In this document: positions 1 to 64,000 of the stretch, one piece after another
How positions within the stretch are numbered: the first letter of the stretch is position 1
Layout: each line of letters starts with the position of its first letter
NCBI GenBank assembly: GCA_965649765.1
Contig: OZ287752.1
Coordinates: forward strand, 21,328,001 to 21,392,000
Direction: 5' to 3'
Source: Bispira polyomma
Lineage: Eukaryota
Length of the DNA stretch: 64,000 bases
Made by a program: the position numbers and the translations under genes
Notes under the pieces: generated by a model
The model's input: the letters and a program-made list of their open reading frames with translations, nothing else
What the model was told of the DNA's origin: nothing
Databases searched by the model: none

Positions 1-424
1 ACATTCACCCTGTTCCGACTTCTGTCCCGAAAGATTGTTTCCATGAAGTAGTTGGGCCTATAATTGACATTGATAATTTGTCACTCACAGATTATACTAT
101 TACACAAACAATACTATTGCAACTCCTTTAATGGTACAAAGTATTAACTCTGATTCAGACAACTTTAATAATTATAGACATGTATCTTGTATATGAATAA
201 TAGTATAATAACAAATAGGTCATTGTCAACATTATATTTGATCTCAATATGTCTACATTAAATACATATATATGCCCTCATCTGCAAACAATTAAAAGAT
301 TCAATATTATGCTGGCTAAGTTTTGTCGCCATCACAAACCGTCAATTTCACTTGTCGGTATATTATCCACCATGGAGAAGGAAGGTGAGTGAGGGCCAAC
401 TGAACAGGCCAACATTAAGAGAGG

Positions 425-1215
425 CACAAACAGTCATCGGGTCAAAATTTAATCAGCAAACAGTCATAGAGGTCAAAATGAGTTCATCAGCAAACAGTCA
501 TGTGGGCAAAAGTAGTCAATCAGGGCAAGACAACACAGTCATAGAGGTCAAAAGTAGTTAATTAAGGCCAGACGCAAACAATCATAGAGGTCAAAAGTAG
601 TTACCCAGTAAACAGTCATGGGGGCATAGGAGTTAATCAGGGCCAGACGCAAACAGTCATAGAGGTCAAAAGTAGTTAATCAGCAAACAGTCATAGGGTG
701 AAAAGCAGTTATTCAGCAAACAGTCATAGGGTCAAAAGTAGTTACCCAATAAACAGTCATGGGGGCAAAGGAGTTAATCAGGGCCAGACGCAAACAGTCA
801 TAGAGGTCAAAAGTAGTTAATCAGCAAACAGTCACAGGGTGAAAAACAGTTATTCAGCAAACAGTCATGGGGGCAAAAGTAGTTAATCAGCAAACAGTCA
901 TGGGGGCAAAAGCAGTTGATTAGGGCCAGACACAAACAGTCATAGGGTGAAAAGCAGTTATTCAGCAAACAGTCATGGGGGCAAAAGTAGTTAATCAGGG
1001 CCAGCACAAACAGTCATAGAGGTCAAAAGTAGTTAATCAGCAAACAGTCATAGGGTCAAAAGTAGTTAATCAGCAAAAAGTCATAGGGTTAAAAGTAGTT
1101 AATCAGCAAAAGGTCATAGGGTCAAAAGTAGTTAAACCCCAAACAGTCATGGGGTCAAAGTAGTTAATTAGGGCCAGACACAAACAGTCATAGAGGTCAA
1201 AAGTAGTCAATCAGG
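425..1215. repeat. Minisatellite of mixed ~32-bp and ~42-bp units (AAACAGTCATAGRGGTCAAAAGTAGTTAATCAG[GGCCAGACR]C)
   Basis: More than 20 recurrences of AAACAGTCAT...AAAAGTAGTT are visible; ORFs 352-561 and 807-1007 are translations of the repeat. Confidence 0.95.
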
Positions 1216-1969
1216 CTTTAAACAAAATTGGTCAGTATTTTTTCATTTTTTTACATAAAGTTATGCATATTAAAAAATTTTATGTCAATAATATGTAAAC
1301 TATTGTATACCGAAAATATTTATGTCAATAATATGTAAACTATTGTATATGGAAAAATAAAATATATTATACACAAAATAAATAAAAAAATTGGCCATAA
1401 TTATCTCGCTTTATTGAGATAATATGTCGAAATTAAAAAAAAAATATATATATAAAAAGGTTGGCCTTCGTATAAAATAAAAAGGTTGGCCCTTTTAATC
1501 TTCCGTAGTTCTTGTGTTACACTAACTTTTAATAAATTTTGGATGCACGCAAGTGGACAGAATCATTGTGCCACAGATGCCATATATTATGAAATGATAA
1601 ATGATAATAAAAAAATGTCTCTTCTACTTATGGAATAACTTACTTCAATAATTAATTCAACCCTCGATGATTGGTAAATATTTCCAGATAACCTGGTAGT
1701 TTTAGGCTGTAGTGTTTAAATATCGATGTGACCCTTCAGCAGCCTGTTTTGGTTTATTATGCAAGTAAACTGTGACACCATTTACACTTCTTAAAAGTGA
1801 TAGCAAACTCGAACTAAATCTAAAATTTATATATAGAGACACTACCATTATTAGATTTGGTTCATCCTACATTTCTAAAATACTATTTTCTGGTTTTCTA
1901 TTTATATTCAAGTTAATGTTAAATAGACACAACTTAATAAACTTGCACTTTTCATGTAATATTATACAG

Positions 1970-2250
1970 ATATTCCAAGTAAAGATGTAGTATGTGACTC
2001 ACTGGAAGTAGACGCAATGGACGGAGATGACAGTGACACTGTGCTAGTAACGCTGACACGAAATTATCTGAATTTCACTGGTTACACTGATACCAGGGCC
2101 AATGTTACAGGTTCTCTTAGCAATGGGCAAAGTTTCAGCTGTGAGGGTAGCCCAAGTAGCTGTGAGTTTGTGATTAACACCAAAGACATTACTGATCTTA
2201 CCTTTAATGCGAGGGCCACAGGGAGGGGTTACGATGTTACATGTACTCAA

Positions 2251-2297
<47 letters not shown>

Positions 2298-2911
2298 ATT
2301 TTATACATATGTATATATATTGGAGATTTAGGGATGAAAATTTTTTTGGCAATCATATCAAGGAAAATGGGAAATCAAGTATCAGTCACCTAAAACTTAG
2401 GATGATGGCATAATATTTGTGATTAACCGAGATAATATTGTGGTGGTCTCTGTGGCCTAGCGGTTGGACTGTAGGACTTTAGATCTGAAAGGTCTGAGGT
2501 CCTGGTTTGATTCCAATGTACCAAGTTGGCCCTCTCTATACAGGTGTACAGATGGGTAGCTGGCCGCTAATTGGTTTTAGTCTTTGATGCGTCGAATGTG
2601 GCAGTACAGCTAGCATATTTCCTAAGGGAGCTGAGAGTGAACAATTGGTTGACAAGTAGAAGAACCCAGGCTGGGGTAATAATGTGTCAAAGCTCATTAG
2701 ATAACAGAAACGTTCACAAGTGCACTATATCAAATGATAATTATAATAGATTTATTATAAATAAGATGATTAAATTAAGATATTTTATCTGTCAAAAATA
2801 TATATTTTGATATTTTATTCAGATATCCCCATCTCAGGAATCGGCATCATGAAGGCAGCATGGCTGTTAACTAGCTTGATGTCAATGTTGGCAATATCTC
2901 TGTACATTTAA
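1970..2911 (+). CDS. Last two coding exons (1970-2251, 2823-2911) of a host cell-surface protein with a hydrophobic, GPI-signal-like C-terminus
   Basis: Acceptor TACAG|AT at 1970, donor G|GTAAAT after 2251 and acceptor TTCAG|AT at 2823 are all phase 1. The spliced product reads DIPSKDVVCDSLEVDAMDG...YDVTCTQ-DIPISGIGIMKAAWLLTSLMSMLAISLYI*, with Cys residues and N-glycosylation sequons (NFT, NVT). Confidence 0.75.
2256..2294. repeat. (TA)n microsatellite in intron
   Basis: Pure TA run directly after the splice donor. Confidence 0.95.
2441..2735 (+). mobile_element. tRNA-derived SINE (Deu/Nin-like core), degenerate
   Basis: A-box-like TGGCCTAGCGG, B-box-like GGTTTGATTCC, core-like CAGGTGTACAGATGGGTA and an L2-like tail (AAGTGCACTATATCAAAT). 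Confidence 0.7.
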
Positions 2912-4780
2912 AATCACAAAAGGTAAAAACTCAAAACTTTAATTTTTTTTCGTATAACGTTGAATTAGATAGTGGTACCAATATCAACAAAACTAAAGAA
3001 AAATTACATATTATTCACTATAACATTTATTCAATTTACCAATTACATTGGTCTCCGGTCTTACATGTGGATAATATTAACAGTTTAATTGATTATGTTT
3101 TCACTTTAATCATTTATAAAAAAAAAAAATTATAATTTATCATAACTTAGATACATGTAGTGGTGTCTATATCTATACAAACTCTCTTATATTATAAATA
3201 ATTACCAATTATTGCTCATATTAAATGTTATTCAATTTTTACATTTTAGAATAATCATACTAAATATGTTATTATGTAAATTATTTATATTTTCAGCAAG
3301 ATGGCCTCAGCTTACGAAGATACCAATTTCCTACATTGAATGTATAACAAAAACTCTTAATTAAATATGCTTTCATATATCATAAAGTATAGTTTTTGTA
3401 AGTTATCCTTGCATTCGGTACATATTTTGATATTTAAAATAGAAACGTAGACATTGACACGATACCTTTGGATGTTTGTATTAAAATTTGTATGTATAAC
3501 TTTTGTATATTTTCTGATACTCTTGTACAATTTGTTATTTTTTACTACCCAATACAATCATATTATATATAGCAGTGTATTTTGGCTTATGTGTTTATTT
3601 TATGTTCAAATTACTTTTCATTAAAGAGGTACTGATACCATATTAACAAATACAACTTTTGTAAATTAAAAATAATAAAATAATAAGATATAATGTTTTT
3701 ATGACATTTAAGTGTAAACAAATAATCAACTTGATATAATCTGCTGGACAGTATTCTATTCGATAATTTTGACTGTTCTCTTGTTTAACAACATGTCTAT
3801 GTGATAGTTGTATTAATGTTATGGTAACAATCAAAATACAGATGTTTATAATCGCTTCAGTCAATAAAATGACAGTTAGGTGTTACTATTTATGAATTTG
3901 TATTTCTGTTTTCAATAAAAAATCAAAGAAAAATGTCTTACTTTTAATACCTCTAAAATATGTACAAACAACTGTTTTGCACATTAAGCATGGTTTGAAC
4001 TCAATTGTCCTTTTAACACATTGGACAAAACAAAAAACCCGGGTTAAAAAAATATAAAATAATAAAAAAAACGTCCCTCTGATTTTTGCCACAACAAATG
4101 GAAGGGTATATGTGCATGCCTCAAGCTACATAATTTACAGCACTTCAATCTTTTAGGTGGAACACAGAGTCGTTACAATATATATTTTTCTCAGATAAAT
4201 GTCCCAGTCAATGTAGTGTGGCGTTCACACCCTTGCATTCTATAGAAAAAATCTAACATCTGGTTATACACTGGGAAGATTGGCAAATACAGGAGGCAGA
4301 GCCGGAAAATTTGAACATGTCAATAGAATTTGGTTATTGGATTTTAACATTACATCAAATGACCCCACTATTTCTATTTGAAAATTTCGACGTGGCTTAA
4401 ATTTTCAAAGTTTACCATTTTTTATAAAAAAGTATTTGAATATTGTTATTGTGTAACAAATATACATAGCAATTACAATACTATAAGACAATACAAAGAC
4501 ACAATAGAAAAATACATTCAAGCAATAACAAAAAAATTTCTCTTGATTGTGATATTTCCTGATGAAGCTGATAAACCAAATTAAAATTTCTTTCAAAAAC
4601 TGTACATCAGAATAATTGAATAATTTAGTAAAAATATTAATGTAGTCACTGTCTAAAATATTTTTATTTTTGTCTGTTTTAATAGGAGAAGCACCAATAC
4701 AAGTATGTTTTATAGAAGGTAGAGTAAAAGTACTTTAGTAACTTATTTTGTTTATATTGCTTAACATAAAAGTGAAGCAG

Positions 4781-4947
4781 ATTTATATGACGATTGCCAC
4801 CCTTCAAGGGAGTTCAGTATCAAGCGTTATTACATCAATAAAGAATTATGGGGTGATTCATACATTATTGCACAATGTGTTATGGGTGTAAAGTCTTCTC
4901 AGTGTCAGTCAAATTACACACTTGAGTGGAAGATTAATCTGGCCTTT
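4781..4947 (+). other. Possible isolated exon (YMTIATLQGEFSIK...CVMG...WKINLAF)
   Basis: Open frame bounded by GCAG| and |GTGAGT in AT-rich surroundings; no family recognised. Confidence 0.3.
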
Positions 4948-5439
4948 GTGAGTTGTTGAAGTGGAAGTCTAGGTATAAAAACTGAGCACGGTCGTCAAAA
5001 CAAGTTATATTTAGTAGAAAAGTACAGGTGAAACACTATTATTTGTACCAATCATGTTTCAGACTAAAGTATTGACTGCCTTATGGAAATCCCCCAAAAG
5101 ACAGTGTAAACATATTTTTTAGTTAACTGTAACGTGGGCATTTTAACTATAATGTGACTATATTTTTATACAGTAAACCTACAAAAGAATTTTGCTCATT
5201 TGTTTTATAAATTGATTTAACTTTTAAGTAACATCTTTAGTACTGAGCTGGAAGTTTTCTTTAAGATATTGTATATAAATATTGAAAAATAAAATTAGAA
5301 ATATATTTATCAAAGTAGAAACTAAAGCAACTTGTAAAGTGTTTTAGAAAAACTTGATGCGAGTTAAAATCATAATTTTCTCTGGGCATATCACTGTTAC
5401 TGTGTCCTCATTTAGTATCATTTAATTCTCTCAGATATC

Positions 5440-5655
5440 AGGGGTTCGGTGTTGTAGTGGTTAACACAATCGTCTCCCAGCTCTGAGGTTGTGGGTTTGA
5501 ATCTTGACCGCGGTTTTAGTAGAGATTTATTCACTGATACCCAGTGGTTTACAGCGCAGAATTTTGACCAACTAGCATGGACCACTTTCCCCATCAGTAA
5601 AACTGTCCATCGTGACATGACCTAAACAATGTGTCCAAAGCAACGTTAAAGACCT
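5440..5655 (+). mobile_element. tRNA-derived SINE (Meta-SINE-like)
   Basis: GTGTTGTAGTGG A box, GGTTTGAATC B box and a 3' block TTTCCCCATCAGTAAAACTGTCC...GCAACGTTAAA resembling the Meta domain; related to the SINEs at 8.8-9.7 kb and 57.6 kb. Confidence 0.7.
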
Positions 5656-6084
5656 GATATCTGTTTAAAATGTTTTGCTTGTTATTTTTGGTTTCGACTT
5701 TACTCCTGATATTGTTGACCTACAGATAACTAATGGCTCCAATTTGTGAGGGTTTTTAGGATCTTGAGTTGTGGATACAAATTTCACAAAAGCATAATCT
5801 AATATAATAGCTTCAGTACTTGTTACTACATACAAAGTGATAAAAGTTTGTCCGCCACGATATCTTGCCTGATTGATGTCTTTCAGCAAAAATGAAAAAT
5901 GTTCAGTAATTTGTCTGGCTTTTGATTGTAATATGACAGCAAGAGATTTGTTTGTGTGAATAATGATTTATTAAAACTTGGTATTTAATTGGGGTTAGAA
6001 AACTAGTTTTTTAGACATTTTAACCAAGCAAATGTTTTTGACTTTATGTTAGTAGTGCATTAATATGACCTGACCTTAATTTTA

Positions 6085-6480
6085 TTATGCCAAAACTTAG
6101 GCTAAATCCAGTCTTAAATCTAAGATTTTTGGCACAGCTTAGTCTTAGGGCTTAAATGGTATTCACAAAAGGAGGTTTAGCTAAGACTATGTAAAGACAA
6201 AAGTCTCAACTTTATATTGCTTTGTTTACACAATAAATAGACATATAATATACACAATATTATTTACATTTTTACACACACCAATATATTATATAATTAT
6301 GTAGGCCTATACAAATAAAACAAATATTATCACCAGTCTTAAAATTTAGCTCTTGTCTAAGCTCAAACTTAAACTTTGCTGTTTTGCAAATACCGCTAAG
6401 TCTAAGGCCAAAAAATTATGACAAACGCCTTAACTATAAGCCTAAGTCCAGGCTAAGCCCTTTCGTGAATATATGGCCAG
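6085..6480. mobile_element. Degenerate non-autonomous Harbinger-type MITE
   Basis: Internal inverted TTAGTCTTAGG/CCTAAGTC-type repeats; right end GTGAATATATGGCC followed by AG. Confidence 0.45.
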
Positions 6481-8794
6481 TGGTATATACTGAAGACTTG
6501 TCATTATTAATCAATATTGACACAGTGTATTTAAAAAGGTTTTTTCTTGGCACTAAATCAATACAAAGGTAGTGTCAGCTACAAAGGGTCAACAGGGTTA
6601 TATTTGGGTTTTATATCTTCATAAAATGTCTTTGTCTGTATGAAGAATATTGTGTTTGTTTATTGTAATACTGTATAATGTAACAATAACATACAAATAG
6701 TGAGTTATGCTGTATTGATTTTGATCAGAGTAGAAGTACTTTTTTATATGTAGTTTAAAATGGCCATAATGATCCATCATGAATTATAACTGATAGACAA
6801 GGCAACACTAAACTACCTAAAAAACTAAACTATTAATGTGATATAATATATTTATAATGTTAACATTTCCACCACCAAGTATTTTTAACTAGGGTGTATT
6901 ATTTCAATTATCTAATATTCCAATGAGGAAGTTTGAAAAATGGTAAAATATATCAACAACATGATCATAATGTCAAGTGGTTCTACTCGTGTATAGATTG
7001 CATAAATAAAATGAAGTAATAAACATATGCCACACACAAAGAAGAGGGAAGTAAGTCCTTAATGCCATTTAAATATTATATCATATAAACTAGCTAAACA
7101 TATTTGCTCAGAAAGACCTAGCAAGCTGAATGGGTTTATCTGGTCAATATTATTTTTTATCACTTTGGCAAGTTTAAAATCATTGTAACTTTTAATGTAT
7201 CAATAACCCCGTTGTCAAACATGTAACATATATGGCATAAGTCTACTTAATATAAGTTGTATTTGCGTTTTACAAAATAAATTTTTGCTGATTTTTTATG
7301 TGCCTTTTTGATGTGCCTTTTTGCAATAAAATTTGACATCCTTCAAGCAGTGTCAAACAATTTTAATTATACGACTATAAATGCTTCATGGGTTTTTATT
7401 GGTCTCAGTAATATCTTAATTGTAAACATGGGAATTTTGATGATTTCACACACGTCGATTGAAATGTATACCAACTTTAGAAAGAAAATACAAAAAAAAA
7501 ATACTACTTATTCATTATAAATATGTCATGAATTGCCTTATGCCTGATTAACCTATTTCAAAATAAGTGCCTCACAACAACTATATTATTATCAATAGGG
7601 AAAATGTCCACAGAACTAGGTCAGTCAATAATCACGAGACTTCACTTTAACACAAATCCATTGTACTTAGTAATACAGTACTGACATCTAGTGTCTAAAT
7701 TGTATAATTTCCCTCCATTGTGACAAATGTTTCCTTTTTTTTGCTTTGTCAAAAAAACCTAACCCATTTCAATGAGAGAATTTCACTTCTTTGTATAATA
7801 TCTTGGCTGAATTTTCAACATCAGTTATTGCAATGGACTTTAAGAACACATACATTATCAAAAGACTTATAAAGTGTGGTCTTTTGTGTGGCAATATGGT
7901 AACTTTATATACACTTAAATTAAGCATTAGTATTGTCTAAAATTGGAATTAGATGCTTCAAATATTTGATAATCTCATTTGCCCTTTGACGTTATGAAAT
8001 AATTTTTTCCATAGAAACAAAAATTCATTAAAGGCCCTAATATTTTAACATAAAGGTTGCAAATAGGGATGAGTCATCATAATATTCTTAGTAAAAAAAA
8101 ACACCTGAAATACACGGTACAGAAGTGTACTTGACTTATAATTAAGTAGGGTGGATGTTTACAAAGGCAGTAGTGTAAATACACATGCTCAATTCAGTGT
8201 AAACAACTGAGCTCAATAGAAACTAAATATAGGCCTGCACAAGTAGAATATTTACACCAATCATATTTATGATTCAGTACATTGATTGACTGGGGAAAGT
8301 ACAGGTAAATCTGTTGTCTTTAATTGAGCAAAAAAGTATACTGCATTTATTTTCCTTGTCAGATTGATACTAAATCTTAGTCACCACTTCAATTCGAGGT
8401 ATAGCATATTTACAAATACGGGATTATTTATTTATATTATATTTATATATCCTGTATATATACGAATACACCCTATTCAATTCAACTTATGACATATTTT
8501 GCAATATGAGAATATTTCTTTATGTTATATTTATTTAGCAATATGGCACTATTTAGCAACATATTTAGCTACATTATATACACAATAACCTGAGTCACTT
8601 CAAACCTGAGGGAAAACATAGAAACTATTTAAAAAAACTGTCTCACTCCAATATTTCATCAAATCTGAAGGAAAACATTGTAGCAACTAGTTAAAAAGAC
8701 AGGTTGTATGTGATTTAAATTTACAAATTGTCAGTTTGCTAATGTTATATTTATGATATTATTATAATATAATTGTATAACTATAAACAGAGTT

Positions 8795-9700
8795 AACATG
8801 TGGTGTAGTGGTACCACACTCATCTCCCACCTATCCAGTCGTAGGTTCCAATATCAGCCCTGGGCCTGTATTCACTAAAGTTCTTATATTTAGAATAAGA
8901 ATTTTTGATATTCACTAAAGTTCTTATACTTAAAATTTTTGCTTATTCTTAGAAAGCTTTAATTCTAAGAATGGTCAAGACCTTACTTAAGTTAAGAAAA
9001 AGACATAGGGCTGTATCCACTAAAGTTGTTATATTTACAATAAGAATCATTCTTATACTTAGAAAAAGAATCATTCTTATACTTAGAATAAGAATCAATC
9101 TTATACTTAGAAAATTTTCTATTCTAGTATATTATTATACTTAGAATAAGAATTTTCTTAGCTAAGAGTTGCACAAAAGATTGCCCTGTCTTTTTCTTAA
9201 CTTAAGTAAAAATTCTAAGTATAAGAATTTTTATAAGAATAATTCTAAGTATAAGAGTTTTTCTAAGAATAATCCTAAGTATAAGAATTATTCCAAGTAT
9301 AAGAACTTCAGTAGATACCCAAAATTTTTATTCTAATTATAAGAACTTTAGTGAATACGGCCCCTGACACTCTTATGTATTGCTTTTCACAATTCTTAGT
9401 TAAGAAAATTCTTATTCTAAGAATAAGAAAAACAAAATTCTTAGAATAGTAAATTTTCTAAGTATAAGAATGTTTCTTATTCTAAGTATAAGAATAATTC
9501 TTATTCTAAGTATAAGAATTATTCTAAGTATAGGAACTTTTGTGAATACGGGCCCTGGAGTGAATGTGGGAAAGTTGAAGGCCAGTGGTTTTTAGACTTA
9601 AAAGCATTGAATATCTACCCTCTGATTTCCTACACCAGTAAGCTGCACTTTGTGACATGACACAAGGCATGTTGAAAGTAACATACACACTAAAACAACT
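8795..9700 (+). mobile_element. Meta-like SINE split by a MITE (SINE parts about 8795-8862 and 9555-9700)
   Basis: The tRNA head (TGGTGTAGTGG ... GGTTCCAAT) resumes after the MITE as GAGTGAATGTGGGAAAG...TTTCCTACACCAGTAAGCTG...GTTGAAAGT. Confidence 0.7.
8863..9554. mobile_element. PIF/Harbinger-type MITE with palindromic repetitive interior
   Basis: TIRs GGCCTGTATTCAC (8863) and GTGAATACGGGCC (9542-9554); 3-bp CTG TSD (8860-8862, 9555-9557); interior made of TTCTTATACTTAGAATAAGAA repeats in both orientations. Confidence 0.85.
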
Positions 9701-11880
9701 AAACTCTGAACAGACGTACAATGTTCTCATAAATTAATCCAGAAAGCTAGACAATATGCATTCATTTGCTATTCATTTTTCTAACATAGAATCACAATGT
9801 ACCCAATCATAACTACCATGTTTTACGAAGCAAGGGTTTACTATACCAACTACAATTTTTGTAGAACAAAGTATATGTGACAACACAATTAGAAGTAGTT
9901 TATTATCATAATTCATCAACTACCTTAACTCTTCTTGGTTATTTGATTACCACACCTTGTTATAAAATGTGCCCATCTCCCTTGTCCAACTAACAGCACA
10001 ATATTGACTTTGGATCTAAAAATGTTCATTATACGACATAATTTTAGTTTGTGGAGCATACCTCTGCTTCAATGCCAGTTTTATTCATAAAATTTTAAAT
10101 GAAAAAATGCATCTGTGTTGTAACAATATGGGTTTTATGTGCTTCTACCCTTATCCCAGCATGTTAAAATGATTATTTACTGTGCCATTTACTTTTAAAT
10201 GTTATTTGTACAGGTATTTTGTATATGTTGTTATTGTGCATAAATAATTTGTACACAATATGTCTACAAACCTTTCCAAGACCATCCCTCTCTCAGTTCT
10301 GTGAACTGTAAGTATATACAATAACATAAAAATTAAAACTAATGAAAATCACGTTTGTCCTTTGATCTATGTGTTTCATACACTTAAGACTTCAGTTGAA
10401 CACAACAAATGTAATAATTTCAATAATTGTCAGCAACTTAAATATACAGCTGTATATATAAAGCTTCTAAATAGCTTTCCAATATAATAACTTGATATAG
10501 TTGTGTTTGTTGCTGAATAATCAGTTCCAAGCTAAATCTGATCAAGATATAATCAAGAATGCAAAGTAGTGGAAGGTGAGGCATTTGTCTGAAAGAGTGG
10601 TACGTATATGCGGATCCAATTACAGGGTATGTGATGTAAATTTGATCTGTTACAGATATTTCATTCTGTACATGTTATTTAATAAATATAAATTCTTAAT
10701 TGTCAAATTTCTTAACACAGGATATCAACATTATCCCCTGATACTAGAAATGTTTAAATGAACCCTAGCTCAAAAAAGAGAAGAAGTAATATTGGAAACA
10801 AATGCAGAGAAAATAACAACTGCCTGTGATGTATTACCAAAAGCATAGATAATTTTTAACTGATTTATCACCCCAGAAATCCTCAATGCCAACAGGCGGA
10901 AAAGGTTCCTTAAAAAATATGACTTCATATAAAATCCAGGATAGACAGATCACATTATAGAGATGCTGTCAACCACTATAATAGGCTCCTGTCAAAAGCT
11001 AAACAAATATCATTATGATTCTCTTAGCTCCAAAAACAGCATCTAACTCCAGGAAATTATGACAATCTGTTAATAAGATCCTCCATAAAGTTACAGATCC
11101 TGTTTTACCAGACTGTAACAGCCTTATTAAAGTAATAATATGTTTTCCGAGAAGACTGATAAAAGAAGTATTGCTTTTAAACCAACCACCTTTCTCAGCA
11201 TCCCAACTCCAACACACGAACTATCTACCTAAAATAAGTTCAGAATGGAGATGAAGTCCTCAAAATCATAGATATAGATATTCTACTAACCCCAATCACA
11301 AACGTACCAAAATACTCACTTCAAAAGGTTTGCTTTCCACTGTCTTTCAGAACTGTTAATCTTCCAAACTTAGACAAAAAACACCTTAAAAATTATAGAC
11401 AAGTATAAAATTTAAGTTTCGTCTCTGAGCTGATCAAGAAAGCTGTTACACTTCAAATCAATTAACACTTGTCCGTCAACCATATGGGAAACACACACCA
11501 ATCCAGAAAATTCCATTCAACTGAGACAGTACTACTGAAAATTAGCATGGTCTTGGATTAAAATGGTGTATTTGCCCTAATCCTTCTTGACTTGTCTGCT
11601 GTGTTCGACACAATTGATCACAAGATACTCTCTAAATGTTTTAATTCTTGGTTTGGTCTATTAGACTCCGTTCTTCAATGGATTGAATCTTATCTAGACT
11701 GCGGCAAGCAAATCATCAGGGTCAGTGGAGTCAAGTGATTTAGTTTTGATCTCCTGTTTAGGTCCCACAGGTCTCTGTCCTTGGGCCCCTTCTGTTTTCA
11801 CTGTACACAACTCAATTTGGAAAAGTAATATCCTCGCACCACGATATCAGCTATCACTTTTATGCAGACAATACACAAAT

Positions 11881-14800
11881 CAGTGTCCAGGGTTTCAGAT
11901 ATCAGCAAGTTAATTTAACAAGACAAGACAGGGAGTGCGGTTAAGAATAGTTTATTAACACTGTGTTAATATATATATGCAGTTTTGTAAGATAGGCACA
12001 TGTTCACCTTAAATGAAGGTTAAGGTTAACCTTAAGTTGAGTCAAATGTCATCCTACAGGTGAGGGTTGACATTAAAGTGAGTTACAGGTCACCCTACAT
12101 TGAGTTTAAGAAGTATAAATTCAAATGACTTTAAATGAAATGATTTTACCATGTTGAAAACTATGAGGTAACGTGCGTAAGGTAAGCCCAAAGCGTTACT
12201 GGCCTCAGTGCTGGGGTACCAGACCAGAAAGTTGGAGAGGGGATTTTTGGCCCAGTATAAAAAGCGCCCACAATTGAAATTCTCCCGCCTTTCGAGTAGG
12301 GCCTGTTGGGGGATGGATTATATATACTGATATATTAACTTCAGCACCCTCCTCTTGGTCGTTTGCGGTTTAATGGACAGTTTAACATCTCAGCTGTTGT
12401 ATGAGGCTATGACAAACAATTAGTGATTGAACCTCGAGTGGTGAGGGTTGCTGTGGAGTCTGGATCATCCTGTGTTTTCTGGAATTCTCTGGATCATCAG
12501 TATATCTGGATCATCAAGTGGAGGTTCCGACTGCACCTATGTTCTATCAATGTAACATCAATTATTAAGAGTCCCCCGTTGTAATACTGTCACCCAAGGT
12601 TAATGTTGTGAGTGTAAAGTTTTTGACCATTTGATCATAATTATAGCATATCCTGGATTAAACATGAGGTCCGCTCTGGCCAAGTGTGCCAATGGTAAGA
12701 AAGTACTGGCTGAGTGGGGGCACAAGTTAGACATCCTGAGGAAGCTAAAAAGATTGTCAGATACAAAGCCTTAAACACGTGGTCCATGTACGTCAAGTCA
12801 CATTTTTGTACCAATCTTTTAAGCAGTGTAATGTCAAAAGACACTTCAATTTGGCTTGCAGAGGCCTATTAAGTAGTAATGCCCTGTTAAAGTAAGCAAA
12901 AGCTTTTATATCCATACTAAACAGTATACACTGGGCCTTAATCGCAGACAAATGGTTAGCTACTTGGGAAGCAGAGACATCATTTTGCACTAAAAATTCT
13001 AAATATGACAGAAATTGGAACGCATTCACCTTTAAAAGGGGCCAAGCCATAAAGACCCCAAAGGCTAAGAATAACTAGTACATTATTGGTACGCCTTGGT
13101 GGTGGAAGGAGCTTGGTGAGAACTGTCTGCACTGTATTTCTGTCTACAATTAGGAAATATAAACTGTCTAAATATTATGGTTTACTTTGAGTCTGATTTT
13201 ATTGTATTTATTTAAAAAATTGAAAATGTATTCATTAAAGTATTCATGAATATGAATACATTTGCAATGTATTCGAATAGGAATGCGAATACTTTGCCAA
13301 AAATAGAAATGTATTCGAATATGAATACGAATGCTTTAAAAAATGTATTTGAATGCATTCGCATACGAATGCAGAATACGAATACCCCATGCCTGCTTTG
13401 AGAATACTTTCATGGGTTGGCAACCACTGCACAGGCCCCGCCAGATAAAACAAAAGTGCATGATTGTCTGTAGTCTCCGTCCACCTGGACAGCAAATCTG
13501 CAATGGTATTCTTTTTACTCAGAATATGTATAACATTTAATTCAATATCCGACTGGCTAGCCAGCATGAATATATTTCTGCTATACCACTTCGCCATACA
13601 CTCACCATGGCTTGATTGTCACACTTAACAAGAACCCTTTGCCCCTGCCAGGTCTTAGCCGACAGTTTGACAGCGACTACAATATTTAACATTTCGAGGT
13701 ATGCGATATTATCATTTTGCATACTACTTTGTACTTTTATGTCATATACCTGGTTGCCATAGATTCCTCCCATACCCAACTCAATTTGAGCCGTTACCGG
13801 CTTATGGTGGAAAAAGAAGACCCCATTAACCCGATCTGTAAAGGTATGGAACCAATTCAGGTCACGTCTGAAATCCAGAGTAATTGGAAGTGGTTTTTGC
13901 TATAATTATTTCTTACAAGTTCTAATATCCGGATAAGGAAGACTTGTGCATACTTGATACATTTGGCTATATAAAAATTTATTCTGACGTACTGTCAGAC
14001 CAAGTTCAGTTAGTAACTCTTGCAATCTGTCATAAGATTTGTGTATTTTACTGGGTACCGATATTGATAAAAAATCAATGTAATTCTGTATCACATGACC
14101 CTCTGACCTCATTATTTAATCGTACAGCGTCTGACAGACGCTGAAAAATCGTGGATCCGTTTTGTTAGCCAAAGGGTATCGATTTATCGATATAGTAGGA
14201 TTTCTATTTCAAACCCAGGAGGTCAACATCACAAGGGTCGATAGGCTTGTGCCGGAACGCCCTGCTGACATCAACCTTATATATGAGACAGCTCTTTCTA
14301 CATTTCAACCCTTCTTAGGTTAACCCATCTATTGAAGGATACGAGAATATAAAGTCCGTGGGAGTAAACCCAAAGGAGAAATCACTTTGTGCTTCCCATT
14401 GTTGGAAAGTCTTGTCCCCTTTGGCCTTTGATATCAAACTCATTTTATTTCTTTTCACCTTCAGTTTACCACAATACTTGTCCTCAGCTACAATGCACTC
14501 AGCATGTTCATTGTTACTCCAATTCCGCTTTCTCTTTTGTCTGATACTTGTTGTGGCCGGTTTAGGAGAGACTATTGTTTTCCCCATGCTGTCACTGCTT
14601 TCACACCTTTTATCAGCTGGGGGGGCAAACCCATTGCTTGCCTGGCTGTCACTTTTACACATTTTACCAATTCGGAAGGCAAACCTAGGTGTGCCCGCCT
14701 GTGTGGTTATTGTTACATTTTTTACATTGTTAGTTTTATGTACAATGGCCCCTGCCACTTTTCTCTCACTGGTGCGACTTTGTTTCAAGTTGTCACCTTT

Positions 14801-16256
14801 TGGTGGGTTGTTTCTAATTCCCTTACCCATTTCAATTTTCTTAACTCCCATTTGATTTTGTCTACCTTCCTACCCATTTGACAGGCTATAACGCCTTGGT
14901 TTCCACCTTGTTTTTTAACCACGTCAGTACAATTGATACTTGGTTTTCTAACTTTCAAATATTGACACATTTTATTTACAACATTTTTATCCAAGACTTG
15001 AAAATCTCTGCAACTAGTGTTGTATATTACTCTATCATAGGTTTTCTTCGCCCTGTTTACATTTCCACTGCATTTTTGCAGTGGCCTCTAGTTTTTTAAT
15101 TTTTCTTGGTACAAGAATTTGTTTTATGTGCCCCTTCACACGTTTCACATATATACTTATAATATTGTCCCCCCGTTTTGTGGCTGGAAGGAAACTTACA
15201 GGTACCCTCTTGATAGAACTTAGACAACATTAACCCTGTTTTTGTTGCACTCGCTTTACTACCAGTAGAACCCTTTGTTCCTGAGCTATGCAACGTCCCA
15301 TTACTCATATGTCTCTGGGCATGTGCCCTTCGGATTCGATCGACCTTGTCAATGTCCACCCAATTTAGCCTATCTATTTCCATGTTGGTTAAAACCACTG
15401 CATGGCAAGCCTTGGCTGCCTCCCAGAAAAAATCCTGGGCATCCTCCATTAGGTTTGCCATGTAGTCCAACATGGCCGCTTTAATCTCGACATTTACTTT
15501 CTCCTGTATAATTTTTGTAAACCCGAAGACCCACTGAGCCAAGGTGAGATCATCATTTGAGTGTCTAGCTTTAAGAGTTCCCGATAAAACGTGATTCTGA
15601 GGTCATTCGACCACTCTTTTCACAAACACGCTTGAGTTGCCCCCACATTGCGAAATGGTTCCCTGAGCCATAGCTCAATCTGAGCCTTAATTTTAATGTT
15701 TTGTTTAAGGAAATTAATACTCGGGATAATACTCAACTCGCTACTTGGTTGGCCGTCGCCAGAGTGTACAGAGGACACATTATATAAACCTATACTGGCC
15801 TGATCTTTTAAGGTGGTCGCCAACACCACATCCGTAAATTGCAACCTTTTGTCCATTTTTTTCAGCATTTTCGTCATGCTCATTAACTGATTCAAAATAG
15901 TATGAGAAACCTCACCATTTAATGTAGCACTAGACAGGATCAGCTTCCTCAGTAGGTAAGTCCAGCAACATAGGACAATTCTGACCTGTATGTTTCTGTA
16001 GACATTTACTACGGTGAACTAGCTTAACACGTGGCATGTTTAGATCAAGTTACAGATAAAATCTTAAAATAGGTAACAATTTAAAAGTTTAAAAGAGCTA
16101 AAGCCAGGCTATTAAAACTTGTTGTTCTGTACACTCCCCGACTCAAAAGGCGGAAGAATTTGGGCACTTTTTATATTCGGCCAAATATCCTCCTTCCCAC
16201 TTTCTAGTCTGGTACCCCAGCACTGAGACAAGTAACGCCGGGGCATTACCTTACAC
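11881..16256 (-). mobile_element. YR retrotransposon 1 (Ngaro-like gag/RT-RNaseH/YR), degenerate
   Basis: gag remnant 15096-16040 (MEDAQDFFWEAAKACHAVVL, CCCH finger); RT remnants (YKVDVSRAFRH, NYID); RNase H (LEMLN, CDN, ADLLSRW); YR remnants 12620-13143. Precisely interrupts the LINE. ~125-bp inverted repeats at 12175-12300 and 16135-16256. Confidence 0.9.
13240..13396. mobile_element. Short MITE-like insertion rich in GTATTCGAATA palindromes inside YR element 1
   Basis: Repeated GTATTCGAATA/GAATACGAA motifs with end CCCCATGCCTG; interrupts the end of the RNase H frame. Confidence 0.55.
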
Positions 16257-17785
16257 TATGGCTCCTTCACACCCCAAAATTGTTTCCAGGTCCTGTAAAA
16301 GCTTTCCAGCTGCCTCACATCCAATGAATCTTGCATGAATTATTTTAAAACAGAATTTCTACTCCAAACATCATCGGGAAAAGGTTCTAAAGTACTTTCC
16401 AGCAATTCTCCTCGATAACAGCACTGTTCCTGCTGACAGTGCCAAAAACCTGGGAGTTGCTATTGACTTTGATTTCTCCTGGGAGTTGCTATTGACTTTG
16501 ATTTCTCCTTTAAAAAACGTGCCTCCGACATCTGTCGATCCTGCCACTGCAATATCCATGACTTTTGTAAGATTCATCAGCACCTAATGCCATGGTCACA
16601 CTGAGCTTGTGATTCGCTTACGCAAATACAAATGACAAACGTAAACGCTGCATTAGCGTTTGCGTACCAAACGTAAAAACGTATGCTTGCATAAGACCAA
16701 AATGGACCAAAAATTGGAAATTTTAAAAAGTGTCTTTTTTTCGGACTGCTCGAAATTCCTTACGTTTTTGAAATTTTAACCATTTGCATAATGAACGGCT
16801 TTAAAACATAATTAAAACAAAATTGAAGCGCATTTTGCATAATTGGACGTGATTGAAGCGGCCCTAAACGTGTTACACAAGACGTTCCATTGGGTATGAG
16901 TCGTTTATTACACATTGCACCCGTTTTTATAGCAATTTCTGGTCAAAAATCAATATTTTCGTTTGACCCGTTATGCTTGGGTAGTGTACGCACACCCCAT
17001 TTGTTATTTCGTTAAACCCGCATGCTATTTTGTTCAACCCGTTTATCAAGCTGTTTAGTTTTTTTCATTAATTTCAATACGCTTCCATTTTGTTCACAAC
17101 GCTGTTACTTCATTTGATTCTCTTGAGTCGTCACAATTTTGTTTGTTTATTTTGTCGTGACGTATGCGGGTGCTTTTGTCATTTGCTCAATATGTCATCA
17201 AATGTGTCATCCGCTATTACGAGGCACCATGCTCTTGCATCATTTGAAATTTACAGTTTATTGTGCGGGGTAGACCCGCAGGGGCTAGTTAGTTCAGTGC
17301 TAACCGGTATTTTCCTTAACTTACACTCTGGGTTCATGACCTATCAACCCCTTTTCTTATTCGTCAGTGTGTACTAATTAACCCCACTTTTCCCGCTTTT
17401 TCCACAGAACCATCACTTTTTACATTGAAGTCAAATAGGCAACAACGCCATCTTTAAAATTTTACTTTTACTTTATGTTTATGTTTTATACTTACACTTT
17501 AATGTGGTTTTTATATGTACATGAACTCTGGAATGTTACCAAAGGATTTACTGTGATATGCTACAAACTAAGGAAGGAATCACGGACTTGCTGCTGTTTT
17601 ATGTGTCGACTCGCACTTTAGAGTCTTGCGAATATATGCTCGATCGAGCGCTAGTACAGGGACGTATCAATTCAAAATTGGCTTAATTGCTTCTTATTTT
17701 ACTCTTGAAGTTCACATCTATATTCTCCCTATAAATATATCCGCAGGTATCTAAGGTGCGCGTTCTTTGTGTTTACTTAGAGGCC

Positions 17786-18760
17786 ATGGCGCCAAGAAAA
17801 CAGTATGACTGTTCTAAATGTGGCTTTGCCCACGCGAAACCCATAGACGATAACTGTACCGGTAATACTTCAGTGGAAGAAGAGGTAGAAATGCAGAACT
17901 CTGTTCCTAGTGATGGTGTGACCTCAACCGAAATTAACTTGCAAATACTCACTGAACTGAAAGCTTTAAGTAGTCGGATTTCGAAGGTTGAAGAAAAGGT
18001 TGATCACAGGGAACATAGAGCCCAGTTCTCGGGGGCAACTCCGGGTCTGGATAGTCCTGTCCAGAAGTCCCAGGCAGCCCAGCTAGAGGAGTTATTGGTC
18101 CCGACCTTGCAGACCTTGAGAACATCCCAATCCCTGCAGACTGCTGTCGACTCACATTTAAAGGAGCTAGTCCAGATTAATGAATCAGGTACGTGCAAGT
18201 CACAACGTGGAGGCACAGAGACGGTTTGGGTTAAGAACAAAGTATCCTGGCCACAAAGTTACATACTAGGGGGACACAATAAATCTAGAGTCTCTTATGA
18301 CTCCCTTTCTATGTCTCAATGGGTGGCTGGTTTTGCCACCATTGCTAGGGAAGAGTCTGATGTTGATACTAAAAATAATATGTTAGAGTACTTAGCTGAT
18401 CTCATGGAAGACGCTCATGACTTTTCTTGGGCCTCTGCTAAGGGCAGCCATGCTGTGCTTTTGTGCAAGATGGAGGAAGGGAAAGTGTCGTGGGGAGATT
18501 CCCATAAGTTGGATCGAATAAGAAGGGCTCATGCTCAAAAGATAATAAGTCAAACTCAAACCAGTAATAGCAACCCCAAGAAAAGTCATGAGAAGCCCAT
18601 TCCTTGTAGATACTACCAAAAGGGTACTTGCCCTCACAAAGGTGAGCATGAGACTAGAGGAGTAACATACAGTCATGTCTGTAGTGAATGTCACAAAATT
18701 GGTCGCTCGTACTCTCATCCCAGTAAAGATTGTCGCAAAAGCTCAACAAAAAACGATTAA
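17786..18760 (+). CDS. Gag-like ORF1 of YR element 2 (N-terminal CxxC..H..C knuckle, coiled coil, C-terminal CCCH/CCHC fingers)
   Basis: Strong Kozak GCCATGG at 17786; CSKCGFAH...C; CRYYQKGTCPHKGEH, HVCSECH...HPSKDC. Confidence 0.9.
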   Translation: MAPRKQYDCSKCGFAHAKPIDDNCTGNTSVEEEVEMQNSVPSDGVTSTEINLQILTELKALSSRISKVEEKVDHREHRAQFSGATPGLDSPVQKSQAAQLEELLVPTLQTLRTSQSLQTAVDSHLKELVQINESGTCKSQRGGTETVWVKNKVSWPQSYILGGHNKSRVSYDSLSMSQWVAGFATIAREESDVDTKNNMLEYLADLMEDAHDFSWASAKGSHAVLLCKMEEGKVSWGDSHKLDRIRRAHAQKIISQTQTSNSNPKKSHEKPIPCRYYQKGTCPHKGEHETRGVTYSHVCSECHKIGRSYSHPSKDCRKSSTKND

Positions 18761-21303
18761 GGCACTGCAGTATTGCAGTGCCCGCTCTCTTATCTTCTGA
18801 AGCTGCAACAGACTGGGTCAACAAGGGTTATTCTGGTAAAGTGTCTAAGTTTCATACTAGAACTGTATATAGTAGTAAGGATCAGTATGGCAGCACTTGC
18901 TGGAAAACAGATTGGGCTAGGTATCAAAACAAGTCCTATGCTGATATTGTTAAAACAGGCAAACTTGTAAATAGTGATATCAATAGTAAATGTGTGAAAC
19001 CACTGTATAAACATGAATATATGTCGCATGTGTTGAAAGATGTAACCACCAACAAAATGTCAGGTGGAGCAAACAATGGATTTTTTCCCCGAAAAACCAT
19101 TACTCGTGTACAAAGACACAGGCCCAAAACCCTCAAATCACAAACCCATGTAGGCGCTCACAACCTAATTAATATCACTCGCCAGGAACCAACAAGGGTT
19201 TGTGCCAAGGTTAAATTTAGTCGCCTGAATAGCCCTGAGGGAGGGCAAGTAATCACTAATAAGTGTAAACCTGTCCACAAAATCCAAAAATGCCCCTCAA
19301 TCAACACACAACAATGGGTCACACCCACAAGTAACAAATTTGCACTCCTGCAGGACAATGGTTCCTCTGGGGGTACCCTGGCCAGTGATATTACCGACCG
19401 ACATGCTCCCAGTACTGATAATGGTTGTAGTACACGAGGCGCACAATTCCAAGCAAATACTAAAGTGAGCAAAAGTTGCAATGTACCTAAATTAGATAAG
19501 TATGACTTGGAATTGCAAGTAAAACCTAAAACACGGGATCTAATTAGAAAAGCAAAGGATGAACCCCAGTTCCAGCAGTGGAATGATCAAAACTCGGATA
19601 AATATGGTTTTATACCACTTGGTAAGCTTCGACTTCCCATGACAGATAAACGAGTTAAATCAAACAACACTTTGCTGGACTTACATAGCGTTATTAAAGA
19701 CCAGAACTGTCCCAATTTTATGGCCCCTCAGATAGAAATACAATCGGAATTAAATCCGGATGTTTGGGAAAAATACCTAGTCCATTATTGGGACAAACAG
19801 CTCCTATTCTTAATTCGCTACGGTTTCCCCCTTGACTTTCAAAAAGGCAGTAAGCTCTCGCACACAGAGAGAAATCACCAATCCGCGACCCAGTATCCGG
19901 ATGACATCAAGGCGTACCTAAACGAAGAAACAAAATTTGGTGCCATGCTGGGCCCCTTTGAAAGTGTTCCAATTAAAGACCTCCATATTTCACCCTTTAT
20001 GACTAGAGAAAAACCGGGTGGGGCTCATCGGCGAGTCATAGTAGACTTAAGTTTTCCACATGGAGAGTCGGTAAACTCGGCTGTAGCCAAGGACAACTAT
20101 TTGGATACTGCTTTTGCCCTCACCCTTCCCACTATTGATACTATTACTAGCAAAATTGCCTGTTTAGGCAGAGGAACGTTACTCTATAAAATTGACGTCA
20201 GTCGGGCGTTCCGTCACGTGAAGATAGACCCGGCTGACTACAACTTGTTAGGACTAAAATTGGGAAAATATTACGTAGACTCATTTCTACCCTTCGGATT
20301 TCGGCACGGGAGCGCCATTTTCCAACGCCTAAGTGACGCGGTTAGGTATATCATGCAAAATCATGGCTGTGACGTCACCAATTACATCGACGACGTAATC
20401 GGTTTTGGTGACATCACGGAAAGCAAGCGTTCATTTGACCTACTGTATAACCTATTACAAGAACTAGGTTTTGCTCTCAGTCACAAAAAACTGGTGCATC
20501 CCAGCAGTGCAGTCATATGTTTAGGTGTATTAGTCAACACGGTAGATCTAACAGTCTCCCTTCCGGATGAGAAACTACAGGACATCAATGCCCTAATTCA
20601 AGACTGGCAAAATAAAAAAGTATGTACTAAGCGAGAATTACAGTCCCTCTTGGGCAAACTTCTCTATATTTCAAAATGTGTAAGAGTCTCAAGGTTGTTT
20701 TTGAACCGCATGTTAGACGTCCTAAGATCAGTGGGAGCCAGTCAGAAGATTCAGCTCACACCAGAATTTTTCCAGGACATAAACTGGTTCACAAAATTTC
20801 TACCAAAATTTAATGGCAAAGCCTTCTTTGAGCATGAGCCTGCCACTGATTGTATTCAGTTAGACGCTTGCCTGCAAGGGTTGGGGGGGCGTTGTAACGA
20901 CGAAGTATATGAATTTTCTATTCCTCTAGGCTACCAAAATATGACCATAGTCCACCTTGAAATGCTTAATATCCTGGTGGCTATTAGGCTCTGGAAATCC
21001 ACCTGGGCAGGCAAAAGACTTGTAATTCAATGCGACAACGCTGCTGTAGTTATAATCTTGAACTCAGGCAAAACAAGAGACCTTACATTAGCAGCTATTG
21101 CCAGAAACATATTTATGGAGGTGGCTTCTGCTGACATTAGCCTTAAAACAATTCATATATTGGGTAGATTAAATACTGTGGCTGATCTGCTATCTAGATG
21201 GCACATCACCACAGCCAGTAACCAAAAGTTAGAAGAATTGATTCGTAACCCCCAATGGCTCAAGGTTCCACCTAGCATGCTAGAAATAGATTGGTCTATT
21301 TAA
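18730..21303 (+). CDS. Pol: reverse transcriptase plus RNase H of YR element 2
   Basis: KIDVSRAFRHV, LPFG, YIDD; RNase H LDACLQG, HLEMLN, CDN, ADLLSRW; no Dam-methylase domain follows. Confidence 0.95.
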   Translation: MSQKLNKKRLRHCSIAVPALLSSEAATDWVNKGYSGKVSKFHTRTVYSSKDQYGSTCWKTDWARYQNKSYADIVKTGKLVNSDINSKCVKPLYKHEYMSHVLKDVTTNKMSGGANNGFFPRKTITRVQRHRPKTLKSQTHVGAHNLINITRQEPTRVCAKVKFSRLNSPEGGQVITNKCKPVHKIQKCPSINTQQWVTPTSNKFALLQDNGSSGGTLASDITDRHAPSTDNGCSTRGAQFQANTKVSKSCNVPKLDKYDLELQVKPKTRDLIRKAKDEPQFQQWNDQNSDKYGFIPLGKLRLPMTDKRVKSNNTLLDLHSVIKDQNCPNFMAPQIEIQSELNPDVWEKYLVHYWDKQLLFLIRYGFPLDFQKGSKLSHTERNHQSATQYPDDIKAYLNEETKFGAMLGPFESVPIKDLHISPFMTREKPGGAHRRVIVDLSFPHGESVNSAVAKDNYLDTAFALTLPTIDTITSKIACLGRGTLLYKIDVSRAFRHVKIDPADYNLLGLKLGKYYVDSFLPFGFRHGSAIFQRLSDAVRYIMQNHGCDVTNYIDDVIGFGDITESKRSFDLLYNLLQELGFALSHKKLVHPSSAVICLGVLVNTVDLTVSLPDEKLQDINALIQDWQNKKVCTKRELQSLLGKLLYISKCVRVSRLFLNRMLDVLRSVGASQKIQLTPEFFQDINWFTKFLPKFNGKAFFEHEPATDCIQLDACLQGLGGRCNDEVYEFSIPLGYQNMTIVHLEMLNILVAIRLWKSTWAGKRLVIQCDNAAVVIILNSGKTRDLTLAAIARNIFMEVASADISLKTIHILGRLNTVADLLSRWHITTASNQKLEELIRNPQWLKVPPSMLEIDWSI
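18748..18782 (+). promoter_or_regulatory. Programmed -1 ribosomal frameshift signal (A AAA AAC, 6-nt spacer, 9-bp hairpin)
   Basis: The heptamer is in the correct gag phase (ACA AAA AAC GAT TAA), pol is in the -1 frame, and the stem-loop is GGCACTGCA-GTAT-TGCAGTGCC. Element 1 has the same layout (15065-15097, minus). Confidence 0.85.
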
Positions 21304-21311
21304 TTTTACAG

Positions 21312-22303
21312 ATGTACCCTCAAAGTTAAGACGTATAGCTACTCAAGCCTCACGCAGAACTCACCAAGCTTTTAGACCAGCCACTGAGCGGGCTTACACA
21401 AATATGTTTAGGATTTTCTTAGCCTTCTGCAGTTTTGCTCAGGTCAGGCCTCAGCTTATTTCTCCATTAATCATTCTGGCTTTCTTAGAAGTATTGGTGG
21501 TCAATAACGTTTCCTCTCCATCTATAGCCAATTACTTGTCGGCGATTAAAGCCAAAATGGCCCTATACGGCCTTGATGTGGGAGCTTTCGCAGATCTCAG
21601 AATTAAATATTACCAAAAAGCCTTAGTGTTAAACAGTCCCTTTAGGGCTAAAATAATAGCCATTATAGACATCCCACTTCTGCAACAAATTGTGCACACA
21701 TGTGATAGTATGTACATGGGGTTAGTTTTCAAAGCAGTGTACTTAATTGCATTCTTCTCCTTTTTAAGAATATCTAATTTGGTTCCTCATGCGGTTGGTC
21801 AATTCTCTCCTCTAGTACAACTAGCTCGGGGGGACGTGTTATTTGCCCCCCCTGGCCTTCATATCATAATAAAATGGTCTAAAACATTGCAGGCCAAAAA
21901 TGTCGTAAAAGTCCTGAAAATTCCCACATTGAATGGTTCACCCCTCTGCCCAGTGGCAGCCACAAGAATCTTGTTAGCAATTACCCCAGGACATAAAAAC
22001 TCCCCCCTCTTTCAATTCAAAAAAGCCCAAAAATGGTTTCCTATGATAGATTCCCAGATTAGAAAAAACCTCTCTCTCATACTTACCCGACTGGGTTTAC
22101 AGCAATCCCCCATATCCTTCCACACCTTCCGTCGTTCAGGTGCCACTTTAGCCTTTAACAGTAATGTACCAATCCAAGATATTCAGAGTCATGGCACCTG
22201 GACCTCGGATTGTGTGTGGAAGTATATCGTTCAGGACCACAATGCCTCTGACCAGGTGGCCCTGTCTTTCAAAGCTCTACTCTCCAACCCCACTACCTCC
22301 TAA
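21312..22303 (+). CDS. Tyrosine recombinase of YR element 2 (frame open from the splice acceptor at 21312; first ATG at 21404)
   Basis: Catalytic R (FLRISNL), K (WSKT), HxxR (HTFRRSG), HGTW and Y (VWKY). Confidence 0.95.
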
Positions 22304-22840
22304 TTGGGCTTTGGGGCTCTATTCCCACACCTTTTACAATATTAATATATACTTAAATGTTAAACATAAATCTTTTGGGCCACCTTACCACCTTATTTCA
22401 TCTTAAATCAATTCATTACATGTAATAAATATACTTTGGCAACCTTAACTGAAACTAAGGTTACCTCCTAATTCAAATTTTCAATCTACCTTACCTAACC
22501 ATAAGTTTTAGGCTAAGGTAACCTTAAACTCACTTTGAGGTAACCCTAACTTCAAGCTAGGGCTACCTTAAACTAAAAATTTTCCCAACCTTAATCTGAA
22601 AATCCTCAGGCTAAGGTCACCCTAAACTTTTTTCTCAGGTTAATCTCTTGGTGGTAGGGTGGCCCTCTTAACATAGTATGTAAATAAATGTTAGATATAA
22701 CATAGACGCATTAAACTAATATCCCCAACTCTGCCTTTTTACTTACCCGTGTCACATACCATATTAGCTTCTAGGGTAGGGCACTGTGCACGGAAGTTTT
22801 ATAAAACTTTATAACAGTTTTTGTCCCCCATTTGTAAAAA

Positions 22841-25800
22841 ATGGGTACAGCAACTAGAAAGAGGAAAGCACCACCTTTACCTTTACTACAACCAGAGGAC
22901 AAAATTGTGGAAGAGACTCAGATTGATGACAGTCAGATTGACACTCAGATTGACACTCACGTGGAAATTTTCACACAAGACCTTCCAGACCTTCCAGATG
23001 TTTTCCAGACCCAGACCAAGAAAATTGCCAAAAAGAGGAGCCAGCTAGTCAAATTGACCCACACACAGGAGGAGAATTTGTTGGATTGGTTGAAGGACAT
23101 CCCGGAGTTGTGGTCACGTGCAGCTGAGTATGTGCATATCCGGCAACCAGAAAAGATGGCAATGTGGTTGCAAAAAGCAGTCGAATATGACAAGACTGGT
23201 TAGTTCATATTATTTTACCTTAAATTACTTGTAATTATAATGTATTTTACAGCCTCGGTTAACTGTTCAATTTGAGGGAGTAAATTATTGTTTGGATAAT
23301 TAGATTTACATGGGTATAATGTGTGGGAGAGTATCCGGTTATTATATGTAATTTTATATGTCATTGTTCCCCCATTTTAATTAATGTAGCACCTCTATTA
23401 AGGAGGGAGTAGGCTCTTGTTTGGATAATTAGATTGATGTGGGGAAAAGTGTTGGATATTATCTTTCTATTATATCTCATTATATATGTCAATATAAATG
23501 TCATTGTTCCCCATTTTAATTAATGTAGCCCCTCTATTATTTGGCCATAGTGAAGGAGTAGGCTCTTGTTTGGATAATTAGATTGATGTGGGGAAAAGTG
23601 TTGGATATTATCTTGCTGTTATATCTCATTTTATATGTCATTTCAAATGTCATTGTTCACCCTTTTTAATTAACGCAGTGGTTACATCTTGGGAAATATT
23701 TCCCGGAATCGAACGAAAACATTGTATGTCGGGAAGTCAGGAAGTAATTAATTATTAATCACACATCGGAAAGGACATATCGGATAGCCTTGTTATTTAT
23801 ATTTTTTATTTAATTAGATTTATTATCGTTTATTAATATGTAACTTAGTTTGCAAAACATATCATGGAAAATGTTATTAAGTCCGCCGAAAATTAAAAAT
23901 GTAATATTACCTTTTGAACCAAGTATATCCAATTAATTTGTGTTTTCTTTTCAGTGAAGGTGGAGAGTTGAACAATTTTCGGTTTTTTTTCAGGGAAGGT
24001 GCAGAGTTGAACAATTTTCATTTTTTTTCAGGGAAGGTGGAGATTTTAACTGGTGGAGAGTTAAACAATTATCTTTTTTTCAGTAAAATTTTTGTTAATA
24101 TTCTATTTTGGTATTTATTTTTCTATATATAATACAACAAACGTTTACATCTTTGTGTTATTATTTGGTCATCACAGCCCTTCTCGAATAAGTTTTGGTG
24201 TTTCCCAATATGCGCTTCCCGTAATGTTTCCCGAAATACAACGTTTTTGTTTGATTCCGTTCCATTTTAATTAATGTAATTAATGAATGTTGGCCCTCTA
24301 TTATCCGAACATAGTGACAGAGTGGGGTCTTGTTTGGATAATTAGGTTGATGTGTTGGGATAATGTGTTTGCAGATTATCTGGATATTATGAAACATTCT
24401 TCCCCCATTTTAATGAATAAATGAATGTTGGCCCTCTATTATCCGAACATAGTGAGGGAGTGGGGTCTTGTTTGGATAATTAGGTTGATGTGTTGGGATA
24501 ATGTGTTTGCAGATTATATGGATATTACAGCATGTTCCATTGCACCTTTTTATCTACAGGGGAACAATTGCTGCAGTGGTGGACAAATCTTCGCAACATC
24601 TATGGCCGTAACACAGACATTCTCACCTCTGGATCTGCACCTGCAAAACACACGATGAGGGTGAATTGAGTTCTAGAAAAGTGTGCCTTCCTGAGTGGCA
24701 ACATCGGGCGAATGACAAAGAGGAAGAACACTCTCTTGAAGTACGACCGGACCAAGTTGTGGGTCAGTCCATCATCCACTGAGCAGTCCACTGAGCAATC
24801 CACTGAACAATCAAGTAACCCATGCAGTCAATCAGGATCCTTGAATGATGGGTAAGGGCAGGATGAACGCACCCCAGATTCGCAGTTGTTAAGGTCTAGT
24901 TCGCAAACACCCAAAGGGTCAGGTGCTCGCAGCTCTTTGAGTGACTCAATCAGTGGTAAGCTATCGCAACAGCTGAATGACACTACCTACCTGCAGCAAA
25001 AGATGAATGACTACTTTAAGGAGGTCAGGAGCAGAAAAACCGGTCGTCGTCAGCAATTTTTTTAACATTTTATGTACAGATGCTGAAGCCATCGAGGATT
25101 GCTACTGGTTAAACTGCAGAAAGGACTTGTTGGCTGTGGTTGATAGGTACCTGCTGAGGTCCCGCCGGCCACCCAAATTTCCACGACTGTTGCCCGGTGG
25201 GACCTTGTCTAGCGTTTTAAAGGCCAGTGGAATTTTCAAAGTGAACGAGTGTTTTTCAGAGCCAGCCTCACCAGGATGGCTTTCGATGGAAATGTCACCC
25301 GTGGACATGTCTATGTTATGTCACGCTTCCACCTCTACCCCAGCTTCAGGTTCAGGCATGTTAAATGACAATTGGACACCCCTGTTGGCCTGATGTTGTG
25401 TCTACTTTCTGCACTACTGATGTTGTGTCTTCTTTCTCCAATACTGGTGGTGTGCCTGGTTGTCTACTTTCGGCAATACTGGTGGGGTGCCTCGTGTGTC
25501 TGCTTTCTCCAATACTGGTGGTGTGCCTGGTGTGTCCACTTTCGGCAATACTGGTGGTGTGCCTCTTATTTCTGCTTTCCCTAATGCTGGTGGTCTGCCA
25601 CGTGTGTCCCCTGTCTCCAATGATGGTCATGTCTCTGCTTTCTCCAATGCTGGTGGTGTGCCTTCTATGTCTCCTGTCTCCAATGATGGTTGTGTCTCTG
25701 CTTTCTCCAATGCTGATGTTAGGCAAGTGTTCCTAAATACTGAACATCAACATTCTAGCCTTGCTCAAGGTAAATCAACAGTCCGAGTAGCCAACCAGGT

Positions 25801-25903
25801 GGGAGATGTACTAGCAACAGCAGACGACCCTGGCATCATCTCCATTGAAAAGTGCCACCACAGTGGCCAAATTAAGTGGTTTGTCATAATTTTCCAGTTT
25901 TAA
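22841..25903 (+). pseudogene. Harbinger 1 accessory MADF/Myb-SANT protein gene (exons 22841-23198 and 24560-25903) with BESS-like segment and 11-aa repeats; stops/frameshifts
   Basis: LTHTQEENLLDWLKDIPELW...KMAMW|GEQLLQWWTNLRNIYGR...FL is MADF-like; phase-1 intron; in-frame TGA near 24668; C-terminal 33-bp tandem repeats (SAFSNTGGVP) at 25430-25715. Confidence 0.8.
23260..24530. repeat. ~130-bp repeat arrays (TTGTTTGGATAATTAG) and a ~555-bp inverted-repeat element within the MADF intron
   Basis: Five related units (23260-23680, 24270-24530); inverted pair CGGAATCGAACGAAAACATTGTA (23703) and TACAACGTTTTTGTTTGATTCCG (about 24237-24259). Confidence 0.7.
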
Positions 25904-25949
25904 TGCTATTGTTATATGATTTTTGGGTCATAATTATTGGTTTATATTT

Positions 25950-28900
25950 ATAACAATAATGTTATAGTCTTCAATGTTTTTTTAGTATCTGACCAAGTAA
26001 TGCTAAAATTATTGGACTTGTTATACACCAGGCCTTTAAAAAAAATTCACCCCCAATGCCAAGTTTAGTTGTCTGTGAATTTGAAATATGTCATAGTCCG
26101 AATGATATCGTTATATGGTTTTGGGGTCATAATTATTGGTTTATATTTATAACAATAATGGTGTAGTCTTTGTGTGACCCAATTGTAATTGAAGGGTGGT
26201 ATCACCATTGAGTTTGAAATGCTTTTTGACCTTTTCAAAGTTGGTCATGAGCTTAAACCATCCTTGATGTTCTTGTTCTCTGGAAGTGCATATGCATCAA
26301 CATCCAAGTTGTTCTATAATAAGTAATGACACAAAGTTGTCATCCACTGTATTTTCACCCCTTTTGTGGACTGCAGTATTAACAGATATTAAAATATGTC
26401 ATAGTCCTAATTATATCATTATATGGTTTAATAGTTATAATTATTTTTTTATAGTTGTATTAGTAACGAGTGTGTCTTTAATATTTTAAGTCTGTGGTTA
26501 AAGTTTGCGGCCTGTCAGAAGTTGAACTTGTGAAGCAGTAACATAATTGCTAAATAACATAATTGAATGACATTATTGAATCACATTACTGCATAGATAT
26601 TTTTAAGATATTTTCATGAAATTATTAATGGAAATTATCAATTAAAATTCAAAATTATTAATCAATATTTTAAATAAAATTTTTCCATTCCATTCTTGAA
26701 TAATATCATGATTCAAATCACTGTATTGTCAATCATATTGATCAAGTGAAATCTTGTTTAAATAATTTGATTGATGTGGGAAATTTGTAAATTTTGGGGC
26801 TCCTCTAGAATCAGGTTTCTAATTTAAATCCATTTCTCAACTCCATTCTTAAAGAAAGTTATCAATTAAATCACTAAATAATACTATAAATAAAATTAAA
26901 CATTATTACATCAACTTTTTAAAATACATCCACTACTCTCCTCTGTTGCTTTGTGACTGAGCCCCACAGTCCTCCATCTGCATCCACTTTTTCGCAGGTG
27001 ACCTCCATTGTTTACCTGTAAAATCTTCCTCAACTTCTGTACAATCTTGAGTGCCCTTGTTGAGCACCTTAACCGGAAGTTTGGTTCACTTTTGCCCTCT
27101 TTCTATGTGCCAGAGCCAGCCACTGTGAAGTCCTCCATCTCCTCTGTTGCACTGTGCCTGAGCCAGCCCCACAGTGCTCCATCTCCTCTGTTGGCCTGTT
27201 GAGTGCCCTTGTTGAGTGCCTTAACCGGAAGTTTGGTTCATCCTGTGGCGACAGTTCTGCTCACATGAGGTGACCTGGACATTGCTCCATTCCATCCTCC
27301 AGTTCACTGTCCGTGACATCCACATGCCTTCACTTGTTTTGCAGGTGAGAACCCCACAGTCCTCCATCTCTGTTTCACTGTGACATTCACAGTACTACAG
27401 TACTACATTTCTTTGGTTGCACTGTGCCTCAGCCCCACAGTCCTCCATCTCTGTTTCACTGTGAAATCTTCCTCAACTTCTGTACACTCTCAAGTGCCCT
27501 CGTTGGGCTTAACCAGAAGTTTGGTTCATCCTGCAGTGACAGTTCTGCTCACCAAAAGGGATTAAAAAATGAAATTGTCCATGGTGGGACTTCCGTTCCC
27601 TTTAATAGAGTGCTGCCATGAAGTGACCTGGACGATGCTCCATTCCTTCTTATGCAATTCTTCATTGTCAACCACTGTGGCCCTCTCAGTGGACCTCGCA
27701 TTCGATCCCCCGGCTTTGGTGAAGCATGTCGCATTTGTTGCATTCCTCCACTTCACTGTGTGTGAGTGCTACATTGTTCAATCCTTTTAGGTGGATGACC
27801 TCCGCAGTAATAGAATAAAAAAATAAATGAAATAAAATTATAAATAGAATAAAGAAATGAATAAAATAAAATTATAAATAAAATAAAGAAATAAATAAAA
27901 TAAAATTATAAATATATAAAAAAATGAATAAAATAAACTTATAAATAAAATAAACTTATAAAACTTGAAACACATATACACGTTATACAAGTTCTACTAC
28001 TATCAGTGGGAATGTCTACAAGGCTGCTGATGTTATTATTCTTGTCTTGATGTATCTTCTTTCTGTAGTCATTAATGTTTATTACTTGTAGCCAAACTTT
28101 CTTTTGGCTGGAAGTCCACGATCTGTAGTAGTTTTCCAACCTTAACGCTTGATAGCTACTGTGGCCCTCTCAATGGACCTTGCATTCGATCATCCGGCTT
28201 CGGTAAAGCAAGTCGCATTCGTGTTGCAGATTGTTGGGTATCTGCATGTGTAACATTTCTACCTCACTGTCATCCTGGCGTGTTTGATAGCTGATGAAGG
28301 GCTGCTTAAAAATGGCAGTGCATCTTTTGGGTTGCAGATTGTAGGTGACATCCACTTACCTGCACTGGTCTCTTCATGTATGAAGGGTCCAATGGAATTG
28401 TCCTTGGTTGGACTTCCTTTCCTTTTAACAGATTTCTGCTATGAGGTGACCTCCACCTTACATAATGCTTGCATTTATCAAAAAACCTACAAAACCAGTC
28501 CACAACATAGTGGACTTTTGCTATATTAATGATAAACTTTCGGCAGGAGTTCAGCAAGCTGACATACCGTTAAGAGGTTGGTCAAACTATTAAAATTACA
28601 TAGTCAAATGAAACAAACCCACAAAATAAAACAGAATTATTAATAAAATAAAATTATGGAATAAAATATAATTATAAATAATATAATATAATAAGATAAA
28701 ATTAAATATAAGATTATTACATAAATTTTTAAAATTGCATTCCTCCAGTTCACTGTGCATGACCTATACATATATCTTCCACTCCTTTCTTTGAGGGGGA
28801 CCTGCACTTGCACTTTCTTCTTGTGTGTGACCCTCACATGCCTCAACTTCATCCATTGCAGGTGACCTTGCCATCCACTTTGTTGAGATTCCCTGTATCC

Positions 28901-30760
28901 TCTTCTTCCAAACTATTATCATGCTCTTCCAGAATTTCTGTCTCTGGATTCCACTTTCTATAACACCACATCATGCAGTTACATTTTCTCTCACCTCTCT
29001 ACACCATTTCCCATTTGTGAGGTGTGATATCTGTTGACTTTTGATGAAACTGTATGGACAAAGGGCACTATCTTATGAAACTTACATATTCAAATAAAAC
29101 AAATTTATAAAATGAAATTAAAGTATAAATGAAATAACATTTTAAATTAAATAGAATTACAAATAAAATAAAATTATAAATAAAAAAAAATATGAATAAA
29201 AAAATAAATTACACATTACACATACACATTGTCAATTACATTCAACTCTTCCAGTTACACCTTCAGTCGTGTAATAAGTTGAATGAAGGCACTCTACCAA
29301 CTCTTGCCCGGAATTCTTTGAGTTTATTTGTTGCTATGTGCTTCTCTCTGTTGAGTTTGATGATGTCGTCTAGTGACATATCCATTTTGTCCTACATGGA
29401 TGCAAAGTCATAAATGAGTCATTGAAACTAAAATTAAACTTAAATCAAATAACATTATAAATAAAACAGAATTATAAATAAAATAAAATTATAAATAAAA
29501 TAAAATTATAAATAAAAAAATAAATTACACATTACACATACACATTGTGAATCACATTCAACTCTTCCAGTTACACCTTCAATCATGTAATAAGTTGAAT
29601 GAAGGAACTCTACCAACTCTCGCCCGGAAGTCTTTGTTTCTATCTGCTTCTCTCTGTTGAGTTTGATAATATCATCTAGTGACATATCCATTTTGTCCTA
29701 CGTGGATGCAAAGTCATAAATGGGTCATTGAAAATAATTAAACTTAAATCAGATAACATTATAAATAAAATAGAATTATAAATAAAATAAAATTATAAAT
29801 AAATTAAAATTATTAATAAAATAAAATTATAAATAAAAAAATAAATTACACATTACAGATACACATTGTCAATTACATTCAACTCTTCCAGCTACACTTT
29901 CAATCGTGTAATAAGTTGAATGAAGGAACTCTAACAACTTTCGCCCCAAATTCTTTGTTGCTATGTGCTTCTATCTGTTGAGTTTGATAATATCATCTAG
30001 TGACATATCCATTTTGTCCTACGTGGATGCCAAGTCATAAATGGGTCGTTGAAAATAATTAAACTTAAATCAAATAACATCATCAATAAAACAAAATTAT
30101 AAATAAAATAAAATTATAAATAAAAAAATAAATTACACATGAATTACGGTGTATGATGCATAAAGACAATATTCAATTTCTTGTTATTCAATTATGTTGT
30201 TCAGTAATTGACTCTTCAGTTGTCATTTAATAATATGCCACAGTTTAATTGGCATCAGCAAAGTACATCGTTTATCCAAATTTGTCATAAATAATGGTAA
30301 TCGGATTGTCCTCATCCAATAATTTTTCAGTATTGATGATACATAATGGATGGGCTTGATTTCCACCATCTCCAGTGATGCCCATTTTGCTTGAACACCT
30401 CATCCCTCCTAGTTTCCTTAATTGTCAGTATGTACATGCATACAGCAAAGAAAAAGTTGAATCTTCTTTATCTCCATCTCTGAAAAATATGAATATGTAC
30501 AATTAAAAATGAATAAATTAAAGTAATCAAATAAATTGAAGTAAAATAAAGTAAATTATGGTCCTTCTTACGGAAGTTTGCCGTGCCATAGAGATGTGAT
30601 ACTGCGATGGAATTATATGTGCTCCGGAGAAACTTGTGTACTTGTGTTACTCCCAGAGTTGCAGTTTTTTATGTATTGTTGATGTACTTATGAAAGTACT
30701 TGTGATGTATCTCAGAACTCAGTATCTCAAATGTCCCAGAGTAGCATTTTTATGTGATGT
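25950..30760 (-). other. Cargo region of Harbinger 1: mosaic of duplicated, degenerate minus-strand coding-like segments separated by A-rich spacers
   Basis: Lies between the 3' ends of the MADF and transposase genes; GC-richer blocks with internal duplications (26940-27790, 27940-28480, 28740-29080) plus a triplicated ~310-bp unit. Confidence 0.6.
29110..30140 (-). repeat. Three tandem ~306-321-bp units, each encoding DKMDMSLDDIIKLNR (ALYREF-type UAP56-binding motif)
   Basis: Motif at 29391-29347, 29697-29653 and 30018-29974; the middle copy is the 61-aa ORF 29506-29691. Confidence 0.85.
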
Positions 30761-31201
30761 AGTTATGAAAAGATGTTGCATTGCATAAGTATGTGTAATG
30801 TACTTTGTTTTGTTACAAATTAAAATAAAAGAATTTTGGATTTCAGTTACTTGTGTTATTTCATCTTATCTTTTTATTAAAATTTTACCAAAGGGCTAGT
30901 TATTTGGTCTTGGATTTGAACCCAGTAGTAGCACTTGTTGGTGTCTTAAACACTTTAAACACTTTGGAGTTTGAAAGTCAGATGACTACTTATTTGCTCC
31001 TGGGTTTGAACCCAGTTGATGGTGGTTAAGATAAATGTCCCTTGGAAATTCAGATGACTAGTTGTTTGCTCCTGGGTTTGAACCCAGTTGATGGTGGTTA
31101 ATTGCCCTTTGAAAGTTAGTTATAAAATAAAACAACAACAAGAAGAAAGCTTTATTCACAAAATGACATCTTAATTACAAACATTGGATACAAAGTATAC
31201 A

Positions 31202-32465
31202 TTAAATCATTCTGTTCTGCCAGGAAACAGCACCTATTGGGTTGTTGTAGTACCCCTTCAGTAAGGCACGCTGAGCCTTGGCTTCACTGTTTGCCGTGTT
31301 TCCCTACAGTATCTCATCCATATCTTGCAATGCTGCCCCATTTCTCCAATCCCCTGTTTGCAGATTCTGAGTGTTGGGCATTTGGATACCTCACTCTGCA
31401 AATGTTGTGCAAGATGCAGCAAACTGTGGTGATCAGAGTGGCTACTTCTGGACCATAGCGCAACTTCCCATTGAGGCATCTGAACCTTTTGACGAGGAGC
31501 AGGAGAGGCGGTAGTTAAAAATCTTCACTTCATAAGAAAATGCCCTATGTCCATACGGTTTCATCATGTATCTTGTGTTTGCAAACGCATCATCTCCAAT
31601 CAAGAAATAGGGCATGGGTTGGTCATCACCGAGCAAAGGAGTATCTGCTGGAAGTGGGAGCATGTCATCCTCTAAGGCTTTCTTTAAGTGAGAGGCATTC
31701 CAGATCTGGGTATCAGAGCAGCAGCCATTTGCACCAACATAGCGGTAGATGAATCTTTAGTCAGCATCCATTACAGCCAAAAGTATAATTGAGGTGAACC
31801 ACTTGTAGTCGGAGAACTGCGATCTACTGTGAGGGGGCTTCAATAGGGCGACGTGTTTCCCATCTATGGCACCAATGCAATGGGAAAAGTTCCATCTTTT
31901 CTCGAAAAGTTCTGCGATATTAGTCCAGCCCTAGGGTGTGTCTGGAGCAAATATAACTTCATCGAGGTATTCCGCTTCTATGGCATGGCAAACTTCCCGG
32001 ATAATCACAGACACGAAAACCATAGGCCAGAGACACGAAAACCATAGGCCAGAGATCTGTAGTCTGAACTAGTAGCCAGGTACCTCAGGATGATGGCCAA
32101 CATTAAACCTGGTTCTAGGGGAGCTATTTAATTGACTGTTTTCCTTTGCAGTCTTGGTTGCAGGCGTTGGACCAGTTCTTGAAAGAGGACAGGATCAATC
32201 CTGGTGAAATTCCTATAACTGGCAGGGTCCTCAGCCTCAAGCTCCTGCAATAGGTGCTCGTAGAATCTAAAGAGTGGTCTCCTAAGTATCTAGGGGCTGG
32301 TCCACACCTGTCTCTGCCTTCTTCTCACCACACCTACCTGTTCTTCCATACCTACCTGTTCCAAATATTGAGTTGCATTAAATATATATACCGCATCGCT
32401 TGTACTTGAACTATCATAGCTTGTTGCAGGGCCTGGAATTGCTCCAATACAAAGTTAAAAGCCAT
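31202..32465 (-). pseudogene. Harbinger 1 DDE transposase (HARBI1-like), frameshifted
   Basis: YRNFTRIDP, LAIILRYLAT, IGAIDGKHV, LIGDDAF, IFNYRLS and CCILHN motifs, with stops and frameshifts. Confidence 0.92.
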
Positions 32466-35286
32466 TGTTGAAAAATCCAGTGAACAGTAGAACAAATTTA
32501 AGTAATGAGGAAAATATGTACGATCGACTCCTATATATACCCCCAATAACGGCTACAAAATTGTACCCTGCAGAAGGGAAACGTCCCATACATATTTAAT
32601 GCGTGAGAGACAAGATGAATGAAACTGAAGCGAAACTGAAGCATAATTGGAGCATGCTTGAAGCATGAGGAAAGCGGCTAAAGCATAACAAACGGATCCC
32701 AAACAGAATGGGCGGGATCAAAACGTAAACTAGACGTCAGTAATACGTGACCAAAACGTATTAAACATTTCCGAACGTGATAAATAACATGCCCGACGTG
32801 ACAAGCGTGATTTAAACGGCAGCTAAAAATCACATTCCATGCGCGTTAATATACGGGGTAAGCGGGAAGTAAACGGTTTAAACATGTCTGAAGCGGCTTG
32901 GATGTAATTTTGGGCTTATGCTCATTTACGCTCAAACAATGGACTCGTTTACTTGCGTTTTCCTACATTTGCAAAAAAAACGTAAGCGAAACCTACTCAG
33001 TGTGATCACGGCATAAGTCAGGCATGCTGTTAGAGTTAAAAATGTCCCAGTGTCAAGTCGACTTGACTACTGCATCTCACTACTATGCACACAAAACCTT
33101 TCCTTAATTGCCCTGGCTGTCTTGAGTTGTGTATTGAATTCAAGGTAATTGTCCTACTTTTTAAGACCGACCATAAGTGCAGCAACCTGCCTACTTATCA
33201 TCCATGCTGCCTCTCAGCTATCTTACCAGAGGAAACCGTCTCCCCACTTATGGCTTTAAACCCAACAAACTGGCTGGTTCAAAATCATTTAAGGTTGCAG
33301 CACCTGCTGAGTAGAATGGTAGTCTTCGAACTGAACATTTGTCTCCTGGTCACTACTCAACTTGGATCACAAGCCATGTCTCTTACGGGACTATTCTTTT
33401 GCTTATTGAATTGTATGTGCACCTCACATTTTTCCTTGGTAAAGATATGAGGGTCAAATTAAAGGTTAAGGTGGTGAATATGTGTATGTAAGTAAAGTCA
33501 GTGAAACTGAAGTTTTAGGTATTTATTATCGTTATGTTAGAAGTAAGTATGCACAGGTAGGGTTTAAAAAGCATTTTTTTTAAATATGACAATTTTAAAA
33601 ACACTCAAGCCAAACTAAGAAAATTCAGGTATAGAAGAGGCAAAGGTGACGGGGACAGCAGAAGAAGCTTGATAATTTTGATAGAGACATGACCAGACGA
33701 CAAAATATCTCTACAAGCCATCTGCCATAATATTTTGGAGAGAAATATTATTATTAAAAGCAAAAGTTGGCACTGACCTTCTAAAAGTGTGAAAACTATT
33801 AGTTAAGGGGTATTCCCACATGTGTGAGGACTGAACCCAAGGCTGAACGCACATGTGTTTTAACTATTGGGAAATGAGGTTCAGTGGCACTGCCAAACAG
33901 AGAATCAGAGGATAATATAATGGTTCTCGAACGGCCTTTACTGGACACAGTATCCAATTTTTAAGTGAAGGAATTTGCATGATGTGAAAATGAGATCTAG
34001 TCTGCTGATCAAATGTGATTGAGGCTGGCCAACTATGACGTCTTTCCTTAAGAGGAAATTACGTGTTGGGTCAAACTTGGACCTTATCACTTCTGAACCT
34101 TGAGATTCGGACAAATGCAAAAATAAGCTAATAGGAAAATAACCCTGAATAGAGGGGAGTCACCAAGTCTCTGTCCTAGTATAACTTCGTGGCCATGTGT
34201 TTGATAGCTGCCAAGTAATTGTTAATCATGTTAAAAGAAGATCAAGTCTGAACTAAATGTTCCAATTAAATGTAATGAATGTTTTGAACTAGTTATTGTA
34301 GGTCATTGCAGTCTTGGGACGTAGAACACAGTTAATTCTCTGCCATGCTGAGGCTGTGAAGTTTTGGCTGATGTGGTTAGAACCTATAATTATATATTCA
34401 AATCAAAGTTGAAATAGTGTAATAGAATAGTGTGCCACGTACAAGAATCACTTAAGATGTTGACCCTCTGAGGGGGTTGGTCAGAAAAAAAACTTGATAG
34501 TAAGTCAGCTATAACATTTTCTTGACCGTTAACATGTTGAATTTTAATTGTAATGTCATGTGCAGCTGACAACAAAGAGCCAAAAAATCTTCTTTTGTCG
34601 TATTGGACCTAATTACCAGGACTACAGCCATATTATCATATTATGCGTTTATGGCTCTACTGCTCACCCCATACCCTTAAAATTAGAAGCATGTTAAACA
34701 TTTCGATAGACAGATATGGATAGAATTTGGCCATAGATGTTATATAGTGGAGTAGCATATACCTGATCTATGTATACTGCCCCTAACCCTGTAATGCCCC
34801 AGTCACCCTGCGGTTATAACCATTTAGAGATCTATGACCTTAAAATCGAAGGAAAACCATCGATCACTAACGATTCCCTAGGATCTTTGCAATATGTTTT
34901 GGTGGCACTCACACATATTTTAAACTTTTTGGGGGTTAGCCACCGGTCGCCTACCAGTCATACGATGGCCCACATTCGATCAACGGCAGCTCTCTGGAGG
35001 TTGTAGCGATTATGTGAGATCTGTAAGGACTTGTTGTGTGATGGTCGGCTACTAACAAAGACCTCGGTGCAATTGTCGGCGTCCAGTCTGAGATTGTCAT
35101 GCGAGTATCAAAGACTTCTCGCTGTTTATCGCACGGTGATCCTTACTGGTGGCACCTCTATTAAAGACCTATCGAGGATCAAACCTCATCTGGCTATAAA
35201 TACCGGTACCAAAGCAACCACTACTCATTATGCATTTAGTTATTGAGCAGTAAACATATCAGATTTAGTATAAGATATATTATAAG

Positions 35287-36087
35287 ATGGCATTTGTCGG
35301 ACCAGCAGCAAAAGCCCAAATCTTGGCTGTAAGAAGGCATCAGCAGCAGCGGCAGGCAGCTGGCCTAGTCATGCTGCTATACTTTAGGAGTAGGAGAAGG
35401 AGAGCAAGGCAGTATTGGGTCAGGCCCTGGATCAGCAGGCGTCTGCAGTTTGGCAACTATGACAACCTCATGCTAGAGCTAGAATCATATACCTCAGAAT
35501 GGAACCACCTATGTTTTGAGAGTTGCTACGGAGGATGACCCTCCGACTGACCAGGAAGGACACCAACTGGAGGCCTACCCTACAGCCTGGCATGAAGTTG
35601 GTCATCACCCTGAGGTACCTTGCATCTGGTACAGCTACCACAGCCACAGTCAGATTGTTCACTGTTCAACAACTCTGACCTGAAGACAAATATTGATAAT
35701 GAGACACTTGGTCTACCACCTGTTGAGTTACTTCCAGGTGATGTTCAGGACATACCTTATTGTCTTTGGGTTGGCCACTTACATGATGAAGCCATTTTTG
35801 CAACGACAGATGACAGATGAAGAGAGAATATTTAACTACAGGTTATTTCGTGCCCGAAGGATTGTTGAGAATGTCTTTGGTATCCTCAACAATATGTTTC
35901 GTTCCTACTGACTACTCTTCAACAAGACCCAGAAACTGTTGAGTCAATTGTGTTGGCATGCATTTGCTTACACAATCTAATGTGGAACAGGTATCCAGCA
36001 TTGCAGAATGCGGGGATGGATCATGAGGGAAACAATCACTAAGTTATTCCTGGAGCCTGGAGAGATGAAGCTGTCTTAGGAGACTGA
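35287..36087 (+). pseudogene. Harbinger 2 transposase, internally deleted
   Basis: YWVRPWISRR, LVITLRYLASG, IFNYRLFRARRIVENVFGIL and ACICLHN; the GAIDG segment is missing. Confidence 0.9.
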
Positions 36088-36987
36088 ATGAATTTGACTA
36101 TTTCTCGTGTATATTCTATAATTATGGTTTGGATAGAATTATTGTTACTTATATTTGTTATTTGATTATGTGCAGTAAAGTGACTTATTGATACAATAAA
36201 TTGCCTCTGCACATAACTCATTCTTGAGATCCTATTTGTTAAAACTGGTATTCAAAACGCTAAAAGCTTTCGTGAAAAAGAGAAGCTTGACCATGACCAC
36301 CTGCAAAGAATCTTTAGCCTCCAACTGGATGGATAGGACCCAGCGGCAGCGGGCCACTATATGAAGTGTTTATGATTTGTCTAAGGATAGGATATGTCCT
36401 ATCAATGGAACTAGGGACCTTCAAATCAACTGACCAAATCCTTAGCCACTGGACCACCGGAGACCATGACGTTGACCTTGTAAGAACTTCAGATAATACA
36501 TGTTCTGCTTTACCATGTGTAAAAACAATGAAGACTGAATCATTGTGTCATTATGGGCCCCTATAGATTAGGCAAAATGACACAATGATTGTCTTCATTT
36601 TTTTTCCTGCAATATCACAACATTTATTATCTGAACTTGGTATTATTGCTGACATTCAGATAAAGGGACCTTGTATCCTGTGAATCACAGATTTCAACCA
36701 AAAATTGGAGGGACGACATTAATGTAACAATAATAATGTGTAATAAATTATAAAGTTCAATCTTACTTCCAAAAGTACCAAAAATTTTAAGTTTTATTCA
36801 AAAAGGTAAAATTGATCTAAAAATGTTTAAGTTTTATTCGAAAAGGTCAATTTTCTAGTTATTAATTTATTTTAAATAACTAAGTCAGTAAGTAACAACA
36901 AATAAATTTATTTGACAAAACAACAACATCCATGCTAAAATTGCAATAGTCCACCAGAAAAATCAACCACAACAGTTCACTAAAAAT

Positions 36988-37930
36988 TTAAAAAGCAACA
37001 ATGTAATATAACATCCTCCCCCCACACATACAATGTAATATAACAGCCCTCCACCCTCCCATGAAAGTCCAACTACTGCTGTGCGTGGCCGCCGTATTGT
37101 TGCCCTGTATAATGTAAGTTGTAACAGCATCTCCAGTGGGGGTCTCGCTCCATTGGTTGGTCTGGGGTGTGCTTTGGTCTTGCATGTTATTAAGCATAGT
37201 CAAAGTGAAGGAGGTCGACGCTGAAGCATGGCCAGGTGGAGCAGAGGAAAGCCGCACAACCGACTGAGAGAAAACTGGCTGTAGTTCTGGGTGTGGTGTT
37301 GTTGGTTGGGTTGACATCTTGTGGCGCATCATGGCCTGGAATGTCTCCTGCATAAAAACAGTCCACTGCTCGTCGGTTAGACTAAAATACAAGCAGTAAC
37401 AATTGCCATTAAATCTTCATGCAATATACCAGTGAGCCCCATACTCTGTCCCTGTTTGGCCAGCACCCGGGTCTTCCTGGCCCTTGTTTTGAAGTCACTG
37501 AGAGACTGGTCGTAGAACATGGGTTCTGTTGAGAAGAAGGCCACCAACTCCTCCTCCTGCTGGCCAGTCAGTTGGTCCATACACTTCATCCTCTTGGTGG
37601 GGCACCATCATAGTACTTCCTCTTTCTCCTTATCCAGGGGTAAAGTACCCTGGTCAGGGTCCAAAGTCAGGGTTCCGGTGCAGTGCCTTTAGCTGTGATA
37701 GTGCCTGCAGTAGTGACAGTGCCCTCAGTTGTGACAGTGGCTTCTGGTGCAGGGCTGACAGTGCCCTTAGGTGTAACATTGGCTTCTGAAACAAATTTCA
37801 CAGTCCCAGCCAAAGAGCCCAACTCAGTTTCATCAGGAAACAGGGGATCCTGGGTGACAAGAATATCATTAGTGTCTGCATTATTCTTTCCTTTCCCCTT
37901 ACCCTTCTTCAAAACAATTTTCAGAGCCAT
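36988..37930 (-). pseudogene. Harbinger 2 MADF-like accessory gene
   Basis: LTGQQEEELVAFFSTEPMFYDQSLSDFK (MADF N-half), an intron at the same position as in Harbinger 1, and BESS-like LTDEQWTVFMQETF. Confidence 0.75.
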
Positions 37931-40900
37931 TAAACATTATGTACAAGTATTTAAAAACTATCGAGTAATAACATGTCCAGTAAAAACGTGTGGATACACA
38001 AAATACCTCAAAACACTGATTACTGAACACTGAAAAGAATTTATTGACACCCTTTAGGACCTTTTTGTTCTCTAGTTGGTAGTTTGTTTCCGATTGGTCG
38101 CCGTCCAAGATAGGAGGAGTTTAAAGAAATAGCACAGCGTTCTGCGGTAATTCTATTGGACGGCGATAAGGTGGTGAGACTACTCGGGGATTGAAGGCAG
38201 ACTGGTGGCAGACTGAATAGAAATCAGTGAATAGCGCGCGGGAACTTTTTATTGATGTTTGATATGTCGGCAACAGGTGGTGAGACTGCTCGGGGATTGT
38301 TTGTTCAACTGATAATTAAAGATTAGTCGCCGCCCTGCTGGGATTACTATGTTCATGTTCTAAGGAATCAGTCGGGGATCAACCGGAGATCAAACAAAGA
38401 CCTCCAGCAACCCTTTAAATCATAGAGAGGAATTACTTGTAATTCATGTAACCTCTCTACGACAACAACTATTATAAGATCATTAAGGATCTAACCGCAG
38501 TTTGACTGGCCCTTAAGGCAAGCATCAATAAATACCTTGTTCTCGTGCTTCCACATGATAGGGTACAAAAACATTACCACATTGTATGAGTGGAGGAAAT
38601 TCACGAACCATAATACGTCAGCTTTCATTTCTTCTGATATTTTCAATCATTTGGCCTGATTGTTGTTTCTGAACGCCATCAGTAACCTGTTGATGAAAAC
38701 ACGAGCCAGCTTGACACATTTGTGTATATAGAGTATTTTACTGAGTATTGATTGGAATTTCGTTCGTGAAATCTATAATTCGTTTACTACTTCTAAGAAA
38801 ATATTGTATGTTTCCTTTAATTTTTCCGGTGTAATACTAATTGTGCATTATTCTATGTCAATATCTATGCCAAGGCAGGTGATTTGTAAACTGGGTTTAG
38901 AATTTTTTTCGGATTAAGAAACTAAGATATGTTACTAGTTTGTATAATTTGTCAAAAGCTGTATCTCTTTCTTGATATGTCGAAACACTGACATAATCGC
39001 GATATAACAAAATACTTTATCTTTACTTTTGTTCATAGTATGTGCTATAACACCAGAGCTGGAACACAGCCAATCTGTATACCCAGCCGTTAAGATACTT
39101 CTTATCTTCAAACTAAATACCAAATTTCATTGTGTTGACTAGGTCAACCATTAGGTTGCAAAACGCCATGTCCAACCTGAATATCATGGGGTTATGTAAT
39201 TTCAAAATGTGTTCAAATATGTCGTCAATAGTTGAGAATTTGAATGCAAAATTCACCCCATAGAATTGATGTCTGTTTACATTATCGTGAAACGAGCCAT
39301 CACTAGGATGAGAAAGGTTTAATATAACACACCTTTTCGAATTGTCTTTGGGTCTGGTCAGCAATAAAGAGCAGTGAAATAAGTTACTATCTATTTCTTA
39401 ACTAATATTGCCCCACATTGTTTTTCTTTCTCAATTTATTGTTACAATGACTTATGCTGGAGAACAGAATGGTGGTAAATAGTTTCCTTAACATTTAGAA
39501 TCTGAGTATCTTCAGGTGAAAGCAGAAAGCCAATTTAATATATTGAATAAGCAATTCGTCTGGGTAGTATTTAAGAGTTTTGTCCCAATCCTTAATATTC
39601 AAGCCTGAAATTAGAGGGATCTTTGCCGTTTTGTTATCAGGATATCCCGTGTCCTTAATTATTTGTGCTATTTCAGTCATTTGAAGCACTAAGGTGACAT
39701 GTAATGGAGCCCTGTCTGGTCCAGTAAATTTATATTTGGTTTCTGAAACAGCCAAGAAATCTTTGATTTTGTTAGGAAAGCTGGGTCCCTTTCTACAGTG
39801 GTAGCACCTGTAGTGGCATGTGTGTGAATTTTGTCTCGTTCAGCTGAGAAATCGCAACCTTACCTTTATGGCAGGATTTAATTGCCTCGATCTTCATTGG
39901 TCTGTCATTACTGACTAGAAATCTTATTTTTACTGATATCTATTTAGGATTTATCAATAATGTTTGCAATATGCTCAGTATAATTTACATTATATTTTTT
40001 CTTTACAATCTACACCTTTCTGGTAAATATACTATGCATTATTTGCTACTTGTTTATCATCTATATTCAGTGGTTGAACCATATGCTTGTCCGGGATGTC
40101 CCCAACCGAATTAGTGAGTATAAGCCATGCAGAAAATCTGCTAGTTACGAACATCTCCCCTGCTGGTGGGTAGTCGCATTTGTAGTATTGGTCTTTTTGA
40201 CCAATTTCCCCATCCCCAAATATATAAAACCCTAATATCTCTGATTGTTCACATTGGATGAATACAACTGATCAACTATGATTCTTTCCAGGCAAATAGT
40301 ACAACCAGTTAGTGACAGAAATAAACACCCTAGACCCTTGTGGGTTTCCATACAAAACATTGCTTTTAAAAAAATTGTTCATTAATATTTGAATTCTGCA
40401 TGGTAAATGTTTTTGTAGACAGTAGCACAGTGCCAACATACATGCTTATATTGCCTGTGATCTGATTTATGAGAACATTTTCCTAAATTATCAAGCTTAC
40501 AGACGACTTTCGCCGTCGCCCCATTGTGACTGGAATTCCTGCCTTTGAGATTAATTATTGCTAGCTGCGACGCACTGAAGCGGTTTAGCGCCCACTGAGT
40601 GATGTCACCACATGATAATCTTCCTTCCTCAACTTCCGTCGTGTTAAGGGCCCAGGCCATGTGATCAACTTCCCCGGGCAATGAGAATGTTTCCGGAAGT
40701 GATAACACCACTTGCTGTATGATTTCTTTCGATACCGCAGAGTCTGTTACCTGTAGCGCGTTCGCCAATTGGCCTGATGCCCCCTGGCGTGATGAAAGAT
40801 CATTGAAAGGAGGACGTTTGTGTGCTGATCCGCGTCCCTCATTCACTCATCTAAACTTCAGATTACTAGGAATGTCCGTGGTATTAAATCGTCCTGACTT

Positions 40901-42529
40901 CTGATGAAGGACCGCCTCACCGTAGGTAAATCCAGCTTGGGTTTGCAGGTTATACTCTGCTAGTCTTTCATTCACCATTACCTGGACGTCTGGCAGGGTT
41001 ATGGTCTAATCCTGTTATCAGCATAGTTGTTCCTGGTGAGAGACCTGTGTGTTGGCTGAGGTGGCAGACTCATGGTACTGCTCACGGACGCGGCCAGTAG
41101 TGTAGCCATTAATGGGTTAAGACACAGGGATGCTCTATGTATACTTGAATCTCTAGCTTCAACTCGGTCCAGTATGTGGGTGAGTAACGCGTTGGATTCT
41201 TCTAAGCGTCTGAGTATGGTTAACATCTCAGTCCCGGTTAGTTGAAACGGCAGGGTTCGTCGGGAGGTCAGTGAAATTAGACAGGGAGGATTGCTGCAAA
41301 GTGTCCTGGTTGAACGGACATCTAAGGTCTGTTACAATGCTGTCATTTATATAAATATGCTTACCACCCCTTTTTCGGTGATTTTCTTGGTAGATTTTTG
41401 TGGCTTCCCGTCTGTTGCCGGAGTTTTCTTTGAATGCCTGAGTTTCTTTTCCGATGTCTTTCCCATCCTTTTATATATAATGAACATGTAAAAATGAGTA
41501 GTATTTTAAAAACAAACTAAAAAATAAAATACTAAAAACTGAAGGAATTAATAGAGCCTTCATCAACTTGGCTTTATAAAAATGTCCGAGGCTGTCTGGT
41601 CATCGATTATAGTGTTATATAAGTAAAACCATTAACATTTAACCTTTTCGCTATCCCATATGTATATTATGTTATATATAGCACTATCTGGGATCTTTGA
41701 CTTAAAGGGCTGTCGCAATATCCAGATAATAGCTCCAGACTGTCCTAATTGTACAATCGAGAGCCAATCGGGACACTCGGGAAGTTGCCCCAACTGATCG
41801 GGGTCAATCAGGACACTCGCGGTCACTCGTGCAAAATAACTAACATGTTAGAAAACCTTTGCGATTGGATGATATCTGCGATTGGATGATATCGGAGTCG
41901 ATTGTGGTGAATCGTAAGCTGCTAACGAGTTATCTTAACCTTATAATGACCTATTTTTTGGATCTCCATCTAAATCGGGAGAAAATTTGACATTTTGAAA
42001 AAGATTAATCGTCCATCCCTGCCGATTGGTCGAGAGCACACTTCTGATTGGTCTGGAGCACCCTCCTAATTGGTTGGGAGCACCCTCCCGATTGGTCAGG
42101 AGCATTACGAGTTATCATTTACTTGTTCCGAGTTATACTGTCAAATGTTAAGGATAGGTCATTAGTAATGTTCCAAGTGTAAAGATTACTTGGGAATGTC
42201 ATAAGGATAAGTCGTTACTAAGTTTCCGATTGTAAAGATAACTTGGGAGAAGCGGCCGATAAGTTGTTAGGAAGCCTCGACTGTGAAGATAACTCAGGCA
42301 GATTAGTGATAGGTCGGAAGGAACAAAAGATAACTCGGGAGTGAAAGCGTTGACTCGGGAACAAATTGTGGGCGGAAGCAAACTGTATAAAAGGAAGACG
42401 GCACACTCGTTTTTCATCAGAATCATCCCAGCTTTCACAGAGTCAAGATCTACTTGCAATTTTTGTGATATATAATTATAACAGGATTTTATTTTTCTTA
42501 TAAATAAAAATTGCAATAATGCCAGGAAA

Positions 42530-45030
42530 AATGAGAGTTACAAAGTAAAGGAGGGTATAGCCAAAACAGGAAGAGGAGAGGGAGATTGAAGGGAGGGATA
42601 CAGATGATGAGGAGATTATACCAGAAGGCAGTCATGTGAGGTCCCACAATTTTTTCAACAGTTGCACCGGCCTACGCTGGATGTAGCGGAAACGGAGTAC
42701 GATCAGGAGACCCAGGATACTCAGGATACCCAGCATAATAAGGATACCCCGTAGAGTGAGGTGGCAGCCTTCAATTGGAAACAGAAGAAGGGCAAGATGA
42801 AGACTGTGTTGTTAACTGATGAATAGGAGGAGGCTTAGAGGAAGGTCGTGCTGTGGGAGTTATACTGCTCAACCAAGGGATTGGGTTACATAGAAGTGAT
42901 GAAGTGGTTCCAGTCCCACAGGACTATCTTTGGTAAGCTGAGTGTAGCCAAGTCTGGGCAAGCTGCCCAAGAATTGACAGCCCGACAGCAGTGGGTGAAG
43001 ACCAACTTCGCGTTCCTTAAACCACATATCAAACGCCAGCTCAACAAGTCTACAGGATTCAAGCCTATTGTGTCAGCCTCTCAGGGGGCCCCCTGTGATT
43101 CTCCTCTGTTATCCCACTCCTACACAGACCAGGGCGAGATGGAGCCGTCTAACTTGGCTTCACCAAAGTCATCCATAGACTTTAATATAATAATAATAAT
43201 AATAATATATCAGACTTTTTTAGCGCTTATTTTCGTTGTAACGAATTCTAAGGCGCAGAAAAACCACAGCCAGAGTCGAAAAACATAGGTGATAGACAGA
43301 AGGAAGTCGTCATCAATGCGTCCACCGAGAATGGGAAAGAGACTATGGAGGGAATGCATCATTGAACAGATAGGTCTTTAAACTGCGCCGGAAGGAATAC
43401 AGAGACGGAGCTGTCCTAATGTGTTGAGGCAAACTATTCCATAGGGTAGGGGCATCATTTGCAAAACTTTTATCAAAGTGAACCTTTGACCTGTGTACTT
43501 TGGACTTATATTTTGGAACAAGAAGGAATCTATTTTTGGGAGCGGCTCTCCTGGTGTTGACATTGCACTTGTAGTAACTCAAGTGTGGTTCAAAGTATTT
43601 AGGCAAACCTGAATCGAGAAACTTATATACTATTGTAGCAGTTTTAAAAACACACCGATACCTAACAGGGAGCCAGTGGAGTGACTTCAGAATCGGTGAA
43701 GTATTTGAAAGCTGAGCAGAACAACTGACCAGACGTGCCAATGAGTTCTGGATGCATTGCAATTTCTTTAGGTCCTTTTTGGTCAAGCTGCGATACAGTG
43801 AATTGCAATAGTCCAGTCTGCTACCAACCAGAGCATTTGCTGCAGTTATTGCAACCAATTTTGGAAGGTACCTCCTGATTCTCCTGAGGTCTCTGAGACC
43901 CATGAAGCATGACTTACACACTGATTGGATATGACTGGAAAATGAAAAATCACTGTCAAACAAAACTCCCAGGTTCCTCACTTTATCAGTTGGGGATAAC
44001 AGTGTTCCAAGAATGTTTGCAGGAAAATAATTTGACAGTTCAGCACGTAGGGTGCCCGACCCAAACAATATGAATTCAGTTTTAGCAGGATTCAGCTTGA
44101 GCTTATTTAGTGCCATCCAATTTTGAACATCTGCTAAGCATTTCTGAAGGACTTCCATGGCACCGATTGATGTGTTAGGAGTAAGGTGCACATAAACGAC
44201 TTTGGATCCTCTACCCCTATCCAGGAGAGACAGAGGATGCAGATCGGGATTCAGTTAGCAGATTCCATTGGGAAGATGGAACAGACTATTACAGGGATCC
44301 AGATAAAGGCAAAAAACACCAAAGATGATGGAGCTAGAGCAGTCTATATGTACTGGCTGAGCAAGAAGACGGACAAACTACGAGAACGTTCCTTCCTGCA
44401 GTTCAAAAAAGAGTCCTTCAACCTAATAACAACACTCCAGGAAAGGGCAGCAGGACCACCAGTTCCAACAGCAGCTTTTAAACCACAGCAACAGCCTTTC
44501 ACCCCCTACCAGATGGGACCTCCAGTTTACATTCCCTAGCAACCTTAGCAGGGACACTACATCTATCAACAACAACCACTACAACAGCAACAACCAAGAC
44601 AACAGCCTCCTCCACAGCAACAGCAACAACAACAGGCGTGATTACAACACAAACAACACAAGCATTACCATCCTTGGCCAGCACCAGTGGCCACCAACTG
44701 ATATCTGGAGGCAGCGCGACTAGTGGGACTAGTGGGACTAGCGGAGCGTACCACCATAACCCACTGTCACTAACCCCACTGTCAGTAAACCCCATGTCAA
44801 TAGACAGGGACATCCTGAATACCTCAGAGGCTTCCTCATTTGCCAGAGGATTTGATTTAAACACGCCAGACACCAGCTACCAGAACATTAGGACTCCTGC
44901 AGAAGAGATGTTGTTGACATACGGCTACCAACAGACGACACCACCACAACCACCACCGATTCAACATCATCAACCACCACCACCACCACTGACAACTACC
45001 CACTTCTCTCCTCCTCCGTCTGTCATGTAA
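42530..45030 (+). pseudogene. Harbinger 3 MADF-like accessory gene interrupted by an L2 insertion
   Basis: EVMKWFQSHRTIFGKL...SGQAAQELTARQQWVKTNFAFLKPHI is typical of Harbinger ORF2; BESS-like FLQFKKESFNLI and a Q/P-rich tail follow the LINE. Confidence 0.8.
43181..44190 (-). mobile_element. Young 5'-truncated L2/CR1 LINE with intact 282-aa ORF2 C-terminus
   Basis: WMALNKLKLNPAKTE, SRLDYCNSL, LHWLPV; (ATT)n tail; TSD-like CATAGAC (43174-43180) and CATAAAC (44191-44197). Confidence 0.92.
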
Positions 45031-45619
45031 ACACCAATCGGCCCTTTTGAGGGTCACCCAAATGTTACAAAAACATTATCTAAAGCTGCACTCAAAATAC
45101 ACTTGCCCACTCACACAAGAATGAAAATAATTTCTAAAATATAAAACATACAAAAGCCCTTCCAAATGAAATCCCCTTTATAATATAAATCCCTTCCAAA
45201 TGAAATCCCCTTTGTCATATGAAGCCCTTCCAAATAAACCCCCCTTTAAATTTGAAAACCCATTTAATTAGAATGTTTCCTTAAAAGAGTTCTATTTGAA
45301 GCGGTTTACAGAATTAGAGAACTGAGATATATTTTTTTATGCTGTCCAAATAAAAAAGGAATTAATTTGACAGACTTCTATACAGGGGGTTTCAACATTA
45401 TTTATTTACTTGGTTTTAAAATCAAAACGGTAGAGTTCTACTTAAAGGGGTTTAAAATTGGATTTTACAAGTTCTTACTAGGGTTTGGACAGTTATGAAT
45501 TTATTTCATAAAGTATGTAGTGGGGAGGGGGGTGATAATGTTTTGTTCTTTGTCTATGTAGGATGTATCTTTTGTGTGGGGCCAATGTGTATTTTGTCAT
45601 GAAGGGTTTGGGTTTGATT

Positions 45620-46875
45620 TAATTTTGCCCTTGTTCATGAAGTAGTCCATCAGGGCGTCTCTCTGTTCCTTGGCTACTCGACTGGGATTTCTAAAGTTGG
45701 CTGGGTTGTGTTGATTTCCAATCAGTGCAACCTGTTGGACGGGGGGTGGGGGTGTCATCTGCTGGGTTTGGGCGGTCTCCTCCCTGGTTGATAATTTTAC
45801 TTCTGAGCATGTTGTGGAGGACTACACAGGCTAGAGTTAAGGTGGCTACCACAGGTGGTTCCTGCTACATCGTCAAGAGTAAAAGTCTAAACATGGCCAC
45901 TAATATACCATAAGCATTCTCTACCACCCTTCTGCCCCGGGATATCCTGTAGTTAAACATATGTTGACTGGGGTCCAGGCCTCGTCTAGAGAATGGTTTC
46001 ATCATCTGGGTCTTTAAGGCAAATGCGTTGTCTCCCATGATGAAGTAGGGGGTGGGGGTGGGGGGGGTCTACCAGGGCTTATGGGTTCAGGTGGGGGGAA
46101 GTTGACTGATCCTCAATTTTTTCCTTCAATTCCGATTGGTTGAAAATCTGTGAATCAGACCAGGAGCCACTGGAACCCAAGTCCACCCACATGTAGCGGT
46201 ACTCAGCATCCACCAGGGCCAGCATAACGATGGAGTAGAATCCCTTGTTGTTGTAGAACTCACTCTCCCCCTTTCTTTGACATCTCATTGCGATGTGTTT
46301 GCCATCTATGGCCCCCAGGGCATTGGGGACTTGCTAGTTGTCTCTGTAAACAGCTGTGACCTATTTTAAGTCCTCTCGGGTGGTGAGGCAGCAGAAAAAT
46401 TCCTCTTGGAATTGGTTGATGATTGCCCAGCAAACCTCGGAAACAAACGTGGTCATGGTTGACCTCCCCACCCAGAATGCCTACTGAAGTGAGGTGAGAG
46501 TGCCCTGCGGTTTTGCTTCTGGCAATCCTGGGGCCACCCTTTTCTCAAGTTCTTGGAAAAATTCCGGGGTCAGTTCCTATATGACCGTGTATCTTGTGCC
46601 TCCATCCGTGGCAGAAGTGCCGAATAGTGACCGTGCTCCTACCTATACCTGAGTAATGAGTTCACCCAGAACATCTTTGGTGCTCTGGTTCCCTTTAGCC
46701 TGACATTATTATCCTGATTCTGTGCCGGTGTGAGATTTTGTCTTCTTCTTCTTCTTTGACCTTGATAATATCTAAGTACCAGTAATTGTATCCGCATAAA
46801 TGCTAACAAAGCTTGTAGAATTCGGGCAATATCTATAATCCTTTGGGGTATCATGTTGCTCAGTTGACTTATCAC
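45620..46875 (-). pseudogene. Harbinger 3 DDE transposase, degenerate
   Basis: [61 protein letters not shown] and ACVVLHN. Confidence 0.92.
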
Positions 46876-48059
46876 TAATAACCGTCTGAATTTTGTGTGG
46901 TCTGCCTCTTAATATATGGTTTTGGAGGTGAATCGCCAGGTTTTGTACGTCTCCCGTTTGCAAAATTGAAAGATCTATCTCTTTGAGGTAGCGAGTAATT
47001 GGGATCGAGGTACTGACCTATCGGGGACGACCTATCTTTATGATCGTAGCATGTTGTCCCAACTTATCTTGGTCAATTGGGAGGATTTTTTCGGTTTGTA
47101 AGCGCGAATTTCCCAATCAGTCCCGATCTATTAGGCCTTGCTCCTGACCTATTGTAACAACTGGGAATCATTACGATTATAATCGGCGGACGTAATATTT
47201 CCCGCCATTTTTCCTGAAATTGGGGCAAAATGCTAAAGATTGCTCCCGACCGCATTAACAGGGTCTCCTCCCGATAGGTCTTGATATTGTGACAGTGGCT
47301 TTAGGCACAAGCGTCAACAATGTGTTACAACTAAACACTCATATATTCATATACTTTGTAACTGTTTTTTTAATAAAATTTATGAAATATTCAAAGACAC
47401 TTCGATTGTGTACACCTAACATATAAATATCACCATTTTAAACATAAATTTCACATATAAAAATGTATTATCTCAATGACCTAAAATACCACAAATCGCA
47501 TACATACATGGTTTAAATATACATTATTGTAGTTTTTGATTGTCTTTTTTTAATAAAATGCATTTAATAATAACAAATATTTTGGCTGTTGAAGTGTTTC
47601 CTCTAATTATTGAAATATCACCATTTTGAGAGCAAATTTAATATATAAAATCTCACCTCAGTAGCTAAAATCTCCAAAATTTCATATGTATATTGTGTTA
47701 CAGAGAAATTTTTGCAGTTTTTGACTGTCTTTACTTGAATAAAATCCATGGAATATTAACGAATATTGAAATATTAGGTATACAATATAATATATAAATA
47801 ATAATAAAAGTAAAATATATAAGTAATAAAAAACGTGTAGATATACTAAGGTACTCGACTAAAAAAAGGTATATCTTCATAAAGAAAAGTCAGATCAGCA
47901 CAAAACAAAGTTCTGGTATTTTCATTAGGAAACCAAATTCTGGTATTTGCGCTCACAGAAGTACTACCAGTAGCAACTGTAGTTCTAACTGCTGATAGCA
48001 AAAATATACTACTTCTAGAAAGCCAAAGCAGGGTACATAACAGATATATCATATGGAGA

Positions 48060-48600
48060 GTAATTGTTTGATGAAATAACCACTTAATTTATAAGGTCGT
48101 TATTAGAAAAAATCCACCAAGGGAAGGGTGACTACAGAGAGGGTAGGCCAGTCTAAAAAATGTAGGTTTCAGATGGCTTCTGAAACCAGTGATTTTATCC
48201 TGTTATCTGACAGTGTGTGGGAGTTTGTTCCATTCAACAGTGATCGCAAAGTAACACCTACTGATTTTTCTGTTTGGTCTGGTTGAGAAAAGGGAGAGGC
48301 AGTTTCCCTTGGTAAGGCTACTGGATTTGATACGTGAGGACAAATAAGGAGGCTAGTTGAGTTTGATCACAAGAAGATTGTATTTAAAAAAATGCGCTGT
48401 TCGACAGGTAGCCAGTTGAGTTTGTTTAGGTATGATGAGACATGGCTGAATTGGTCAAGATTGTACACAATACAGCAGAGGACAATTTGGACTCTTTGGA
48501 GACTTGTTATATTGACCTTATTAATACTGTCCAGCCAGGGACCTGCTCACCATGGCGTTTTCCATCTGGACTGCAATTTCATGACTGAGATACCTGCATT
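48060..48600 (-). mobile_element. Old L2/CR1 3' fragment
   Basis: LQRVQ...HVSSYLNKLNWLPVEQRI and a degenerate WNKLP tail. Confidence 0.75.
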
Positions 48601-48699
48601 TTCCGCATCAATAACTATGATTCATCATCCCAATTTATGCTCAGTACAACCTATCCCTCCAAATTTAAAAAAACTTAATTTATTTGTGTTTCAGGAGCA

Positions 48700-49255
48700 A
48701 TATCCATACTTCTTATTTCAAACTCTGCAAAAAAAGCAGTTTGACTGAGACAGTTCACTTAAAATATCTCAGACATGCCATATTTTTGACACCCCTGTAC
48801 AGGGGTACATTTATTTGGTGTCCTGGGTATGCAGAAATGTTTCCCCAACTTCAGAACCAAATATAACCTTTCTAAGCATCCCTAATCCAAGATGAAAATT
48901 TTGGTTTACATGGTGTCAACCTAATAATAAAATGGTCCAGAACAGATTATCATGTCTTCTTCTCTTTGCCAGCAAAGCCATCTGCCCAGTAGCAGCCCTG
49001 TAATTACCCTATTCACCGTTACTTGCAGTATCATCCTTCCCTGTCAACTAATCAGAGATTCACATATCAGCACGGCCCTTTAGCGCACATGAATGGATCG
49101 TAGTGATTTTGGCTTCAACACATTCTATAGGTCAGGAGCTACACTAGCACAGAATATGTTTCATGGCCTCTGACGTGGCTTGACCAGCTAGTCTTATTTT
49201 CAGAATACCTGCCAATTGTTGACTGTTATTCCACCTTGAAAATCCCCTTGGAGTA
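48700..49255 (+). mobile_element. Degenerate YR (recombinase) fragment of the element 3/4 family
   Basis: IIKWSRT, CPVAAL and FGFNTFYRSGATLA remnants. Confidence 0.65.
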
Positions 49256-49789
49256 TCAATGTGTGTTTTTTCGTAGCATTACCAGATGGTGTGTATGATA
49301 AAAGCAACATTTTTGCAACCTTTTTGCAACAAAGGCATATTGCCCCTGGCATTGTGGAAACCGCCAAAAGCATTGGTGCGTCAAAAGCATATTGTGGCTG
49401 GCATTATGGAACCCCAAAATGCTATATAAGGTCTTTGGGAGCCTATTATCACAGGTATCTGCACTCTAACAACATATTAGGGCTGACACTCTTCTCTTAA
49501 AGATTAAAAATCTAAAGACAATGCTTTCCATCTATCTGAGGATTATAACGCCAATATTTGTTTAGCTGCAGTAGCAAAGTCACTGGATATGTTTCATTGA
49601 CACACATATATATATACCACCTACTGTAACCAAACATGTGATCTACTTTTGACCTGTAGACGGAAATTTAAAATCATAGAGGATATATAAAATACCCTTA
49701 TGTACAATTAACATATGTCGAAAGTTTTGTAATTTAATTTGATAATATAATAAACAAAACTGTAGTTTTTTTAGGTTTATTTCAAAAAT

Positions 49790-50125
49790 AGTGAATTATA
49801 TGTTTTGTAGGAAAATTAAATAACAATAATCTAGCACTATATTATCAATGTATGAACAATTTCCAAATCTGCATTTGTAGAAAAGGTAAAAAACAGAATA
49901 ATATAGCACTATGTTATCTAATAGCTGTCAATATATGTCCAATTTTCAAATATGCATTTGTAAGAAAGGTAAATAACAGAATAATATTGCACTATGCTAT
50001 CTAATAGCCATTAATATATGCCCAGTTTTCAAATATGCATTTGTAAGAAAGGTAAACAACAGAATAATATTGCACTATGTTATCTAATAGCTATCAATAT
50101 ATGTACAATTTTCAAATATGCATTA
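49790..50125. repeat. ~82-bp tandem repeat, about 4 copies
   Basis: Repeated CAGAATAATATTGCACTATGTTATCTAATAGC...CAAATATGCATTTGTAAGAAAGGTAAA. Confidence 0.9.
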
Positions 50126-53100
50126 ACACTTTTTTATTTTGGGATTTGTTGTATCTATCTTGTTGTAAAATAGTTTTATTTTTAATATTAATGAATTCTG
50201 AAAACTACTTGTATGCAAGAATAACATTACCCTAATATGTTATATAAGTTCACAAATTAGAATAAAATATTCTAGTACTTTTGGCAGAACAAATTATATT
50301 AATGTCATATATATTAACATGTCTTCTATCATAAATCTCCGAAACACTAATTACATCCGTCTACTGCACATCTTCATACAAAGTTGGCTGTGAAACAATT
50401 AAACAAAATTAAAGATAATAAACAAGAAAACTAAACATAAAAACATAAAACTAAAAACCTAAAACATATATCAAAACAATACAACTTCTCTGAAAATGAC
50501 AACTATTACCATATTACCATTTCTTTCCTCTATTTATTATATGACATTAGATTCCTACAATTTATAGTTTCTTTTAGTTTTTTTAGTAAACTTAAATTAT
50601 AAAATTAAAATTGTTATATCAGAATTTTTTTTCACAGGTTAATTTGAAATTTTTTTGTTAAAATATCTTACTTCTCTATTATTGAGTTACAAACTAGAGT
50701 TACACAAGTATGCGGTAAAATGAGAATACTTTATCTGCTACTATATGCTGATTTTTAAATGATCATCTCTAAAGACACAAATTTAAGTTGTTATGTCATG
50801 GTAAAAACTATATTTTAATATATATATATTTAGAATTACCTGTAGCTGAGCATAAACAGAGGGAGTTGTTGGAGTCTCTGGTCTACACATTTCATACTGT
50901 GAAATGTCTTCCATTGCAGCCATATTCGCATATTGTTTTTCCGAGTCCTAAATATTATTAATAATATGATTTCATCAATCTATTTAAGTAGCATAAGCTA
51001 ACTGTTCATGAAAACACTTGATTATTTTTACATAAATGACAAATAATTATGGATGCTATTTACCTCTTCGATTTTATCTTCTGTCTTTGACGTACAACAA
51101 GTTTTATCAGACTTTCTAAAAAGTACAAACCCAAGGATGATTGCAAAGAGAATCGATGTCACCGTTGTTAAAGCCAACCCAATGATTAAGCCACTTTGTT
51201 TTATTTCAGCACATTCTACAAAAAAAGGATACAACACATTATCTGACTTGAATTATTTAATTAGTGTCTTAAGCTACCAATGGCATGCTTTCTATTTTGT
51301 TTAAGAAATATTTATTTTAGTTTTGATTAAGTGACAAAGGATTTAGTGTGTGTAAATTTCATTTAGAAATTAAATACACCCTTTTTCGAATATGCACATA
51401 AAACAATGGGATATGCCATATATTAGTGGTTAGTAAGGTATTACAAAGTTTCCACTGGTGTAGTGTAGTGAATTCAGGACCTGGTTTGCATATGGGAAAG
51501 TTGTCATTTGCTGACAGTCGATGTTTTGCATAGCAGAAAACCCGTGGCCTATACCCCTGTTATTGTTTCCTCTACAAGAGAACGACCCATCATAATGTAA
51601 CATAAGAGTGTTGAATGTGTCATCCAACACGAATCAAACAAACAAAATCTACCTGATTCATTACTCTGCAGATATTCAACTTCAAACCATTCTCTTGTTA
51701 CCTCTTGCTGGTTTTGGTAGATAGAAAAGGCACAATCAAATGGCTTGATATCCTCAAATGGAATTAAGAAGTAATTTGCGCCAGAATCAATGTTACCAAT
51801 TTGCTGCAAAGGATCACAATTTTCCTTCTGTGTACATTTCAATATTTTTGCTTTAGTGTAGTTTCCCTGAATAACACCCCACTGAAATGTTGCATAGTTC
51901 CCATCAATCTGAAGCTTCAGCTTACCATTTATTTGTATCATATCTGGAAAATAAATAGACATTATATTTAATTGTTGAAATAACATCATAAAAATTAAAT
52001 TAGCTTTAACATATAGTGCATCTATTAATTAAATTATTATATGCATAAAACAAAAGATTTATGATGAAGTAAGAAAAATATACATACCTTTCGTAACAAA
52101 TATCACTTTGTCACCAATGGATTCACTTCCTCCATTATACATGTTTAGGCTGAAGATTTTAACCTCATATTTTGTGAGAGGTTTTAAGTTTGCTAATGTG
52201 TAGATAAGTTTTGTTCCAATTTCTGGGTCGGAGAATGGAGTGTCATGCTGAAAGTTTTCATCAGAAATAATGTCTGTGAGAACTATTCTAAATATTTGTG
52301 GGAAGCCACCATTCAGACCAACAATCCAACACACTGTGGTTTCTTGAGATCCTATATCTATCACTGACACATTTATCGGTGCCTGTGGAGGACCTAGTAT
52401 ATGAAAATACATTGCAGCTTGACCTTAATCTTACCACAAAGCATATGCAGGGGTAAACTGTATATTTTGCTTGTGAAAGACAAAATATAGCCACAATAAA
52501 AGAATATATTTAATGCAAAACAACAGTCGACACAAATAAATTGCATGCTTTAAAAAATAATAACAATTTTTGGCTCAAGTTTTTTTATCCACATTAGTAG
52601 ATTGGAGTTTAGTTGTTTAACACTAAAAAGCAAATGTAGAATAATTTAAACTTAGCATATTTACAATACAAAAATGCAATTGTAATCAATGCATTACCAA
52701 AATGCTTTGCCTGGTTAATATTTCACATGTGTTACCTCTTTGGGCCAATTTCAGTGTAAATATTTCTGCTCCATTTACTCCATTATCCACAATGACAGTA
52801 TAATCACCATAGTTCCATGGCATAACCGTTTCTATTATGAGGAGAGACTGAAACACTTCAGGGATCAGTTTAGACGTGATAATTCCATCACTTACAGTCA
52901 ACTGTTCTTTCTTCCAACTAAAATCTGTATCCAAATCAGTGAATTCTGGAAATGCTCTGACAGTGAGATTTAAAATTGTAGTTTGTCTCAATTCTGAATA
53001 GAACACCACCATATCTGTGTCTAATAACTGTGGACCATCTATACATAACAAAGTATAACATGATTTTGCTTTGATTTTCCTATAATATACAGCATATTCT

Positions 53101-56083
53101 GTTAAGCAATGTATAGTAGTCAGGAGATGTAATTAGAAGTATCACATTATTATGTATGGCTTGGTGTTTACAATACCTAATAACTCTACTTAAACATGTA
53201 CCCTAATCCTTTAGTCATAGTTTAAAGTCATTGTAGCAGTACTAAACTGCTATTAACATTTTGCTTGTGATGGATGTTCGTTTGCTGTAATTATAGTACA
53301 TACATATATCAGAGAGAAAACTCCTTTTATATTTATTTTTATATTCAACTCTTTATTAATAAATTGATGAATTAATATATAATCAAATTAACAAATACAT
53401 GTATCTGATCCTCATCACTCCCAGTACATATGCCTAATAACTTACAATGTACAGCAATCTATTTCACTTTCCACTGTATTCCCTGTAGTACATATATATA
53501 ATTACTTACAATGTACAACAATCTGTATCTCGTCTGTATCACTCCCCACTGTGTTCCCTGCAGTACATCTATAAGTCCCTGAATCAGTGTACACTGTACT
53601 CTATATCGTCAGTTCTCTGGTGTCGTCCTGTTCTGGTAGAGCCTGAGACTGACTGTTAGGGTACTTGGGTTCAAACTCCCAATACAGAGTAGTAAGTGCC
53701 TTGGGGTTGCCATCAGTTATAGCACAATCAATAGCAGTAACTGACCCTTCATCTATGTTGGAATATGTACCCTTAACTGTTACCACTGGAGGAACTTTTT
53801 AAAACAAGATTATACACCATTAGTACTTACAAAATTATAATAATGCCACTTCATTCTATATATTTTGTGTATATTAAACATAAATCATACAACTTAAAAT
53901 ATGCCACCCCTTGCAGGCATAATATATTGCGTTACTGCCCTTAAACCTTTAATATAGTGGGTATTATTAACAGGTGTCTCTAGTATGTTGGTTAAATATC
54001 ACATCTTGATCCTACCACTTTATAGTATGCCTACTTGTTATTTTAATTTACCACATGCTACAACATGTAAATGTTTCTGAGCTATTAATCTTTTAAAAGT
54101 TAGTAATGGTTACTTGAAGAAGTGAGTAGCCAAACACTTAGATGTGTTTTTGGCCTATTGGTGAAAAAGTTAAAGAAATATGGTATATGGGACAAAATGT
54201 CAAGTTTGTTATAGCTAATATTCTTGTAGTAGAGTTTGATTCCCATAGATATAACTATAGTATAGCAGTAAGTAAGAAAATAGGTCTGGTAATACATACC
54301 ATAACAAGAATACAGTGACCGCAAGCGGTTGCAAATTAAGAATTGTTTAAGAGGGAGAACTAACAGACAAAAAATAAGATATACACACAATGACCTAAGA
54401 TATAACCTCCTAGCTTTAAATTACAGCTAGCTAATGTTTTTCTTTGTATAAACAACCAAATTACCCTAAAAACTATATCAATAATTTGATTTTCACATAA
54501 TTTTGCTTTAAAACCTTTTGACGAACACACAAAAGTGACCGAATCAGCTCCAAACCCTATTTTTTAAAGCTGTTCCTACTAAACTTTCAATCTACTGCAA
54601 AGACTAGTAACAGTAAGTTAAACAATTTTATTATCGCCCATGTCTTAAATTTTCACTGCCAAAAGCCGAAGACTTTACCTTACCAACTTGAACAGATTTT
54701 TAGGATAGAATATTTCGTATTTTGCCAACTTCATTTCGAATTGTTGAGGGGCAAGGTCTGTTAGTGTGAAACGGTTTTATTAGCTACTGTGTCAGTGATT
54801 ATGAATAACTGACCACACACTGTGACGTTTCAAAGCATCTTCACAATAAATATTGCATAGATAGAAAAGCACATGGATGAGTCTATTTTGACAGCAATAA
54901 AAGGGATTAATACCAATGAACGCATAAGGTAAATTTTTATTAAATGTTATTGTGTTTGGCAAAATGCTGTATTATTAGGAAAGCAAGATTTATGTCAATG
55001 ACGAAGTGTTAATTAAAGTATATACTGGGGGTACTTGCACAGTGAAGGATATTTCTTGTTTCTGTTTAAACATGTCTTAGTATATTATATCAATGGCCAT
55101 AGTATGCCGACTTCTAGCAAATTGAGCCCAGAACATTTGTACGTTTCAAAGCAACTTTCTTTATTAAGACATATTTTGGCAAGTTAATTAGATCGAAGTA
55201 CACAATATATATTTCAACATCAAAAATTATCTAAACCATTTGTGACTATTAAAGTAATAAATTATTAAATTTACAGGATCAAACTTTTATATTTTAAGTT
55301 TTAATCTTCTAGTTTCAAAGAAAAGATCTGGACCCCTTTGGCAGCATCGTTTTTTAAATTTTATCTTAAAGCGTTTTTATTTGTATACACATCGTCGACA
55401 GTTATTCCCAAGTCAAAGGTCAGCTCACATTTGAACCCATATTGAGGGCATTTCTTGAATGGCGGATTAAAATATTCTGTCCTTGACATGGCCAATTTCA
55501 ATAGATGTAAACATCATACACGTGTAGATAAATGTATGGAGAGACTAAAATAGAATATTTTAAAGTTATATCTACTGGGGTACTAGCACAGTCATTTTTA
55601 TCGTTCAAAATACTCCTATCACTAATTAATGACTAAGACAAGGCAAATGTACCATGGGTGGGTATTTGTAACAATTAATAAATAGGAATAAACTGAATTA
55701 ATGACAATTGGTTTACAAGTAAAATGGATAACATACTATTTCCATCATAAAATATGAACTTCTTAACCACTGTCTGCAAGGACTGTCCAAGTAAAATAAA
55801 AGCTAAATTCACGAGGTGGTGTCTAATAACAGGGCAAATTATTTAATTACTGCAGGAACAATGTGGGTCTTTTCTTTGCTGACCAAACAATACTACATGT
55901 ATACTGTCATTCCTTAACAAGTGATAATTACTGAATATTTAAATTCATGGCAAACTAGAACAACCATGCAAGTAATCAAGTCTTAAATGGACCTTTGTAG
56001 AATAATTTTAACACAGTTATCACTATAACTTATGTTGAGTAAAAAACAATTTATGCAACACTTGGAGAATAGAATAAAAAAAA

Positions 56084-59000
56084 ACAGTTCTATGTGGTGA
56101 AATGTGAAGGTCAAGTGAAAGGTCAATGTAATGAAGTCTTGACTAAAGTCTAATAAAACTAAGGTTTGAGGTATATATTTTTCTATACATAAAGTAAAAA
56201 TGGGTATGTACAGGTAGGGGTAAAATAAGCAATTTTTAAAATGTTCATGATTTTAAAAACACCCATCAGAATAGTGATCACAACAAAACACAAGTAAACA
56301 CAGAGGAATATAACCTCCAATAGTAAAGCAGTGTATTGGTAAACCAATTATCTGAGGCCTACACCAAGGCAAACCACTAATAATTCAAGATCATAACGGC
56401 CCCCTAAAGCCCGTGATCACAAGTGTACATTATTACAAGCCAACAAACTATGTTAACAGTTACATTATTACAAGATTATTCGTTTCCAGCAACCGGCTAG
56501 TGAACTGGAGAATTAACATTTGTTAATTTGCTTATACATGTTCCTAAATTTAAACAGTCAGTGTTTTATTATATCACATGCAGTTGGATATTACACCACT
56601 ATTATCTGAAGTTATAGAACTCGGGACCTGAGGCACCTAATTGTCTAGCAGGGGCAGATCCCCTCTCACAGAGCTCCCTCCGGTAGCCCACACCAACAGT
56701 AAAGGTTATGAAAGAGGACCTGTCTTCACACAGTTCCGAGTTCAAACTTGCCACAATCCATTCAGAATTCAAAAGCTGCCCATAGGATGCTGCATTACCA
56801 GACCTGATCTGGTCATAGACCTTACATGTTTCTAACACGTAATATGTAAAATTTGACCAGGCATAAATTTTTAAAAATACACCTTACTATAAATTTTATA
56901 ACAGCTCTGGTAAGGGGAGGAGGTGGGAAAAAGTATGTGTTATGCTGTTGCTTCCTTTTCCAATATGGATGCCAAAAAGGTAGCATGAAGTTCAGCTTTT
57001 GGAGGGAATCTCTCTGATTGGCTGTGAGTTAGCATGCTATTGAAATTGTAGTAAGGGTCCCATTCGCTAGGGGTTAAGGTAGTAGCTAACATTTATGTGT
57101 AATGACCTGAACTAGCAGACCCCTATTGGGTCGGGTGATGCACAGTTCTATGTAGTGAAATGTGAAGGTCAAGTGAAAGGTCAGTGTAATGAAGTCTTGA
57201 TTAAAGTCCAATAAAACTAAAGTTTGAGGTATATATTTTTCTATACATGTTAGTAAAAATGGGTATGTACAGGTAGGGGTAAAATAAGCAATTTTTAAAA
57301 TGTTCATCATTTTAAAAACACCCAAGCCAAACTAAGAATTCAGGGTATAGCAGAGGCAAAAGTAAGGGGAACAGCAGAAGTAGCTTCAGAATTTTGATGA
57401 AGATAGGACCACACAGCAGATGACCTCCAAAGGCCGTGGGCCATTATGTTTTGGAGGGAAACATTATTATTAAAGGCAAAAGTAGCACCTGACATTTTTA
57501 AGAGTATGAGATGTGTGTTCCTTAAGTGGAATACCCACATGAGTGAGAACTGAGGCTAATGCTGAATATTTTTTTTTGAATTGGGATATTTAACGTCCAC
57601 TCTAGTACCTGTTTAGATTATATTGGGACGGGTAGTTGGAAACGCTGGAGGAAACACTGCATACAGTTGATCAAGGTTCTACACTGAAACCAGCGGCCCA
57701 CGGTTAGGAGCTACAACCTTTTCCACATGGGCATCGACGGGATTCGAACTCACGCTGCCCAGAGGTGAGAGACCAGTGATTGTGAAGCGCAATATTTGCT
57801 AACCACTAGGCCACCGCGGCCCTGAGGCTAATGCCGAACGCACATGTGATTCTACTATTGGAAAGTATGGTTCAGAAGTCTTCGTGACAGTTTGAATGCC
57901 AGCATAGCAATTAAACGCTATGAAAGTCCTGAATTGGTTATTGTAGGTAATCTTGGTCTTTGGACGAAGAGCACTGTTGATTTTGTGCCATGCTGAAGCT
58001 GTGAAGTTCTGAGTGATGTGGTTTTCACCTACAATTAAATATTGAAATCTAAGTTAAAGTAATGTAATGGAATGTTTAACCATGTACAAGATTCCGTTAA
58101 AATATAGACCTGGCCCCTAATGGGTGGTTGATCAGAAAACAATCTTGATAATAAGTCAGCTATGACGTTTTTCTTACCCTTAATATGTTGAATTTCGATT
58201 GTAATGTCAAAAATTGCTGAAATGAGCCAAATGTTTCTTAAACAGAGTGCCAAAAATTTATCTTTACTCTTAGTCGACCTAACTACTAGGACTACAGCCA
58301 TTTTGTCACAGTTTACGACTATGCGTCTATGGCTCCACTGCTCACCCCAAGCCCTAATAGCTAAAAGAATATTCAGCATTTCTATATGTACAATGGACAG
58401 GTGCTTATTGTATATATTATATAACGGTGTCACATATACCTGATTCATATATATTGCCCCCAATCCTGTGAGGCAATCGCCGATGAAAACCTCGTTCTCA
58501 TGCTTCTGTACAACAGGCTCAATAAATGTTACGCCATTGTATAGAGAAAAGAATTTGGTAAACCAAATTAAGTCAGCTTTCATTTCATTTGAGATTTTAA
58601 ACCATTTGGCCTGACTATTGCGCCTAAATGCCATTAACAACCTATTAATGAAAATGCGAGCCGGCTTAACACATTTGTGTACATGGAGTAGTTTACCGAG
58701 TATGGATTGAAATTTCATATCCATGTTTTGTGTACTACTTTAGCGCAAATTCAAATGTTTCTTTAATTTTTCCTGATGTAATGCTAATAGTGCCTTTTTC
58801 AATGTCAATATCTATACCAAGACATGTAATTTGTAAACTAGGTTTTGAAATTTTTTCTGGGTGGGAGGCCTAGTCTGGTAACTAGTTGGTCTAAATCAGC
58901 GAATGCTGCGTCTGCTTGTTCTGCAGTTGAAATACCTACGTAATCGTCGATGTAGCAAAAAATTATGTGGTAAAAATTCTTATCAAGGGTGTGTGCTATT

Positions 59001-62000
59001 ACGTCAGAACAATGCTGAAACGCGGCCGAGCCGTGTACCCAGCCGAACGCGACCTCAGGATCAATATACTTCTGCCCTTCGAAGTGAATGCCTAACTTCA
59101 TTGCGTCAACTGGGTCTACTCTTAGGTTTTGAAACGCTCGGGCCACGTCCAGCTTGAAAATCTTAGGATTATGTGTGTTTTGAATGTGCTCCACGATGTC
59201 ATCAATAGTCGGAAATTTCAGAATAAAATCTACCCCATCAAATTTCTGTCTATTAACTTTGCCATTATCCGAACCATTACTGGGGTGAGAAAGATTCATT
59301 ATTACTCGTCTTTTAGGCGGGTGAGCAGTGGGGAACAGTGGAACAAATCACTAAGTATTTCTGAGCTGGGACCTAACATTGCTCCACACTGTTTTTCCTT
59401 ATCAATGTATTTCTCAATTGCTGCCTTATGCTGAAGTGCAGAGTGATGATTAGTCGTATCCTTAACTTGTAAAGTATTAGTATCTTGCAATGAAAGGGGG
59501 AACCCGAATTTTATATATTGTATAGGTAACTCATCTGGATAATCTACTAGAATGTCTTCCCATGCCTTAACGTTTAGTCCTGAGATTAAGGGGATCCTTG
59601 CACTTCTGTAGTTGGGACATTCCGTGTCCCTATTTATCTGTGCTATTTCAGACATTTTTTGTGTGAAAGTGATGTGTATGGGGGCCCTGTCGGGTCCTAT
59701 AAATTTAAACTTAGTTTCTGAAGTAGTCAAAAAACCTTTGGTATCTGAGGATAATTAATGTCCCTAACTACACTGTTGGACTCTACAGTATCATAAGTAT
59801 CACCTTTGTGACAGGATGTAACTGTCTTGACCTCTATTGGTCTGTCATTGCTGACGGTACATGTTCTATTAATATCCATATTTGACAATAATTCATCAAT
59901 AATGTTGGTTATATGCGCTGTATAATCTACATTATGTTTATCTCTACAACTAACATCTTGCTGGTAATTATACCATGCATTAAGTGCTAATTCTTTATCA
60001 TTTAAATTTATCTGTTGAACCATGTGTCTGTCGCCATCTCTGTATGTCAGTAACTGGGAAAGAGAAAGTGAATTTGCAAGCCAACTAGTAATAACCATTT
60101 CCCCTGATGGTGGGTGATTACATTTAGCACATTGGACTTCTTGATCAATTTCCCCATCCCCCCACATTATAAAACCCTGAAAACTGCTTTTTCACATTAT
60201 ATGTGTACCACAGATAGTTCCTGATTACAGTTTGGGACATAATACAGCCAATTAGTGACAGAGATGACTACACTCACCTTGGTCCCCTTTGGGCTACCAT
60301 ACACGGTGTCATTCTCCACAACATTCACAAAATTCAAATAATTTGATCTTGTGTTTCCTTCACACTCATAATCAGCAACCTCACCAGTATTAACGCCTGT
60401 GTCTAGAACAACTTCACAGTCTGAGTTAGAATTGTGTGCAAGTATATTTTGGTTTACATTGTTTCCAAAACTAGATAACCTGTCATTCAGCTCTATTCCC
60501 ATGTCAGTGTATTCAGAATCACTAGAGTATTTGTGCCCATAATCACTGCACTTGGTACTTGAACTTCGGTTCAGTACACTACCTTTGTCACTAGTAACCC
60601 CGTTACCCTTTATGACCTTACTGTCATACTGGTGAAGTTCAATTTTCCTTTTATAGTTAGTGATATTATCTACACATCTATTAAATAACAAATCATCATT
60701 AGACTTAGTTTCAAAACTCTATCAACATGATTTACTAAAAAATTTTTATGTTCTATTTTACTATGATTAACTTGTGTCCCTAGTCCTAGCAGGTGGTCGA
60801 AGACCTAGTGATTAGAAACTTGTGTCGGATTCGTCTGCTTGGCTGAATTCAATTTATAACATTTGAATTCTGGGTGGTAAACGTCTTTGTGCAAAACAGT
60901 GGTGCAGTGCCAACAGACATGCTTATATTGGCTGTGTTCTGACTTGTGTGAATATTTTCCGGAATTATAAAGTTTACAGATGGTTTTCATTGCCCCATTA
61001 CAACTGTGGGTAGAACTGGTACTCTTAGAATTGATTATAGCTAGTCGAGATGCACTCAGGCGGTTCAGCACCCATTGGGTGGTGTCACCCTACGCTAGTC
61101 TTCCTTCTTCTATCTCAGTCATACTAGTGGCCCAGGCCGTGCGAACGACCTCCCAGGGCAATGAGGATGTGTCCCGGAGGGCCAGTATCACCTGCTGGAT
61201 CATTTCTCTAGATATCGCCAAATCTGTGACCTGCATCGCATTAGCCAGCTGACCAGATGCCCATTGAGGTAGAGTTAAATTGTCAAAAGCAGGGCGTTTC
61301 CGTGCCGACCCGCCCGCCCATCTAAACTTAGGGTTGCTAGTCAGAATATCTGTAATATTGAATCTCCCGGATTTCTATCGGAGGGCTGTCTTACCTTGAA
61401 CAAGTTGTATTTCACGAGTCTCTCATTAACCATGGCTTGCACGTCGGGTAGGGTTTTCAAGATGTCCGCCTTTGGAACAATCCCATCTGTGGTGTAATCA
61501 GTCCGGCTGTGAAGATCCGAAGTAGGTAATGTCGGATGAACCGAGACACTGCTTTGCAACGGAACCTGAGAGGTGACACACTCAGGAGCAATGCTGGCAG
61601 GTACTGTGTTGTGATGAATGGGTCTGTGTACTGGTGGTGGTATCATAGCACTGGTAGCTAATGAGATCTGAGACGTAGCACACTGAGAAGTGGGGTTTGG
61701 CAGAGCTGGCTGAATGTTTGCTTCCCTTGCTTTAACATGGGCTAGTCCATTACCAAGGTCAACGTTAGATTGCTCTAGCCGCTTAAGTATAGCAAGCATC
61801 TGGGAATCTTGGTTGGCTGATACTGAAGGGTTGATAACTTGGACTTGAGTGGTAGCCGGAGATGCGTGCTGTGAAACAGCCTGATCAAATGGACAACTGA
61901 GGTCGGTAACGAGATTGTCGAATGCCTTGTTATGCTTACCCAGACGTCTACTGGTGCTTTTCCTTACAGATGGTTTCTTGGAGGGAATCTCACTGATTGG

Positions 62001-62106
62001 CTGTGAGCTAACATGTTATTGAAATTGTAGTAAGGGTTAAGGTAGTATCTAACATTTCTGTGTAATGAACTGAACTAGCAGATCCCTATTGGGTCGTGCT
62101 ATGCAC
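56084..62106 (-). mobile_element. YR retrotransposon 4 (Ngaro-type split direct repeats A1...B1-A2...B2), degenerate, intronic
   Basis: A1 62106-61978 matches A2 57143-57000; B1 57324-57144 matches B2 56265-56084; gag 61970-60805; RT (KLDVARAF, FGWVHG, YIDD); RNase H 58035-58724; internally deleted YR 57340-58028. Confidence 0.92.
57567..57821 (-). mobile_element. Young tRNA-derived Meta-like SINE inserted in the YR gene of element 4
   Basis: GGCCGCGGTGGCCTAGTGG A box, GAGTTCGAATCCC B box and poly(A) tail; 17-bp TSD CTGAGGCTAATGCYGAA at 57550-57566 and 57822-57838. Confidence 0.92.
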
Positions 62107-64000
62107 TCTCCTTTTCAGAATTTCTATTTCAGCTATGATGGAAAAATCCTTTACTTCAATGTGATTGTCATTTATAACTAGGTTAGAGGACCTAATACCT
62201 TCTATCACGCTCTGTTATTTAACACATTTAAAACATCATATTTCAGAGAATATTAAACAATCTTCGAAAATTCACCAAATATAGAACACAGTTCACTTGA
62301 TGTGTCAAATTAAGTCTATATATAACACACCAATACACTGCACTACACAAGTGTTAAAATGCCCATACTATTATACAGGCATGAACCAAATATGTGCTGT
62401 TTCACTTCACACCACAAGGAAACTTCAAAAATATTAAAACACACAATTTGAATTACAAACTGTGTAAATACCGCTTGATATCTGATGTTCTATATCTAGG
62501 TCTGTTCCCTTTAAAGTCTACATTCTCACTGGAGCTAGATCAATTAAATCTGCCACTGTTTGTGTGTGAACTCTTGTCAACATCACAACAGTATAGTGAG
62601 GAATCTAAACTTTGCGCCTGTAACTGAAATTCGCCACCCATAGAGTTTAAGCCAAATAAATAAAAAATGGCTAAAAATAACTGGCAAGGAAGGCAAAATG
62701 GTCATAAAAATCTCAATTTGAGCAATTATTAACCACAATTATACCCAAAACAAAACATTTTTTAGGTGGCAAATTTTAGATAGTGGCGAAATTTATATTA
62801 CACGTATATATATCTTTCAACACATGTGCTTTCTACCAACGAAAAATGCAATAATTAGTGGGCCAAAGTACAAAGCTTATTTAACAAACAAATAAAATAA
62901 GAAATAAATATATTGAAACAGGGGGAACATCTGCAGTACTAAGCAGTTATTACTACAAAAAATGATGTAAAAATAATCTAAGGAGATGGTAGATAGTGCT
63001 GTCTACGCAAATTTTCCCAAAGGATACAAAACATAAAATGAAATTATGTGACTAAGTACAGAGTTACAATAAATTTTATATCATTCTTATTTTTAAAAGT
63101 TACTAAAACAATGAAACCCAGTCATAGTTGTTTTTGGTGTTTATAAATAATATTAGAACTTTTATGTTAGCATGAAAGTAACACTTGCAAAAGACATCCA
63201 GCTGGACTTGCTTCTTCAAGTCTGTCACTTGCGTTCCATTCCAGTAAGGTGTACAGCTCACATTCTGTCCATTATCAGATTCCTGTGCTGTGAATGTATG
63301 ACTACTCACTAACACTTCTCCTCTGTACTCTCCATGCATTGTATTTGATGTCACGTCAGAGGTCACCTCTGTCTTTCCTCTTCTCCATAACATAGAACTA
63401 ACACCAGGGTTGGCACTTCCTGTTGTACACACCAATGCTTTTACACTTCCTTTTATGACTGGGTCTGAGGCTTTTGGATTCAAGGTATTGGACTGTGGAG
63501 GGACTAAATGTAAAATACAATAGCACAAATATTGTAAAAAAGTATCGTAATTACACCAATGTTTTTCACAATGAAGTTACTCTGAAAACCCGATTATTGG
63601 GTGTCTTTGACTAAAAAGCAGCTTTTTTAAAGTTAGCTAAATGTTGTACACATAAACACATGAAACCATATTAATAGTGGTCATCTATTGTCAAACTTAC
63701 AATTAACTATCAGAATCTCCTCTGTTGAATTTGTAACATATTTCAGTTTTTCTTTATTTGTAGATGTAGCAATACACTGGACACTGTCTCCATTCATCTC
63801 TCTATGTGCTACTAAGTTGTGTGTCACACTGTATCCAGTGTAAGACTGCCCAAGCTTCACTTCAGAATGATATAGAGTAAGTACAGGTTCAGGGTTGGCA
63901 GCTGATGATGTACATCTAATCTCTATGTTCTCATCTTCCAGTGTTTCAGTTATAGGAGTCAAATTGACTGAGGATGGAGAATCTACATTGCGAGGAATTC

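What the first reader, a model, noticed from the sequence alone, without database searches (positions are those of the whole stretch)
18730..18790. Retrovirus-style -1 frameshift signal in Ngaro-like YR retrotransposons, conserved in two divergent elements
Seen: gag ends ACA AAA AAC GAT TAA, giving an X_XXY_YYZ heptamer in the correct phase. A 6-nt spacer and the perfect hairpin GGCACTGCA-GTAT-TGCAGTGCC follow. The 857-codon pol frame is -1 and has no ATG near its start. Element 1, whose surrounding sequence is unrelated at the DNA level, has AAAAAAC-TAGAGG-CCACTGCA-AAAA-TGCAGTGG (15097-15065, minus): the same spacer and stem core with a covarying outer pair, although a 1-nt indel has shifted its phase. 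Established: this is the canonical geometry for -1 frameshifting. Inference: Pol is made as a Gag-Pol fusion; how YR-retrotransposon ORFs are translated is, to my knowledge, poorly characterised.
Basis: partly seen in the sequence, partly recalled or inferred. Interest (0 to 1): 0.75.

Follow-up and report, generated by a model that had tools for sequence, protein, structure and literature searches.

The report
Frameshift switch in recombinase retrotransposons
A family of jumping genes carries, at the end of its first gene, a slippery sequence followed by a hairpin that likely makes ribosomes step back one base to build the copying enzyme, and it likely makes its third protein, the recombinase, by splicing, a retrovirus-like plan not yet tested in this kind of element.

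Summary
The signal is real. A 5.5-kb gag–RT/RNase H–recombinase retrotransposon (17262–22789) has A_AAA_AAC in gag phase, a 6-nt spacer and a 9-bp hairpin. Pol is in the −1 frame, with no ATG until codon 99. Of 100 related Gag proteins that reach the C-terminus, 83 end x-K-N-(E/D/stop). Two reading frames of one related family force the same heptamer and stem, while the gag stop moves between subfamilies. Programmed −1 frameshifting is likely (0.85) but unmeasured. Element 1 has the motif but is decayed, and its stem sits one base closer; two more distant elements in the window lack it. New here: the recombinase likely comes from a spliced RNA. An in-frame donor lies at gag codon 135 and an acceptor just after the pol stop; both appear in 3 of 4 window elements, and the acceptor pattern in 27 of 29 relatives. 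This differs from a published guess of frameshifting into the recombinase. The scan noted splicing in other recombinase retrotransposons before, on other DNA. No RNA was available, the relatives may come mostly from one assembly, and Ngaro membership is unproven because this copy lacks split direct repeats.

The parts
17262..22789 (+). Element 2: YR retrotransposon, gag - RT/RNase H - YR, bounded by TGTGC at both ends (likely recombination core; ends inferred)
   Evidence: ORFs; domains; end letters; a contig joint 17265 to 22794 in run X3 suggests an empty site
17786..18760 (+). gag-like ORF1 from its ATG, 324 aa, N-terminal CxxC-H-C motif and C-terminal Cys/His knuckles; no Pfam family at cut-off
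   Evidence: 221 homologs, alignment
18186..18194 (+). predicted splice donor CAG|GTACGT, cut after 18188, phase 1 in gag codon Gly135
   Evidence: one of the 2 best of 230 GT sites; codon signature in homologs
18748..18754 (+). slippery heptamer A_AAA_AAC in gag phase
   Evidence: family conservation
18755..18760 (+). 6-nt spacer holding the last gag codon and the gag stop; the Asp codon reads as Glu in other copies (18757 T>G)
18761..18782 (+). 9-bp hairpin with 4-nt loop, predicted frameshift stimulator
   Evidence: 9 records of run X3 stop matching just behind 18782
18727..21303 (+). pol ORF (-1 to gag): long basic N-terminal region, RT, RNase H; no methyltransferase; first ATG at 19021
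21304..21311 (+). predicted splice acceptor TTTTACAG directly after the pol stop, phase 1 to the YR frame
21290..22303 (+). tyrosine recombinase ORF (+1 to pol), first Met at codon 39; predicted exon from 21312; R, H-x-x-R, H/W and Y motifs present
15091..15097 (-). Element 1 heptamer, out of gag phase (gag stops at 15098-15096)
15065..15084 (-). Element 1 hairpin, 8 bp, same 7-bp core, C-G outer pair
12177..16254 (-). Element 1: decayed YR retrotransposon with several frame breaks in gag, pol and YR, enclosed by 125-bp inverted arms (79%)
61389..61397 (-). Element 3 donor-like site AAG|GTAAGA, phase 1, just upstream of the same gag motif
58029..58037 (-). Element 3 pol stop plus acceptor-like TTGTAG, phase 1 to YR
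40915..40923 (-). Element 4 donor-like site ACG|GTGAGG, phase 1
34384..34392 (-). Element 4 pol stop plus acceptor-like TTATAG, phase 1 to YR

Best explanation
This tyrosine-recombinase retrotransposon has a slippery heptamer and a hairpin at the gag-pol overlap that likely shift a share of ribosomes back one base to make a Gag-Pol fusion, and it likely makes its recombinase from a spliced RNA. Shown: the heptamer in gag phase, the 6-nt spacer, a -1 pol frame with no ATG before conserved Pol sequence, and conservation of these in relatives. Inferred: most ribosomes stop two codons after the heptamer and release Gag (324 aa). A minority stall at the hairpin, the Lys and Asn tRNAs slip back one base on A_AAA_AAC, and the product is a 1172-aa Gag-RT-RNase H. 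Also inferred: a phase-1 intron from gag codon 135 (18189) to just past the pol stop (21311) removes the frameshift site and pol and joins the first 134 Gag residues to the recombinase (464 aa, in frame). The unspliced RNA would serve as the Gag/Gag-Pol message and as the genome. My odds: 0.85 for the frameshift, 0.75 for the splice.
For: Frameshift. (1) Geometry; PMC5009743 (passages) lists A_AAA_AAC among the most shift-prone heptamers for mammalian ribosomes and gives 5-9 nt as the usual spacer. (2) 83 of the 100 homologs that reach the last knuckle (of 120 listed) end x-K-N-E/D/stop; x is S, A, T or P in 82 of 83, against 24% before other lysines, as expected if the codon before must end in A. 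(3) Frames 0 and -1 of one related cluster fix 36 of 39 bases without contradiction and force six A plus C and a 7-bp stem 8 nt later. (4) The stop moves: right after K-N (cluster 4, 8 of 10 listed), after one more codon (most), in the loop (cluster 2, 15 of 15 listed) or past the stem (cluster 1, all 10 of 15 listed that reach it). (5) Nine hand-picked -1 readings in relatives keep the register of element 2, two of them natural in-frame Gag-Pol mutants (P0442, P0455). (6) A Pol motif at codon 59, shared by 44 of 120 Pol homologs, lies upstream of the first ATG at codon 99. (7) Diverged contigs pile up on the junction (summed depth at 18757 about 3 to 20 times that at 18156 or 19050), and 9 records stop matching at the last base of the hairpin. 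Splice. (8) Donor CAG|GTACGT; Gly135 in 114 of 120 homologs, preceded only by Q, K, A, S, T or R and followed only by K, T, M or R, all with A-starting codons. (9) Acceptor pattern at one offset in 27 of 29 YR homologs long enough to show it, against 10% background. (10) Donor and acceptor are both phase 1 in elements 2, 3 and 4. (11) YR is +1 to pol in element 2 and 5 homologs, but -1 in elements 3 and 4 and 5 homologs (4 further pattern hits were an internal motif and were dropped); a fixed frameshift would not allow this.
Against: No RNA, ribosome or protein data, so neither event is observed. 17 of 100 homologs lack the K-N end: 4 are truncated, several run in another frame, and some have changed letters. 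Elements 3 and 4 have no such heptamer at the gag end, nor does one distant relative (P0409), so the signal is not universal in the window. Element 1 is one base short of the family register. Relatives are seen only as proteins; no DNA of a relative was found. They are unnamed ENA records whose contig lengths recur across the gag, pol and YR lists, so they may be largely one assembly and share descent. The donor test is not sharp: another conserved Gly column scores 0.77 against 0.96. No Gag-N/YR fusion protein was among 52 representatives, although these appear to be genes called on genomic DNA. The 3' arm of the hairpin holds a CAG that is phase 1 to pol.
Confidence: 0.72

Rival explanations
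1. Pol is made by splicing as well: the gag donor joins an acceptor in or just after the hairpin (CAG at 18776-18778 or 18809-18811, both phase 1 to pol), and the hairpin is incidental or regulates that splice.
For: Both sites are in the right phase. The 3' arm CAG is near-invariant in the -1 readings. Earlier scan notes describe YR elements that splice one exon onto several ORFs (unchecked).
Against: Each site has another AG 8-9 nt upstream and only 6-7 T in 20 nt, against 22 nt and 11 T for the YR acceptor. The first is buried in a stem. It does not explain six A plus C kept in gag phase at a fixed distance, the compensated outer pair, or a second group of 7 Pol N-termini that keep K-K-R but continue differently.
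Confidence: 0.07
2. Pol is translated separately, by stop-start reinitiation, leaky scanning or a non-AUG start near the gag stop; K-N-E is kept for Gag function.
For: In families with a TGA stop an ATG can overlap it; 4 of 44 Pol calls begin M-x-H-C (the start codon is not shown).
Against: Element 2 has no ATG until codon 99, past a conserved motif. The stop sits at four different places. Protein need does not explain the S/A/T/P restriction or the forced codons.
Confidence: 0.04
3. The A6 run causes polymerase slippage (RNA polymerase II or the element's RT), which adds a base to some transcripts; the hairpin serves packaging or replication.
For: A homopolymer run is present; natural one-base mutants giving in-frame Gag-Pol exist among copies.
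Against: The run is held at six A by a C on each side, and the stem lies 6 nt downstream, the distance of a ribosome's entry channel, not of a polymerase (established knowledge; spacer range in PMC5009743).
Confidence: 0.03
4. Gag-Pol by -1 frameshift as above, but the recombinase comes from a second frameshift at the pol end (the published guess for Ngaro) or from its own promoter and a downstream start, not from splicing.
For: Poulter and Butler 2015, quoted in PMC13003380. The ORFs overlap by 14 nt. No spliced product was seen.
Against: The YR frame is +1 in some families and -1 in others. No heptamer with a stem of 8 bp or more lies at the pol end. The acceptor pattern is in 27 of 29. The SAM-like domain match starts at codon 24, before the first Met at 39.
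Confidence: 0.14

Closest known systems
Ngaro superfamily of YR (DIRS-order) retrotransposons (definitions read as passages in PMC9210276, PMC4157794, PMC8547959, PMC3783388)
   Same: Order gag - RT/RNase H - YR, no methyltransferase, short ORF overlaps; element 3 of the window has A1...B1 A2...B2 repeats.
   Different: Element 2 has no split direct repeats and element 1 has inverted arms. No passage read describes a slippery site or stimulator. The quoted review guesses frameshifting into YR, where this family shows splice signals.
-1 frameshift sites of retroviruses and Ty3/Gypsy LTR retrotransposons (PMC5009743, passages: 28 of 51 animal LTR elements have pol in -1, many with heptamers)
   Same: X_XXY_YYZ heptamer, 5-9 nt spacer, 3' stem-loop, pol in -1 with no start of its own. 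The closest look-alikes, recalled and not checked here, are the A_AAA_AAC plus stem-loop sites of deltaretrovirus gag-pro and astrovirus ORF1a/1b.
   Different: The host element integrates by tyrosine recombinase and has no protease, DDE integrase or LTR; the stimulator is a short hairpin with a free 4-nt loop, too small for a pseudoknot.
Retroviral three-product plan: Gag, Gag-Pol by frameshift, third gene from a spliced RNA (established knowledge, recalled)
   Same: Unspliced RNA for Gag and Gag-Pol; a spliced RNA that skips pol for the 3' gene.
   Different: The third gene is the recombinase, not env, and the donor lies inside gag, so the product would carry 134 Gag residues.
DIRS1-like and PAT-like elements (PMC3266345, PMC7192593, PMC5633606, passages)
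   Same: YR plus RT/RNase H; element 1 has inverted arms.
   Different: They carry a methyltransferase domain and often long pol/YR overlaps; both are absent here.

Membership tests
Programmed -1 frameshift signal | X_XXY_YYZ heptamer in the phase of the upstream ORF | tested here: met
   A_AAA_AAC at 18748-18754; forced in a related cluster; out of phase in decayed element 1
Programmed -1 frameshift signal | Stable 3' structure 5-9 nt downstream | tested here: met
   9-bp stem 6 nt downstream, z -4.85; predicted, not probed
Programmed -1 frameshift signal | Open -1 ORF from the site, without its own start | tested here: met
   858 codons, first ATG at codon 99, conserved motif at 59
Programmed -1 frameshift signal | Conservation at the nucleotide level in relatives | tested here: met
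   83 of 100, two-frame deduction, contig pile-up; inferred through proteins, species breadth unknown; absent in elements 3 and 4
Programmed -1 frameshift signal | Measured frameshifting that depends on site and stem | not testable with these tools
   needs a reporter assay or ribosome profiling
Ngaro superfamily | gag, RT/RNase H, YR in this order on one strand | tested here: met
Ngaro superfamily | No methyltransferase domain after RNase H | tested here: met
   pol ends 34 aa after the last RNase H motif; no such Pfam hit
Ngaro superfamily | Split direct repeats A1...B1 A2 B2 | tested here: not met
   none in element 2; element 1 has inverted arms; only the more distant element 3 shows them. 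Other copies of element 2 could not be read whole
Ngaro superfamily | RT groups with reference Ngaro elements in a tree | not testable with these tools
   no named reference sequences were available; all homologs are unnamed
DIRS1-like / PAT-like | Methyltransferase domain in pol | tested here: not met
DIRS1-like | Inverted terminal repeats with an internal complementary region | tested here: inconclusive
   125-bp inverted arms round element 1, none in element 2, no separate ICR found
Spliceosomal intron (gag codon 135 to pol stop) | GT...AG with donor consensus, T-rich acceptor, matching phase, open joined frame | tested here: met
Spliceosomal intron (gag codon 135 to pol stop) | Junction seen in RNA | not testable with these tools
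   the runs held are contigs, none on record as RNA

The most novel reading that the evidence does not exclude
A widespread clade of tyrosine-recombinase retrotransposons uses the full retroviral expression plan: Gag, Gag-Pol by a conserved A_AAA_AAC/hairpin frameshift, and a spliced RNA that gives a Gag-N-recombinase fusion, whose Gag zinc-finger and coiled-coil part could load the recombinase into the particle or steer integration. This would settle how the three start-less ORFs of such elements are read and overturn the guess that the recombinase is reached by a second frameshift.
Probability: 0.55. Interest if true: 0.72.

Novelty: new variant of a known kind. Interest (0 to 1): 0.6.

Why it matters
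How YR retrotransposons translate their second and third ORFs is open: the one statement found in the searched papers is a guess. This gives exact, testable sites: a 35-nt frameshift cassette for a reporter assay and one splice junction (18188 to 21312) to look for in any RNA-seq of the host. It also warns that gene callers mis-start both Pol and YR in this family, and that the true recombinase may carry an unnoticed Gag-derived N-terminus. The frameshift mechanism itself is well known from retroviruses and LTR elements; what is new is its seat and its pairing with splicing.

Tried and rejected
No whole genome is held for the window, so copies could not be read one by one. DNA of relatives: the Gag alignment found nothing in metagenome, viral or prokaryote contigs. 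The DNA pattern gave 1 viral and 63 metagenome loci, and none of the 64 holds Gag, RT or YR: chance matches. No RNA holder listed. Rfam: no match. PDB by sequence: nothing below E 0.2 for Gag. Atlas: Gag gave only unnamed clusters at low recognition; RT clusters are mostly eukaryotic, commonest Mollusca, a lead on the host only. The Gag structure prediction had not finished, so no fold is reported and 'Gag' rests on position and Cys/His motifs. The first three-frame deduction failed because members differ at the stop codon, and the first stem test had a loop error; both were redone. The single-frame stem test is weak: 11 of 16 hand-picked peptides allow a stem of 8 bp or more against 72 of 300 controls, and 4 of 7 of the second group allow 11 bp or more against 19 of 300; I give it little weight. 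A search for a Gag-N/YR fusion protein found none among 52 hits. Stop-codon readthrough was rejected because pol is in another frame. A pseudoknot was rejected because the loop is 4 nt and variable. Supplements of PMC3783388 and PMC6681497 were listed but not read; those of PMC9210276 were not available. Any of them may hold Ngaro sequences that bear on breadth.
Full report
What is in the window. Four tyrosine-recombinase (YR) retrotransposons were mapped by profile search: element 2 (+, about 17262-22789, three unbroken ORFs), element 1 (minus, about 16250-12180, decayed) and two more distant, decayed ones (minus, about 62100-56080 and 41000-33400). Pfam gives RVT_1 and a weak RNase H-like match for ORF2 and phage-integrase matches below cut-off for ORF3; ORF1 has no family at cut-off. 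The host is a eukaryote; the nearest RT clusters are commonest in Mollusca, which is a lead only. No genome is held.

The observation. The first pol ATG is codon 99, whereas a W-containing motif at codon 59 is shared by 44 of 120 Pol homologs, so translation must enter upstream of any ATG. The heptamer-plus-core pattern is found twice in 64 kb, at the gag end of elements 1 and 2, and in 0 of 100 shuffles. Geometry alone is less rare: 8 generic hits in the window against a shuffle mean of 0.87. Element 1 has the heptamer and an 8-bp stem with a C-G pair where element 2 has G-C. But its gag stops before the heptamer, its core is 7 rather than 8 nt away, and its -1 frame soon closes. Contigs of three runs span this region with no difference, so the breaks are genomic. 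These runs are one study and may be the source sample. Elements 3 and 4 show no such site at the gag end.

Family evidence for the frameshift. A Gag search gave 221 homologs, 120 listed. By my pattern, 100 reach the last Cys/His knuckle and 83 of these end x-K-N followed by E (65), D (15) or stop (3). x is S 40, A 20, T 14, P 8, L 1; S, T, A and P precede other lysines in the same region only 24% of the time. Of the 17 others, 4 are truncated, several run in another frame, and some have changed letters. Mutant copies let the junction be read in other frames. In one 90% cluster, 8 of 13 members end K-N-E, 3 read through the stop, 1 runs into Pol in frame and 1 is in +1. The 0 and -1 readings together fix 36 of 39 bases with no contradiction and force C, six A, C and a 7-bp stem 8 nt later with a 4-nt loop. 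Nine -1 readings that I picked all have the register of element 2. The gag stop lies right after K-N, one codon later, in the loop or past the stem, each as a subfamily trait, so the signal is not tied to termination. Seven Pol N-termini of a second group keep K-K-R but continue differently; a different hairpin there is possible but only weakly tested. In the host's own data, contigs of 85% or more likeness pile up at the junction: summed depth at 18757 is 2389, 1998 and 23861, against 408, 280 and 1050 at 18156 and 649, 394 and 1717 at 19050. Nine records in one run stop matching just behind the last base of the hairpin, and one 442-nt contig spans 18608-19049 with 2 differences. The commonest change at the junction turns the Asp codon into Glu and leaves heptamer and stem alone; no changed letter is shown inside them, but 760 rows of that table were not displayed. 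Element 2 contigs have depth 217-305 against 10-15 for element 1 in two runs, which suggests many similar copies; the tool warns that depth is not copy number.

Limits of that evidence. None is identical to the window's proteins, so at least two genomes are likely involved. They share descent, so counts are not independent events. No DNA of a relative was found.

The recombinase. The YR frame overlaps the pol end by 14 nt, is +1 to pol and has no Met for 38 codons, while its SAM-like domain match starts at codon 24. Directly after the pol stop lies TTTTACAG, phase 1 to YR, with 11 T in 20 nt and no other AG for 22 nt. Elements 3 and 4 have TTGTAG and TTATAG at the same place and phase; in element 1 the region is interrupted. 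Of 120 YR homologs, 70 could be anchored and 29 extend far enough; 27 of 29 have the residue pair that a YAG|G site would give at one offset, against 10% background (a second offset gave 7 of 11). A matching donor lies in gag codon Gly135 and is one of the 2 best of 230 GT sites. In homologs this Gly is kept in 114 of 120, preceded by Q 55, K 23, A 13, S 11, T 8, R 4 and followed by K 88, T 17, M 6, R 3. 96% fit the donor pattern, against 0-77% for seven other conserved Gly columns. Elements 3 and 4 have phase-1 donor-like sites upstream of the same motif. The join is in frame, 464 aa. YR is +1 to pol in element 2 and 5 homologs but -1 in elements 3 and 4 and 5 homologs, which splicing allows and a fixed frameshift does not. 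No such fusion protein was among 52 representatives, and no junction has been seen.

Mechanism. Unspliced RNA gives Gag, and by tandem -1 slippage at A_AAA_AAC a 1172-aa Gag-RT-RNase H (0.85). A spliced RNA gives Gag(1-134)-YR (0.75). Sites, frames and conservation are shown; both events are inferred. Rivals are spliced Pol (two phase-1 CAGs exist but in poor context), separate initiation, polymerase slippage, and a second frameshift into YR.

Classification. It has Ngaro-type gene order and no methyltransferase. Split direct repeats are absent from element 2, present in element 3, and replaced by inverted arms in element 1. No tree with named references could be built. So it works like Ngaro and is not filed as a member. 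Element 2 begins and ends with TGTGC, and one contig joint skips 17266-22793, which fits insertion by recombination at a short core; this is inferred.

Literature. Ten full-text searches found no description of a slippery site, stimulator or splice for expression of a YR retrotransposon in what I read; (frameshifting, retrotransposon, DIRS, slippery) returned 0 papers. I saw passages only of PMC8547959, PMC3783388, PMC6681497, PMC3266345, PMC9210276, PMC7192593, PMC5633606, PMC4157794, PMC13465315, PMC5009743 (first 300,000 of 449,034 characters held; no mention of DIRS or Ngaro), PMC9341512, PMC12477816, 10.1101/2022.06.16.496473 and 10.64898/2026.07.28.741278. I saw passages plus section 3.4 of PMC13003380, which quotes Poulter and Butler 2015 that the Ngaro YR ORF is probably reached by programmed frameshift. 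PMC3783388 says YR can be in frame or frameshifted in all fungal Ngaro groups. The founding papers of Goodwin and Poulter were not seen; from recall they may already propose frameshifting at the gag/pol overlap, and Repbase notes were not searchable, so the idea is probably not new while the signal seems undocumented. Earlier notes of this scan describe splicing in other YR retrotransposons on other DNA. My splice reading was noted before that; the notes prompted the spliced-Pol test.

Verdict. A real, conserved -1 frameshift signal in a YR retrotransposon family, with a probable spliced recombinase: new variant of a known kind, interest 0.6.

Noticed in passing
window 56084-62106 (minus): Element 3 shows split direct repeats: A1 62106-61978, B1 57324-57142, A2 57143-56999, B2 56265-56084, with about 730 nt between A2 and B2.
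   Followed up: partly
window 33437-40900 (minus): Element 4, a 67-73% relative of element 3, is interrupted by about 3.7 kb inside its RNase H region.
   Followed up: no
window 12177-12301 and 16137-16254: Element 1 is enclosed by 125-bp inverted arms, unlike elements 2 and 3; the 3' regions of elements 1 and 2 both hold short AAGGT(A/T)ACCTT-like palindromes.
   Followed up: partly
window 13190-13400: An AT-rich stretch of short repeats sits between pol and YR of element 1 and has very high summed contig depth, probably a small inserted repeat.
   Followed up: no
window 22838-23203: A 121-codon ORF begins just past the 3' end of element 2, in high-depth DNA; the element seems to have inserted into another repeat. 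No Pfam family at cut-off.
   Followed up: partly
window 43343-44254 (minus): A separate RT fragment (Pfam RVT_1, E 5e-4) that does not match the YR-element RT profile; probably another retroelement class.
   Followed up: no
window 18755-18756: The two bases after the heptamer are GA in 80 of 83 relatives (E or D) and start a stop codon in 3; a spacer-sequence effect on frameshifting is possible.
   Followed up: no
P0188, P0195, P0202, P0215, P0225, P0227, P0235: A second group of Pol N-termini reads K-K-R-x-x-[G/S]-C-P, which suggests the same heptamer with a different stimulator.
   Followed up: partly
window 8860-9550: A large imperfect palindrome made of short AT-rich repeats.
   Followed up: no
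window 25370-25750: A tandem array of 36/27/9-nt units with open frames on both strands.
   Followed up: no

Follow-up and report, generated by a model that had tools for sequence, protein, structure and literature searches.

Transposons that have captured host genes for RNA export or silencing act via small RNAs, and viruses recruit the TREX complex with proteins (PMC7785250, PMC13534243, PMC3141038, PMC6177440). Herpesviruses recruit both ALYREF and UIF for intronless mRNAs (PMC3141038, PMC6177440). The N-terminal UAP56-binding motif (N-UBM) binds the RecA2 lobe of UAP56 weakly, at ~28 uM, and mRNPs recruit TREX via many such motifs (PMC12823420). Gene capture by transposons and parasite proteins engaging UAP56 are both known, while a DNA transposon that retains a captured UAP56-binding motif as protein was not found in the literature searched, nor was any paper treating Harbinger, transposon and UAP56 jointly. 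The 64,000-nucleotide stretch of Bispira polyomma DNA analysed here as a whole, referred to as the window, holds a Harbinger-type element with cargo captured from a host UIF/FYTTD1 mRNA, and this cargo may once have encoded an accessory factor for mRNA export.

The element spans 16588-33013, and is bounded by 18-bp terminal inverted repeats (TIRs) that have two mismatches, with TAA flanking each end. Comparison of the repeats places the left target-site copy (16585-16587) and left TIR together at 16585-16605 on the plus strand, and the right TIR at 32996-33013 on the minus strand, followed by its target-site copy at 33014-33016, such that TIRs and a TWA target duplication are both present at this single locus. 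PIF/Harbinger and NuwaII elements of the PHIS superfamily have in common with it a DDE transposase, short TIRs, a 3-bp TAA target and, putatively, a Myb/MADF-type gene (PMC4482050), whereas the window's element differs from them by ~5 kb of modular cargo, which sits between the transposase gene on the minus strand and a MADF-like gene on the plus strand. With its neighbouring bases the target reads C-TAA-G (16584-16587 and 33014-33017), which fits NuwaII as well as PIF/Harbinger and, as one locus, is not decisive between them.

The transposase gene (31202-32465, minus strand) is intronless, and is broken by stops and frameshifts. It was recognised as a Harbinger DDE transposase by PF13359 (DDE_Tnp_4), accepted on the match of one piece with an E value of 2e-5 that lies just under the cut-off, and its relatives share 50-63% identity with it. 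The second gene (22838-25900, plus strand, end approximate) is likewise broken by stops and frameshifts, and was classed as MADF-like through a weak tblastx match that lies inside the MADF-annotated gene of one related Harbinger (L074) and the equivalent gene of another (L073), a direct Pfam match not being found for this interval. Upstream of this gene is a nested retroelement with reverse transcriptase, RNase H and integrase (17230-22770, plus strand, ends approximate). It is one of two tyrosine-recombinase retroelements in the window, the other being at 11950-16250; the nested one has long open frames. A second, different Harbinger at 34800-38520 is also broken, with its transposase on the plus strand and a convergent gene on the minus strand, and lies head-to-head with the first. 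The element at 16588-33013 is dead, unable to move by itself, and most of its subfamily are decaying relics.

Within the cargo, a series of modules with AT-rich spacers between them (26870-29000, minus strand) is co-oriented with the transposase, and these are possibly the decayed remnants of a multi-exon third gene. Nearer to the transposase is a short block (30417-30479, minus strand) that is putatively an exon, with a conserved acceptor and a GTAAGT-type donor that is kept in older copies and lost in the window copy. Two short pieces of the transposase gene (29042-29096 and 30572-30633) are inverted within the cargo, as they are in other copies of the family, and could serve as a fold-back or antisense RNA source.

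Three tandem units with a period of ~320 nt each carry a 15-residue UAP56-binding motif on the minus strand, at 30018-29974, 29697-29653 and 29391-29347. These positions, together with the 18-bp TIRs that enclose them, bear out the first-pass annotation, made from the sequence of the window, which had reported three such motifs inside a Harbinger. The motif lines up with residues 3-17 of human THO complex subunit 4 (ALYREF), and mouse REF2 agrees with it at 15 of 15 residues, which excludes a chance origin; its sequence is intact, and at that level it is what a functional N-UBM peptide would require. Unit 1 (30018-29890, minus strand, lower end approximate) consists of the motif followed by a TAG, such that its ORF ends after 13 codons, and it has the same 10-nt deletion as unit 2 (29697-29506, minus strand), in which the deletion follows an intact motif and shifts the frame. 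Unit 3 (29391-29261, minus strand) joins the motif to UIF exon-2 sequence, and is the only one of the three to hold the 40-codon ORF that is the family form, running from an ATG at 29385 to 29263. An in-frame TAG directly precedes all three motifs.

Other features to which significance had been attached are the result of local decay or slippage. The 61-aa ORF (29506-29691) was rejected as a product, being created by the frameshifting deletion in unit 2. The ATG-TAG that precedes one motif had been read as a mutated start, yet ATG-TAG is present in 2 of 40 units, against 15 with ACG-TAG and 5 with ACA-TAG; as ACG is the commonest state in the family, the ATG before the TAG is most simply explained by CpG decay. 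Similarly, the triplication does not represent a meaningful amplification of the motif, but ordinary slippage, because elements carry between one and three units, and units 1 and 2, which share the deletion, are the closest pair. The copies do differ at three synonymous sites in the 45-nt motif, as first described, although these differences constitute two haplotypes present in many other elements, rather than three local events.

Sequence comparisons identify the donor of this motif as the host's single-copy UIF/FYTTD1 orthologue on contig C10. When a profile of the units was compared with 1.84 billion proteins, the best match was a 67-aa prediction in a relative, which also matches the sequence following the motif in the unit (63% over 43 aa). 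It corresponds to one exon, starting inside the first Asp codon of the motif, in an animal gene that is spliced, and exon 1 of that gene was not found within 10 kb. Both the relative's exon and turtle UIF contain, on direct reading, the GISPLNR block of vertebrate UIF. The host genome has a single orthologous exon (C10:40501164-40501298), which is free of stops and aligns to the relative's exon at 82% across the GISPLNR block, this being taken as presence of the block in the host. The preceding host exon, 2.4 kb upstream, closes with the initial half of the motif, and a GT donor follows. The same phase-1 intron within the motif is therefore found in the host gene on C10, the gene of the relative and turtle FYTTD1, and no intron is present at that motif position in host ALYREF. 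It is this shared intron by which the gene at C10:40501164-40503743 (minus strand) was recognised; a Pfam search of the genome did not return it, and no description of UIF/FYTTD1 in invertebrates was found in the literature searched. Two proteins that Pfam FYTT misses, P0123 and P0129, have the appearance of additional UIF-like proteins from invertebrates.

The unit follows exon 2 of the host gene for ~35 codons, and the captured stretch amounts to ~44 codons, comprising the end of exon 1 and exon 2. Hence the capture was not limited to the motif, and the sequence downstream of it is not unrelated, both of which had been supposed. The intron that splits the motif in the host gene has already been removed in the transposon, meaning it was the spliced host mRNA that was captured, and the capture must be old, because at two residues the transposon still agrees with the relative's gene, whereas the host gene has since changed. 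The source had originally been taken to be ALYREF, and descent from a 5' fragment of that gene would account for the match of the motif to mammalian ALYREF and REF2. However, such an origin is refuted once the comparison with host ALYREF is made: of 32 shared nucleotides, 23-28 match between the units and the UIF exon, against 14-21 for the ALYREF genes; the homology to UIF runs for ~25 codons past the motif; and both the host ALYREF (contig C6) and its intron-poor paralogue (contig C4) differ from the units in the second half of the motif. Neither descent from the 5' sequence of host ALYREF nor its RG tract, RRM or C-terminal motif was found in the unit, in keeping with the original view that this is not an ALYREF gene, having no RRM or RGG tract. 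The paralogue (L070, C4:20157249-20161540, minus strand) is a second ALYREF gene with most of its coding sequence in one exon, and is possibly a retrocopy; several of its silent motif states equal those of the window's subfamily.

The cargo is a trait of the transposon family, rather than a peculiarity of this locus or an insertion into an element already dead. Genome-wide, there were 76 DNA matches to the unit, and 74 matches to a degenerate pattern of the motif, host gene included, while a control pattern had none; the motif copies number ~70, and every fetched locus has the motif among other modules of the same Harbinger family. The expected neighbours are a family transposase, co-oriented with the unit and upstream of it, or the MADF-like gene, in the opposite orientation and downstream; one or other accompanies at least 29 of 42 unit loci, counted from the best 40 matches of each list only. 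Older copies hold two distinct motif modules, type A, to which the window's unit belongs, and type B. The type-A copies have common breakpoints and a nearly identical downstream block, and are therefore attributable to one capture. No intact element was seen among the copies, with the full ORF present in only 8 of 40 units, and among the clades that spread are some whose motif is interrupted by a stop (codon 6 or 12) or altered by replacements (codons 13-14). Cargo modules of the family also occur in open frames of 341 and 203 codons at C1:12590047 and C3:65917979 of the host genome, making these candidates for an intact third gene. Four related Harbingers from other animals (L071-L074) were searched for the motif cargo and none had it, so it may be confined to the host lineage; the profile search of 1.84 billion predicted proteins found no such cargo either. 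Homologues of the downstream exon-like module were sought and none was found, and the type-B module had no usable match in the ESM Atlas.

On the internal branches of the unit tree, changes in the frame of the motif comprise 15 synonymous against 7 replacement or stop, where the neutral expectation is 22-24% synonymous. The excess persists when the analysis is restricted to copies found by DNA search (15 synonymous against 6 replacement, p = 7e-6), and when each shared state is counted once (12 against 7, with ~24% synonymous expected, p ~ 3e-4), these being counts from searches that favour conserved copies, and from a parsimony that includes homoplasy from shuffling between tandem units. Hence the excess suspected from three sites in the window is seen across the family, and is specific to one frame: there is none in the other two frames, nor in codons 17-38 (4 to 5) or the upstream flank, which are neutral-like. 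As codons 17-38 show no constraint, the importance of a basic, possibly RNA-binding tail is not supported. The genome-wide list of motifs adds further silent states at Leu and Arg codons, and there are at least four distinct silent haplotypes, none of which equals the present host UIF exon. These silent differences cluster in codons 7-16, with 7 fixed in 48 nt compared to 11 in ~750 nt upstream, and synonymous change is ~10x denser in the motif than in flanking sequence, more than selection by itself accounts for. To reach such density, either old paralogous modules must have undergone mosaic conversion or host messages must have served again as templates, which is why a neutral rival stays alive. 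The synonymous excess is suggestive of purifying selection on the peptide in the past, re-templating from host mRNA being the live alternative.

Two routes by which the motif might have been expressed can be read in the family. Firstly, an ATG is present at codon 3 of the type-A unit in an AAAATGG context (23 of 40 units), where the host has Val, and a start there would give a peptide of 40-44 residues beginning with the motif. Secondly, older copies have a GTAAGT-type donor after the short upstream block and an AG shortly before the motif; the UIF block is then followed by a further GTAAGT donor, and the type-B block opens with an AG. The junctions of this third-gene model were examined one by one, and their splice phases look compatible, with the donors lost in the window's subfamily; in some copies, type B and the neighbouring module are open for 130-340 codons. 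The arrangement is suggestive of a third gene that was spliced and contained two motifs.

A Harbinger ancestor, as these comparisons show, took up the 5' coding part of the spliced host UIF/FYTTD1 mRNA, which was placed downstream of the transposase gene, in the same orientation, and duplicated into at least two modules. Under the history we propose, active lineages then kept the N-terminal UAP56-binding motif at the protein level as silent sites drifted, a step that is statistical and subject to the caveats above. The most likely product would be a small accessory protein, being either the spliced third gene with two motifs or the peptide of 40-44 residues, which would dock on the RecA2 lobe of UAP56 and help load TREX onto the intronless transposase mRNA; the translation, the binding and the benefit to the element are those we infer. 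The best reading, to which we assign a probability of about 40%, is that in the ancestral element the units were an accessory peptide or exon, which recruited UAP56 and promoted export. It is ranked first because the transposase gene is intronless, a problem to which the herpesviral answer is to recruit ALYREF and UIF. The fuller proposition, that a DNA transposon family evolved its own mRNA-export adaptor, as a spliced third gene with duplicated UIF-derived motifs of which at least one intact copy is expressed, is more tentative.

Against an adaptor stand the stops within the motif, and the replacements at codons 13-14, in clades that nevertheless spread. The spread of stop-bearing clades, and the position of the motif after an in-frame stop, would be expected if the peptide were never used by the transposon, with the silent pattern instead inherited from host genes, via more than one capture or patch repair from UIF/ALYREF-family mRNAs, and then shuffled between tandem modules. 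The clustering of silent differences in codons 7-16 would also fit such neutral cargo, as would the silent states shared between the window's subfamily and the host ALYREF paralogue on C4. However, none of the silent haplotypes is that of the present host UIF exon, the type-A breakpoints and downstream block imply one capture, and the indels by which older type-A copies differ from the UIF exon preserve the frame, making neutrality a serious but improbable account.

An export adaptor also has to be weighed against explanations in which the captured piece acts on silencing. A translated peptide could occupy the N-UBM site of UAP56 as a decoy, weakening UAP56-dependent silencing, such as the handling of piRNA precursors; the role of UAP56 in piRNA export is one described from Drosophila, and would have to extend to this animal. 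Constraint limited to the motif, the failure to keep the remainder of UIF, and the multiplication of the motif within elements, which would raise avidity for a weak site, are all consistent with a decoy. Yet host adaptors are abundant, and a site with an affinity of 28 uM would be difficult to titrate against them (PMC12823420); a block of bulk export would also be expected to carry a cost, which leaves this explanation unlikely and ranked slightly behind neutral cargo. Less probable still is a small-RNA strategy, in which the capture serves as a source of antisense piRNAs targeting host UIF, its coding being incidental. We know of no role for UIF as a silencing gene. There is precedent for transposon capture of RNA-export and piRNA genes (PMC7785250, PMC13534243), and the host gene has changed two motif-adjacent residues since the capture, but targeting needs nucleotide identity, whereas the transposon has diverged mainly at silent sites and kept the peptide.

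If the peptide was made and did bind, a cut-and-paste transposon would have retained, at the protein level, a docking motif of its host with which to engage the machinery of export. Whatever its function, the cargo clearly shows a DNA transposon capturing a gene by way of RNA, and the shared intron identifies an invertebrate UIF/FYTTD1 orthologue. With UIF/FYTTD1, the unit has in common the N-terminal UAP56-binding motif and the exon-2 block, and the donor gene shares the position of the intron in the motif of turtle FYTTD1; the transposon holds only a short part of that gene, with the intron removed, duplicated and embedded in cargo, and is not a UIF gene. The N-UBM of ALYREF/THOC4 and that of LUZP4 belong to the same motif class, and a basic stretch follows the motif in both, as it does here (PMC4344508), whereas the unit has no RRM, C-terminal motif or RG-rich tract, and ALYREF was not its donor. 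In Drosophila, TART-A with nxf2, and telomeric elements with piwi and aub, likewise carry part of a host gene for RNA export or RNA silencing (PMC7785250, PMC13534243). Those are retroelements operating via antisense piRNAs, whereas here it is a DNA transposon with apparent constraint at the level of the protein. Viruses offer the parallel at that level, and pUL69 of HCMV is reportedly one of their TREX recruiters. With KSHV ORF57, HSV ICP27 and baculovirus 25K, a parasite factor engages UAP56 or its adaptors for the parasite's own mRNA (PMC3141038, PMC6177440, PMC12548385). The viral recruiters are proteins with tested function, whereas the Harbinger family, known from sequence only, presents a captured host motif carried within a transposon.
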